From contig NC_043001.1 of assembly GCF_006345805.1 (NCBI RefSeq), forward strand, positions 48,980,001-49,044,000: a stretch of 64,000 nucleotides of DNA, written 5' to 3'. The position numbers were made by a program, and so were the translations under genes. The notes under the pieces were generated by a model. The model saw only the letters and a list, made by a program, of their open reading frames with translations, searched no databases and was not told where the DNA came from. Below, one piece after another: positions 1 to 64,000 of this stretch (position 1 is its first letter; the number at the start of each line of letters is the position of its first letter). Source of the stretch: Octopus sinensis (lineage: Eukaryota).

Positions 1-2060
1 ATGCAAATGATCTTATGGTTTGTAATACTAACTTCAGGAAACCTGCCAGTCACCTATTCACTTACCTATCTGGTGGACACACTAGTCAAGTTGACAACAT
101 CCTTGCCAGGTAATGGGAAAGATGGCTACGTATAAATGCCAAAACCTTCCCAGGTGAAGAATGCACCCCACAACATAGATTAGTAGTTAGCAACTTCAGG
201 ATCAGGGCTAAATGGATGCCCAGAAGACGACCAGCATGGAGAAGAAGGGTTTGGAATCTTAAGGATCCTGCAAATGAACGGATTTAGAGATGTATTACTT
301 GAAGCTTTTGACGAAATAGAGGCGGATATAACATCACATGATGTGGAAGACAACTGGAGGTTTCTACGGGACAACCTGTTGAGGGCTACTGACCAGATCT
401 GTAGATGGTACAAAATTCCCTTTTTATCCAAGGTAACATGGTGGTGGAACAACGTAGTTGACAGGGCCATCAGAGAAAAGAAAGAGGCATGGAAGGACTG
501 GAAGAATGGTGGTAGCAGGGAATTGTATCAGACTGACAGAAGGGAAGCTAGGAGACTGGTTTATTTAGCCAGTGGGGAAGCAGATAAAAAATTTGCCAAT
601 GTTCTGCATCATGAGAGCCAAAGACTTGAGGTGTTTCGTGTTGCAAGACAGTGTGTGAGAGAGAATCGTGATGTCATAAGAGAGAAATGTGTCTGCATGG
701 ATGACGGCTCACTTGCATTTAATGAGGCTGCAAGGAGAGAGACTTGGAGAGTGCACTATGAAAGGTTGCTACATGAAGAGAATGAATGGAAGAAGGAGAA
801 TCTGCTGAATGTCAACCCAACAGAGGGACCAGCTATTCAAATTGACAGTACCTTGGTAGATAAAGCAATTAAGAGTATGAAGACAGGGAAAGCTCCTGGC
901 CCATCAGGAATCACCGCAGGGATGCTTAAAATACCTGGCAGTGTCGGCTATAGTCTAGTCACCCATATAGTGAATCAGGTGATACATAAAGGAGTCATAC
1001 CCAATGACTGGTGTAGCAGCACCATAGTCAACTGCTACATAGGTAAAGGTGATGCATTAGATATGAATAATTACAGAGGTACCAAATTGTTGGATAAGGT
1101 AATGAAAGTCAAGGAGAGGGTCATAACTCAACTAATTAGGGAGAGAGTCAGTCTAGATGAGATGCAGTTTGGGTTTGTGCCAGGGAAAAGCACCACTGAT
1201 GCTATATTTCTGGTAAGACAGCTGCAGAAGAAATACCTAGCCAAAGATAAACCTCTGTACCTAGCTTTTGTTGACATGGAGAAAGCCTTTGGCAAGGTCC
1301 TCCCATCCCTTATATGGTGGTCAATGTAGAAACTAGGGATAGATGAATGGTTAGTGAGAGCTGTACAAGCCATGTACAGGGATGCTGTCAATAAGGTGAG
1401 GGTTGGCAATGAATACAGTGAAGAATACTGGGTAAAGGTAGGGATCCACCAAAGATCAGTCCTCAGCCCACTCTAATTCATCATAGTCCTCCAGGCAATA
1501 ACAGAGGAATTCAAGACAGGATGCCCCTGGGAGCTTCTCTATGCTGATGACCTTGCTCTAGTAACTGCATCACTATCAGAACTAGAGAAGTTTCAGGTGT
1601 GGAAGCAAGGTCTAGAATCAAAGAGCCTTAGGTTCAATCTAGCAAAAACCAAAGTCTTAAGGAGGAAGGCAGACAAACCACAAATCCCTTCAGGTAGCTG
1701 GCCCTGCTTGATCTGTAAAAAAGGCATAGATAGAAACTCCATAAGATGTACCCAGTGTAAGCTATGGACGCATAAGAGGTGCGGCAATATCAAAGGAAGG
1801 CTAACTGGGAAGATAGTTTTTGTGTGTGGCAGATGCTCAGGAGCAATAAACACTGAAAATGTGCAGAAAATAACTTCTGTCACATTCCAGTGGGAAAAGC
1901 TACGAGTAGTTGATAGCTTCTATTACCTAGGTGATCAAGTCAGTAGTTGGGGTGGATGCTCTGAAAGTATAGTTGCTAGAATAAAAATAGCCTGGGAAAA
2001 GTTCAGAGAGCTCTTACCTCTGCTGGTGACAAAGGGCCTCTCGTTCAGAGTAAAAGGTAG
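1..2060 (+). mobile_element. RTE-clade non-LTR retrotransposon, decayed ORF2 (RT plus Cys-rich insert)
   Basis: ORF 274-1329 has GKAPGPSGIT, NNYRG.KLL and QFGFVPGKSTTDAIF; in-frame LYADD at about 1537-1551 after premature stops; ORF 1597-2175 has CLICKK..RCTQCKLWTHKRC and FYYLGDQ. Confidence 0.9.
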
Positions 2061-2264
2061 ACTGTTTGCACACAGTAGCAGGGGGCGGGTGTCAGAGGTG
2101 CCATTTGTGCCCTCCCCACCGGATTTTTTTCCCCAAATTTCTTCTCATTCCTATGTTTTCAATACAGGAGATTAAGATTTCACCCAAGGGACATGTTCTC
2201 AATGTTTTGATTTTCTCCTTCCTGTCCCAATTTCTTCATTCTTTTTACTCGTTTTGAATTTTTT

Positions 2265-2715
2265 TCTTGGTAATCCATGGAGAAAAAACAAAGAGTACAA
2301 ATCTTTAAGAATTTTCTTCTTTCTTTTTTCTTAAAGGAACACTAAAATCTTCTTCCAAATCATCTACCCATCACCTTACCACTTTCAAAAAGCTACAAAC
2401 TCCTAATGTTTCATTTTAGCTTTTTGAAAAGCAGAGTAGTTTCTTCAGAAATAATGTTGTTTACCTGTTGTTTCTAGCATGTCAGGTTTTCTGGTGGTGC
2501 TCTAATATTTTCTACATCTGCTATTTTAGCACAATCCTACGCATGCGTGAAACAGTGTGTGTTTTTTGCTTTTTGAAATCGGGTAGGTGATAGGTATGTG
2601 GGGTGGGAGAAGGCACATTGAGTGTTTCTTTAAGAAAAATTGAACTTAAAAAAAAAATATTTCCCAGATTTATAATCTATGTATTTTTCTTCATGGATAA
2701 AAAAAGTTCGTAAAG
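2265..2715. repeat. Degenerate ~450-bp fold-back (old MITE-like palindrome)
   Basis: ATCCATGGAGAAAAAAC (~2275) mirrors TTTTTTCTTCATGGAT (~2685); TTCTTAAAGGAACACT..TTTCAAAAAGC (2328-2393) mirrors GCTTTTTGAAA..AGTGTTTCTTTAAGAA (2569-2636). Confidence 0.5.
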
Positions 2716-2819
2716 AATATACAATTGTGATGGGTATGGTGGAAACTACAATTTTAAAAACGTGATTTCTGGGCAAAATCATATTAACCACCTTTTATAC
2801 AATGAAACAATACATAGTT

Positions 2820-3198
2820 ACTCTTTTACACTTTTACTTGTTTCAGTCATTTGACTGCGGCCATGCTGGAGCACCGCCTTTAGTCGAGCAAATCGACCCC
2901 GGGACTTATTCTTTGTCAGCCCAATACTTATTCTATCAGTCTCTTTTACCGAACCGCTAAGTGATGGGGACGTAAACACACCAGCATCGGTTGTCAAGCA
3001 ATGCTAGGGGGACAAACACACACACATACACATATATATATACATATATATGACAGGCTTCTTTCAGTTTCCGTCTACCAAATCCACTCACAAGGCATTG
3101 GTCGACCCGGGGCTATAGCAGAAGACACTTGCCCAAGATGCCACGGAACCATGTGGTTGGTTAGCAAGCTACTTACCACACAGCCACTCCTGCGCCTA
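2820..3198 (-). mobile_element. tRNA-derived SINE, family A
   Basis: Reverse complement begins AGGCGCAGGAGTGGCTGTGTGGTAAG (box A-like); same body recurs at ~12.2, 17.7, 24.3, 43.1 and 44.6-45.3 kb. Confidence 0.8.
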
Positions 3199-3446
3199 TG
3201 TTGGTGATCTTTCTTAAGAACAGAAAGCACTTTCATGCAAACCCATGCAAATTGCACCCTTTCCTTCTTCACTTACAAACAATAACTTTCATTACACCAG
3301 TAATCCAGTTCACTATATATTAGCTGTACTGATTCTGCCCATAAGAAAGGAACATATAATATGGGCAATGCTGGGATGCATTGCTAGTACATATATATAT
3401 ACACATACATACATACATACATACATACATACACACATACATACAT

Positions 3447-3497
<51 letters not shown>

Positions 3498-3549
3498 ACT
3501 TAGATAACTTAGATATGTTTCGACCAAAGATTGGTCCAGGCTATGTCTA

Positions 3550-4403
3550 ACTTAATAGCACCACCTGATAGGATTATTCGAATCCTGTTTAAGTCAAGTT
3601 TTGTTCAAGTAGTGAGTTCTTGTTGGGTGAGTTGTATCCAATTATAGGTGGCTTATCTGGTATTCTTTGAAGGAATCTATCCAGACTCCGTTTAAAGTTG
3701 ATGGGATCCTTTTCCTCCTTGATCTCCCTCGGGACAATGTTAAATAGGGCAGGGCCTGTTGAAGAAAAGAAATTATGTTGCAGTGTACATATATGTTGTG
3801 ATCTTGAATTGGCCTGTGGTCCCAGTCTTGGATGAACCTTGAAGCTAATGTTAAGGTCGTTTGGGCAAAGTTGGCGGTATATTCTCCACATCGTACAAAT
3901 GATGTACCGCTCACGGCGACGCTGGAGGGAGTAAAATTTCAAGGCTTTAAGGCGATCCCAATAATCGAGAGCAGCCATGCCTTCAATTCGTTTAGTGAGT
4001 GCCCTCTGGGGTGACTCAATCCTGGAGATGTTTTGTCTTGTATGGGGAGACCACAGTGGGCAGCAATATTCGAGGTGTGGCCGTACAAAGGAGGAGAAAA
4101 GTGGTATGATGACACCTTGTTCTCTGGACCGGAAAGTTCTTAAGATCCAGGAACTCATCCTATGAGCTATATCGACCTTCTTGTTGATGTGTGCACTCCA
4201 ACTGAGATTGTCATCAATAATTACACCCAGGTCTCTGATATTGTTAGAGGCTGTGAGCGGTTCTCCTGAAGGAAGAGAGTATGGTTGTTTTATTGAGGAA
4301 TTTCTTCCAAAATGCATCAGCTCAAATTTTCCCTCATTCAGTTGCATTTTGTTTCTGTCTGCCCATTGACTCTCAGCATATAGATCAGACTGGAGTTGAG
4401 TTC

Positions 4404-4405
<2 letters not shown>
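3550..4405 (-). mobile_element. 5'-truncated LINE (CR1/L2/Jockey-like) RT C-terminal region
   Basis: ORF 3589-4455 has IRDLGVIIDDNLSW, FVRPHLEYCCPLWSP and SLQRRRERY; its 5' end merges into a (TA)n tract. Confidence 0.85.
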
Positions 4406-4439
<34 letters not shown>

Positions 4440-4454
4440 TGACAAATAGATACA

Positions 4455-4650
4455 TGAGGGGATGCTGAAAAGTTTCTAGCCTTGGGTAAATGTAGATACA
4501 GAAGAATCAGTTAATTATGATTTTATTCAACCTATTCCTCTCTTAGATTCACACACTTATTGCAGTGGTCCTTTAGTTTTTCTAAGAACTGCAACCAGGC
4601 CCTTTGTGATGCACTTAAAGTCAGGAACTTTTCAGTACCCCCCTTGTATA
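4455..4650. mobile_element. Mariner-type MITE
   Basis: Inverted termini GAGGGGATGCTGAAAAGTT / GGAACTTTTCAGTACCCCCTTGTA; related copies at ~21783 and ~23112. Confidence 0.6.
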
Positions 4651-5571
4651 TTCTCACCATTCCTACTCCTTGCTCATCATCCCCCTACCTTCTGATATAT
4701 CCTTTCTGAGCCTCTTCTATACCCTCTCTCCACCCTTACATTTCTTTATACATATATTTTTCATCAACTGCATTTCTACCCTTGTTCATCACTCTCTACC
4801 TTCACCTCTAATCATCTCTTAGTTTCCCTACACACTCTTATGAAGTATTTACTTTCTCTCACCTTCCATCCTATGAAACATTGTCTGTATCCTCACTTAC
4901 GCTCACCTTTCTTGTACTTTGAGAATTTGCTCTGGTTCTCCATCACTACCTTCTTTTATCTCCTTCTCAACTATTCCCATGCCTATATAATGTGAGATAG
5001 CCAAGTAGCTCCTCTATACCAAGACACCTGTTCTTGTCCCTCTTTCATACGTTAGCCTTTCAACACCTAGTATAAGGCTACCTCCCCATCTCAAATACTC
5101 CACCACCCTCACTTTGTCACTAGAGCTTTCTCCTTTTTCTTTTCCTTTTCCCTGTTATTTTCCTGTCTTGCAATTTATTTAGCAACACCACTATGTCAGA
5201 GATGCCTGTGCTATATTCATGCCAAATTTCATGAAAAAAGTACCAAGTACACTCCGTAGAGTATTTGGCTTTGGAAACCATGCCAAAGCTGACAATGGGA
5301 CTTGGCACAGCCCTGTAGTTCCCCAGATCCTGTCAAACTGTTCCTTCCATGCCAGCATGGAACATGGATATTAAATAGTGATGAAGGTGGCAACGGCATC
5401 AATGATGATAACAATGATGTAACATTACAGAATTCTACATTATAGTAAGATTTTCAGTATCGTAATACTTCTGTAATGCAGGAGATGCCTGTACAATCTA
5501 AATAATAACGACGAAGATCAAATTAAATAATGAGAAATTTATGCGTGTAATATTATAATTTTTTATTATAG

Positions 5572-6261
5572 TTTTTTTGTCCACCAAAATCTGTAACAGA
5601 TCATCAGAAAGACCAAACTACAGTAAAGCTCCTAAAGGTAAATCAAGTCCAAAGTGAGATAAGACCAGATGTAGAAAACCAAACTGAGATAAGACACTCG
5701 AAAGATCAAGTTGATATAAGACAGGAACAAAACCAACAAAGCCATCAAACTGAAGAGGACAAATCTAAGATAAAATATGTAGAATGTGTAACTGAGCTTA
5801 GATGCCAAGACCAAAGTAAGGAATATCACCAAGGACAAGAATTTGTGACTGACTACCAAGAAAAAGATGAAACTAAGAAATGCCAGCATGAAGAACACCA
5901 GTTTGAAACAGACTACCGAAAATACGAAAGTGAGAAAGACTCCCAAGAAGACCAAACTAAGATATACTCCCAAGAAGATGCAACAAAAGGATACCATGAA
6001 GGAGAATACCAAACTGAGACAGTCCTCCAAGAAGGTCAAACTATGGTACACCCCCAAAACCATGCAACAAAAATATTCCAAGAAAATCAAATTAAGACAT
6101 ACCCCCAAAAACAAGAATCTAAGACTAACTACCAAGAAAAACCTAAAACTGAGAAATTGCCCAAATGTAAAAAGAAGAAGAAACGCTCCCAAGTGCATCA
6201 GACTGAGACTTACAACCAAGAAGCCCAAACTAAGACGGGTTCCAAACAGGAACTCTCCAAG
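5572..6261 (+). CDS. OGFR: OGFr-like gene, large low-complexity Q/E/K/T-rich exon (phase 0-0)
   Basis: Acceptor TTTTTTATTATAG ends 5571; 690 nt open in one frame (FFCPPKSVTDHQKDQ...GSKQELSK); donor AAG|GTAAGA at 6262; phase matches the exon at 10101. Linkage to the gene is inferred from splice phase only. Confidence 0.6.
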
Positions 6262-7579
6262 GTAAGATTCTTTGGTTTAAAAATAAAAGAGAGAAGTGCC
6301 CAAAAGCTTTTCTGAGCTTATTTGTTGGGGTAATTATACAAAATGGCTAATGAAGGAGAATGGTTTTTTGATTAGCATAAACTTAAATGAAAGTAGGTTA
6401 AGTTTTAGGTAGGAAGGATTGGAGAAGTATTTAGTAAGAGGTTCTGGTGAAAACAAGCAGGTGTGGTGAGAGGTTTAGAATAGGTTTATGTGGGAGCATT
6501 ACAGAGGAAATAAAGTTCAAAGAAGCAGTGATCGCTATTGTAGAAACTGAAGAGATTGAAAAGTCATAGTAAATCAGTGACCAAATTATTGAGAAAGTAC
6601 TGGTGAATAGATAGGTACTGAGTTCAATTCAGATAAGGATATCAACAGGGTACTAGGATGCCTTTCCATTTTTTAAACACCTCTCTGAATAATTTTTTTA
6701 AATTCTTCATCTGATGGTCTAAGGCAGCATTTCTCAGTGATTTTATTCTAAGCCACATGTCATCATGTAGCAGTCATACACTTGTGTAAATTCAAGTAAC
6801 TGCACACCTCCCTTTCAAATGTTTGGTTTTCAATGCAAGTGGTTTTAATTTTCATCTCAGTGGGAGTAAATAAATTAGTACCAGTTATACATTAGGAGAG
6901 GTTATATTTTTTATAGATTATATTTCTCTGCCAAGGTATATAATCTATTAGCCCTTCTTTCTGTTCAGTTGAGAAATCAACAACTTCTAATCTTAAGATG
7001 TTTAAATAAATCATTTTACTGGCCGAACAGATTACACCTCTCACTTGCATTCTCTCCTTCATATTCTGGCATGAAAAAAAAAATCCTTTTACCCCAGAAT
7101 GTCTAACTTCAATTAATATTATCCCTGGGGGGAGGGGGGTATAATGAAATACTATAGCTATGAATGTGGTACAAATGAATCTAAAAGCTCAGTTTACAGT
7201 GACATAGAAATAGTTATAATAATAAATGTTTCTATTTAACAAATACTAGCAATATCTCATGGTGTTGTCCGGGTGTTATGAACTAGGAGCACATTGTATT
7301 ATTTGCTCCTTTCTTATGGGCAAAATTGGCACAGCTGATATATAGTTAATGGAATAATGGAAGTTACTTTTTGTTTAATAGTGAAGGGCAAGGGTACAAT
7401 TTGCATGGGTTTGCATAAAAGTGCTTTCTGTTCTGAAGGAGGATCAGAAACTATGTATTGTTTCATTATATAAAAGGGGGTTAATAAGATTTTGTCCAGA
7501 AATCACGTTTTCAAAATTTTAATTTCCCTCTAAGTAAAAGAGAGGAGAAAGTGTAAGATGTACGTGTATATGAAAAGGA

Positions 7580-7645
<66 letters not shown>

Positions 7646-8332
7646 TGAGTGAAGGTGTGTGTTGTGATGTATGAAATTCTTTGCATATATGTGTAAGTGG
7701 AACTCACTCCCTCTCTCTCTGTCTCTCTCTCTCACACACACATTATTTTTCATGTACATGTACATACATAGGTGGAGGTAAAGAATATGTACACCACCCG
7801 TTTTTGGCATAACCTTAACCCTAAATAGTGGGAGTGCATATTCTTGACCGTCACCCATAAATACATATGCATACATCTTTTTGTGCTTGAGAGAGAGAGA
7901 GAGAGTGGCTGTATTTCCTCATAACATATAGAAAAATTGATGTTTTTCAATGCTATTTTGGGGTTGTGGCTTATTTTAATACAATATTTATGTGTACATT
8001 TTCATAAATGTTTGTCTGAGTAGAATTCTATGCATGTGTGAAACATTGTACAAAAGTGATACATTAGAAGCAAATCAAAATATTGTCTGAATGACTAATT
8101 TGGATAGACATTTCTTTCATTATTCACACATTGTCACTCTCGTAATGCAACACTTTGTAATTTTGGTTCAAATTGAAAGTGTGAAATTATTTTTAGTTTC
8201 TAGTGGAACTTGGTCATTGTAGAGAAGTGAATTTGAAATAACTATAGCTGGTTATTAAGATAACGTAGAAAATATGTAAACAAAAACAAAGTTTATTTGA
8301 CATGTGTAATTGATTTGATTGTTCTGGAAGGT

Positions 8333-8530
8333 GGTGGGCTGGCAGAATCGTTATCACATGCTGGGCAAAATGCTTGAGTGGTATTTCGCCAGTTCAAATG
8401 CCACCAGGGTCAACTTTGCCTTTCATCTTTTCACGGTTGATAAATTAAGTACCAGTGAGACACTGGGGTTGATGTAATTGACTGGTCTCCTCCCCCGAAA
8501 TTTCAGGCCTTGTACCTGTAATAGAAAGGA
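8333..8530 (+). mobile_element. SINE family B
   Basis: GGGCTGGCAGAATCGTTA...GTTCAAATGCCACC (box B-like)...GATAAATTAAGTACCAG, shared with at least seven other copies in the window. Confidence 0.75.
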
Positions 8531-10100
8531 TTTGATTAATCTGGTCTTAACATCAGTTGGTAAGAATAGAAGTCATTTGATGACACCCTTTTGATTGTAA
8601 CTGGCTATCCTGTTGCAGGTTCAATCCAAGGAATATTGCAATAATACCCATCTTGTCCATTCCACAGAATGAGATTATATTAGAGAGCATCATAAGAGGA
8701 ATGGGTCTGTGAAACACATTTAAGGTTGTTATCTTGAACACGAACGAGAATTTTATGATTTTCATGAGGATCACCAACCATAAGGATAGCTACTTCATTA
8801 GATGTGGGCTCATTAAAGCAGCGTAAAATGTTCTTTACTATAGTTTACTATAGACATAACAAATGCAGAAACACACACACGCACTCATAGAATTAATAAT
8901 ATTGAAAATAGCAAAACGTACACACATGAAGTTCAAGTAAAACAAAATGTAGTCAATATGAGTGCAAAACATACTTTCTGTAGCATAGTTATGCTGTAAA
9001 AAAATGGAAAGTCACCAATTTAGCAAAAGTTGGTATGTGTCACCAATGTAAGAAAGTACAGAAAGTCAACATTTATTTGGAACATGTACTAAATGTTATA
9101 AAATCCACGGTTGAATGAATGTCACAGTGAAGAAAGTGAAAGTCCAAGAAAATTCAGACGGCATAATTCAGTTTTACATACAAAAATAATTTATTTTACA
9201 ATTTTGAAACAAATGCTGAACAAAGTAAATAAAAAGGGAGATGCTGTTTTTGAACTGTGTACCATTATAGGCTGTAGAATAAATACTGAGTAATGCAGTA
9301 AAAAGGTTGTGCAATGTTGATACTCACAGTGATGAAGAATACAAGGACTGTTAAAAAAACGTTATCTTGAAACTGGTTAGAAGGAGTGGAATAACATTTC
9401 TGTAATTATATTGAAAGAGCCACTGTGGCTTTCTACTTCGCTAAGTTTCCAAATTTGTTATAATAACCAGAATAATATTTCTTTCAGATGTATTTGCGAG
9501 TATTGTGAGTGGTGTTAAATCAGGCAAATCTTCTTGTTGATAGTACTTGAAAGTGAATGTTATTGTTTGTTTGAAGTCCAAGCTGCAAGTAAACTTTCAA
9601 TATCCACACGTTTCACTGTTGGGAAGAGAGGAAGTTACTAAGAGACACACACACATACATTAATGCACACATGAAGCCTATCTCTGTCCCTGTGTGTGTG
9701 TCAGTCGTCACAAAAATGTATGTATACTGACAGATACATACACCGTCACTCACATATACTTGCCAGTCATTGGCCTAACATAGGTAATGAATGTGCGAAC
9801 ACATGCATATAAACAATGTGGTGTCATCGTCATTGTGGTGGTGATATAAAATGTCAATAGGTAACTAAAAGAAAAATGATAATGTTAAATTTTTGTAATA
9901 CAAAAATGTGAATGAAAATATAGTTTAGTTGGTAGCCAAAAGCTTACTGAATCTTTTGATACTCCTTGCATGAAAATCAGCAACTCGGTTTTGAAATGCA
10001 TAAGGAACATACACACACACATACAAACTCTCTTTTATAATTATAGATATGGTTGTTTGATGTAAGAAATATTGCATTCTTTTCTATTTTCAATATATAG

Positions 10101-10203
10101 TTTGTGGAGCAAAACTCTAAACCAGAATCCTATGACAACAGTTGGGTAGATCCTCATCCAAATCTGGCCTTCTACAAAAATATGAGAAAGTCTGAACCAG
10201 ATG
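10101..10203 (+). CDS. OGFR: OGFr-like exon (FVEQNSKPESYDNSWVDPHPNLAFYKNMRKSEPD-G)
   Basis: TATAG| acceptor, G|GTAAGT donor; PNLxFYxN matches the start of the OGFr N-terminal domain. Confidence 0.85.
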
Positions 10204-10254
10204 GTAAGTTGGTATATAATCTGTCATCTTACATGTCATTTTTATTTGATTCTA

Positions 10255-12130
10255 GGTAAATTCTACTGCTGTTAATTTCACCACAGAAAATTCTACCAGA
10301 TAAATTTCACCATAGGTAAATTCCACCACAGTATATTCCACCATGGTAAATTCCACCCATGGACAGACTTCTAATATAAGCTACTCCCACTAATAATCAC
10401 CATGGTCAGTTTCTCTAGACCGAAGGTCAATACCTATGTTATTTAATCTGTCTGTTTCTCAAGTCTTAAGGAGAGAAAGAGAGAGAGAGAGAGTGTGAAA
10501 GTGAGATAGAAAATAATCTTTATAATCTACTTAAATTGAGATGGGATCACTTTAATGTATTCCCGTTGAGCAAGAATCTATGAAAAAGACTCATCACAAA
10601 ATTTCAAAAATAATATAATTTGGGATAAAGAAAGAAACGATTAAATTTTAGCACATATTTTATTATAGCAAAAGAATAAAAATTAACAGCGAGTACATTG
10701 TGAAAAAGAGTTAGGATAGGAAAGTTTAATTTATCAAAAAAAAATTTCTTAAGACAAATTGTGTACAATACTTCTTAAAGACTGCAGAGGGTTTTTATTT
10801 TGACATTCCTGAACTAGCTTCTTCAGTCGTGCATCAATAATTTGATAGGTCTAAGGTGGTGAGCTGGCAGAAACGTTAGCACACTGGGCGAAATATTTAG
10901 CAGTATTTCCTCTGTCTTTACATTCTGAGTTCAAAGTCAATCGAGGTCAACTTTGCCTTTCATGCTTTAGGGGATAGATAAATTAAGTACCAGTTGTGTA
11001 CTGTGGTCGATCTAATTTTGGGCCTTGTGCCTAGAGTAGAAAAGAATATTTTAAAATCAGTGAGCTGACAGAAACATTAGCATGCTGGGCAAAATATTTA
11101 GCGGTATTTCGTCTGCCTTTATGTTCTGAGTTCAAATTCCACTGAGGTCAACTTTGCCTTCCATCCTTTTGGGGTCGATAAATTAAGTACCAGTTGTGTA
11201 CTGAGGTCGATCAAATCAACTGGCCCCCTCCCCCAAAATTTCGGGCCTTGTGCCTAGAGGAGAAAAGAATAATTTGATAGGTCTTTTTTTTTGTTGTTGG
11301 GTCTCTATGTTAAATGTGTGCAATTTTTGTCTGGCTTAATCCTTCCTCAGCTTTAAGGGCAGTGTATAGTTTCCACAAATTTGGATGTGTGGATGTTAGT
11401 GATGAGCACAAAGCATTTTGGAACCCTTCTAAAGAATTGTTTGATCTTGGCAAATCCTTTAAGACGCAATCTCGTACATTCCAGAGTCGTATAGGAAATT
11501 GTGGAATTTCTCTTTGCCGATGAAGAACGTGACTCCTTACAATCCCAATGTATGTAATCTCAAAATAGGGGATAAACTTAGAAGGGCTGTCTTCATTGTC
11601 AGACAAATCTTCAAATACATTGACATCTTCAATTGGCAAAAATGCTAAAGCACAAAAGCACTTAATTTTAGGCTGAAAACTTTCATCTGTGTTGTATCTC
11701 ATACTTTCACCAAGTGCATGTATCTTCTGCCAACAATACTGTCCAAGATGAAAAAGACACTCATTTACTTCTGAATAACTAAAAAGAGAAACAACTGCAT
11801 TATGGAGAGCTTTTTCAGAGTCCATCTGACAGGTTACAGGTTGACAATTTGGTTTTAAATCACACACAGAAGACAGAAGATATGAGGCTTCTTTTTTGTC
11901 GGAAAGTAAGACAAATAGTCGGGGCACACACGAATTTCCAGTGATATTATTTTTTATGCATTATTTTTTTATTTTCCTATCGTAACCCATATAATATAAT
12001 GATGATGATGATGGTGGTGGTGGTGATGGTCGTGATGATGATGATGATTTCACTTATGATGAAATTTACCATAGTGGAATATGCTGTGGTGAAATTTACC
12101 TGGTGGAATATACCACAGTGGATTTTACTG
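10255..12130 (-). mobile_element. MULE (Mutator-like) DNA transposon remnant with nested SINEs
   Basis: ORF 11310-11927 has CLFHLGQ, ALAFLP, YFEITYIG, LWNV, LPRSNNSLEG and HPNLWK; inverted arrays of AAATTTCACC/GGTAAATTCCACC subrepeats at 10255-10358 and ~12055-12130. Confidence 0.75.
10853..11270 (+). mobile_element. Two tandem SINE family B copies
   Basis: GAGCTGGCAGAAACGTTAGC at ~10861 and GAGCTGACAGAAACATTAGC at ~11062, each with the family body. Confidence 0.75.
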
Positions 12131-12204
12131 ATTATCTTTTTGTTTATCACTAGCAGAGATACCTAGCATTGCTTGGGATTAAAATGGCATAGTTTTATTT
12201 TTGG

Positions 12205-12490
12205 TTTTACTTGTTTTAGTAATGTGACTGTGGCCATGTTGAGCACTGCTTTAGACAAATAAATCAACCCCAGGATTTATTCTTTGTAAGCTTAGTACTT
12301 ATTCTATCAATGTGTTTTGCCAAACATCTAAGTTATTGGGACATAAACACACCAACATCGGTTGTCAAGCAATGGTGGGGATACAAACACAGATACACAG
12401 ACACAAATATACACATATATTCAACAGTCTTCTATCAGTTACCATGTACACGAAATCCACTCACAAAGCTTTGGTGGGCCTGAAGCTATA
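12205..12490 (-). mobile_element. SINE family A, partial
   Basis: GACTGTGGCCATG...CTTAGTACTTATTCTATC...AAATCCACTCACAAAGCTTTGG matches the 2820-3198 copy. Confidence 0.7.
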
Positions 12491-12614
12491 GTCTATATAT
12501 ATACACGCACACACACATATATTCATATATATACACACACATATAAGAATTTTTTTGCGTAATGAGATAAAAAACCAAGGCAATATAGATATTAGAACAT
12601 TTATAGATAAAAGG

Positions 12615-12664
12615 TCTTACAGCTGTTTCCAGGATATTTATTAATTATATTCTTTCATCAGAGA
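12615..12664 (-). ncRNA. Minimal type I hammerhead ribozyme-like motif
   Basis: Minus strand reads TCT-CTGATGA-A-AGAATAT-aattaataa-ATATCCT-G-GAAAC-AGCT-GT-A-AGA: complete core, palindromic helix III (ACAGCTGT), GUA site, 3-bp helix I. Confidence 0.6.
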
Positions 12665-13371
12665 TGGTGTGAGAGGATGGTTAAGTCATAGTTAGTTTAG
12701 ATGTGATACAAAATAGAGAGTGAGGTGGAGGAAAGAAAATAGATGCAAGATATGTATGGGTATTGAAGTTGTAGATCCATTTTTTAGGCAGAATGGTATA
12801 TATGTAATATTCCAATACCTTATGAGTAAAGTCCAAAAGTCCAACAATTAAAATAGCTCCTTCCAAATATAGAATTTATACACAATGTAAGATTCCCTTA
12901 TTAGTGAGATCCAGCAGTTTTTAAACTTGGTCATTCCAAGTAGAGAATTTATACATGGTGTTGTAGAGTCAAAGGTTTTTATTTAAAGTAATCTAAAAAT
13001 AGGGAGTGTATTAGTAGAGTCAAATTGAAACAGGAAGAGAGGAATGAAGAAAGAGAATACAAAAAAGGGGAGAGAAAAAAGAGAAGAGAAAGAAAAAAAT
13101 GAGAGAGAAAAAAGAGAAAGAAGAAGGAGAAGAAAGTAAGAAGAAAATTAATAAAATAACAAAATAATAAAAAATAAAGGTGAAAGAGAGAGAAAGGTAT
13201 TATAGTGTAAAAAGATAGAAGGAATGGGGGTGGGGGTAAGAGGTAAAGGAATGACAAACATGTAGTAGTAGAGTGTAAGTGTAGGGGCAGAGAGGGGTTA
13301 GTAGTATGAAGAATTAAGGAATTTATATGTTTAGCTGTTCAGTGCTTAGTAATATAAGAAAATATATATAT

Positions 13372-13560
13372 TTCTTTATTGCCCACAAGGGGCTAAACAT
13401 AGAGTGGACAAACAAGGACAGACAAAGGGATTAAGTCGGTTACATCGACTCCAGTGCGTAACTGGTACTTTATTTATCGACCCTGAAAGGATGAAAGGCA
13501 AAGTCAACCTCGGCGGAATTTAAACTCAGAACATAACGGTAGACAAAATATCGCTAAGAT
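13372..13560 (-). mobile_element. SINE family B, inverted copy
   Basis: TTTCTTTATTGCCCACAAGGGGCTAAAC...CCTCGGCGGAATTTAAACTCAG is the reverse complement of family B. Confidence 0.8.
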
Positions 13561-14102
13561 AAGAAAATATATATGTGAAGATGTATATACATGTATATAT
13601 CAGACATGTTACACATACACTCCTTACTCGCATGCATATGCACTCATGCACGCTCACGTATACGTTCATCTGCATGTATCATCGCCCCTGTATACGCAGG
13701 TATACCTTTTATGCATACATATATTTACATATACCCACATATATACATATTAGCATACACTCACTCATACATATACATGCACACATATAAACATATATAC
13801 ACACACATATGTACATATATATACACACATATACATACATACATATATATATATATACACATGCATACATACATACATATATATATATATACACACACAC
13901 ACACATATATATATATGGATGATGAAGGAAACAGATTATTTAATTTGTTCATTAATGTTCGAAACCTAGGTACAAGTGAAAATGTTTTTATTTTTCATCC
14001 CCTTCAAAATTTCTCTGAACCGTGGCTTGGTTCATTCTAGCATGTAATGTGACCTGTTAGGGTTCACCCCTTTTGTGTATAAATGTACACTAATTATATA
14101 TA

Positions 14103-14479
14103 TCTATATATATAAAGCTGAAATTGTCTGTGTGTGGCAGGTTTGGTAGCCTTCAACTAACACTATCTCCTCCGAGACCCTGCGGTGCAAATTGACTAAA
14201 ATTGAGAGTATGATAGAAGAAGGCTTGCTCTTCATTCCGTAGAAGATAAAATTCAAATCTGACCATGTGAAGACCAAAAATTATTTACATCAAAGAGGTG
14301 CTTTTTTCTATGAAAATACCTAATTTTACAATTTTTTTACTGCTGTGTCGCCATTTTTCGGTGTATTTCAACCAGAAAAATGTTCACTTAAAGAGAATAA
14401 CAAGCTACATAATGCAAAATTTTTACTTTTCAAAAATTCCAATTCTAAAGGGTCAAAACAAACCAGAGCGATACTGCTA

Positions 14480-14480
<1 letters not shown>
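14103..14480 (+). mobile_element. Non-autonomous Helitron
   Basis: Starts TC (TCTATATATATAAAGCTG), ends ATACTGCTAG, inserted between A and T; homologous inverted copy at 26382-26700. Confidence 0.75.
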
Positions 14481-14526
<46 letters not shown>

Positions 14527-14864
14527 GAAGGTTGAAAAGGAACATACGAGTTGATATATATGAAAAAACAAGTCAAGGTAGAAAATGCTAAAATAATTCT
14601 ATAAAAAACATTTCAGTACCGGTTTCAGTCATTGAGACTTTTTCAACTGTAAGTATGGAAAACAATTAAATTTTGGAAAAATTAAAAGAAAAGAAAATTT
14701 TTTTTAAAAGAATATTTGCATAGTATTCAAATACAAGGGGCAATTTCCTTGTTTCTGCCTGTCTCTGTCTCTCTTGTTTACTCGTGTGGGTTCGAGGTCA
14801 TTTAATTTTAATTTTAATTTTTATTCTATTTTATTACTTAATATTTTTTTTTTTCTTTTCAAAG

Positions 14865-14943
14865 GTGATTATATAGAAGACATTCTAAAAAATTGGTTTG
14901 GCGATTACAAGAAGCTGGAACGTCATCATGGCTATATCCAGTG
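14865..14943 (+). CDS. OGFR: OGFr-like exon (G-DYIEDILKNWFGDYKKLERHHGYIQ-W)
   Basis: Polypyrimidine tract plus AAAG| acceptor, TG|GTGAGT donor; hallmark LExxHxYIQW motif. Confidence 0.92.
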
Positions 14944-15352
14944 GTGAGTATTTTGATCTTGCTTTATTGTTTTAACTTCCCAGCTGCAACGGTGGATGGA
15001 TTTTAGGGAAATCACTTTCACTGTTGGCCTTCATCTTTATTGTCACCCTCTTTGTTACCATTGCTGCAATCATCGTCACTCACCACCAATCATCAGTCAT
15101 CATATTTACACCTACCTTACCATGATGGCATTGGTTGAACAGGCAGTCCAGGCTATTTTTCATTTAGAGCTGCTTCCTTTCTTAATTGGTCAAAGGACTA
15201 CATCATGCTCTCATGTCTCAACTTTGGTGTAGTTTGTTTGGCTGGATGCCCTTCCTAGTACCAGTCACTTTACAGAGTGAATGGTATTATCATGGCACCA
15301 GTAGTATGAAGTCACCAGATGCAACTATACATGCAAGCATATATGAATTTAT

Positions 15353-15580
15353 GGCGGCGAGCTGGCAGAAACGTTAGCACGCCGGGCGAAATGCGTAGCC
15401 GTATTTCGTCTGTTGTTACGTTGTGAGTTCAATTTCCCCCAAGGTCGACTTTGCCTTTCCTCCTTTCGGAGTCGATAAATAAAGTACCAGTTACGCACTG
15501 GGGACGATGTAAACTACTTAATCCCTTTGTCTGTCCTTGTTTGTTCCCTCTATGTTTAGCCCCTTGTGGGCAATAAAAAA
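15353..15580 (+). mobile_element. SINE family B, near full length
   Basis: GGCGGCGAGCTGGCAGAAACGTTAGCACGCCGGGCG...CCCCTTGTGGGCAATAAA. Confidence 0.85.
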
Positions 15581-15644
15581 ATATATATGAATTTATGAGT
15601 TCATGTATGTATGAATGTGTGTGTGCATACACACACGTGTACAT

Positions 15645-16470
15645 ACAAGGTGCATAAGATATTTGAGGACAGATTTATGTTTATAAAAAAAAAGATATAT
15701 AATAACAGATAATAACTTTATTTATCAAAAAATGCTATGAGGATAAAAATAAACCTTCTTTTCTATAATGTTATTCAATAAAGCCACCTTCAGTGTCAAC
15801 AACTGCTTCTATATGAGATCAAAATCATCTACATGCTCGAATCAAGTGGTCCTGGTTCATTTTGGACATTACTCTGACTATGGCAGCTTTCAAAGAATCT
15901 TTGGTATTATGGCCATGTTCATTGACCTCTCCCCCAACAACGTTCCACATATAATAGTCCAATGGATTGAAATCTGGGTAATTAGGAGGCCAAATGTTAG
16001 GGGTTATGTGATCATGAAAATTTTCAGCCATCCATTCCTATGTTACTAGAGCTATGTGTGATAGTGCAGAGTCTTACTGAAACACATATGGCCTTCCATT
16101 GCATACACTGTCTATCCAGGGCTTAACAATTGTTTCCAGGACCTCAATGTAGTGGCTGAGTTAACTCTAAGGCATAACATGTTCTTCATTGCTGATAAAC
16201 CCCTGAAACCATGACAGGTGCAGGAAATTTTGTATACATAACACTTGGAACTTCAGAAGAATCTGCACATAACCGTCTATCATTTCTTTTGTTAACTTTT
16301 TGATCTTGGTTGAAGTTTTTCTTGTTTGAGAAAAACCAAATCAAATCTTCTTCTGCTGGATTTTTAGATCTGATGTAGTGATTTTTTCTTAGATCTGATG
16401 AAGTGATTTTCTTTTGCTTTTTCTGACAAATTGACCTTTTCTCATAGTTCTCAGAGAGATTCAGCCTCAC
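15645..16470 (-). mobile_element. Tc1/mariner-superfamily transposase remnant
   Basis: ORF 15825-16031 has WPPNYPDFNPLDYYMW; GRPYVFQ*DSA just upstream; ORF 16186-16470 has WFFSNKKNFNQDQKVN...VMVSG. Confidence 0.75.
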
Positions 16471-16899
16471 ACAGAATATGACAAAGCTGGCCCCTTTGAA
16501 TTACAGCTACAACTCATTTAGGCCAGCTGAGTGGACTGGAGCAACATAAATTTTCAAATGGTTGGAAGAAAATAAAAAAAAGATCCTATATAGGGACAGG
16601 AAAATCCTCTTAGTCGTTAGGGTCACTATGGGCGTTAATCCGGTCCTAACAGCGGCACTTGTGGGTCTCACAGATCTGGGGTCAAGCCCCCAGATAAACA
16701 CTGATGCACAGGTTGTTGTTATCAAACTGAGCATGAGTCGAGGGTGGATACACAATGGAATAGCAATTATTTCATTTCAGCCTTCACTGCTTATACTAAA
16801 CATGTGACATTTTTGCCTTACGATTTGGAACATTTTCTTTGCTTTCACTCTTATTAAAAAATGGCGCTTTGTCGACTGAAAATATGAGGTTCCTGTTTA

Positions 16900-17185
16900 T
16901 TTGATCAATGGAATAGTCTGCTCATAAAATTAACACGCAAGTGGCTGAGTACTCCACAGACATGCATACCATAAAGTAGTTCTCAGAGATTTAGCCTCAC
17001 ACAGAATGTAACAAAGTTGGCCCCCTTTGAATTACAGCCACAACTCATTTTTGCCAGCTGAGTGGACTGCAGCAAGGTGAAGTAGAGTATCTTGCTCAAG
17101 AACACAGTGTGCCATAGGGAATTGTACTTATGACTTCACGATCGTGGGCCAAATACCCTTAACCACTGAGCCACGCACCTTCACT
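16900..17185 (-). mobile_element. SINE family C, inverted
   Basis: Reverse complement of the 22111 element (GTGGCTGAGTACTCCACAGAC; TTGCCAGCTGAGTGGACTG; CTTAACCACTGAGCCACGC). Confidence 0.7.
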
Positions 17186-17691
17186 CTCTTAACTATAGGG
17201 AAAAGGAGTGAAGCGATAGAGACAGAGAAAGGAAAGCCTCCGTCATCTATAATGACAATTAGACTGAAATACAATCAATCTTTTCTAGCTTCTTTACTTT
17301 CAACAATGAAGAAGAGGGAAACACATTTAGTAATGAATAGAGGGAAAGTCTTTCAGCTTATGTTATTATTCTGGGAGTTCTAGAATGATCAAGTGTTAGT
17401 TCTGTCTTCTTTCCCCCACCCCCAGTGCTTATTCACATTCTTTCATAGTTCTTCATATCTTTTAGTTGGGAGGAAAGACCATGTTTTTTTTTCAGGCACA
17501 TTTAACATTTTCTCTATAAACTACAAACAAGCCCGCCTCCCCCTTTTTTTTTCATACAAAAACTAACGCAAATTTCGAATGAGGTATAACTGTGAAAAGA
17601 TCCCAGAAAAATGGGTAATACTCGCTACAAAATGGGTGGGAGAGAAAAGTTGCCAACAGCTGGCTACATGAAATTCAACTCTATACTTTAA

Positions 17692-17975
17692 AGAGTGTCT
17701 TCTACTATAGCCTCGTGAGTGAATTTGGTAGACGGAAACTGAAAGAAGCCCGTCATATATATATGTGTGTCTGTGTTTGCCCCCCCACCACCATTGCTTG
17801 ACAATTGATGTTTGTGTGTTTGCGTCCCCATAACTTAGCTGTTTGGCAGGAGATACTGATGAAATAAGCACCAGGCTTACAGGGAATAAGTCCAGGGGTC
17901 AATTTCTTCAACTAAAGGGTGGAGCTCCAGCATGGCCACCGTCAAATGACTGAAACAAGTTAAAGAATAAACGAA
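17692..17975 (+). mobile_element. SINE family A, 5'-truncated
   Basis: GTGTCTTCTACTATAGCC...GGTAGACGGAAACTGAAAGAAGCCCG...CAAATGACTGAAACAAG. Confidence 0.75.
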
Positions 17976-18406
17976 TACCAGAAGAACATTCCGTACCATT
18001 AAACCAAGAAGGTCCTTTGAATATGTATGATGTATTCTAAGGCTGAATAGTAGTTCTGTTTATGTTTGTGTAACTGAGATAATTTAGTTGGATTTTATAG
18101 TTATTGGTTCTACACTTCTTTCTATATTCTGTAACTGTTACAATATAGAAACATTTCTTATGGCACCAGCACACAATTTACAGATGCTTATATTTTTTAT
18201 ATTTTCCATGAATTTTTCATGCGTCCAGCTAGTAACTATAATAAGAGCATGCTTCTTCATTTCTTGAGTAAGCTGAAGGTCTGCCATTATTATTTTCTGA
18301 AACAAAGATTACATAGAGTTAGCAAAAAATGCAGCAATGACCCCAAAAAGGTATGTCCTCAAATACCTTACACAACCTGTATGTATATATATATATATAT
18401 ATATGT

Positions 18407-18532
18407 TTTATTTAAAAGCATCAGAAATTCAACAAAACTTGTTACTCGGAGTTTCACGTTCCTGTTCTGACGAACGGGAACGTGAAACTCCGAGTAACAG
18501 GTTTTGTTGAATTTATGCTGCTTTTAAATAAA
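18407..18532. repeat. ~125-bp near-perfect hairpin whose right arm carries a hammerhead core
   Basis: TTTATTTAAAAGCA..AATTCAACAAAACTTGTTACTCGGAGTTTCACGTTCC pairs with GGAACGTGAAACTCCGAGTAACAGGTTTTGTTGAATT..TGCTTTTAAATAAA. Confidence 0.85.
18461..18501 (+). ncRNA. Minimal hammerhead-like motif
   Basis: CCTGT-T-CTGACGA-ACG-ggaa-CGT-GAAAC-TCCGA-GT-A-ACAGG: full CUGANGA/GAAA core, 3-bp helix II, GUA site; helix I is one nt out of register. Confidence 0.5.
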
Positions 18533-18604
18533 GCATATTACTCTACCCCTGGTATTTGAGTACTCTTTTTTCCACCTTGTTTCACATTTATGTGTTTACT
18601 CCGG

Positions 18605-18668
<64 letters not shown>

Positions 18669-19035
18669 CACATATATATATATGTGCATGTGTGTTTGTG
18701 TGTCATCTTGCTATATGTATGTGTGTATTAGTAATATATTATATATGTATGTATACATTTAGTTCAAATTTACAGAAAACAAAAGATGAAGACAGGTGAG
18801 GGAGGACCAAGCATGTATATTAGTTTGATGCTAGGGAAGAATGGAGAAATTTTTGACATTCTGAGCCCATACTCTTCCACAGAGAGGGTTGAGAGAGGGG
18901 AAAACAAGGAGAGAGTGAAAAAAGCAGAGAGAAAAAAATACCGTGTTTAGGATCAACGGTTTAACATGATGAAATGACCGGAAGTATGTGTGCGTGTGTG
19001 TGTGCGCACGCGTATATGTGTGTGCGTGTGTGTAT

Positions 19036-19101
<66 letters not shown>

Positions 19102-19799
19102 AATAGATAGGTATATGTGTATATATTTTGTTAGTTTTTAAATTATGAAAAGAAACATGAACTATATTTAAATAATCACCTTGTGTAGTTTGCTGGGATC
19201 TTTTCCTTTTGAACGGCAGTTTTCAACACAATCTCTAGTTAACTAAACACTTTCAAACTTCGTATACTGGTAGAATGTGTCAAAATAAAACATTTTTTTC
19301 TCTTGGCTTTCTTGAGAAAATTGTAATTTGTAAGTTTAACGTAGTTTAATTTTTCGAATTTTAACCAATCGATGGCAAATTTTTAAGATTATTTAATGGT
19401 CTTTGAAGGTAATTGTTAAGTTTACGGGCGTTCAAAAAAGTATATAAAAATTACTGGCATGAAAGTAAATAAAAATTCAAGGGAGATAAAAGAAGCAAAA
19501 GATAGTGAATCAACTTGCCTTTCCACTGAATTATGCCATATAATAAAGTATTAGTTTAGGATAGCTTTATTAACGAATGATTGTGATGGTTTTGGCTTAT
19601 CTTTAATCGGCGTATGACTACTATAAACTTTGTCAATAACGATTGTATGCATTAAGCTTTATTAAATTTCCCTTCCTTTCACACCATTATGACCTGAAAA
19701 CGGAAATCAGGAATTTGTAGGACTACAGGAAAGCTGCCGCTATAAAACATAAGAGAAAATCTAATAGTGAATACAGACAAGCTCAACAGAATAAGGATA

Positions 19800-20445
19800 T
19801 GGAAACTCATAGAATTCGCCGTGATACAGAAGTGAAAACGTCGGAACAGAACAGGGATACACTAGCTCGCCAAATAACAGAGAAATACTCAAGTGAGAGC
19901 TTCGGAACAGAGCTGGGACACTTTAGCTCGCCAACTAACATGCAAAAAATCCTCAAGTGAGAGCTTTGGAACAGATAAGGAACACTCTAGCTCACCGAAA
20001 ATCAAGACAAGTGCAGTTTCCTATAAAACTGGTATTCTCATTCACAGCAAATAAGGCACAGGTTCAGACTTTAGATCATGTAGGTGCATTTTTGCCCACT
20101 CAGCTGTTTACACATGGCCAGTTATATGTCGCTATGAGTAGAACAACGGACTCCAGTAATCTGAAAATTGGTGTCGACCACACACAAAATATCGTCTACA
20201 AAGAAGTTTTGTTATCATATTCATATTAAAATCCATTTATACGTTTTTCAATACATATTCTGTGATGACTTCCTTCCCTCATTTTATGCCTCCATCATAT
20301 ATGGGTGGATTATGAATGGGATGAATGTAAATTTAAATGTAAAAAAATGATTTCATGTTATTTATGAGCTTTTTTAGTAATATGTAATTCGGTATAATCG
20401 TTTAGCGTGGTAGTAAATGAAGCAAAGTGGCTTAAGCCCTGGTAA
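19800..20445 (+). mobile_element. Helitron RepHel 3' remnant (PIF1-like helicase C-terminus)
   Basis: ORF 19957-20229 has QFPIKLVFSFTANKAQVQTLDHVG...FTHGQLYVAMSR; ends near AAGCCCTGGT (CTRR-like); ~65-bp tandem repeats at 19840-20005. Confidence 0.75.
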
Positions 20446-20454
20446 TATATTTTC

Positions 20455-21089
20455 TGAGAAGACTCAGCAAGCCAAGTGAGACCATAACCTCATGGCCTAT
20501 GCCAGGGATGCAACCAGTCCACTTATGCATACCTTTCCTTCACTGGACACTAAACTCTGCTTGCGAAGACCTGTTGAGGCAAGTGAAATCAAAATTGAAA
20601 TCAAATTCGATGACTGGCATCCATGCTAGTGGAGCGCTAAGAGCACCCTCCGAGCATGATCGTTGCCAAAGCAACAAACTGGCTTCCGTGCTGGTGGCAC
20701 ATAAAAAGCACCATTCGAGTGTGATCGTTACCTGCATTGTCTTACTGGCACTTGTGCTGGTGGCACGTGAAAAAAACATTTGAGCGAAGTCATTGCCAGT
20801 ACTGCTGGACTGGCTCTTGTACAGTTGGCACGTAAAAAGCACCATTTGAGCATGGCTGTTGCCAGTACTGCCTGATTGGCCCTTGTGCCGGTGGAACATA
20901 AAAGCACCCACTACACTCTCAGAGTGGTTGGCGTAAGGAAGGGCATCCAACTGTAGAAACTCTGCTAGATCAGATTGGAGCCTGATGCCGCCATCTGGTT
21001 TGCCAGACCTCAGTCAAATCGTCCAACCCATGCTAACATGGAAAGCGGATGTTAAACAATGATGATGGTGGTGGTGGTGGTGGTGGTAG

Positions 21090-21130
<41 letters not shown>
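20455..21130 (+). mobile_element. Dispersed retroposon with LINE-like 3' tail
   Basis: Ends CCATGCTAACATGGAAAGCGGATGTTAAAC followed by (GAT)n; same tail at ~5345-5410 and inverted at ~31825-31975. Confidence 0.55.
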
Positions 21131-21132
<2 letters not shown>

Positions 21133-21782
21133 AAAGAAGAAGAAGAAGAGTTAGGATAAAGAACATCAAGAAATACGAAGACAAGTTAAAGTTGACTGCA
21201 ACATTTATTCCACTGATAAAAGGAAATACAGCAAACTGGTATATCATGAATAAATCTGTCAAATAACATGTATAGTTTCGAAGTGCTTCTTGAAGTTGAA
21301 GATTAACGTTGGTAAAATGCAAAGCATAGTGTCAAGAATTCCTGCTACAATTTTCTCCTCACTGAAGCTGCAAAACGGGAAAATCTTGCTCCCATGATGA
21401 AAATCCAAACTCGCTCAATGCAACTCACCTCCCTAGGGGATTAGTGGGAAAAAGCTTCCCTTAAATAGCTGATGTTGGGACACTTGACTAGTCTATAACA
21501 TTAAAGAGTGGACAGCCCATGTAAAGCTAGATGTACTGGATCATCATGTGATGAGCCAAAATGGATATCTAAAATTAAAGAGATGCAATGTGGATATCTA
21601 AAGGTAAAGAGTGAAGATGTTTCTGCTACAATCTGTTGCATAGTTGGGCTGTCCATGCTTAAACTGGCAACCCTGCCAAATTTGCTTGTTGGGGATATTC
21701 AGTGGGATAGATAAAAGCAGCTTATCATTGAGTAAGTAAATTCAGGAATGTTAGTGGCCATCCAATATTGTTTATATATGAA

Positions 21783-21992
21783 TGGATGCTGAAAAGTTCC
21801 TGGCTTTGGGTGAAAGAAAATACAGGAGGATTAGTTAGTTATGATTTGATTCAACAAAATTTCCCTCTCAGATTCACATGCTTATTGCAACATTCATTCA
21901 GTATTTCTAAGTGCTGCAAAAGAACTCAGAAAATTGGGCCTCCAACTAGGCCTTTCATGATACCCTTAAGTCCAGGAACTTTCCCTCACTCT
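21783..21992. mobile_element. Mariner-type MITE copy
   Basis: GATGCTGAAAAGTTCCTGGCTT ... AAGTCCAGGAACTTT, homologous to 4455-4650. Confidence 0.6.
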
Positions 21993-21994
21993 CT

Positions 21995-22053
<59 letters not shown>

Positions 22054-22110
22054 CATATATATACATATATATATACACATATATATATACATATATATAT
22101 ATATATATGT

Positions 22111-22430
22111 GAGGGCGCGTGGCTTAGTGGTTAGGGCATTCGGCTCATGATCGTAAGGTTGTGAGTTCGATTCCCGGCGACGCGTTGTGTCCTTGAGCAA
22201 GACACTTTATCTCACGTTGCTCCAGTCCACTCAGCTGGCAAAAATGAGTTGTACTTGTATTTCAAAGGGTCAGCCTTGTCACTCTCTGTGTCACGCTGAT
22301 TATCCCCGAGAACTACGTTAAGGGTACACGTGTCTGTGGAATGCTCAGCCATTTGCACGTTAATTTCACGAGCAAGCTGTTCCGTTGATCGTATCAGCTG
22401 GGACCCTCGTCGTCGTAACCGGCGGAGTCT
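22111..22430 (+). mobile_element. tRNA-derived SINE family C, near full length
   Basis: Head GGCGCGTGGCTTAGTGGTTAGG (box A) and GAGTTCGATTCCC (box B), then CCTTGAGCAAGACAC central domain; flanked by (TA)n. Confidence 0.85.
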
Positions 22431-22457
22431 TTTTTTTTTAAATATATATATAATATA

Positions 22458-22621
<164 letters not shown>

Positions 22622-22763
22622 AAATAGTAAAAAGTGAAAAAACTACAGAAGGCTTAAATGTTAAAAAATATATATTTGCGTCAATATGTCTGAAGAATAT
22701 TAAAAAATTCTTTTCTCTTATAATGACATAGTTTAGAAGAAAAAAATATACATATATATATAT

Positions 22764-22794
<31 letters not shown>

Positions 22795-23111
22795 CACACA
22801 CATATGTATATATATATATATATCATAATTTAATATCCATTGCCCATGTTGGACAGTTTGAAAAGGGCTGGTAAGGTGAGGGGCTGCACCAGACTCCAGT
22901 CCAATTTGAGATGGTTTTTACATATGCATATCCTTCTTAACATCAACCACTCCAAGAGTGTAATTGGTGCTTTTACATTCCACCAGATGGGTGCCAGTTG
23001 CGTGACATCAGTGTCTGCCATGACTACAATTTTACTTGGCCAGATGGGTCTTCTTTTCAAGCACGGTATATTGCCAAAGGTCTCAGTCATTTGTCATTGC
23101 CTTCATGTGGC

Positions 23112-23320
23112 CTGCTGAAAAGTTCCTGGCTTTGGGTGAAAGAAAATATTGGAGGATCAGTTAATTATGATTTTATGCATTATATTCCCCTCTGAGATTC
23201 ACACCTTTATTGCAGTGGTCCTTCAATTTTTCTAAGCCCTGTGAAAGAACTTGGAAGGTTGGGCCTTCAATCAAGCCTTTTGCGAGACCTTTAAAGCAAG
23301 GAACTTTTCAGCACCCTGTC
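23112..23320. mobile_element. Mariner-type MITE copy
   Basis: GCTGAAAAGTTCCTGGC ... GGAACTTTTCAGCACCCTG. Confidence 0.6.
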
Positions 23321-23887
23321 ATATGCATATAAAATACTCAATTTCTGAAGGTTTTATCAAAGGCAACCAACCATTAATGGCCAAGTTTGAACAGACAAAA
23401 AGATAGTATTTACTCACTGCAAGAATGAAAGACGGAAATATAATAAAAACAAAAAACAAATGATAAACACAAACAAAAAACAACAAAAACAGCTGAAAAC
23501 GATCATTAAAAATCTGCACATTGAATGTGATGATTTCTTGGAATGATAATAATGCACTGGTAGTGGGTGAATTTTGCCTTTAAAACTTGCAGACATGCCA
23601 CTGCTGTCACCATCGTCACTCACCATCACTCATCATTTTCATATGTGTCTTTGCATGATGGCATAAGTTGGACAGGCAGGTCAGGTTATTTCTTATTTAT
23701 AGTTACTGCCTTTCTAGATAGGTCACAGGATCATGTGTCGTTTCTATGGATATTGAATCAGAGAGAGAGAGAGAGAGACCATATGATAAACGAAAAAGGA
23801 TGAAGAATATGTGTGTGTGTGTGTGTGTGTGTATCAGAAAAAATTTTAAGTATCCTCTTAATATATTCTTTTTGTTCTATATTTCAG

Positions 23888-23954
23888 GTTGTTTCCCAAT
23901 AGAGCTGCAGGTTTGAACGGACAGGCTTTCTGTCTCAATGATTATGAGATTCAG
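23888..23954 (+). CDS. OGFR: OGFr-like exon (W-LFPNRAAGLNGQAFCLNDYEIQ)
   Basis: TTTCAG| acceptor and CAG|GTAAAT donor; completes the WLFP motif across the junction. Confidence 0.9.
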
Positions 23955-23989
23955 GTAAATATTCAGGTAGTGCTATTGTTGTTGCGAGT

Positions 23990-24044
<55 letters not shown>

Positions 24045-24129
24045 ATGCATGCATGTATGTATAAATATGTATGTGTATATCAGTGGCATGCAGTGACTTT
24101 TGATGTTGGACATGCAATAAATATATGGG

Positions 24130-25760
24130 TCAATTGATCAGATGGAATGTGACCAAATGAGGTTTATTTTTCAATATAGACCTCACTTGTAGTCTACACA
24201 CTTCTTCCATTAACGTTGCAGTGCTTGGAGCCCACTGCTGAAGAAGCATTTGTCCTGTTGATCAAAAAAGTAATGAACAGTAGATATGCGCAGGAGTGGC
24301 TGTGTGGTAAGTAGCTTGCTAACCAACCACATGGTTCCGGGTTCAGTCCCACTGCGTGGCATCTTGGGCAAGTGTCTTCTGCTAATAGCCCCGAGCCGAC
24401 CAATGCCTTGTGAGTGGATTTGGTAGACGGAAACTGAAAGAAGCCTGTCGTATATATGTATATATATATATATATGTGCGTGTGTGTTTGCGTTTCTGTG
24501 TTTGTCCCCCTAGCATTGCTTGACAACTGATGCTGGTGTGTTTACGTCCCCGTCACTTAGTGGTTCGGCAAAAAAAAAAGAGGCCGATAGAATAAGTACT
24601 GGGCTTACTAAGAATAAGTCCCAGGGTCGATTTGGTCGATTAAAGGCGGTGCTCCAGCATGGCCGCAGTCAAATGACTGAAACAAGTAAAAGAGTAAAGA
24701 GTATGATGTCATCATCACTGCGATACTGGTTCCCAGCCATGTGTTTTTCATGTTCGCAAGCAGTTGATAATCAGATGGGGCCAAATCAAGAGAATAGGAA
24801 TAGTGATCTATTAGTTCTAAGCCACAGCCATGCATTGCAGCCATTGAAACCAAGGACATGTGTGCTGGAGCATTGTCCTGATGAAAGAAGACTCCTTACC
24901 TCAGTTTTGCTGGGCATTTGGCAACTGCCTCAGCATGTTGGTGTAGGACACTCCATTGATGATGTGGTCTTTTTGAAGATAGTCAATAAATGCAATGCCT
25001 TTTGCATATTAAATAACTAAGGCTATCACCTTTCCTGCAGACGAAATAACCTTGGTATTCTTTCAAGCAGATGAGGAGGGGTCTTTCCACTGCATGGATA
25101 GTCTCTGGTTTAATGTCATGAAGCTAACACTCACCATGGACTAGGATACGTTCAAGAAGACCGGAAGGATCTGCCTCAAACAATGTCAGATTTTTCTGTC
25201 ATGTGATCAACCTGGTGCACTTTTGATCAGGTGTCAGAAAATGTGGCACCCACCAAGCATGAATCTTTGTCATGCCAAGTTTATTGTGCAGAATATTCTC
25301 AAGTCTCTCATGGGATATGCTAATAACATTGGCTATTGGATTTATAGTCAGTTGCTTGCTATCCATTAACATGTGGTGAACATGATCAATGTTTTCCTTG
25401 GTGATGGCAGTTGTGGGACGTCCAGACATTGGGTCATCTTCAAGACTCTCCCTTCCTTTACTAAATTCAGCTGCCCACTTTTGCACTGTTGATAAAGCTG
25501 GAGTGCCATCCTGTAATGTAGCAACCACGTCAGCATGAACATCCTTGGGAGCTAAAGCCTTTTCCTGAAGATACATGATAACACTGCAATGCCAAATTTT
25601 ATTTATTTTCAAGAGAATTTACTACTAGTTACTTTTGAAGTTTTCTTTGAAGACTCAGATGTCAGTTTACCTGAAAGGAAACAATGCAGTTATTAATATG
25701 CAGAACTGAAATGAATGCATGCCAGATTTCACTCTTTCACTCTTTCATAGTCATCCTATG
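24130..25760 (-). mobile_element. Mariner transposase remnant interrupted by a SINE
   Basis: ORF 25199-25612 (LEDDPMSGRP, WVPHFLTPDQK); YSLDLAPSDYQLL near 24800; C-terminal FDQQD..WKKCV at 24170-24270. Confidence 0.85.
24288..24702 (+). mobile_element. SINE family A, full length, nested in mariner
   Basis: GCGCAGGAGTGGCTGTGTGGTAAG...GGTTCAGTCCCACTGCG...AAACAAGTAAAAGAG. Confidence 0.85.
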
Positions 25761-26160
25761 AATGTTTCAACCTGCTCTTGTACATATTGGTTGAGCTGAT
25801 TCATTTTTTAAAATTGTTTAATTAAGAGAATGAAATTAGTAGTGTAACATGGTCATGATGGTTGCTGTTTTGATGCATTTAAAATTTTTTAAAAAGATGT
25901 GCAAAAAATTATTAATTATATACCTCATTTATAAATTAATTCATGAGAGCATGCACACACAATGAGAATAGCTGACAATCAGTTGTCATGATGCAAAGCT
26001 CTGCACCACAAAAAGCAAAATCCCTTGAAAATCCACTGAAAAATTGTGCAACATCTAAATATAGTTAGCAGAAAACACATTCAAAAGCTTGTTCTCTAAT
26101 TATAGAAATGTCACTGGTGGTGGTGGTGGTGGTGGTGATGGCGGTGGCGGCGGCGGCGGC

Positions 26161-26195
<35 letters not shown>

Positions 26196-26225
26196 TTGTT
26201 GTTGTTGTTGCAGTTATTATTATTA

Positions 26226-28041
26226 CTAGCAGTATAACCCAGCCTTGCCCGGGATTAAGTTACGATTATTAAGCTAATCTAGTTCTTTATTTCAAACCAA
26301 ACTAAGTAATATCGACGTCAAATTTGGGCAAAATCCGTTGAAATTGATTATATTATATATATTATATATATTATATATATACTAGCAGTATCGCCCGGCG
26401 TTGCTCGGGTTTGTTTCGACCCGCTGGAATTGTAATTTTGAAAAGTAAAAATTTTGTGAACATTTTTCTGGTCGAAATACATCGAAAAGTGGTGACACAG
26501 CAGTGAAAAAATCGTAAAAAATAGGGATTTTCATAGAAAAAAGCATCTTTTTGATGTAAATAATTTTTGGTGTTAACATGGTCCGATTTGAATTTTATGT
26601 TCTACGGAAGGAAGAGCAACCCTTCTTCTACCATACTCTCAATTTTGGTCAACTTGCGCCGCAGGGTCTCGGAGGAGATAGTGTTAGTTGAAGGTTACCA
26701 TTCTAGGTGCCTGAGTAACAACCTCGCGGATTTACAGATAAATGAATTAATTACTATTTTACAGAATAAAATTAAATAATTCTTGAAAATTAATTAATAT
26801 TAATATTTTTTGAACAAAGTAAATAATTTTTAAAACTTAAATAATAATTTTTTTTACACAAACGCGAACGGGGAAAAGGGGGTGGCGAATTCGATTTACA
26901 TACCTAAATTTTTTCTTTTTCATGACATTGTAGCAAAATAGTAGTGAATTATATAAATACCAGCAGTACATTTTTTTTTCTGGGGTATTTTTTTTCAACC
27001 TCGTCACATATTTGCCCCTTTCAATTTAAACAAAGTCTTAATTAAGCAATTACGGCAGCTTAGCAATGGTTTCAATACAGGCGTGACATCTGTATCTCAA
27101 TTGTTCAAAACCCTTCGAATTTTTTCGCACGTGTTGATATCATAGTGAAAACTTTCAATTACGCGCGCTTAGAAGTACGCTCGCAAATTAATACTACCAA
27201 AATTTTGAAGTTCGCGCTCCGCTTGTGTGTGTGTGTGTGTGCGTGCTTTAGGTGTACGTAGGTATGTGTTTTTGTGTGTGTGTGTCACTGAAGCCATACA
27301 TACATATATACATACATAACCTCTCTCTCTCTTTTCTCTCTCAGTCACTCACTACAAAAAGTGAATAAAAAAAGTTCAGTTATTTCTGTCTTTCACTCTG
27401 TCTCTTTACACACACTAACAAAAGCACTTCACTTACACACCACACTTTCTGTGTCGCACAACCCATCAAACACACACACACACACACACTCACGCACGCA
27501 CACATGTACATCAATGCTTTCGGAGTGAAATGTTAAAATATTGAGTTTTCTCGAATTTTGTCTTAATTGGGGGTGAAATTGAAAGAAATATATTATGGCA
27601 TGACCGAATGGAGTACTTTGAAAAATCTTAGGTAAACTCTAATTGAAGAAATTGTGTGAGGAGTAAATCGTTATGTATTTATTTGTTTCTGTTTGCTGTG
27701 TTTTTTTTATTTTTTGAGTAGTGGTTTAAATACTTTCAGTTTAGTCTTCCTCAAATCACTCTGTCGCTATTTACTTTCATTTTATTCGTTGCACACTGTG
27801 TGTGTGCGTGTGCGTGTGGTGTAAACCACATTAAGAAAAGCATTTGACATACACACCAGAATGTGAGTTTTCTGTAAATTTTGCTTAATTGGAGTTTAAA
27901 TTTTAAAAACTGGACCTGGCATGACCCGATGCATTCTACTCTTAAAAATGCTAGGTAAATTGTAATTGAAGAAATCCTATATTGTAGATTTCTATAAGTT
28001 ACAAAGGGAGGCAGATAAAATCTGCCTTTTATAATAAGAGA
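26226..28041 (-). mobile_element. Non-autonomous Helitron containing a second Helitron 3' end
   Basis: Minus-strand 5' TC end at 28041 (TCTCTTATTATAAAAGGCAG), 3' hairpin plus CTAG at 26226; inner CTAG/hairpin end at 26382 belongs to the 14103 family. Confidence 0.7.
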
Positions 28042-29163
28042 TTATATATATTATATATATTATATATATATATATAATATAATAATATAATATAATATAA
28101 TATAATATAATATAAATATATCTGGGCAACAGACATGAATACATACACACACGTACGTACTTACACCTATTGCATGTTTTGTGCATGCATACATGTTCAT
28201 AAACAGAAATGAATGGAAACAATGTTGTTAAATTTGTAGATTTTCACTAAGAGAAAAAATTGTTTTTTTTTGCATGGAATCAACTACTCTGTAATCCTAA
28301 TATGCTACAAAACCCTTTTTGTGGTCCATGAAATGGAGTGGGGTGTGGTGGAAGCCTCGTGAATTATACCCATTTATATTGTGCAATTCACTTTGTTTCT
28401 TTGTTGTTAAATACATGGATTCTCAACAAAACCTTTTTTACTCGGCGTAAAATTAAAACAAAACTCTTTCGCACCCAAAGTAATGTGTGTGAGAGAGGAG
28501 GGGGAGAGAAAGATGTACGATTTAAAATAAATAAATGATTTAAAATAAATATATTGTAATTGTTGTGTGAGAAAGTATATATACTATGATTATAAAATAT
28601 AGTGTCTTTCAAAAATATTCTGAATTTGAACACTATATCTCATGTTTAAGAAAAAACAAAACATTTTACATTATATTTTTTATGAACGTCGTCACTTACT
28701 CTCTCACTCTCCCTCTCTCACTTTGTCTTTCCCGTGAATCTCTCTGCCTCCTTCTTCCACTTTTCTTTATCTTATTTTTTTTGTTAGACGATGTCAAAAA
28801 GCAATGGCTGAAAATAGATTTTTATGAATGTCGTCACTTACTCTTTCTCCCTCTCTCACTTTGTCTTTCCCGTGAAACTTTCTGTCCCTCTTCCACTTTT
28901 CTTTATCTTATTTTTTTTTTGTTAGATGCTGTCAAAAAGCTATGGCTGATATGTTTTATGGCTAAAAGCTACGGTTGAAAATAGAATTTTACCGCTATCC
29001 ACGGGTGCCTTGGGAAAAAAATAAGTTGACAAAACCCAGATAGGATGTTGACGAATGTCCTCCTAAAATTTGAGTGACATGCATGTTAATTTGTGGATGT
29101 GCATAAACTACAATCACGTACACACACACACATGCACACACATCTTGTCTTATATATATACAG

Positions 29164-29226
<63 letters not shown>

Positions 29227-29321
29227 ATTGTTAGTCAGAATGTTAAGAAATACTGCCACTGAAACTGAAACTCTTCTCTGTTAAATCTTTAACTAGTATT
29301 AGTATTTTTAATACATTTCAG

Positions 29322-29464
29322 GAGATATCTAAAAATGACGTCTTAGGAGATAGAGTGAAAAGGAGCTTTCATTTGATGCTGGATTTTTATGGCATGTCTA
29401 TGAATGATGACTGCCAGTTTGCGTTATCACATTCTTACAGTGATAGAATCAAAAATCTGAAAGA
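29322..29464 (+). CDS. OGFR: OGFr-like exon (EISKNDVLGDRVKRSFHLMLDFYGM...RIKNLK-E)
   Basis: TTTCAG| acceptor, GA|GTAAGT donor; LMLDFYG and RxxNL motifs. Confidence 0.92.
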
Positions 29465-30025
29465 GTAAGTTATTCAGGAAATATGTTATCTTTTAATGTT
29501 TGCTTGTTTCAGTCATTGGACTCCAGCCATACTGGAGCAACGTCTTGAGGAGATTTACTTGAACAAATCAACCCTTGTACTTAATTTCTAAGTCTGCTAT
29601 TTATTCTAGTGGTTTCTTTCGCTGAACCTGTTGTACAACTACTCGTTTACTCTTTTACTGATGATAGTGGATTATATATTACAATGTAATCTTTTATGAC
29701 TACTTCAGATAAAATTCTAACGAAACAGTTGTTATAAATTGTAATTGCCATTTATGTTTACTACTTTATTTTTTCTACCTCTTCTTAGTCTCATTGTTCT
29801 ATGTTTGAAAACCTCTATTTTAACCCCATGAGGGGAATAATTGATTGTGAGTTTAACATCTTGTTGCAAAAATTTTTTTATTATTAAATGTTTTGTCAGA
29901 GGATGAAGTGCAACAGCCATGATTCTTTTTTAGGGTATCCAATACTTCTTAGAAGGAAGGGAGGGATATATAAATAAAACCTTCGAACAGAGATTGTCAG
30001 AAGCGACACCTACTGGTCTGGCTAC

Positions 30026-30067
30026 GCTGCTTTGAAAAGGGGCAATACCCCGAAACGCGTCTGTAGC
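30026..30067 (+). ncRNA. Degenerate minimal hammerhead-like motif
   Basis: GCTGC-T-TTGAAAA-GGGG-caata-CCCC-GAAAC-GC-GT-C-T-GTAGC: 4-bp helix II, palindromic ACGCGT helix III, GUC site; core differs from CUGANGA at two positions. Confidence 0.45.
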
Positions 30068-31099
30068 TGCCGGTCAAGTAGTGTGGAGCGACTGACCTCC
30101 CTTGTTCAAAGGTTATATGGATACAGTTTGTGTATCAAATAGCTAACTTAAGGCGATGGCCTCATGGAGCTAATAAGCGGACAGCTTTATTCTTATTTTT
30201 ATAAGAATGCCATATTAGTATGGCGATAACTATTATTTTCCGGGAACGCTGCCGCTGTTCTCTTTTAGAGAGACTTAGTAATTTTAATATTTCTATTATA
30301 TATATATATATATATATATCTAATGTAGGATAAAATTTTTTCGGAAAAAAAATTCTATCAATGGCGAGCATATTAAAAAATACCTTTAAAGGTTAAATTA
30401 TAAACAACTTATAAATAAGGGCAAACGAAAAAATTTCTAATGCCAAATATACCAAAAATTGGACATATTGCCCATTTACCATATAATTTTTTTCCCCAGT
30501 ACGCACGGTACTTGAAAAAAGGCCGACAGAAATCTCTAAAAAATTCCATTATTACCATATCGGACCGATTTCAGGGTTAGTTAAAAAAGAACCCTCCCTT
30601 CGTCAGTGATACATGTGGCAAAGAAGTAAATGAGATACTTACTCATACCCATGGAAGAAGCAAACACTAAGTCATGAGCACATTTATAAGTTATATATAT
30701 ACACACATACATATTTATATATATATAGAGAGAGATAGAAATAGAGGGAGAGAAAGTATTTGTGCCTCTTTGTCTTGATATTGTATGAATGTTGTAATTA
30801 AATGTTATTCATTTTCAATATTTTGTGGTCACGAGGGAAAATATTACCTTACTTGGAGAAAAGTGACAGTTAGTGACAGGAAGGACATCCAGCCATAGAA
30901 AATCTACCTCAATAGACCTTATCTGACCCATTTACAAACATAGAAAAGTGCATGTTAAAATGATGATGATGAGGATTGACAACAATAAGGGCAACAACGA
31001 TGATGATGACAACATCCTATTTGTTTTGTATTTGAAACTGAAGTGTACTTTTTATATTTTCATAATTTAATAAACTTTCATTATTTGGTTTATTTCTAG

Positions 31100-31313
31100 A
31101 AGACATCATAATTTCTTGAGAATCACCAGAATCCTAATAGCCCTTGGAGAATTTGGTTTGAAGACAGAACAGAGAAACTGGTTAGATTTCCTGAAGCATA
31201 AAGTTGATAGTGGAATTCTTAAAGAAGCTGACTATTCTCTTAAAAATTTCTGGATTCCAGCTGTTCAAGAGTTTGAACTCAGTTCAAATTCTGAAAACAT
31301 TAATGAATTTTAG
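31100..31313 (+). CDS. OGFR: OGFr-like terminal exon (RHHNFLRITRILIALGEFG...ENINEF*)
   Basis: TTTCTAG| acceptor; HNxLRITRIL hallmark; stop TAG ends 31313. Confidence 0.92.
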
Positions 31314-31749
31314 ATGCAGTTTATTGTGATTTCTATAATTTTATATGTGCCTTATAATATTCAATAACTTCCTTTTTCACATATTAGTTTCAAATTTCGC
31401 CAGGTTCTGATTTAGATTTCATACCTCCCTGGGTCACATACTGCATATAAACTGAATCATCTGTTTCTTCCACCATACAATTTTTAGATCAGTACCAGAC
31501 CAGTTGTTCTGCAAATTTGGAACTGAAGGTGTCCCAGATTTCTGAATTTACTGCTTTTCTGGAAAAAGTCTAGTTAGCTCTGTACACTTAGTAAGTCTCT
31601 GAAGTCACATCAGACATAGCATTAAGATCATTGAGAAACCTGGGAGGTTGATTGGATCACCATTATGGAAGATGTACCCCTTCAACAATACCACATGCAC
31701 AAATAGGACTAGGAATGTAGCATAAGGTGGTGCATGGAAGGGGTTTTTA

Positions 31750-31825
31750 AGGACAGGAACATGGCATACATTGGGAAGACTCCTACAACTTTAACAGAGA
31801 GGCTAAACGAACACTGGCGAGAGTA
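31750..31825 (+). mobile_element. GIY-YIG endonuclease fragment (PLE-like)
   Basis: Translates MAYIGKTPTTLTERLNEHW, matching YIGxTxxxLxxRxxEH. Confidence 0.5.
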
Positions 31826-32254
31826 TCATCATCATCATCATCATCGTTTAACATCCATTTTCCATGCTAGCATGGGTTGGACGGTTCAACTGGGGTCTGG
31901 GAAGCCAGAAGGCTGCGCCAGGCCCAGTCTGATCTGGCAGTGTTTCTACAGCTGGATGCCCTTCCTAACGCAGATGGGAAACAGTTTTCCATATTCTATC
32001 AGCATGCCAAAGACCAACATGGCAGCATGCAAGACCAAAATGACATTTGAATTTTGTCCAAATACCCAAGGGATTGGTCACTTAGACAAGTACAAGAATA
32101 TGTCTTCATAAATGAAACATTACTCATATTGACCTCAATGCCATGGATACCACTCATGCAGTGTACATGCATATGTGTATCTGTGTGGACGCCCACCTAC
32201 ATGCCTACTAGGCAGCATCATACTTAGACACATAGATAGATAGATAGATAGGTA

Positions 32255-32480
32255 GGTAGCTAGCAGAAATGTTAGCACGTCGGGCGAAATGCTTAGCAGT
32301 ATTTCGTCTGCCGTTACGTTGTGAGTTCAAGTTCCGCTGAAGTCGACTTTACCTTTCATCCTTTCGGGGTCGATAAATTAAGTACCAGTTACGCACTGGG
32401 GTCGATGTAATCGACTTAATACCTTTGTCTGTCCTTGTTTGTCCCCTCTATGTTTAGCCCCTTGTGGGTAATAAAGAAAT
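32255..32480 (+). mobile_element. SINE family B
   Basis: GCTAGCAGAAATGTTAGCACGTCGGGCG...CCCCTTGTGGGTAATAAAG. Confidence 0.8.
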
Positions 32481-33214
32481 AGGTAGGTAGTTAGGTAGGT
32501 AGGTAGGTAGGTAGGTAGGTAGGTAGGCAGGTAGGTAGGCAGGTAGACAGTCAGGTAAGCAAATAGGTGGGTAGATAGATAAATAAATAGGTTGGTATTT
32601 AGGTGATTAGATTAATTAAGTAAATTGTTAGTTAATTAGATAGGTTGTTTTGTATGTAGATAGTTATATAGGTAGGGAGACAGGCAAGTAGATAAATAGG
32701 TAGGTACATAGATAGTACAGACACATGCACGTACATGCACACATAAACATACCCACAAGGACATGAACATACGTACATACACACACATGCACAAGCACAC
32801 ATACACACACAGGTATGCACACACATGGCTGCAGGAATACACAGACATACACACAGTAACATACATATGCATGGAGATAATCACATACAAATACTTCTAC
32901 AATATACACACAAGCACACACACATATATATATATGTATATATATATATATGTGTGTGTGTATGTGTTTGTGTGTATGTGTGTGTGAGAGCTATCAATCT
33001 ATATATATGTGCGTGTATGATCGATCAGTCTACCTGCCTGCCTGCCTGCATGCCTACCTACCTACCTACCTACATACATACGTACGTACGTACATACATA
33101 CATATATACATACATTCATACATACATACATACATACATACATACATACATACATACATGCATACATACATACACATATATATATATATTCATATATTTG
33201 ATTCTATAACTATT

Positions 33215-34200
33215 TAGTTGTTGAAAATATGTATTTAATTATTAGATTATAACTGTACGTTATTTGTAAGATGTTACTTAGCCAACGAGATATATAGATC
33301 GTAAAATAGTTATAGGTTATACGTTTATAATTTGATTTTTAATCTTTAATTTTTTAATGTATTTGTTAAATATATTATATTAATATTTAATATTTATGTA
33401 AATAAAAATGGACTAATTTATTTATTTAATTTTCATTCTATGTCTATATATTTATTGATAGAGTAAATTTTAGATTTTAATTACTTTATTTGTTGATAAT
33501 AATTTAGTTATTATTTTTAAATATTTTATAATTATTAGATGTGAACTTTAATCTAAAAATATGAATAGTGATTATTTTGTTAAATAATTTGGTAATTATA
33601 TATTGGACTATAACTGAGTTAACAACATTTGTGAGTTTATTATGTCTTTTTAATAGCCATATTATATCTTAATAGATAAATACATATTTCTATTTAAAAA
33701 TAAATATTTAACATAATATATGGGTTTTATGACATAATCCTAATGTTTTAAGTTTCTAATTTAGATAATAGGGTTTTTTTTATAAAAAAATTATTATTTT
33801 TATTTATTTCTCAAAAAATATTGTTTAACTCTATTTGCTTATTTATTTAACTATTATCATTAACCTGAAGATTGACTATAATTTTAATTCAAATTTTCAA
33901 TTGAATTTAAACTTAATTGTAATTCGAATTTAATTATAGCCATGAAACGTACGTAGTGTTTTTACTTATTATATTATATTTATCTTTTTTATACTTTTTG
34001 GTTAATAATAATAATTAAAAAAAAAATTTCAAAATCTCAAAATATAAAAATTTAATAATATAAAAATTAAAAAATTAAAATTTTATATTTTATATATATA
34101 TATATATGATATATTGCATTAATTATATTTGTATGTTATTTATGTATTGGTTTATGTCTATCACTGCTTGAGTTGCCTAATAGTGGTTTTATCTCTAATT
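33215..34200 (+). pseudogene. Highly diverged mitochondrial LSU (rrnL/16S) rRNA-like segment, possible numt
   Basis: Extremely AT-rich, non-microsatellite; collinear degenerate landmarks of mt 16S at 33254-33273, 33534-33553, 33651-33660, 33856-33870 and 33899-33960 (by-eye comparison). Confidence 0.4.
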
Positions 34201-34210
34201 TAATTTATAT

Positions 34211-34947
34211 TGGTTGTATACTGTCAATCTAACATGAACATGACAGTAGGGGGTTACACCATCGCTGTTTAGCCCTAGGAAACATCGATGCTTTCTGATG
34301 GCTTCGACACATTTTTCCTGTGTCCTTATATACATTTACGAAGGGGAGACAAACACCCCCAGCAGCCAGGCCTGCATCTAGAGACACGCATGTTTCAGGA
34401 TCATTGTCCATAATCAGTCTAGAGTAGCAGACGCCTGCCAGCCGAGAATATCTGCCCCGATTCGCAAATGTATATATCTAATTTTCAGTGAAGTTTATTC
34501 ACTGATTATCAAAATCAGAAATATTAAATTTCTAAATCTCTCATAGAGATATGTACGGTAGTGGGGCGATAGAATGGTTGTATACTGTCAATCTAACGTG
34601 AACGTGACAGTAGGAAGCATCGATATATACATTTGCGAATCGGGGCAGATATCAACAGCTGGCGGGCGTCTGCTACTCTAGACCAATGATGGACAATGAT
34701 CCTGAAACATGCATGTCTCTAGATGCAGGCCTGGCTGCTGGGGGTGTTTGTCTCCCCTTTGTAAATGTATATAAGGACACAGGAAAAATGTGTCGAAGCC
34801 AGCAGGAAGCGTTGATGCTTCCTAGGGCTAAACAGCGGTGGTGTAACCCCCTACTGTCACGTTCATGTTAGATTGACAGTATACAACCATACTATCGCCC
34901 TACCACTGTACATATCTCTATGAGAGATTTAGAAATTTAATATTTCT
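34211..34947. repeat. Compound inverted repeat
   Basis: 34211-34478 is inverted at 34622-34889; 34517-34614 is inverted at ~34850-34947; small hairpin TCAGTGAA/TTCACTGA at ~34485-34505. Confidence 0.9.
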
Positions 34948-35024
34948 TAATTTATATTTATACTGTGAAATTTGATTTAATCCTAAATCTCATTTTTCCC
35001 TGTAAGTTTGGATATAATCCCAAA

Positions 35025-35091
<67 letters not shown>

Positions 35092-35100
35092 TATATATAA

Positions 35101-35479
35101 CATGGAAAAATACAAGCATAAAAAGTAATATTCTTAAGATTATAAACCTGGAAAAGTACAGGATGTTATTACACCTGTAAAAGTATAATTCAATCACAAC
35201 ATATATTTAAATTAAACATGAAAAAAATTGAAATATCATCTCTTGGAAATTATTAAAAATTGAAATTATTATCATCACATGGAAAAATTGAAATATTATC
35301 TTTCAATATTTTATAAGGTAAAATCTTAAATTATTAATTGACATATTATTAATTATCTTATAACAGCAATGCCTGGAAAATCATGGATTACATGGAAAAA
35401 TGCGAGTATGAAAAGTAATATTCTTACAATTATAAATCTGGAAAAGTACAGGACAAGTTATTACACCTGTAAAAGTATA
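35101..35479 (+). repeat. ~88-bp imperfect direct repeats with CATGGAAAAA subrepeats
   Basis: CATGGAAAAAT...CACCTGTAAAAGTATA at 35101-35187 and 35391-35479. Confidence 0.7.
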
Positions 35480-35512
35480 GCACAAGCTATTACTTCTAGT
35501 AAAGAATAAGAA

Positions 35513-35772
35513 ACTTTTTACTTAAAATATTGCAGCAAAGAATGCCAGTTCTTCTAATTTATCACTCTTTATAGTTATCATGTTTTAAATTTATTGTACA
35601 AAACTGTTCAGCTAATTTGTAAGTTTGTCTAATTAGTCACTTTTTTTCTGTATTTAAGGTAGTAAATTAGCCAAATTCTACTTAAGTAAGTATAGTGTTA
35701 TTTGTAAACTATAATAAAATAAGTTTTAATATTCAAATTTTAATTTTAGCTGCAATATTTTAAGTAAAAAGT
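35513..35772. mobile_element. AT-rich MITE-like element with perfect 24-bp inverted repeats
   Basis: ACTTTTTACTTAAAATATTGCAGC (35513-35536) / GCTGCAATATTTTAAGTAAAAAGT (35749-35772). Confidence 0.6.
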
Positions 35773-35824
35773 CCATATTCTGTTCAATGCACTTTTCTGT
35801 CTAGCTGAAAATATATCTATAGAA

Positions 35825-37640
35825 CTCGTGCCACCTCTAAATCCACATTGTGATTCTGGTTGAACCTCATCAGCAATGTGGAGATGCAATTTATCAAGTA
35901 TTATCTTACAAAGGATCTTTCCAGCCTGTTAACAGACGTCCTTTCCATCTTATAGAGTATCACGCCAATCCCGAGGAACCACTTTACTATGCCAAACTCT
36001 ATGATTACACCTGTCACCATTGTACAGAGATGTTCACCACCATATTGGTATATCTCTGCACCTAATCCATCCATACTAGGGGCCTTTTATTTGTTCAATT
36101 TCACAGTAGCCACTTTTATTGTAGCCAGGTTTGGAACCTCTGCTAAAAAATGTTTTGTTGGTATTTCAGAAATATTATCAAGAAGAGGGAGATCAACTTT
36201 GGTGGGTCTGTTGAGTAACTCATCAAAGTGCTCTTTCCATTTCCGAACAATATCTTTAGGATTTGTTAATACTTCTGTGCCATCTTTGCTATGAAATGGA
36301 GCAGCCATTGATGGAGTTGGACCATAATCTGGACCATAAAGTGAGAGTAAAGAAGTTTTGAATTGTTAGAATTTGAAGCTTCTTGGATTTCATCACATCT
36401 ATTACTCCACTAATTTTCCTGCATCATCCTCAGCTTCTTCTACACTGTTGCTTTTACTTCCTTAAAACTTGTAGCTGCTCTCCTGTTCATTGAAAGTTCA
36501 GTATTTATCAACATGTTGAATGCCTTTCGCTTCTCCTCTAAGATAATACCAATTTCTTTATCATTATTGTCGAACTAATCCTGGTGCTTTTTCACAACAA
36601 AACCAAGAGAGTTACTACAAATCTCACAGATTCTCTCTTTGAATGAATTCCAACTTCCATCACAAGATAAATGATTTATCTCCCTTACAAAATCACTGTG
36701 TACTGATGGTATCTTAAGTTTATTGATATTGATCCGTTTAGGTAGCTTGACATTGTTTGCTCTAACCTTAGGCTTGACAACAAAATTCACCTTAACACGC
36801 ACCTGTGGCCCATCTGGCACTTTGCACCACGTACAACTCGCATAATATCTAAGTCCTGAATATCACGTTTCCTAGGTGCCATTTTTTCAATCAAGTGTGC
36901 ATCCATGTCGTTTTATACTTATTTGTTATTTGAAACATTGTGTTCATGATACAAAGATCCATCTCTACACATATTTCTAATAGCAGTAAACCGTTACTGT
37001 TGGAACTCCCACCCCAAGCTAAAACACCCCAAGTCTCCCAATCTGCACCAGCGCAAGCATTAAAATCACCTAAAATGATGACTTTGTCATCAGGAGGGTA
37101 CTACGAATAATCTGTGTGACAGATAGAAGGCAAGGTTAGCATCTTCAGACGAATTCATAGTTGGAGCATACGTACTTATGAGTGTTGCATGGCGATCCTT
37201 TGTTAATGGAACTCCTAAAGACATCAAGCGATCAGAATGACAATATGGCAGCTCTTCAAGTTTCGAAACTAGAATGGTTTTAATTGCAAATCCCACTCCT
37301 GATTCTCTCTTACAGTACTCATCTTGACCATTCCAAAATAAATGATACCCAGCAGATTTCTCAACAAAATTCCCTTTTCTGTGAATTCTTTTCTCGGCTA
37401 ATGCAACAACGTCTATATAACTCTTTGTAACTCTTTGTAACTCTTTGTAACTCTTTTGTAACGTCATTGTAACTCTTTTGCACCAAGTGTGGATCATCTC
37501 TCCGGGCGAGATTTCAACATCCTAATTTCATAGGCTTGCACCTTAACCTGAATTTACTCATAGTTGCAGGATGACGACCGGACCCAGGCTGCGGTGCCCT
37601 GGGACACCTGCTGGGCCAGACCATAGAACAAAATGTTCCA
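35825..37640 (-). mobile_element. RTE-clade LINE, 5' part (UTR, APE endonuclease, start of RT), 3'-truncated
   Basis: GYHLFWNG..RESGVGFAIK..SDRLMSL..YAPTM (37090-37497); IVRKWKEHFDELLN (36087-36308); QPESQCGFRG near 35840. Confidence 0.85.
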
Positions 37641-37938
37641 GAGTACTTTTTGTCATTTACTTCAGTATCAGTATTGACTTCCGTTGTTTGATTGTTCCTT
37701 CTTAAGGTTCTGCATATACATGCAAGATATTCTTTTCCTTTTCCTATTCCTTTCAAGCAATATCTGTTCTTGACTCTTTTTAAAGCGAGGAAAAAGTTTT
37801 GCACAGAACTAATCCTACTTTCTGAACTACAAAGCATGATCCAAAGCATACATACATACCTACCTACATACATACATACAAATATACACATATATACAAA
37901 TTGATATGCAAGTATAGCTTTAAGCTATACACAAACAA

Positions 37939-40900
37939 AGTAGTGAAGACGAGAATACATTTATCAAAGGTTTACTACTTTACGTACACCGGGGCTTAAG
38001 TTGCCAATTATTTCTGTTTAGTTCATTCAGATTCATTTAACACTCACTGCTGACATTCTTTTGTTGCTCTTCTTTCGCTGCTGACCAACTTCCTAGCTAG
38101 CCCAGAACGAAGTTCCTGTCTACAGTTCGTCTGTCATGAATCCTGTCCTACATAGCCCCCCGCCCAGAACTGTTGACTATCATTGGAAATGGAAGGCATT
38201 TTAATTGTCCTGCCTATGCATGTGGTAACTCAATTCCTTGATGACTGCTCCTTGTCAAGGGTTGGTGTGATCTGCCTAGGATGGGCCCTGTTTAGTGGCT
38301 GGGCTACCTGAACGGGGCTGTCAATATCGAAATGGACCGGTTTCAATCTATCGGTGGAGACTGTCTTGTTGTCCACCAATTAGGAGTTGGAATGTTTTAT
38401 CTCCCGGATGTATGACATAATATGGACCATCATAGGGTGACTGGAGGGGTTTTCGTTGTGTGTCACATCGAACGAACACAAAGTTAGCTGTGCAGAGGTT
38501 ATTTGATATGGATGATCTGGGTGTACCATGTGTCGACATGGGAACAGGGCGCAACTAGCCCATGCTGTCACTCAGTTGGGTGAGGTACCTTTTGACATTC
38601 AGATCTGACTTCGTATTCGGAAGGAACTCTCCTGGCACTGTAAGAGGAGTACTGTATATCATTTGCGCAGAGGAAGTGTTGAGATTTTCTTTTGGGGCTC
38701 TGTGGATTTCCAGCATCCCCCATGGGAGTTGGTCAATCCAATTTGGCCCATTAAGTCTGGTTATCAGAGATTCCTTCAAGCAGCAGCGAAATCTCTCCAC
38801 TAATCTGTTGGCCTGTGGGTGGTAGGCTGTTGTGCAGTTCATTGTGATTCCAAAACTGTGATACGTCATTCTACAGCTTTGAGGTGAATTGTGGACCCTG
38901 ATCGGATGAGATGCTGTCTGGGCGACCTAGTTTGCGATGAGGGCTCGGCTGACTTCTTGTGTTTCTGTGTTGCGGAGAGGGATAACCTCAGGCCAACGGG
39001 TATAGTGGTCTACCAAGGTCAGTAGATAGAGCAACCCTGTGAAGGTGGTAGGGGACCAACAAGGTCGATGTTGACGTGGCCTGAGGTGGTTCATAGTTGC
39101 CCAGGGGTGCTTTGGTGTGCAGATGGACTTTGGCTTGTTGACAGGTGATCCAGGTCCTGGTCCAATCCCCGATTTGCTTGGCCGTACCGTGCCAGATAAA
39201 TTTGCTTGACAGCAGCTGTCATGTGGCTTTAGTACCTGGGTGGGAAAGTCTGTGAATGACATGAAAAACTTTCTTGTGCCAGCCTGATGGGACAATCGGT
39301 CGCGGCTTGCCAGTGGATACATCACACAGTAGGGTTGTGCCGTTAGAGCCAAAGTGTACATCCTGCAAAGAAAGTGATGTGATGGTAGTGCGGTAGGCCC
39401 TGGTCTCGTCATCTGTCTGTTGCGTTGCAGCTATAGCTTCGTAATCCAAGCATTCCGTTATTGGTGCTAGGTAGCTGTGAGAGCAGGTAGGAACACGAGA
39501 AAGTGCGTTGGCAACTGCCCTTGTCGGCTATGTGTTGGATGTCTGTGGTATACTCAGAAATGGCCGATAGCTGTCATTGCTGGCGTGCAGACCAAGGCTC
39601 CGAGAGCTTGCTCATAGCAAAGGTGAGTGGTTTGTGATCTGTGAATACTGTAAACGTGTAGCCTTCAAGGGAATAGTGAAAGTGGCAGACAACTTGATGG
39701 ACAGCCAGTAGTTCCCTGTCAAAAGCACTGCATATCTGTTCAGGGTGTCGTAGATGTTGGCTGAAGAAGGTGAGTAGTCACCACTAACTGTTGATGTGTT
39801 TTTCCAAAATGCCACTAATGGCTGTGTCGGATGCACCAACTGTGAGTGCTGTCCAAGCTGACATATGAGAATGAGACAGCATGGTTGCATGAGCCAGGGC
39901 TTGTTTTGTGGATTCGAAGGCTGAAGTCATTGTACTATCCCACTCCACCTGTCTTTTTGAACCCTCTTTTGACTGCCTTTTATAGGGATCTCATTACTCT
40001 TGCTACAGAAGGAATGAAGCGATGGTAAAAGTTTACCATGCTCACGAATTGATGTAGAGCCTTGCTTGTGGTGGGGCATGAAAAAATAGGTTAGCTTTCA
40101 CTTTTTCTGGCAGGGGTGTAGCGCTGGCACTTGTGATTCGATGTCCCAAGAAGTCGATTTCTGTCGCACCAAAAACACACTTGGCAGGGTTGATTACCAA
40201 ACCATATTGTTCCAGCCTATCAAAAAGAGTTTCTAGGTGCTACTTATGAAGCTCCGCGTTTTGGCTTGCAATAAGAATATCATCTAAGTATGCAAAGACA
40301 AAATCGAGACCTCTGCACACAGTGTCCATCAGGCTTTGGAAGGATTGTGCTGCGTTTTTTTTTTTAGCCCAAGGGGTGTACGTAGTAATTCGTAGAGACC
40401 GAAAGGAGTGATTACAGCGATTTTCGGTACATCGTCGTCTTGTACTGGTATTTGGTGGTATCTCTGGATGAGGTCAACCTTCGAGAAAATCGAGCACCCG
40501 GCTAGCTGGGCTGAGATATCTTGTGTGTCAGGTGTCGTATCTGCGTTGGGACGGTGGTAATCTCCGCAGGGTCGATAACCTCCATTGAATTTGGGGGCCA
40601 CATGCAGGGATGACGAAGAGGGACTGCTTGATTGGCGAACTATGCCCAATGCCTCCATATTGTCGAACTCAGCCTTTGTAATTGCAGGTTTGTCAGGTGA
40701 TAGATGACGTGTACTGGGGAGCCGGTGGTGGAGAAGTGGTGTGTCACCCCGTGGAGGGCTGGAGGTTTGGAGAATGTCGGAATGGTGAGATTGGGGTGAC
40801 TTACAAGAAAATTTAAGAATTCGTTCTTGGTCTGCGAGACGGTTACAATGCAGGGGGCAGTATGTGTAGATGTTGCAAGAGACACGGAAGTGTATGTGTT

Positions 40901-41674
40901 GTTTTTGATGAGTCGTCTTCCCTGCAAATCAACCAGTAGCAAGTGTACTCGAAGAAAGTCTACACCGATTATGGGCTGATGGACATTGGCGATGGTGAAC
41001 GTCCATGTGTATTTTTGTGAGCCGATGTTGAGAGAAAGGGTGTGATGACCATATGCTTGAATTGTGGACCCGTTGGCGGCTGTTAAAGGTTGTCTCCGCT
41101 TTCCGCGACGGAGGTCCCTTGCCGACGTCGGGGTAACGCTGACTTCTGCTCCTGTGTCGATTAGTGAGTCCGGAGGTCCGATTGCAGACATAGAGGAGCA
41201 TTTGATCATGTCTGCCGGTCACCATGCGTTCAATGGTGGCCGGCCCTGGAGTTTCCCTGGGTCACTGGTGAAGGGGTCCTGAAGCTACAGAGTTGTTTGC
41301 ACTTTGTTGCCTTTTTCCCGAACTTTTCATGGTAGAAGCACAGGTCATCTTGCTTAACCCTACCCTGTTTTGGGGCCAACCCTATGGCGTTGACCACGAC
41401 ACAGTTGCCTTCGCTAACTGCCGTAGGTCCTTGATTTCGGTCTGAGTTATGAGGGCCTGGACCTGGGGTGGCAGCTTGCGGAGCAATATTTCCCTAAACT
41501 AAAAGGAAGGTGACTCACCGGTGGGGGGAGGGGACTAATACCAACATTTTCTCCATCAGTTCCGAAGGTTTAGAATCGCCTAATTCATCCACCAGTATCT
41601 TTGCTGCCGCTTCTCTTTCACTTGCCCGCAGCGAAATTCCTGCCAACAGTTCGTGTCATGAATCCTGCCCTACA
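37939..41674 (-). mobile_element. Ty3/gypsy LTR retrotransposon, decayed
   Basis: Protease LIDTGAEVS (40640-41209), RT CGDY/FSKVDL/AVITPFGLYE, integrase (LVDHYTRWPEVIP, TTAYHPQAN); 3' LTR ~37939-38152 preceded by a purine tract; only ~35 bp of the 5' LTR survives at 41640-41674. Confidence 0.9.
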
Positions 41675-41695
41675 CAGGCATACATACACATGTGC

Positions 41696-42338
41696 AGGGT
41701 GGCCCTAAAATCTCTAGACTATTCCAAAGTATAATGTTAAATATTCACATTTAGTCTTTTATTAACAATAAATACACTTCTTAGAAAACATTTCTTAATT
41801 TTCATAAAGCACTTTATTTACTAATATATACTTTAAAAAGATGAAGAAAAAAATTGAAAATAAAACAAATTGAGGAAAAAGTTGCGGAAGATGAAGGGAG
41901 AGGAGATGGGCTACATATTCCAGAAAAAGTGTGGTACTTAACGGCACCCCTCAGTAATGTCTGCGATGGCGTTGCCGCGGAGAATGGTCAGCGACATTCT
42001 CCGCAGCAGCCATTCCACCTCATGGGGCTCATTTCTCAGACGGGCCGCCGCATTTCCTATTTTGCGAAGGAAATCGGTAGTATGGGGTCCTAGAACACCT
42101 GACGTCTGGACGGTCAGCGGCACAAACTGATAGCAGCCGGCCAGGTTTCTATACTTATCGGACTTTTCTCGACTCCGCGTTACAGGCGACGACATCGGGA
42201 TTTGAAAATTACAACCTTAAAATGAAATGGTCACCATTTTGTTCTTGACAAAGGTAGGCACTTTCTAAAATTGAAAAAAATTGTAAAAAAAGTTGTTATA
42301 CACTTAAAACGATCTTGTTACTTTTGGCCATCCTATAT
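41696..42338. mobile_element. Tc1-like TIR element enclosing a restriction-like endonuclease fragment
   Basis: Termini CAGGGTGGCCCTAAAA / TTTTGGCCATCCTATA; ORF 41938-42195 (-) KSDKYRNL..YQFVPLTVQTSGVLG..ILRGNA resembles the RLE domain of CRE/R2-type retrotransposons. Confidence 0.55.
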
Positions 42339-42434
42339 ATACTTGCGTGTGCATACACACCTACAAACACACATAACCTACACACACACCTACACTCACA
42401 CACACACCTACACTCACACGCACACCTATACACA

Positions 42435-42472
<38 letters not shown>

Positions 42473-42795
42473 GCATACTTACCCGCATACACACATGCAC
42501 GCATACACAATATATTCAGGGTGGTAGTGAGTGTATCATTTGTATCAACAGCAACAACAATCGCAGAAACAACAATAAAATCGTCATCGTCATCATCATC
42601 ATCATCATCATCATCCTCAACAACAACAACAACAACAACGATACAACAACGAAGTTAAATCTAAATCAAAAGGAATTGTCCAAGTTGAGACCTCATCATC
42701 ATCATCAACAACAACGACGACAACAACAACAACAACAACAACAACGAAGTTAAATCTAAATCGAAAGGAATTGTCCAAGTTGAGAGAGCTTCGCT

Positions 42796-42809
42796 GTAAC
42801 TATAGCAAC
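42796..42809. promoter_or_regulatory. RFX X-box-like motif
   Basis: GTAACTATAGCAAC, 95 bp upstream of the ATG at 42905. Confidence 0.35.
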
Positions 42810-42904
42810 ACAGTAAACAGTACACGAATAGCGTTTCGAAACGATTTATTTATTCCATATTGATAAAAGTTTCTTATTATGAACATGATCTTAAAATTTG
42901 TACA

Positions 42905-43063
42905 ATGAAGAAAGGACTCAGCTTCCGGTCCTATGTTTCCAGAATGTCTAGGGGTCGTTCGACTATCCTACTGTTATTGACGGCGGTGATATTTCTATTC
43001 GTCGCTGGCTCCATAAACTCAATATGGAACAATCCGCAGCAGTATTATGAAACAATTTACCAG
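42905..43063 (+). CDS. Candidate first coding exon of a type II membrane protein
   Basis: MKKGLSFRSYVSRMSRGRS-TILLLLTAVIFLFVAGSI-NSIWNNPQQYYETIYQ: basic N-terminus, single TM segment, donor CAG|GTACCA; unique non-repeat sequence. Confidence 0.5.
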
Positions 43064-43401
43064 GTACCAAATTTATTTCGCGAATTTTCAATAAACATTG
43101 CATAATTTCTATTGACTTTGTAGAATGTATACGCACAGGCGGGGCTATGTGGTAAGCAGTCTGCTTCCCAACTACCTGGTTCCAGGTTCAGTCTCTGCGT
43201 GGAACTTTGGGCGAGTGTCTTCAACTATAGCCCCGGACCGAACAATCAAAAGCCTCGTGAGTGGATATGGTACACAGAAACTGGAAGAAGCCCATCATGA
43301 CACGCACGCACACACGGTTCAATTGTACAGAAAATAAAAGACAAAGACAGGTGAGGGAACAATACGCAGGTGAATTAGTTTGACGTTTGGGAAGAATGGA
43401 A

Positions 43402-43438
43402 ACATCTTTGACGTTTCGAGCTTATGCTCTTCGACAGA
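43402..43438 (-). ncRNA. Variant minimal hammerhead-like motif in a dispersed repeat
   Basis: Minus strand CTGTCGA-A-GAGC-ataa-GCTC-GAAAC-GT-C-AAAG; ACGT palindrome, core has A6 to U; decayed homolog at ~18855-18890. Confidence 0.3.
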
Positions 43439-44528
43439 TATGTAAGTGTGTCTGTGTTTATGTTTGTATTCTATCACCGTTTTACAACCGGTGTTGATTT
43501 GTTTACGTTCTCATAACTTAGCAGTTCGGCAAAATAAACTGATAGAATAAGTACCAGTCTTCCGAAAGAAGAAAAGTACTGGGGTCGATTTGTTCGACAA
43601 AAACTCTTCAAGGCTTTGCCCTAGCATGGTCTCATTCAGTGACCAAAACGAATAAAGTCGCTAGAAACTGCCGAACCACGTCTATGTCGCTTGTGTAATC
43701 GTAATTCAGAAGGTAAGTCTTGTCATACACGTTCAGTTTGCCAGAGATTTGCGTTAACCCTTTTACCAATTGTAAGTAAAAGCCTAAGTGACAATCTAAT
43801 TGGGGAAATCTGTTTCGTTCGTATTCTGTGAAGAGCGGTCAACAAACTGTAGAACAACCTATCAGAAGAATCACTCCTTTATTCTCACCATCAGTAGCAT
43901 AGAAATAATATGTTTACATTCTTCTTTAATCCAGATTGAGGACTTTTTACAAACACGTACGTGCATGCATGCATACATGCATACATCCAACCATCCATTC
44001 ATCCATCAATCCTCCTTCCTATTCCATACATACATACATACATACATACATACATACATACATACATACATACATACATACATGCATATATTACATACAT
44101 ATTGGGTCTTAAAATGAAGTAGGATTCAGCAGTGGCCTGGAGTGCAAAGGTCGTGAATATCTGATGCATCTGTCCCTAGAATAGCTTAAAACCATCTTGC
44201 ATTTTGAGAGGTGGACTCCTATGTTCGGGGTCTGAAAGTGAGACCATAAAGTTGAGTGCTGATGGTTAACATCTTAGTAAGGATATGAAGGATGCTGCTG
44301 GAAAGCTCAGCATGAGGCTGGCCGAGGACTAGTGTTAAAAGCCTCACCCTACTAGATTGTAGTTAACCTAGACCTGATTTCACTCACTCCTGCTTCACTG
44401 CAGTTACTGTTGTTGCTGATACTGCTACATATACAGCTGGGCTACACTGTAATAAAGTTTTAAGTAGTAGTAATGGTGGTGGTCGTTGTGGTAATAGCAG
44501 TGGTGATGGTGGTAGTAGTATAGATGTA

Positions 44529-44622
<94 letters not shown>

Positions 44623-44750
44623 AAGGTCCATAGTTTCGGGTTCAGTCCTACTGCGTAGCAATCTTGAGCAAGTGTCTTGTATTATATCCTCAGGCCAATC
44701 AAAGTTTTGTGAATGGATTTGGTAGACGGAAACTGAAAGAAGCCCGTTGT

Positions 44751-44839
<89 letters not shown>

Positions 44840-44844
44840 ATATC

Positions 44845-45112
44845 TTACTTTTTTACTCTTATTTGTTTCAGTCATTTGACTGCTGCCATTCTGGATCACC
44901 ATCTTTAATCGAACAAATCGACCCCACCACTTATTCTTTGTAAGCCTAGTACTTATTTTATCGGTTACTTTTGCCGAACTGCTAAGTTACGGGGACGTAA
45001 GCACACCAGCATCGGTCGGCAAGCGATGATGGGGGGGGGACAAACACAGACACACAAATACATATACATATATATACATACATAAATAAATATATATACA
45101 TATAAAAACATT

Positions 45113-45181
<69 letters not shown>

Positions 45182-45315
45182 GACGGGCTTTCAGTTTCCG
45201 TATACCAAATCCACTCACAACGCTTTGGTCGACCCAAGGCTATAGTAGAAGACACTTGCCCAAGGTGTCACGCAGTGGGACTGAACCCGGAACCATGTGG
45301 TTTGGAAGCAAGCTT
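44845..45315 (-). mobile_element. SINE family A with internal (TA)n expansion
   Basis: Reverse complement of family A; a + strand partial copy lies at ~44625-44750. Confidence 0.75.
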
Positions 45316-45345
45316 ATATATATGTATATATATATTATATATATA

Positions 45346-45409
<64 letters not shown>

Positions 45410-45429
45410 CTGTGCATAATTCCAAAAAC

Positions 45430-45570
45430 TGGAACAAGTACGCAACGGACGACAAGAAAAAGATGGACAGGACAAAACAAGGACGGGCCATTTCTGGCCT
45501 TCTTTCATCAGTTAAGTTTCCAGATTGTCCTTACAGTTTCGGCGTCTTTGTGTCTGTATTTGTCCTCTAC
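45430..45570 (-). repeat. Diverged dispersed copy of part of the 775-bp tandem unit
   Basis: Minus strand GCCGAAACTGTAAGGACAATCTGGAAACTTAACTGATGAAAGAAGGCCAGAAATGGCCCGTCC aligns with the unit's GCCGAAATTGCTAAGATGATCTGGTTCTTGACTGATGACTGAGGGCTTCGAATGTCCCGTCC. Confidence 0.65.
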
Positions 45571-45844
45571 CACTTCTTGAACACCAGTGGTTCGGCAAAA
45601 TACGACGATAGAATAAGTACAAAGCTTAAAAAAAGTCCTTGAGTCGATTTGTTCGACTAAGAACCCTTCCTCAATCATAGCTACAGTCAAATGACTGAAA
45701 CAAGCAAAAGATAAAAGATATCTTTTTCCCTGGCAAATCTGAAGATTTCAAGTTAACTGGAGGTAAGGTGAAATGATGGTGGTGGTGAGAATATGAAATT
45801 GCTACACTGAGAAAAATTGAGGCGGTTAGTGCGTTTCTTTGCTG

Positions 45845-46145
45845 TACACCCGGAGTTCTCAACCATTAAAAAAAATCTATGAATCCCCACCCAAAGCCAT
45901 TCGATGTTTTATGGAAATTTTTTTCAAAACTTCTTGTTTTTCACACATTAACTTGTGTAGGTTGAACTACGTAAAATGTTAAGGAAAGAAACCTGTTTCT
46001 TGCAATACATACATCGAAAGCAATTTTTTTTCATGGGCCCTTAAAATACTATCGTGGCTCTCCAATTTATTATTCTGTCAAGTGGACACACAAAATCTTA
46101 TTGGACCCCCAGGGGCCATACGGACCCCAGCTGAGAACCACTGCT
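45845..46145. mobile_element. hAT-like MITE
   Basis: Degenerate TIRs GGAGTTCTCAACC / GCTGAGAACCACTG. Confidence 0.45.
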
Positions 46146-46345
46146 GTTCACCTACAACCTGCTTGTACTATGTGCTTTTATGAATTGAGAGCAGCATTTG
46201 TAAGTATATTTATGGAATACATGAAAATGTTTGTTAATATGCCTCGGGAGGGTCATTTTTCCAAGAGAAATAATGCGCTGGTTATGTTTTACTTTATTTT
46301 ACTAGATGTGTTATAATTTTAACAAACGACTGAATTTTTTCACAG

Positions 46346-46392
46346 AGAAAATAGATCCGGTGGAAAAACGTTTTCCAGACTGTGATGCACAG
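46346..46392 (+). CDS. Possible micro-exon (KIDPVEKRFPDCDAQ)
   Basis: TTTTTTCACAG| and CAG|GTAGGA; phase does not join 43063 directly unless the AG at 46347 or an unseen exon is used. Confidence 0.3.
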
Positions 46393-46737
46393 GTAGGATA
46401 TCATTTTATTTAATCAGGGACCTTATAATTGCTGTTGTTTATCTTCAAAACTACCAGGCTGATTGATGATCAAAGGCGTTGCGGTCATATCCAGTCTCTC
46501 TTTTATTTGTTCAGCCATAATACACCTAGGCTTACGCTTACTATCTAATCTTTCTTAAAGGCAGACTATAGCTTGACGGAGATTTGGTTATTTCTCGTAG
46601 GTCGAATAATCATAGGTTGGATCGACTTTTGGAAATTATAAGTACAATAATTGAGTAAAATGAAATAGACTGACCAGGAATGGCGTCAAGTACACAGACT
46701 TTCCTCTCTAAGAACTTAATATTATATTTAGCAGCAG

Positions 46738-46950
46738 GGCAGCGAGCTGGCAGAGTCTTTAGCACGCCTGGGAAAAATGCTTAACGGCTAATCGTCTGTC
46801 TTTACGTTCTGAGATCAAATTCTGCTGAGGTCTACTTCGCTTTTCATCCTTTCGGGGTCGATAAAATAAGTACCAGTTGAGCACTAGGGTAGATGTAATC
46901 GACTTACCACCGTCCAGAAATTGTTGGCCCTGTGCCAAAATTTGAAACCA
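46738..46950 (+). mobile_element. SINE family B
   Basis: GGGCAGCGAGCTGGCAGAG...GGGGTCGATAAAATAAGTACCAG...GTGCCAAAATTTGAAACC. Confidence 0.75.
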
Positions 46951-48309
46951 ATATTATATACAGCAGAGACTGGGAAACTTACTTAATATGATAAACATTA
47001 TCTCTCAGAGAGCAGCATGATGTACTAATGCACACGTTTTATTGTTACATCGCACATTTTGTTACAAAAAAATATAATGTAAATATTGAGAAGTACATGT
47101 ATGCAATAACAATAATTGTGCATAGGTTTCTTTTAAACTCCTAATTTATATTAGAACAAGGTAATACTCAGTTCTAACATAAAGTAAAAAATTGAAATTC
47201 TGAAATTTTTATTGTGAACATTAAACGTGTGTGCTAAACCAACGGACTCTCAGTTTATACCAAGTAAATAATCATATCACTTGATATTTTTCTTATTTAT
47301 TATTTTCTTGTTTCTATATATAAACATATTTTTTCTTATTTTCTTATTTTTTTCTATACAAACTGTGGTGAGAAAAAGAAAAGGGGCAGTGGGAGGAGGT
47401 CTCAACCTACATACTTCCATGAGCCCCATTTGAATCAACGAAGAACGATATGCCTCTCGCGAGATGCGGTTTGACCACTCTTTTTATTTAGTATTCGTGC
47501 CCATATAATTTACCAAACTGCTGTTGGTTAACTTTAAATTTCTTCAATACCATGCTTCTGATTTCTCTTCTTATATACACAGTTTAAAGGTTGTGCTGAA
47601 AGATTCCACTAACACCGAACTATGGGCAAACACTTCAGCATCGAGATATTAAGAAACTAATTTCCAATACCGAAGCAGTTAAGTATTGTATTATACCGAA
47701 AGCAATATTATATTCCTATATCCATTCTCTAAATAGAGGGTCTCTAAAACTTAACCCTAACCCTTTCCTATATATAGGCAGAACCACAAGGTTCGTAGTG
47801 ACTAAAGTAAAGGTTCATAGGGACTCGTTCTTATCTCTGAATAGGCGGAGGAAATTTCTCTTCCTGCTGGATGCAAGCCTACCACAAGTAGCATTTACAA
47901 AGCATTTACAAGAGTCACTATTTCTCATAACTTGATGTGCTGTGCTCTTCAGTCCAGCTCTGCAATCTCCAGAATTCCCAAAAAGGAATGGACAATTAAT
48001 AATGTCAGCTACTATTCATAACATGTCACAATGCTAAACTAAATATACACAAACAACATAAACTTGTCACTAGTAAAAATAAAACACCTGACTGATGACG
48101 TATGCATCTACGGTTCTGTGGTGTGTGCGAGAGATTCGAAATAAAGACACCTACCTTCTCTTCGCTCTGATGGAGACCCTTCAGCGGTAACGGATCCTTC
48201 GACACAGCCCGACCCGAACGCTAGAGATAGCAGCTGCTTCACCCAACCTTAACAACGTGATCACCCGTCTTAACCCCGCGACGACCTGAGTTGAAAAAGC
48301 AGAAATCCC

Positions 48310-48390
48310 TGCTCGCTGCGCGCGCGTCCCGGCTGCCCCTTCCGGTCAGCCCCAAGTTCCGGTCAGCTCCCCAGCTGCTGACGTCATCCC
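48310..48390. promoter_or_regulatory. CpG-rich promoter-like motif cluster
   Basis: TGCGCGCGCG (48317-48326), two TTCCGGTCAGC ETS-like sites (48339, 48356) and a CRE palindrome TGACGTCA (48379-48386). Confidence 0.4.
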
Positions 48391-49329
48391 ACAGGTTCAA
48401 AATTAAAATTTGTGGTAACGGTATGTACACCAACTACACTCTTTCTTCCTATTATAAAGAGGCAGCAACATACACCAACGTCACCTCATCTTGGAAGTCT
48501 TGAAACTTTAAGGTCAGGTTTAGAAAAATTAATATCTTTAATAAACTGCGAGAAACACATACGAAATATGTAAAAAACACCATGACAAAAAAAATGAAAA
48601 CAAGAAACAGTCACAGTTTTAAATACGTACTCATATATCTATACGCATACATATAAATATGTACGTGTAAATATGTATGTATGTATATGTATATATGTAT
48701 ATAAGTAAGTATATATATATATATATATGTGTGTGTAATTTTTATAACTATGAGTATAATTATAATTAGGGTTCAGCAAAAAAATTTGCTTCACCACATA
48801 CCGAAATTAGAAATAGCAGCCAAAGAAACTAGCTATTTCTCTACCATAAGAAAATCTCCCAGATAATATATACTCAAAAACAATTCCCGTAGGCAAAGAG
48901 AAAAAATAACGAAGTTCACTCGGCATTTGATTAACTGTGGACGTGATTCGGAGTTAGATATGAAAAATGCAAAAATCGCATTTCCATTCCAATCATTTTC
49001 GCTCTTCAGCACAGTATTTCAAGATTTTAAATTTGAGAGCACTTGAAATCGTTGGTTGATAACGCTCGTGTAGTATCACGTGGTAATATCAAATGGTGTG
49101 AGGGTAACTCTATAGACCACAGCTTTTCAGAGACAGGATTCCCTCAGCAGGGACCGGGGGAATTTCGGCGGTTACAGACTGGAGTGTGAAGTGGAGACTG
49201 TGTGAGTGTGTACTTGCTTCTGTTGAAGTGTGCAATGTTGGAAGTGATATTATTTAACGTTATAGGCTTTAAAGAGTTTATGACGCATACAGATTCTTGG
49301 GAAACGTAATCTAATTAGCGACAAGAAGT

Positions 49330-50560
49330 TTCTAGCCTCATTAGGGAAGATTAAACTAGATTACGATTCTTTTTCTATCTTCAGGTTTGGGTTGAGTGGA
49401 GGATCCTGCGTAGACACTGACTTATCAATAAAACCATTCCTCACACTCAGCAAGTAAACCATTGTTGAATTCATTATACTAATACACATTCAGTATACTT
49501 TAACGGAACATTTTGAAAGTGTTTGTAAGATTCTTCTTGAACTTATCCATGGTGTTGTCGTTCATATGGCTTGTGATTACAAGGACATCATCCCTGCAGA
49601 AAGCCGAACTGTAGAAGTGTAATTGTTTTGTTTGGGAATCCAGGATAAACAATTCAATGAGGTCAGCAAGCTCAGGTCTGTCATAGTTCACCAAGGGGTC
49701 GTTGAATAGTAGGTGTCCTTCACTTTTATCCAGTAGAAAACGCCGTGAAATAGAAGTGACTTCTTATCGTTTAGAATGATTCTGATGGTGAAGTTCACCA
49801 AAGTCTTGAGCTTTCAGGAGGAGGGTTTACGATATTGAAGGGTAGAAATCCTTGATATCAAATTGGATGAATTTTCAAGCTGCTTTATTGCAGATGTCGC
49901 GGAACCTTAAATGCGGGCTAATTAACCCCTTTGAGAGAGGTAGACATGTATTCTCAAAACCATTTATTCTGACATCGGATAAATGTCAGATTACGACTGC
50001 ACTGAAGCCCCATTGGATTAACCCTGTCGCCTATCCGATGTCAGAATAAATGGTTTTGAGAATACATGTCTACCTCTCTCAAAGGGGTTAATTAGCCCGC
50101 ATTTAAGGTTGGAAAGAAAGTTGGACTTACGGTCTCTTAGCGAATACAGAAAGCGGCCATGATGAGAAAGTCGATGTGATCATCTATCTCGCACAGCACC
50201 TTAATTTCGATCTTGCTGCATGCTGAGATGTCAGTTTTCTTCAATATGTTGGTACTGATATTTGTAAGAAGTGTGTTGAGCATGGAGGTGTTTTTTTTAA
50301 TATATATTTTGTTGGTAATTATTTGAAGTGTCATGTATTTGTTTAAAGAGGCGAGGAAAGAATTAAAATCACGCAAAAATCTTACCATTTTGATGATATT
50401 TATGAAATCAGCTTCGAAATTGTCCTGTTTCTTTAGTAGAAGATATTTTAGTGATTTGATTCTAATTATATTTGCAGGTGTGCTTGCAGTCCGGGTTTTC
50501 GAGGAAGCAGAGTTTCTATCGCATATGTTTGATCACATATTCCACCTTTTTTTTTTCTGT
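49330..50560 (-). mobile_element. Penelope-like element RT remnant with internal inverted duplication
   Basis: Minus-strand peptides NLKCGLINP (~50100), DIKDFYPSI (~49840), FCRDDVL (~49590). Confidence 0.7.
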
Positions 50561-50939
50561 TAAAGCATGTTAAATAAAGCTACCGTGTTGGTATACAAAT
50601 GCTTTTAAAGCATATAGAAGCAGTTTTCTCTCTATCTTCGACTGCTTATTCCTTGTTTGTTAGTAACTCTCGATAGAGATTAGAGCAGTTATATGCGAAG
50701 GAGAAGAAATGAAAAAGGAGAATTAAGCACATTCAGTAAGGGTTGTAAGTACAGAGATGGATTGAGGAGAATTTGAAAGAAATTTCATGTTGCTAAGCCA
50801 AAGTATCCACTTGAATTGAATTGACCAATGGAGATCTAAATATTCCCACCATTCAAAAATTTTTTACATTCTCTTCATCCCAGCTCACTACATCTGAGAA
50901 GGCGGACACATTCTGTGCCGGAGCAGCTAATTTGACTTG

Positions 50940-50946
50940 TCATGTA

Positions 50947-50977
<31 letters not shown>

Positions 50978-51200
50978 ATGTATGTATGTATGTATGTATG
51001 TATGTATGTATGTATGTATGTATGCATGCATGTATGTATGTATGTATGTATGTATGTATGTATGTATGTATGTATGTATGTATGTATGCATGCATGTATG
51101 TATGTATGTATGTATGTATGTATGTATGTATGTATGTATGTATGCATGCATGTATACATGTATGCATGTATGCATGCATGCATGCATGTATGTATGTATG
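50940..51200. repeat. (TATG)n microsatellite
   Basis: About 260 bp of TATG with CATG variants. Confidence 0.95.
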
Positions 51201-51443
51201 TGGTTGTGTGTGTTTGCGTATGTGAGTGTCCGTGTTTGTGTGTGTTTGCGTATGTGAGTGTCCGTGTTTGTGTGTATTGCTATATCATAATGTTTCGGAA
51301 TGGTCATTTTTTTTGCCAAATAAATACATGCACTATTATATATATGTGTGTATATGTGTATATATACGTTTTATTTATTATTTTGCACATTACTTAATCA
51401 TAGTTATATATTTTATCTTGTATTTAATCTTTGTATAATATGT

Positions 51444-51513
51444 AATTTTTTCTAAATGGTATAATTTAATTTTTCATTATTGAATTGATAAAAGGTGGGG
51501 TTTTTTTCTAATT

Positions 51514-51591
<78 letters not shown>

Positions 51592-51682
51592 ATATATATA
51601 TATATATATATAAATTAGAAAAAAAACCCCACCTTTTATCAATTCAATAATGAAAAATTAAATTATACCATTTAGAAAAATT
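51444..51682. repeat. ~240-bp palindrome centred on (TA)n
   Basis: 51444-51514 is inverted at 51612-51682, differing only in homopolymer lengths. Confidence 0.9.
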
Positions 51683-51711
51683 ATATATATATATATAATT
51701 ATATATATATA

Positions 51712-54700
51712 TTCCCTCTCCATCCGTCCCCCCCCCCTTTCTACGTTTCTCTATCTCTCTCACCTCCAGCCCCCTCGATCTGTCTCTTTCTTCTCCTCCC
51801 TCGTCCACCTTCTCTCCCTTTTCATCTGTCCCTTTCTTTCTCCTGTCTTTTGTTCTCACGTGACAGCTAGCCGCTGTTGAGCGCTCTTTTCGTTTTCACA
51901 GCAGCCTCAGAAGCAACACGGATTTGTTCGTCTCCCCGTGGCCTTTAGGCACAACTTCACAAGCCAGCCCCTACTCAAATCGTCCTGTCGAAAGACCCTT
52001 GTCCTACGTCCTGTTTTTGTTTTTTTTGTTTATTTTTTATTTTTACCGTTATTGTTTTTACGTTTTTGTATTCTTATTGGTGTCACGTATTCTGTATTTT
52101 TGTTTGTGTACTTCGATCGTTTTCCGTCCTTTCGTTGTATACATTCGAAGCTTTCTTCCAGGGGATCTAATGCGCTTGGCTTAGATTTCCCTTGGCGGGC
52201 TGGCCATATCGGAGCAATCTCAAGATTAATCAGCCGAAATTGCTAAGATGATCTGGTTCTTGACTGATGACTGAGGGCTTCGAATGTCCCGTCCTGTGTT
52301 CTTGTGTCGTCTCTGTGGTGTGTTCATGTTCTTGTCCATGTCTGTATTTAATTTTACGTTTACCTATATAATCGGCGGCTACGTATCCACAATTGTCCTT
52401 ATACGATAAGTATATTTTTTTCTCAAGCTTTGATACGACTCTTATCTGTCTTTTTTCTCATCTCTCCCTCCTCCCTTATTCCATTCCGTTCTTTCCCTCT
52501 CCATCCGCCCCCCCCCCTTTCTACGTTTCTCTATCTCTCTCACCTCCAGCCCCCTCGATCTGTCTCTTTCTTCTCCTCCCTCGTCCACCTTCTCTCCCTT
52601 TTCATCTTCCCTTTCTCTTCTCCTGTCTTTTGTTCTCACGTGACAGCTAGCCGCTGTTGAGCGCTCTTTTCGTTTTCAGCAGCCTCAGAAGCAACACGGA
52701 TTTGTTCGTCTCCCCTGGCCTTTAGGCACAACTTCACAAGCCACCCCTACTCAAATCGTCCTGTCGAAAGACCCTTGTCCTACGTCCTGGTTTTGTTTTG
52801 TTGTTTATTTTTTATTTTTACCGTTATTGTTTTTACGTTTTTGTATTCTTATTGGTGTCACGTATTCTGTATTTTTGTTTGTGTACTCGATCGTTTTCCG
52901 TCCTTTCGTTGTATACATTCGAAGCTTTCTTCCAGGGGATCTAATGCGCTTGGCTTAGATTTCCCTTGGCGGGCTGGCCATATCGGAGCAATCTCAAGAT
53001 AATCAGCCGAAATTGCTAAGATGATCTGGTTCTTGACTGATGACTGAGGGCTTCGAATGTCCCGTCCTGTGGTTCTTGTGTCGTCTCTGTGGTGTTTCAT
53101 GTTCTTGTCCATGTCTGTATTTAATTTTACTGTTTACCTATAAATCGGCGGCTACGTATCCACAATTGTCCTTATACGATAAGTATATTTTTTTCTCAAG
53201 CTTTGATACGACTCTTAACTGTCTCTTTTCTCTCTCTCTCTCCCTCCTCCCTTATTCCATTCCGTTCTCTTCCTCTCCATCCGTCCCCCCCCCTTTCTAC
53301 GTTTCTCTATCTCTCTCACCTCCAGCCCCCTCGATCTGTCTCTTTCTTCTCCTCCCTCGTCCACCTTCTCTCCCTTTTCATCTGTCCCTTTCTCCTGTCT
53401 TTTGTTCTCACGTGACAGCTAGCCGCTGTTGAGCGCTCTTTTCGTTTTCAGCAGCCTCAGAAGCACACGGATTTGTTCGTCTCCCTCCCGTGGCCTTTAG
53501 GCACAACTTCACAAGCCAGCCCCTACTCAAATCGTCCTGTCGAAAGACCCTTGTCCTACGTCCTGGTTTTGTTTTGTTGTTTATTTTTTATTTTTACCGT
53601 TATTGTTTTTTACGTTTTTGTATTCTTATTGGTGTCACGTATTCTTCTGTATTTTTGTTTGTGTACTTCGATCGTTTTCCTCCTTTCGTTGTATACATTC
53701 GAAGCTTCTTCCACAGGGATCTAATGCGCTTGGCTTAGATTTCCCTTGGCGGGCTGGCCATATCGGAGCAATCTCAAGATTAATCAGCCGAAATTGCTAA
53801 GATGATCTGGTTCTTGACTGATGACTGAGGGCTTCGAATGTCCCGTCCTGTGGTTCTTGTGTCGTCTCTGTGGTGTTTCATGTTCTTTCTTGTCCTTCTG
53901 TATTTAATTTTACTGTTTACCTATATAATCGGCGGCTACGTATTCCACAATTGTCCTTATACGATAAGTATATTTTTTTCTCAAGCTTTGATACGACTCT
54001 TAATCTGTCTCTTTTCTCTCTCTCCCTCCTCCCTTATTCCATTCCGTTCTTTCCCTCTCCATCCGTCCCCCCCCCCTTTCTACGTTTCTCTATCTCTCTC
54101 ACCTCCACCCCTCGATCTGTCTCTTTCCTTCATCTCTTTCTCTCTTTCTCCTTCTCCGCCCTCGTCCACCTTCTCTCCCTTTTCATCTGTCCCTTTCTCT
54201 GTCTTTTGTTCTCACGTGACAGCTAGCCGCTGTTGAGCGCTCTTTTCGTTTTCAGCAGCCTCAGAAGCAACCACGGATTGTTCGTCTCCCCGTGGCCTTT
54301 AGGCACAACTTCACAAGCCAGCCCCTACTCAAATCGTCCTGTCGAAAGACCCTTGTCCTACGTCCTGGTTTTGTTTTGTTGTTTATTTTTTATTTTTACC
54401 GTTATTGTTTTTACGTTTTTGTATTCTTATTGGTGTCACGTTTCTGTATTTTTGTTTGTGTACTTCGATCGTTTTCCGTCCTTTCGTTGTATACATTCGA
54501 AGCTTTCTTCCAGGGGATCTAATGCGCTTGGCTTAGATTTCCCTTGGCGGGCTGGCCATATCGGAGCCATCTCATTAATCAGCCGAAATTGCTAAGATGA
54601 TCTGGTTCTTGACTGATGACTGAGGCTTCGAATGTCCCGTCCCTGGTGTTCTTGTGTCGTCTCTGTGGTGTTTCATGTTCTTGTCCATGTCTGTATTTAA

Positions 54701-55487
54701 TTTTACTGTTTACCTATATAATCGGCGGCTACGTATCCACAATTGTCCTTATACGATAAGTTATTTTTTTCTCAAGCTTTGATACGACTCTTAATCTGTC
54801 TCTTTTTCTCTCTCCCTCCTCCCTTATTCCATTCCGTTCTTTCCCTCTCCATCCGTCCCCCCCCCCTTCTACGTTTCTCTCTATCTCTCTCACCTCCACC
54901 CCCTCGATCTGTCTCTTTCTTCTCCTCCTCGTCCACCTTCTCTCCCTTTTCATCTGTCCCTTTCTCCTGTCTTTTGTTCTCACGTGACGCTAGCCGCTGT
55001 TGAGCGCTCTTTTCGTTTTCAGCAGCCTCAGAAGCAAACGGATTTGTTCGTCTCCCCGTGGCTTTAGGCACACTTTCACAAGCCAGCCCCTACTCAAATC
55101 GTCCTGTCGAAAGAACCTTGTCCTACGTCCTGGTTTTGTTTGGTTGTTTATTTTTTATTTTTACCGTTATTGTTTTTACGTTTTTGTATTCTTATTGGTG
55201 TCACGTATTCTGTATTTTTGTTTGTGTACTTCGATCGTTTTCCGTCCTTTCGTTGTATACATTCGAAGCTTTCTTCCAGGGGATCTAATGCGCTTGGCTT
55301 AGATTTCCCTTGGCGGCTGGCCATATCGGAGCAATCTCAAGATTAATCAGCCGAATTGCTAAGATGATCTGGTTCTTGACTGATGACTGAGGGCTTCGAA
55401 TGTCCCGTCCTGTGGTTCTTGTGTCGTCTCTGTGGTGTTTCATGTTCTTGTCCATGTCTGTATTTAATTTTACTGTTTACCTATATA
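51712..55487 (+). repeat. Head-to-tail array, ~4.8 copies of a ~775-bp unit
   Basis: CAGCAGCCTCAGAAGC recurs at about 51900, 52677, 53448, 54253 and 55020; copies differ mostly by small indels. Confidence 0.95.
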
Positions 55488-55858
55488 TAATTATATATAT
55501 ATATATATAAACAAAGTAAAGTTGTAAGGAACCGCACGAGTGAAAATATATATGAACGAAGGTTTGAAAATGCAACGGTCTTTTAGCGATGTTTATTGAC
55601 TTGATCGGTTTCACTTTTTTTTAGAAAAAGATTATCAAAAGTAAAATGTAAAGCTTTGTATAAGCTTTGTTGTGTTAAAAAATGGTTAGCATAAAAGTAT
55701 TAAAATATAGTCATACAGTCTTTGATCATGATAAGAAAATGTTAAAAACAGTTTGCATGAAAGTATTCAAGAAAGGGAACATAGTAAGTATTTTGAGTTC
55801 AATAAAAATCATATTTGTGTGGTAGTAGATATAATATATATATATATATAATATATAA

Positions 55859-55908
<50 letters not shown>

Positions 55909-56139
55909 AGAAGGGGATATATTTAAGAATTTACAAAAAATTGAAGTGGAATAACTGACCTGTCTGTCTGACATTTTCTGTCTTGTGTGTAGCTAAGGAA
56001 TGTTTGATTTTTAAGGAATAGTGTGGGAGGTTGTTTGGGCGGGGAAGGGCAATGTGGAATCAAAAGGATTTTTTTGTTTCTGGACTGGTCTGTCATAGTT
56101 CAGTGGTTTTGGGGACTGGTCTCAGCGGTCAGAATGGTG

Positions 56140-56960
56140 TGAGTGTGTGTGTGTGTCTGTGCACGTCTCATATGTGTGTGTGTGTATATATATATGTGCT
56201 TGTGTTTGTGTGTGTGGGCCATTTTTGATCGGTTTCAGTGTTTAGTGTGGTGTGTGTATGGGTCTGTGTATATTTAGCAGGATGGTGTGTGTATATGTGT
56301 GCACGTTTGTGTGTGATTTGTATTTGTCAGGGTGTTGTGTGTGCGCATGTGTGTGTATGTGTTTGTTCGCATGTATGTGTGCGTCTGTGTGTGTGCGTAT
56401 GTATGTTTATGTGTGTTTTGTGCTGGTGGAGATGTTACATGTGTGTACGTGAGTGTGTGTGCCTCTGTCTGAATATGTTTGTGTTGTTTTAATTGTCCTG
56501 GTGGTGGTGGTGGTGTGTGTGAGAGAGTAACCGTATGTGTGTGTGAGGGTGCATATGTATGTGTGTGTGTATGTGTGTGTGTATGTGTGTGTGGGTGTGT
56601 TGTATTTATCAGGAGTTTTGTGTGCGTACATGTGTGTTGCATTTATCCGAGTGGTGTGTATGTGTGTGCGTGTACGTTCTGTGCATGTTGGTAATGGGTA
56701 TGCGTTTGTTTGTGTGTGTGTATGTGGGTGTGGTTTATGTAGTTTCCGGTTGTGTGTGCACATGTGTTTGTGTGTGTATGTATATATGTGCGTATATATG
56801 CATGTGTGGGGTTGTGTTGTATTAACTTGTTTGTGTGTGTATCTGTGTATGTGTGGGTGTGTTGGTGTGAGTGTGATTTGTAATTGTCAGGGTGGTGTGT
56901 GTAAATGTGTGTATGTAGTGTTCACGTATGTGTGTATGTGCGTGCGTGTGAGTGATGGTT
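56140..56960. repeat. Degenerate (GT)n-rich tract
   Basis: About 800 bp of interrupted GT/ATGT; a CA-rich counterpart lies at ~58020-58280. Confidence 0.85.
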
Positions 56961-56974
56961 ATGATTGGGGTACG

Positions 56975-57970
56975 TTAGAGTATGTTGAGTTGTGGTCTGT
57001 ATTTTTGAATAAGATCATTTTCCCTATTTATTCGTGTTTGGTCAGTGGTGTTGTCTGGCCATTGGTATAGTGGGAAAACTAGGAATTTGGGGGACTTGTT
57101 TTGTGCATAAAGATCTAAGTGAACACTAAGTAGTATCTGTCTTGTGGAGGGGTCCCTTAATTGTTCACGGTGGGCTGTCGTCCTTCTCTGAGGGTAAGAC
57201 TCGTTTGCCCTACGTGAGTTTTGTGGCATCCTTCACACCTTATAGCATAAAGTAAATTCTTTAATGCGCAGGTGAAGTTATTTTTTACGACAAAAGTGTG
57301 TCCCGACTGGAATTTGTATATTGTTCCTTCAATGAGGTGGATGCAAGTCCTGCAGTTAGATCGACCGCATATTTTGGGTGGTGGGTTTGTGTTGGATAAT
57401 TTTGCATTGGTGAGTAGGTTTCTTAAGGATTTGGGTTGTCTCTTGCTTTTTATTATTTTATGGGTTTCGAGTGCCTTTTTTAGAGTGGGTCTTGACTCAG
57501 TAGTAGGATGTTCTTGTATATAATTGTGTAAGCTTCTGCATTTCTTGGATTGTGTGTTGAGAGATATGGGAGAATATTTAATGTACCTTGAGTGTGTTTC
57601 AGTTTTCCTAAGTCTTGGGTATCGATTGTCTTGGCTCATTCTATTCCATTGTCAACTAATGGTGCTGGATAATGTCTTTCGAGAAGAAGTGCCTTTAGTT
57701 CTTGGAGTCTTTTATTTCGCGTCCTATAATTTGAGACAATTGTACAGATTCTTCTCGCTAGGTTGAAGGGGATGTTTGTCTTCGTGTGCTTTGGGTGATT
57801 GGAGGTGAACAGGAGGTATTGTTTGGAATCAGTTGATTTGTAGTGGATATCAGTTTTAATGTTGGTACCTTTTTTTTTATATAACAAGAATGTCAAGAAA
57901 AGGAAGTTGGTTTTGACTATATTGACTATATTTTGACTATATTGTAAATTGGATATGGTTGTTGACACTG
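56975..57970 (-). mobile_element. Penelope-like element: RT thumb plus GIY-YIG endonuclease, frameshifted
   Basis: KTDIHYKSTDSKQYLLFTSNHPKHTKTNIPFNLARRI; CGRSNCRTC..NNFTC..LLYAIRCEGC..HVGQT; ENDLIQKYRPQLN. Confidence 0.85.
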
Positions 57971-58834
57971 TCGATTAAATTTTTGAAATCATTGAGTTGG
58001 TCAAGTGTGTGGGACCCCCCACGCATATATACCCACATATGTACACACACACACACAAACACAATATGCCCGTTCCCCAGTAAAAAATCACACACACACA
58101 CTCAAAGAAAAAACACACATATATATACACGCAATACAAGCTCAACAATCACAGCAAACAATCAGAAACACACAGACATTACGCACACACACATACACAC
58201 TAGCATGCACACACACACACACACACACACACACAATAACACACACCAAGATACATAGACACACTCACATGTACACACACAAACGTACTCCCATCAGCAG
58301 CCCGGCTATTTGCATGTTTAGGATCTACAATACCGAATGAATCCACTGGCCGTCCGATACACTTTGCTACGCAAGATGCAGGAGAGACCACACTAGATAT
58401 CATATTAGTAGACGGTCGATGATCCTACTTTGATATATCCATTCGTTTTTGATATGATGTACCACCTCATTAATTCTGGGACATGACAACGTTTTCTTCT
58501 TGTTTGTTTGTGGTTGTGTCATTCTGCCTTTGAGAAGCAGATATGACCACACTGGTCACACGGAGACTCTTTTGTGCCCTTCTCAAGGAGAGTGTCCACA
58601 TCATTCATATATTTACCAACATGTTTCAGTTGAGTAACGCAACCCTGTTGTTCTCGAATTCTTTGACACCAACAGTGATCAGATACCTACATTGCTTTCT
58701 ATCTTACGTAAGATCTTCCAAGGTGTTAGTATCAGTATTGAGTCTTTTAAGTGTGTGTGTTTAAGACTGTCTTTGAAACACTTGCGTGGTTTGTGATGGA
58801 GACGTTTTCCTTGCTCCTGCTCACCATACAACCG

Positions 58835-59068
58835 GACAAGCTGGCAGAAACGTTAGCACGCCGGGCGAAATGCTTAGCGGTATTTCGTCTGCCGTGCCGT
58901 TACGTTCTAAGTTCAAATTCCTCCGAGGTACACTTTGCCTTTCATCCTTTCGGGGTCGATAAATTAAGCACCAGTTACGAACTGGGGTCGATGTAATCGA
59001 CTTAATCCTTTGTCTGTCCTTATTCGTCCACTCTATGTTTAGCCCCTTGTGGGCAATAAAGAAATAAG
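58835..59068 (+). mobile_element. SINE family B
   Basis: AAGCTGGCAGAAACGTTAGCACGCCGGGCG...CCCCTTGTGGGCAATAAAGAAATAAG. Confidence 0.85.
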
Positions 59069-59554
59069 ATGACCAGATCATCTAAGACGGTGTTTCATAA
59101 TAGGGGACTCGATCCACGACATATGCAACACCCCAATACATACATATACGCACACACATTCACACGCACTCACATGCACACACACGTATATATACACATA
59201 CACACATACAGAGAGAAACATACACTCACATGTTATATAGAAACGTATATGTACGTGACGGAAATCAACTCGTAACCGACCCATTACACTGTGTGTTAGG
59301 GTGTGTGCGTTTGTGTGTGTGTGTATGAGTGTGTGTGTGTGCGGCGAGTGTGTTTGTGTGCATATTTATGTATAACAACATACTAAGCAGAAATTTCGAA
59401 ATCAGTATCAACCTTTTCCAAAAACAAATATATATATATGTGGAATCCGATAGTGTTGATAGCCCAGTATTCGAGTCGAGAGCTTCTCTGGAAGTACCCT
59501 AACTTTACATTGTATCAGGACCTTAGACTCTTGCTCTATAGTGAATATATATAT

Positions 59555-60420
59555 ATATATATATACTTATACACACACAATGTATGCATGTATATATATA
59601 TATATATATATATATTAAGGTATGTAGAAAAATACAACATGGACAAGAACGTATAACTCTTAGAAGACGATACAATAAACACGGACAGGACATTCGAAAC
59701 ATATATATGTATGTATGTATTTACAAGTATGTGTGTATGTATACATACATATAGTATAATACATCTATGTAATATATATAATGAGTAGAGGTCTATGGCT
59801 TAGTGGTTAGGGTGCTGGACTCATGATCATAAGATTGTGATTTCGACTCCTGTCCTGTACCGGGCGATATGTTGTGTTCTTCAGCAAAACACTTCATTTC
59901 ACACTGCGCTAGTCCACTCAGCTGGTAAAATGAGTAATCCTGCGATGTCTATATATATACATATACATATATATATATATAATTATATATATATATATAT
60001 ACTTATACACACACAATGTATGCATGTATATATATATATATATATATATATTAAGGTATGTAGAAAAATACAACATGGACAAGAACGTATAACTCTTAGA
60101 AGACGATACAATAAACACGGACAGGACATTCGAAACATATATATGTATGTATGTATTTACAAGTATGTGTGTATGTATACATACATATAGTATAATACAT
60201 CTATGTAATATATATAATGAGTAGAGGTCTATGGCTTAGTGGTTAGGGTGCTGGACTCATGATCATAAGATTGTGATTTCGACTCCTGTCCTGTACCGGG
60301 CGATATGTTGTGTTCTTCAGCAAAACACTTCATTTCACACTGCGCAGTCCACTCAGCTGGTTAAAATGAGTAATCCTGCGATGTCTATATATATACATAT
60401 ACATATATATATATATATAT
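59555..60420 (+). repeat. Near-identical 436-bp tandem duplication (includes a family C SINE head)
   Basis: ACTTATACACACACAATG at 59565 and 60001; both junctions lie in (TA)n. Confidence 0.9.
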
Positions 60421-60455
60421 ATATAATATATATATTATATATATATATATATATC

Positions 60456-60534
<79 letters not shown>

Positions 60535-60748
60535 TGGGGAGTGATTTCCCTTAAGTCTTCTATCTTACATAATATAAGTTTCCAAAATAAAATCCACACT
60601 AGTGTAATGACAATATTATAGAACAAAAGGCCAAGGACGAGAAGCAAATAAACATTAAACAGAGAGATCAGAATCCAGCAATACGGTAGTAGCGGTGTGA
60701 ACGAACGGCGTTAGTTAAAATCTTCCATGCTGGACAGTTGAAGTTTGA

Positions 60749-60762
60749 GTAACCATAGCAAC
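60749..60762. promoter_or_regulatory. RFX X-box-like motif
   Basis: GTAACCATAGCAAC in a CpG-containing unique stretch. Confidence 0.35.
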
Positions 60763-61619
60763 AACGCAACTCGGTAAACAACATTTTCGGCTTAGTTGTT
60801 GTTTGTTGTATTATTCCCAACTAGTCAAAGTATTAGGTATTTTGGGATCTGCTGGAATATGAATATCAATATCGATTACGAAATAGGCTTGAAAGGGAAT
60901 TATTTAGGCTGCATTTGACGGTGTGCGTGAGTGAGTGAACAACCGAGCCAGCTTGTGTAAAACAACAATAACAATAACAATAACCACCTAGTCGCAAATA
61001 CAAAATCTCCAACATAAAAAAAAAAGAAACCAAACCAAAACAACCTGTTCCCTAACAAAAAAAAAAACCAAACAAACAAAGAAACTAACAAAAAATAAAC
61101 AATTTTTTTCACCTGTTTGTTGGTCCTAAAAGGAATTCATTTTCCGGACATCGAAATAATGATTTCTAGTACTCACTAGAAAACTTTCGTACTTGGCAAC
61201 GACTTTGGTTGAGGTGTGATGCCACCTTACCCAAGATGTTGTTCTTCTAATTAAGAATATTCGAACCTTCTTCAGTGAAGTCAACGCTTTTATTTTAATA
61301 TCGACCCGGCTGTATTTTCTTTATTCTTCTTTTAATTTGTATTCCAATATTTCGATCGATATATACATATATATTTTAGATTTCTAATCTTTTAAAAATA
61401 ATTATTAATATTATTATTGTATGTACATGGAGACATGGCTGCCCTTAAGTCCACATGAGAAAACAAAAACAAAGACCAAAAAAAAAAAAAAGCCTGAAAT
61501 ATCAGGTATACTTTAGTGTTTGGAGAATCTCAGATTAACGAAATTTTGAAGGGTTTTTGGTAAACAGTTTGTAGCATATTAATTTCTGAACAGTACTTCC
61601 TTCATACTGCAAGAGAGCG

Positions 61620-61695
<76 letters not shown>

Positions 61696-61810
61696 GATGC
61701 TGAATGCGAGAGAGGTGTGAGTTAAAGAGAAAGAAAAGAGAAATAAAGACAGACAGGTAGACAGACAGACAAATAGAGACAGTGGGACACACACACACAC
61801 ACATACGAGA

Positions 61811-61882
61811 ATGTTATTCTGGTTGATGATTACGCTGCTGATATTCGTGTTTATGTTCTTTTTCTGTAACTTATTAAAAAAG
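61811..61882 (+). CDS. Possible hydrophobic ATG exon (MLFWLMITLLIFVFMFFFCNLLKK)
   Basis: 24 open codons ending in a consensus AAG|GTAAGT donor; no homology recognised. Confidence 0.25.
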
Positions 61883-61949
61883 GTAAGTTTTGCTTTACTT
61901 TATTTAGATACTGGTGTTCTCAGTGAATCAGGAATGTTGCTATTGTTGC

Positions 61950-62088
61950 ACTAGCGTAGCTATAACGTCTGCCACCCGGGGCGGCCCTTCCGTTTGTCGC
62001 CCCACAAAAAACATATTACCTACAGTAGACTCAAAAGTACCACTCGGGGCGAACCATCCCTAGGCACCCCCTCCCCAGCTACGCTGGT
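61950..62088. mobile_element. Short MITE (Harbinger-like termini)
   Basis: ACTAGCGTAGCT / AGCTACGCTGGT. Confidence 0.45.
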
Positions 62089-62599
62089 GTATTATTGTTG
62101 TTTAGCTCTTGGTCAGCCCTGATCAAGAAGACCTATGACCAAATGTGTCCGGTTAATATATTACACAGGTTAACTATATATTAACCAATGCATACGAAAA
62201 TGTTAGTCCCACCCCGCTAGAAATAGGAAGAAAGAAGCAAAAATAGACTCACCTTATCGTTCCTAGTATGTAGTACCTGATCCAAAACTTTATAACTTTC
62301 GCTACTCTAAATTTACTCATATGATTCGTTATTTAATCTGAGAATGCTGTTTCTTGCTGAAAGAAGGGGATGATATTAACAAGAAATGCATCAAGTAGGA
62401 GTATGCAAAACTTTATAAGCAACACAGAAATTTACTAATAATGAGTGGAGGGCCTCTCTCGGCAAGAACATATTCTTGCTCTTTTTTAATAGTGTTGTAT
62501 ATACTTTGAATAGTTCATTGTTTGAGTTAGCTCATATTGTGTAAGATTCAACGTATCAATTAAATTTGTGGTTGGTGCTATTGCACTCCAGGCTGGTCA

Positions 62600-63420
62600 T
62601 TAAAAACCTCTAGGAAGGCATGTGCATAACATACTTTCCTTCATATTCGTCGCCCGTATATACTGACATGGTTCTTTCACATGGGATGCCCCTGGAAAAC
62701 TGCAATTTCTGCAGTAGTGGCTCGTACAGATGGGGCGAGAGGAAACATCCTTGACGGAACGAACGCATGACACTGAACAGTTCCAATAGGTGACCTTTAC
62801 TCTGACTACCGAGCATACTACTGTACATGACAACGATTCAGCCTCAGAAGACGAGCCCAAATCCAACCGCCTGTAAGGACAGCCTTCAAGTATTGTTCAA
62901 CCTAATCGAAAGCTTTCTTTTGATCTAAATTTATATCCATGCCAAGTTCCTAACACAATCCTTTTTGTTGTATCGCGTAGGGTGGCTGTCGGAGTTAGAT
63001 CTCTTTGGTATGGTGCATGTCTGAACATTGCCGACCAGAGTATCGATGAAAAGCGCCAACTTCTAGGCTGACACGTTGTCGTAAAATTTGGGCTTTGCAT
63101 TTAGCAGAGATTATAATAAGAGATATGGGCCTAAAATTATCAAAAATCACTCCTCTTGTTTGGGTCCGTTCTCAGCAGCATTAACACGCCTCTTTTCACA
63201 GGACTGATAATTCTCTCGTTCTGCTGCTTGTTGCAATAAGCATCAGAAGTCTGGCGTATGACGATAAAACTCATTGGACAGACCATCCAGACATTTTCCC
63301 CCGTGCAGCCAGCCATAGCTTCTTATTTTTCAATTATTATTGGCTTTTTACTGAACTCCACATCACTAGTTGAAAAAACCGAGGCCACGACGCTGGGTTT
63401 TCTAATGTCATGTGGAAATC
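62600..63420 (-). mobile_element. L1/Tx1-like LINE RT remnant
   Basis: FSVMRSFRQGCFLSPHLYEPLLQKL (62610-62828) resembles the RQGCPLSP motif; multiple stops and frameshifts. Confidence 0.6.
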
Positions 63421-63761
63421 CCTCTCATATTCATGTGCTTCTCGATTGGTAACTTTAAGTCACCACTGACTTTCACTGTACATTTATTGAAAGCCTTCTC
63501 ACTGTCTCTATGTCTTCACTTCGCCGAGTACGATTGTAGGTCTTTATTTTGTGCTGTTTTGTGTTTTGTTCCTTTTTTCTTTTATTTTTCATTTTTGCCC
63601 TTCCCGTCCCCTCACTCCACCACAAAAGGCTGGTTGTATGATCGAAAAACCCCGACTCGGACATGGAAAAGTATATGTTTCCTTCTCTGCGTATGTCTTT
63701 ATACATGTAGGAAGAGAGAGAAATAGAGAAATAGGGGAAAGCAGAGATAGATAGATAGATC

Positions 63762-63823
<62 letters not shown>

Positions 63824-63838
63824 GAGAAAGAGAAAGAT

Positions 63839-63894
<56 letters not shown>

Positions 63895-64000
63895 GGAGAT
63901 CTGGGTTGAGATATCCCCTGGGTGGAGATTTTGGTGTTGCAATTGTTAATTTCCTCCACCGCAGTTTGTACGCCTAGCGGTTATATGTTGATGTTGTTAG

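What the first reader, a model, noticed from the sequence alone, without database searches (positions are those of the whole stretch)
51691..55503. Concatemeric ~775-bp element inserted in (TA)n with a TSD-like 21-mer: candidate retrozyme-like or rolling-circle product
Seen: about 4.8 head-to-tail, near-identical copies, with a non-integer number of units and no long ORF. The same 21-mer ATATATAATTATATATATATA flanks both ends (51691-51711, 55483-55503). Parts of the unit also occur as dispersed diverged copies (45430-45570; ~59630-59700 and ~60065-60135), so the unit belongs to a mobile family rather than a local satellite. Established: non-autonomous ribozyme-bearing tandem retroelements (non-LTR retrozymes) and Penelope pLTR arrays insert as multimers. 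Inference: this is one insertion of a multimeric RNA or circular template in a cephalopod. Caveats: the flanks are low complexity, and indel-dominated copy differences resemble unpolished long-read error.
Basis: partly seen in the sequence, partly recalled or inferred. Interest (0 to 1): 0.72.

Follow-up and report, generated by a model that had tools for sequence, protein, structure and literature searches.

The report
Head-to-tail retroposon array in (TA)n
A 3.8-kb block of about 4.8 near-identical head-to-tail copies of a 774-bp non-coding, transposon-derived sequence sits in a TA microsatellite; it carries no ribozyme, so it is not a retrozyme and is most likely an ordinary multi-copy insertion of a microsatellite-targeting retroposon.

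Summary
Window 51713-55487 contains four full units (776-790 bp) plus a 647-bp partial unit, 4.83 copies of a 774-bp consensus with no conserved ORF. Both ends carry an identical 21-mer that extends to 23 nt.

The TSD reading is weak. The same 23-mer also occurs in an unrelated TA tract at 59974, and interrupted-TA 21-mers often recur between unrelated loci in this window.

The retrozyme reading fails its defining test. No hammerhead or other self-cleaving ribozyme is found (Rfam at E<=10, plus a manual motif scan). The unit is about twice the retrozyme size and its RNA is not compactly folded.

What is supported: the unit's 3' module belongs to an old mobile family. Two independent diverged copies are 5'-truncated to different extents and end at a microsatellite. 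One is a clean insertion into a SINE's internal microsatellite, flanked by a 9-nt duplication and absent from four paralogous SINE copies. The array ends at that family's 3' end. A 122-bp segment occurs only inside the array, so the array was not built from its flanks.

Best reading: a 5'-truncated copy followed by four full copies of a non-autonomous retroposon, inserted into (TA)n by target-primed reverse transcription, as non-autonomous Penelope-like elements do. The partner element, single-event origin and true copy number remain untested. Interest is low to moderate.

The parts
51713..55487 (+). Whole tandem array: 4.83 head-to-tail copies of a 774-bp non-coding unit. Periodic units are 51713-52492, 52493-53268, 53269-54050, 54051-54840 and 54841-55487.
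   Evidence: GC is 44.7% and CpG o/e 0.97, against 36.9% and 0.55 in the rest of the window.
51690..51712 (.). Left copy of the TSD-like 23-mer TATATATAATTATATATATATAT
   Evidence: Weak as a TSD, because the same 23-mer is also at 59974.
55482..55504 (.). Right copy of the TSD-like 23-mer. Its first 8-10 nt (TATATATAAT) overlap in sequence with the unit's own TATATAAT, giving microhomology at the 3' junction.
51713..52372 (+). First element copy in 'element phase'. It is 5'-truncated (lacks the first 122 bp) and ends TTTACC plus the 8-nt TA tail TATATAAT (52365-52372).
   Evidence: The phase is inferred from the family 3' end.
52373..55481 (+). Four full-length element copies, each starting CGGCGGCTACG and ending TTTACC. 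Internal junction tails lie at 53139-53145, 53922-53929 and 54715-54722. The last copy ends at 55481 and runs into the flanking TA tract.
   Evidence: (junction strings).
52373..52492 (+). The ~122-bp consensus segment (unit 653-774), here 120 bp. It occurs only inside the array, once per internal junction, and is absent from both flanks.
   Evidence: No other match in the window.
52140..52289 (+). Locally structured 150-nt domain closed by a 15-bp stem (ACAUUCGAAGCUUUC / GAGGGCUUCGAAUGU). It is repeated in every unit and contains the CTGATGA that superficially resembles a hammerhead core.
   Evidence: MFE -55 kcal/mol, z = -3.97. No helix II or GAAA follows the CTGATGA.
45414..45548 (-). Old, 5'-truncated copy of the same family (matches unit ~497-616). 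It is inserted at the edge of the internal (TA)n(TG)n microsatellite of a SINE-like element and is flanked by TGTGTCTGT (45405-45413 and 45549-45557).
   Evidence: Four paralogous SINE copies lack the insert.
59633..59699 (-). Old, 5'-truncated family copy (unit 559-627). In element orientation it ends ...ACCTTAA followed by (TA)n.
60069..60135 (-). Duplicate of the previous copy, in the second unit of the 436-bp tandem repeat.

Best explanation
The array is a young, non-coding, head-to-tail multimer of a non-autonomous retroposon whose family targets microsatellites.

In element phase each unit starts CGGCGGCTACG and ends ...TTTACC plus a short TA tail (TATATAAT). The locus then reads as one copy truncated by 122 bp at its 5' end, followed by four full copies. 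The last copy ends exactly at the family's 3' terminus, inside a (TA)n tract.

Proposed mechanism (inferred):
1. A reverse transcriptase/endonuclease supplied in trans nicks the TA tract. It could come from a Penelope-like element or a microsatellite-tailed LINE.
2. The TA-rich target end pairs with the UAUAUAAU at the 3' end of the element RNA and primes cDNA synthesis.
3. Synthesis runs from the 5' end of one unit onto the 3' end of the next. The template is either a tandem transcript or successive template jumps, as in the partial-tandem and multicopy head-to-tail insertions of Penelope-like elements.
4. Synthesis stops 122 bp short of a unit start.
5. Staggered second-strand cleavage would leave the 17-23-nt TA-rich duplication.

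Copy number may have changed afterwards by unequal exchange. No ribozyme is involved.

Shown: the anatomy, the absence of ribozymes, the mobility and microsatellite association of the family, and the internal-only 122-bp segment. Inferred: the RNA intermediate, the partner enzyme, and a single-event origin.
For: 1. Three independent family members share a 3' end next to a microsatellite but have different 5' ends: the array, 45414-45548, and 59633-59699 (with its duplicate). This is the classical 5'-truncation pattern.
2. The 45.4-kb copy is a clean insertion into the internal (TA)n(TG)n of a SINE-like element, with a 9-nt flanking duplication. Four paralogous SINE copies are empty at that site.
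3. The array's right junction lies at the family 3' end. It shows 8 nt of microhomology (TATATAAT) with the TA target.
4. The 122-bp segment (unit 653-774) is found only at internal junctions, so the array cannot have arisen by duplicating sequence between the flanking TA tracts.
5. All four internal junctions are the same, TTTACC-TATA(T)AAT-CGGCGG.
6. CpG o/e is 0.97 and GC 44.7%, against 0.55 and 36.9% for the rest of the window. Units are 94-98% identical, with mostly error-like indels. Both point to a recent arrival.
7. Published Penelope-like elements show these traits. Naiad and Chlamys lack hammerheads, prefer (TA)n or (CA)n targets, form partial tandems with a 5'-truncated upstream copy, and have non-autonomous relatives that give multicopy head-to-tail insertions (PMC8557442).
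8. A Penelope-like element with the CX2-5CxxC linker proposed to mediate microsatellite bias lies about 1.5 kb away, so such machinery exists or existed in this genome.
Against: - No autonomous partner sharing the unit's 3' end is in the window. The neighbouring Penelope-like fragment has no similarity to the unit.
- Canonical C-terminal-EN Penelope-like elements universally carry hammerheads, and the unit has none. If the host is a cephalopod, the hammerhead-less Naiads are reported there only as ancient remnants.
- The TSD is low-complexity, and the same 23-mer occurs at an unrelated locus.
- No inverted truncated copy and no 30-40-bp tail typical of many Penelope-like insertions is seen.
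- The family 3' end rests on only two independent old copies.
- Two shared indel variants split the units into {1,2} and {3,4,5}. This fits local stepwise duplication at least as well as a single insertion.
Confidence: 0.45

Rival explanations
1. DNA-level origin. The unit is a satellite-like repeat that happens to contain an old retroposon fragment. A short array was copied into this site from a source array or an extrachromosomal circle. The route would be rolling-circle replication or microhomology-mediated template switching, at a break in a fragile TA tract next to a 234-bp palindrome.
For: TATATAAT microhomology at the right junction and T/TT at the left. A perfect 61-nt inverted repeat around (TA)n lies 10 bp from the site, which is break-prone DNA by established knowledge of AT-rich palindromes. 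The copy number is non-integer. Short euchromatic satellite arrays at microsatellite-like or AT-rich junctions are described in beetles, oysters and humans (abstracts listed: PMC5139131, PMC8268682, PMC7719264).
Against: The array end coincides with the 3' terminus at which independent old copies also end. Those copies show 5' truncation and a TSD, which are retroposon hallmarks. A DNA break-repair event has no reason to stop there beyond the 8-nt microhomology. No source array is available to test.
Confidence: 0.2
2. Local amplification. Only one truncated copy plus one full copy arrived, either as a double insertion into the first copy's TA tail or as a PLE-type partial tandem. Unequal crossing-over or replication slippage then expanded the dimer to 4.8 copies.
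For: Two shared indel variants group neighbouring units as {1,2} and {3,4,5}. A second tandem duplication bounded by TA tracts lies 4 kb away (436 bp x 2.2 at 59545-60480). Double insertion of transposons as a seed for satellites is documented (bioRxiv 10.1101/158386, abstract).
Against: Nothing in the window excludes it. It differs from the best explanation only in when the extra copies arose. The identical 8-nt internal junctions fit both readings.
Confidence: 0.2
3. Retrozyme in the strict sense. Each unit encodes a self-cleaving ribozyme, is released as a 774-nt RNA, circularised, and copied by rolling-circle reverse transcription into a multimeric insertion.
For: Tandem non-coding units, low GC, a larger-than-4-bp TSD-like flank, and a Penelope-like element nearby. 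A CTGATGA heptamer is conserved in the unit and in the 45.4-kb copy.
Against: No match to any ribozyme family at E<=10 on either strand, even when only 1.6 kb is searched. No helix II or GAAA follows the CTGATGA. The unit is about twice the described size. Whole-unit folding is not better than shuffles. Units are not all identical.
Confidence: 0.03
4. Assembly artefact. The repeat exists, but the copy number, the inter-unit differences and perhaps the junctions are products of unpolished or mis-joined long reads.
For: Single-unit differences are indel-rich, at 73 indel against 40 substitution columns. This is unusual for real divergence.
Against: The adjacent 61+61-nt inverted repeat is perfect, so the flank is accurate. 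Two variants are shared between units, and one 24-bp insertion is not error-like. Both junctions are clean.
Confidence: 0.1

Closest known systems
Non-autonomous Penelope-like elements and PLE partial tandems (Naiad/Chlamys type; Craig et al. 2021, PMC8557442)
   Same: Head-to-tail copies with a 5'-truncated upstream copy. Insertion into a (TA)n microsatellite where TSDs are hard to read. No hammerhead ribozyme. Non-coding unit. Multicopy head-to-tail insertions are reported for non-autonomous members.
   Different: No 3'-end similarity to an autonomous PLE could be shown. No inverted truncated copy or 30-40-bp tail is seen. The only PLE in the window is of the C-terminal-EN type and is unrelated in sequence. 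Naiads are reported as ancient remnants in cephalopods.
Metazoan non-LTR retrozymes (Cervera & de la Pena 2020, PMC7229834; Li et al. 2026 preprint 10.64898/2026.07.22.740005)
   Same: Tandem, non-coding, lowish-GC units. TSD-like flank longer than 4 bp. Occurs in a genome that holds PLEs.
   Different: No type I hammerhead in any unit, which is the defining feature. The unit is 774 bp against 150-450 bp. The predicted RNA has no compact fold.
LINE-dependent retroposons with microsatellite 3' tails (established knowledge of CR1/L2/RTE-type partners and of microsatellite-specific LINEs)
   Same: Common 3' end, variable 5' truncation, TSD, a 3' end abutting a simple repeat, and priming by target/tail microhomology.
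   Different: Such elements normally insert as monomers. No A/B-box head or tRNA, 5S or 7SL relation was detected. No partner LINE is identified.
Short euchromatic satellite-like arrays, TE-borne or TE-seeded (e.g. Crassostrea gigas Helentron-associated repeats PMC7492417; double-insertion model bioRxiv 10.1101/158386)
   Same: A few tandem monomers, partly TE-derived, dispersed in gene-poor, repeat-rich DNA, with junctions in simple sequence.
   Different: No Helitron or Helentron termini: no 3' CTRR and no subterminal hairpin. The unit, at 774 bp, is much longer than typical oyster repeats. The array end coincides with a retroposon 3' end.

Membership tests
Non-LTR retrozyme | Type I hammerhead ribozyme in every tandem unit | tested here: not met
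   No ribozyme hit within the array at E<=10 in the 5.5-kb scan, and zero hits in the 1.6-kb dimer scan. No hit reaches gathering score in the window. Manual core plus helix II scan is negative on both strands.
Non-LTR retrozyme | Head-to-tail tandem repeats of a non-coding unit | tested here: met
Non-LTR retrozyme | Unit size about 150-450 bp | tested here: not met
   The consensus is 774 bp. The size range is from PMC7229834.
Non-LTR retrozyme | Expressed as monomeric linear and circular RNA | not testable with these tools
   No transcriptome is available.
Penelope-like element derivative (non-autonomous) | Partial or multicopy head-to-tail tandem with a 5'-truncated upstream copy | tested here: met
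   The first copy lacks 122 bp and is followed by four full copies. The phase depends on the inferred family 3' end.
Penelope-like element derivative (non-autonomous) | Insertion bias for microsatellites such as (TA)n | tested here: met
   The array and both independent old copies abut TA or TG/TA microsatellites.
Penelope-like element derivative (non-autonomous) | 3'-end similarity to an autonomous PLE | tested here: inconclusive
   No similarity to the only PLE fragment in the window, 56978-57975.
Penelope-like element derivative (non-autonomous) | Adjacent inverted truncated copy and/or 30-40-bp tail extension (frequent, not obligatory) | tested here: not met
   No minus-strand unit match near the array. 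No extension was recognised at either junction.
LINE-mobilised retroposon / SINE | Shared 3' end, variable 5' truncation, and TSDs among copies | tested here: met
   with n = 3 independent insertions. The TSD is clear only for 45414-45548 (9 nt) and is low-complexity for the array.
LINE-mobilised retroposon / SINE | Pol III head derived from tRNA, 5S or 7SL | tested here: not met
   ARAGORN finds none. Rfam gives no hit in the unit at E<=10. Only a TTCGAAT hairpin is seen by eye.
Helitron/Helentron-borne tandem repeats | 5' TC, 3' CTRR with a subterminal GC-rich hairpin, and no TSD | tested here: not met
   The array ends ...ACTGTTTACC, with no CTRR and no hairpin. Only the trivial 5' TC is present.
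Satellite DNA | Long homogeneous arrays elsewhere in the genome | not testable with these tools
   No eukaryotic genome collection is searchable. Two metagenome DNA scans and one ORF-based protein search found nothing.

The most novel reading that the evidence does not exclude
This could be a ribozyme-free analogue of retrozymes. The 774-nt unit RNA would be excised and circularised by host factors rather than by a hammerhead. A Penelope-like or LINE reverse transcriptase would then copy it by rolling circle and insert it as a multimer into TA microsatellites. That would be a route to new tandem arrays that needs no self-cleaving RNA.
Probability: 0.06. Interest if true: 0.7.

Novelty: new member of a known kind. 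Interest (0 to 1): 0.3.

Why it matters
If the best reading is right, the locus is a fresh example of how microsatellite-targeting retroelements seed short tandem arrays, the raw material of satellite DNA, in a repeat-rich invertebrate genome that is probably a cephalopod. It would also hint at recent activity of a PLE- or LINE-type enzyme with TA-tract preference there. It is a useful caution as well. Tandem non-coding units with TSD-like flanks are not sufficient to call a retrozyme, and identical 'TSDs' inside TA microsatellites recur by chance. None of this overturns current understanding.

Tried and rejected
- Ribozymes: three of the four Rfam scans covered the array (one search covered the flank 56400-60600), and I ran a hand-written hammerhead descriptor. 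Nothing was found in the array. The only hits were spurious miRNA-model matches in the flanking (ATGT)n, TG-rich and TA microsatellites.
- tRNA or SINE head: ARAGORN found none. A tRNA-like reading of CTGATGA as an anticodon loop, with TTCGAAT as a T-loop, did not fold (second sequence, z = +1.8) and was dropped.
- Viroid-like compact fold: rejected.
- Helitron termini: absent.
- Relation to the neighbouring Penelope-like fragment: no similarity and no hammerhead there either.
- Other copies in public data: nothing found. I tried a translated unit ORF against 5.8 billion proteins, two exact or gapped DNA patterns against metagenome contigs, and exact-product look-ups of three window ORFs. No eukaryotic genome collection was available.
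- The palindrome at 51447-51680 as a Stowaway or Tourist MITE with a TA or TWA TSD: the flanks (..GTAAT / TTATAT..) give no clean duplication, so I make no such claim.
- Origin by unequal exchange between the two flanking TA tracts: rejected, because the internal junctions carry a 122-bp segment absent from the flanks.
Full report
**Observation.** The region 51713-55487 is a head-to-tail array of a 774-bp unit.
- A consensus built from a MAFFT alignment of the five units matches the window five times in a row on the plus strand: 51712-52492, 52493-53268, 53272-54050, 54051-54840 and 54841-55487. Identities are 94.4-98.1%.
- The last unit stops at unit position 652, so there are 4.83 copies.
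- Repeat spacing is 765-805 bp. Tandem Repeats Finder missed the array only because its longest period is 500.
- No reading frame is conserved. The longest stop-free stretch in a consensus trimer is 121 aa of low-complexity sequence, and ORFs differ between units.
- Single-unit differences are dominated by small indels, at 73 indel against 40 substitution columns. The indel count includes one 24-bp CT-rich insertion in unit 4.
The perfect 61-nt inverted repeat immediately to the left shows that the flank itself is accurate.
- Two indel variants are shared between units and split them into {1,2} and {3,4,(5)}. Some variation is therefore real.

**The flanking 21-mer.** It is present at both ends and extends to 23 nt: TATATATAATTATATATATATAT at 51690-51712 and 55482-55504.
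- The identical 23-mer also occurs at 59974 in a different TA tract.
- Of 151 distinct interrupted-TA 21-mers in the window, 64 recur between loci more than 100 bp apart.
- The AATT interruption is seen in one of 14 other interrupted TA loci. I estimate the chance of the match at roughly 0.07-0.15.
- The duplication is compatible with a target-site duplication but does not prove one.
- Its right copy overlaps in sequence with the unit's own continuation. The unit reads ...TTTACC-TATATAAT-CGG and the right junction reads ...TTTACC-TATATATAAT-TATATA. There are therefore 8 nt of microhomology at the right junction, and the true duplication could be 17-23 nt.

**Is it a retrozyme?** Non-LTR retrozymes are defined by a type I hammerhead ribozyme in each tandem unit. 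Units are 150-450 bp (PMC7229834; preprint 10.64898/2026.07.22.740005).
- Rfam returned no hit within the array at E<=10 in the 5.5-kb scan, and zero hits in a 1.6-kb scan that used the laxest filters.
- Nothing in the 64-kb window reached a gathering score.
- A hand-written scan for CUGANGA, an adjoining helix II and GAA found nothing on either strand of the consensus. The single CTGATGA at unit 545 is followed by CTGAGGGCTTC-GAA, which cannot form helix II.
- The whole unit does not fold better than shuffled sequence: z = -1.6 on the plus strand and 0.03 on the minus strand.
- The defining feature was tested and not met, so I do not file the element as a retrozyme.

**What the unit is.**
- They lie at 45560-45434 (unit 497-616, E 1e-5) and at 59699-59633 and 60135-60069 (unit 559-627). 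All are on the minus strand. The last two are duplicates within a 436-bp tandem repeat.
- When aligned in unit orientation (alignment A1), the 59.6-kb copy follows the unit to ...ACC and then runs into (TA)n. That is the position where the array ends.
- The 45.4-kb copy ends about 25 nt after the conserved GTTCTTGT block, at (CA)n(TA)n.
- Their 5' ends differ: unit 559, about unit 500, and unit 1 for the array.

The 45.4-kb copy can be read as an insertion.
- It sits between the internal (TA)n(TG)n microsatellite and the downstream half of a SINE-like element.
- Four other copies of that SINE in the window are contiguous at this point (alignment A2).
- The insert, 45414-45548, is flanked by TGTGTCTGT on both sides (45405-45413 and 45549-45557).

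The family therefore has a common 3' end, variable 5' truncation, a target duplication and an association with microsatellites. These are the hallmarks of target-primed reverse transcription (established knowledge of non-LTR and Penelope-like elements).

**Reading the array in element phase.** If ...TTTACC plus a short TA tail is the 3' end, each unit is an element that starts CGGCGGCTACG.
- The array is then one copy lacking its first 122 bp (51713-52372) followed by four full copies (52373-55481).
- All internal junctions are TTTACC-TATA(T)AAT-CGGCGG.
- The 122-bp segment (unit 653-774) is found only at these internal junctions and in neither flank.
- The array therefore cannot have been produced by duplicating the sequence between the two flanking TA tracts. 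At least 1.8 units came from elsewhere.
- The array is also compositionally foreign and undecayed. GC is 44.7% and CpG o/e 0.97, against 36.9% and 0.55 for the rest of the window.

**Mechanism.** The closest published behaviour is that of Penelope-like elements.
- Craig et al. (PMC8557442) describe frequent 5' truncation and partial tandems with a truncated upstream copy.
- They also describe a strong insertion bias for (TA)n in Naiads and for (CA)n in Chlamys, which often hides the TSD, and a lack of hammerheads in these clades.

I therefore propose trans-mobilisation. A nick in the TA tract primes on the UAUAUAAU at the RNA 3' end. Reverse transcription continues from one unit's 5' end onto the next unit's 3' end, using a tandem transcript or template jumps. 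It stops 122 bp short of a unit start.

This is inference. Several points count against a PLE partner:
- No partner is identified.
- The neighbouring Penelope-like fragment (minus strand, 57975-56978) is unrelated in sequence.
- Canonical C-terminal-EN PLEs carry hammerheads.
- Naiads are reported as old remnants in cephalopods.
- A microsatellite-tailed LINE partner is equally possible.

**Rivals.**
- DNA-level capture of a satellite fragment at a fragile TA/palindrome site would explain the microhomology and the non-integer copy number. It would not explain why the end coincides with the family 3' terminus.
- Arrival of a partial dimer followed by unequal exchange fits the {1,2}|{3,4,5} variant pattern. 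It also fits the second TA-bounded tandem duplication 4 kb away. It differs from my best reading only in timing.
- An assembly artefact could affect copy number but is unlikely to have created the locus.

**Host.** The window is a TE- and microsatellite-rich metazoan sequence.
- It contains a LINE-type RT ORF, LTR-retroelement protease and integrase remnants, a mariner-like HTH ORF and the PLE fragment.
- The RT ORF's only named relative is an Octopus vulgaris predicted protein, at 85% identity over 16% of the query. 'Cephalopod' is plausible but not established.

**Verdict.** The locus is best seen as a young head-to-tail multimer of a non-autonomous, microsatellite-targeting retroposon, a new member of a known kind. 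Interest is low to moderate. The main open points are the partner enzyme, single-event against stepwise origin, and confirmation by reads. All three need the full genome and raw data.

Noticed in passing
window 51447-51507 and 51620-51680: Perfect 61-nt inverted repeat arms around a ~112-nt (TA)n core, a 234-bp palindrome. BLAST extends the imperfect self-complementarity to 51421-51705. It ends 10 bp from the TSD-like 23-mer. It looks like a MITE or foldback, but no clean TSD could be read.
   Followed up: partly
window 59545-60480: 436-bp unit repeated 2.2 times (96% matches). Each unit holds a 5'-truncated copy of the same family as the array unit, plus a SINE-like element with A/B-box-like motifs. 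Units are separated by long (TA)n tracts, one of which contains the same 23-mer as the array flanks (59974).
   Followed up: partly
window 56978-57975, minus strand: 5'-truncated, frameshifted Penelope-like element. It has the RT C-terminal region, a CX4CxxC linker (CGRSNCRTC) and a GIY-YIG core with an internal CxxC (LLYAIRCEGCHKTHVGQT). Its homologue P0002 reaches the Pfam GIY-YIG cut-off. No hammerhead was detected nearby.
   Followed up: partly
window 24313-24700, 2822-3145, 12205-12492, 44851-45315, 45316-45718: Abundant SINE-like family with an internal (TA)n(TG)n microsatellite between a head (…CCAACCACATGGTTCCGGGTTCAGTCCC…) and a tail (…GGTTCGGCAAAAGA…GTCAAATGACTGAAACAAGTAAAAG). The internal microsatellite served as the target for the 45414-45548 insertion.
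   Followed up: partly
window 58839-59066 and six other sites (e.g. 32258-32481, 15360-15583, 13369-13558): Another dispersed ~230-bp repeat family, with 72-89% identity between copies. Not classified.
   Followed up: no
window 50942-51201: (ATGT)65 microsatellite followed by a 32-bp GT-rich minisatellite. It produces many spurious sub-threshold matches to miRNA covariance models (mir-297, mir-5014 and others).
   Followed up: no
window 274-2175 plus strand; 38927-41209 minus strand; 25199-25612 minus strand: Other TE remnants: a LINE-type RT ORF followed by a PHD-finger ORF, LTR-retroelement aspartyl protease and integrase fragments, and a mariner-like HTH ORF.
   Followed up: partly
window 51713-51880 and the same phase in each unit: About 170 nt of almost pure pyrimidine (CT-rich, with a C9-10 run) at the start of each periodic unit, ending at a CACGTGAC palindrome. 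This gives the array a strong strand asymmetry, with AT skew about -0.45 to -0.5. Unit 4 has a 24-bp CT-rich insertion here.
   Followed up: no
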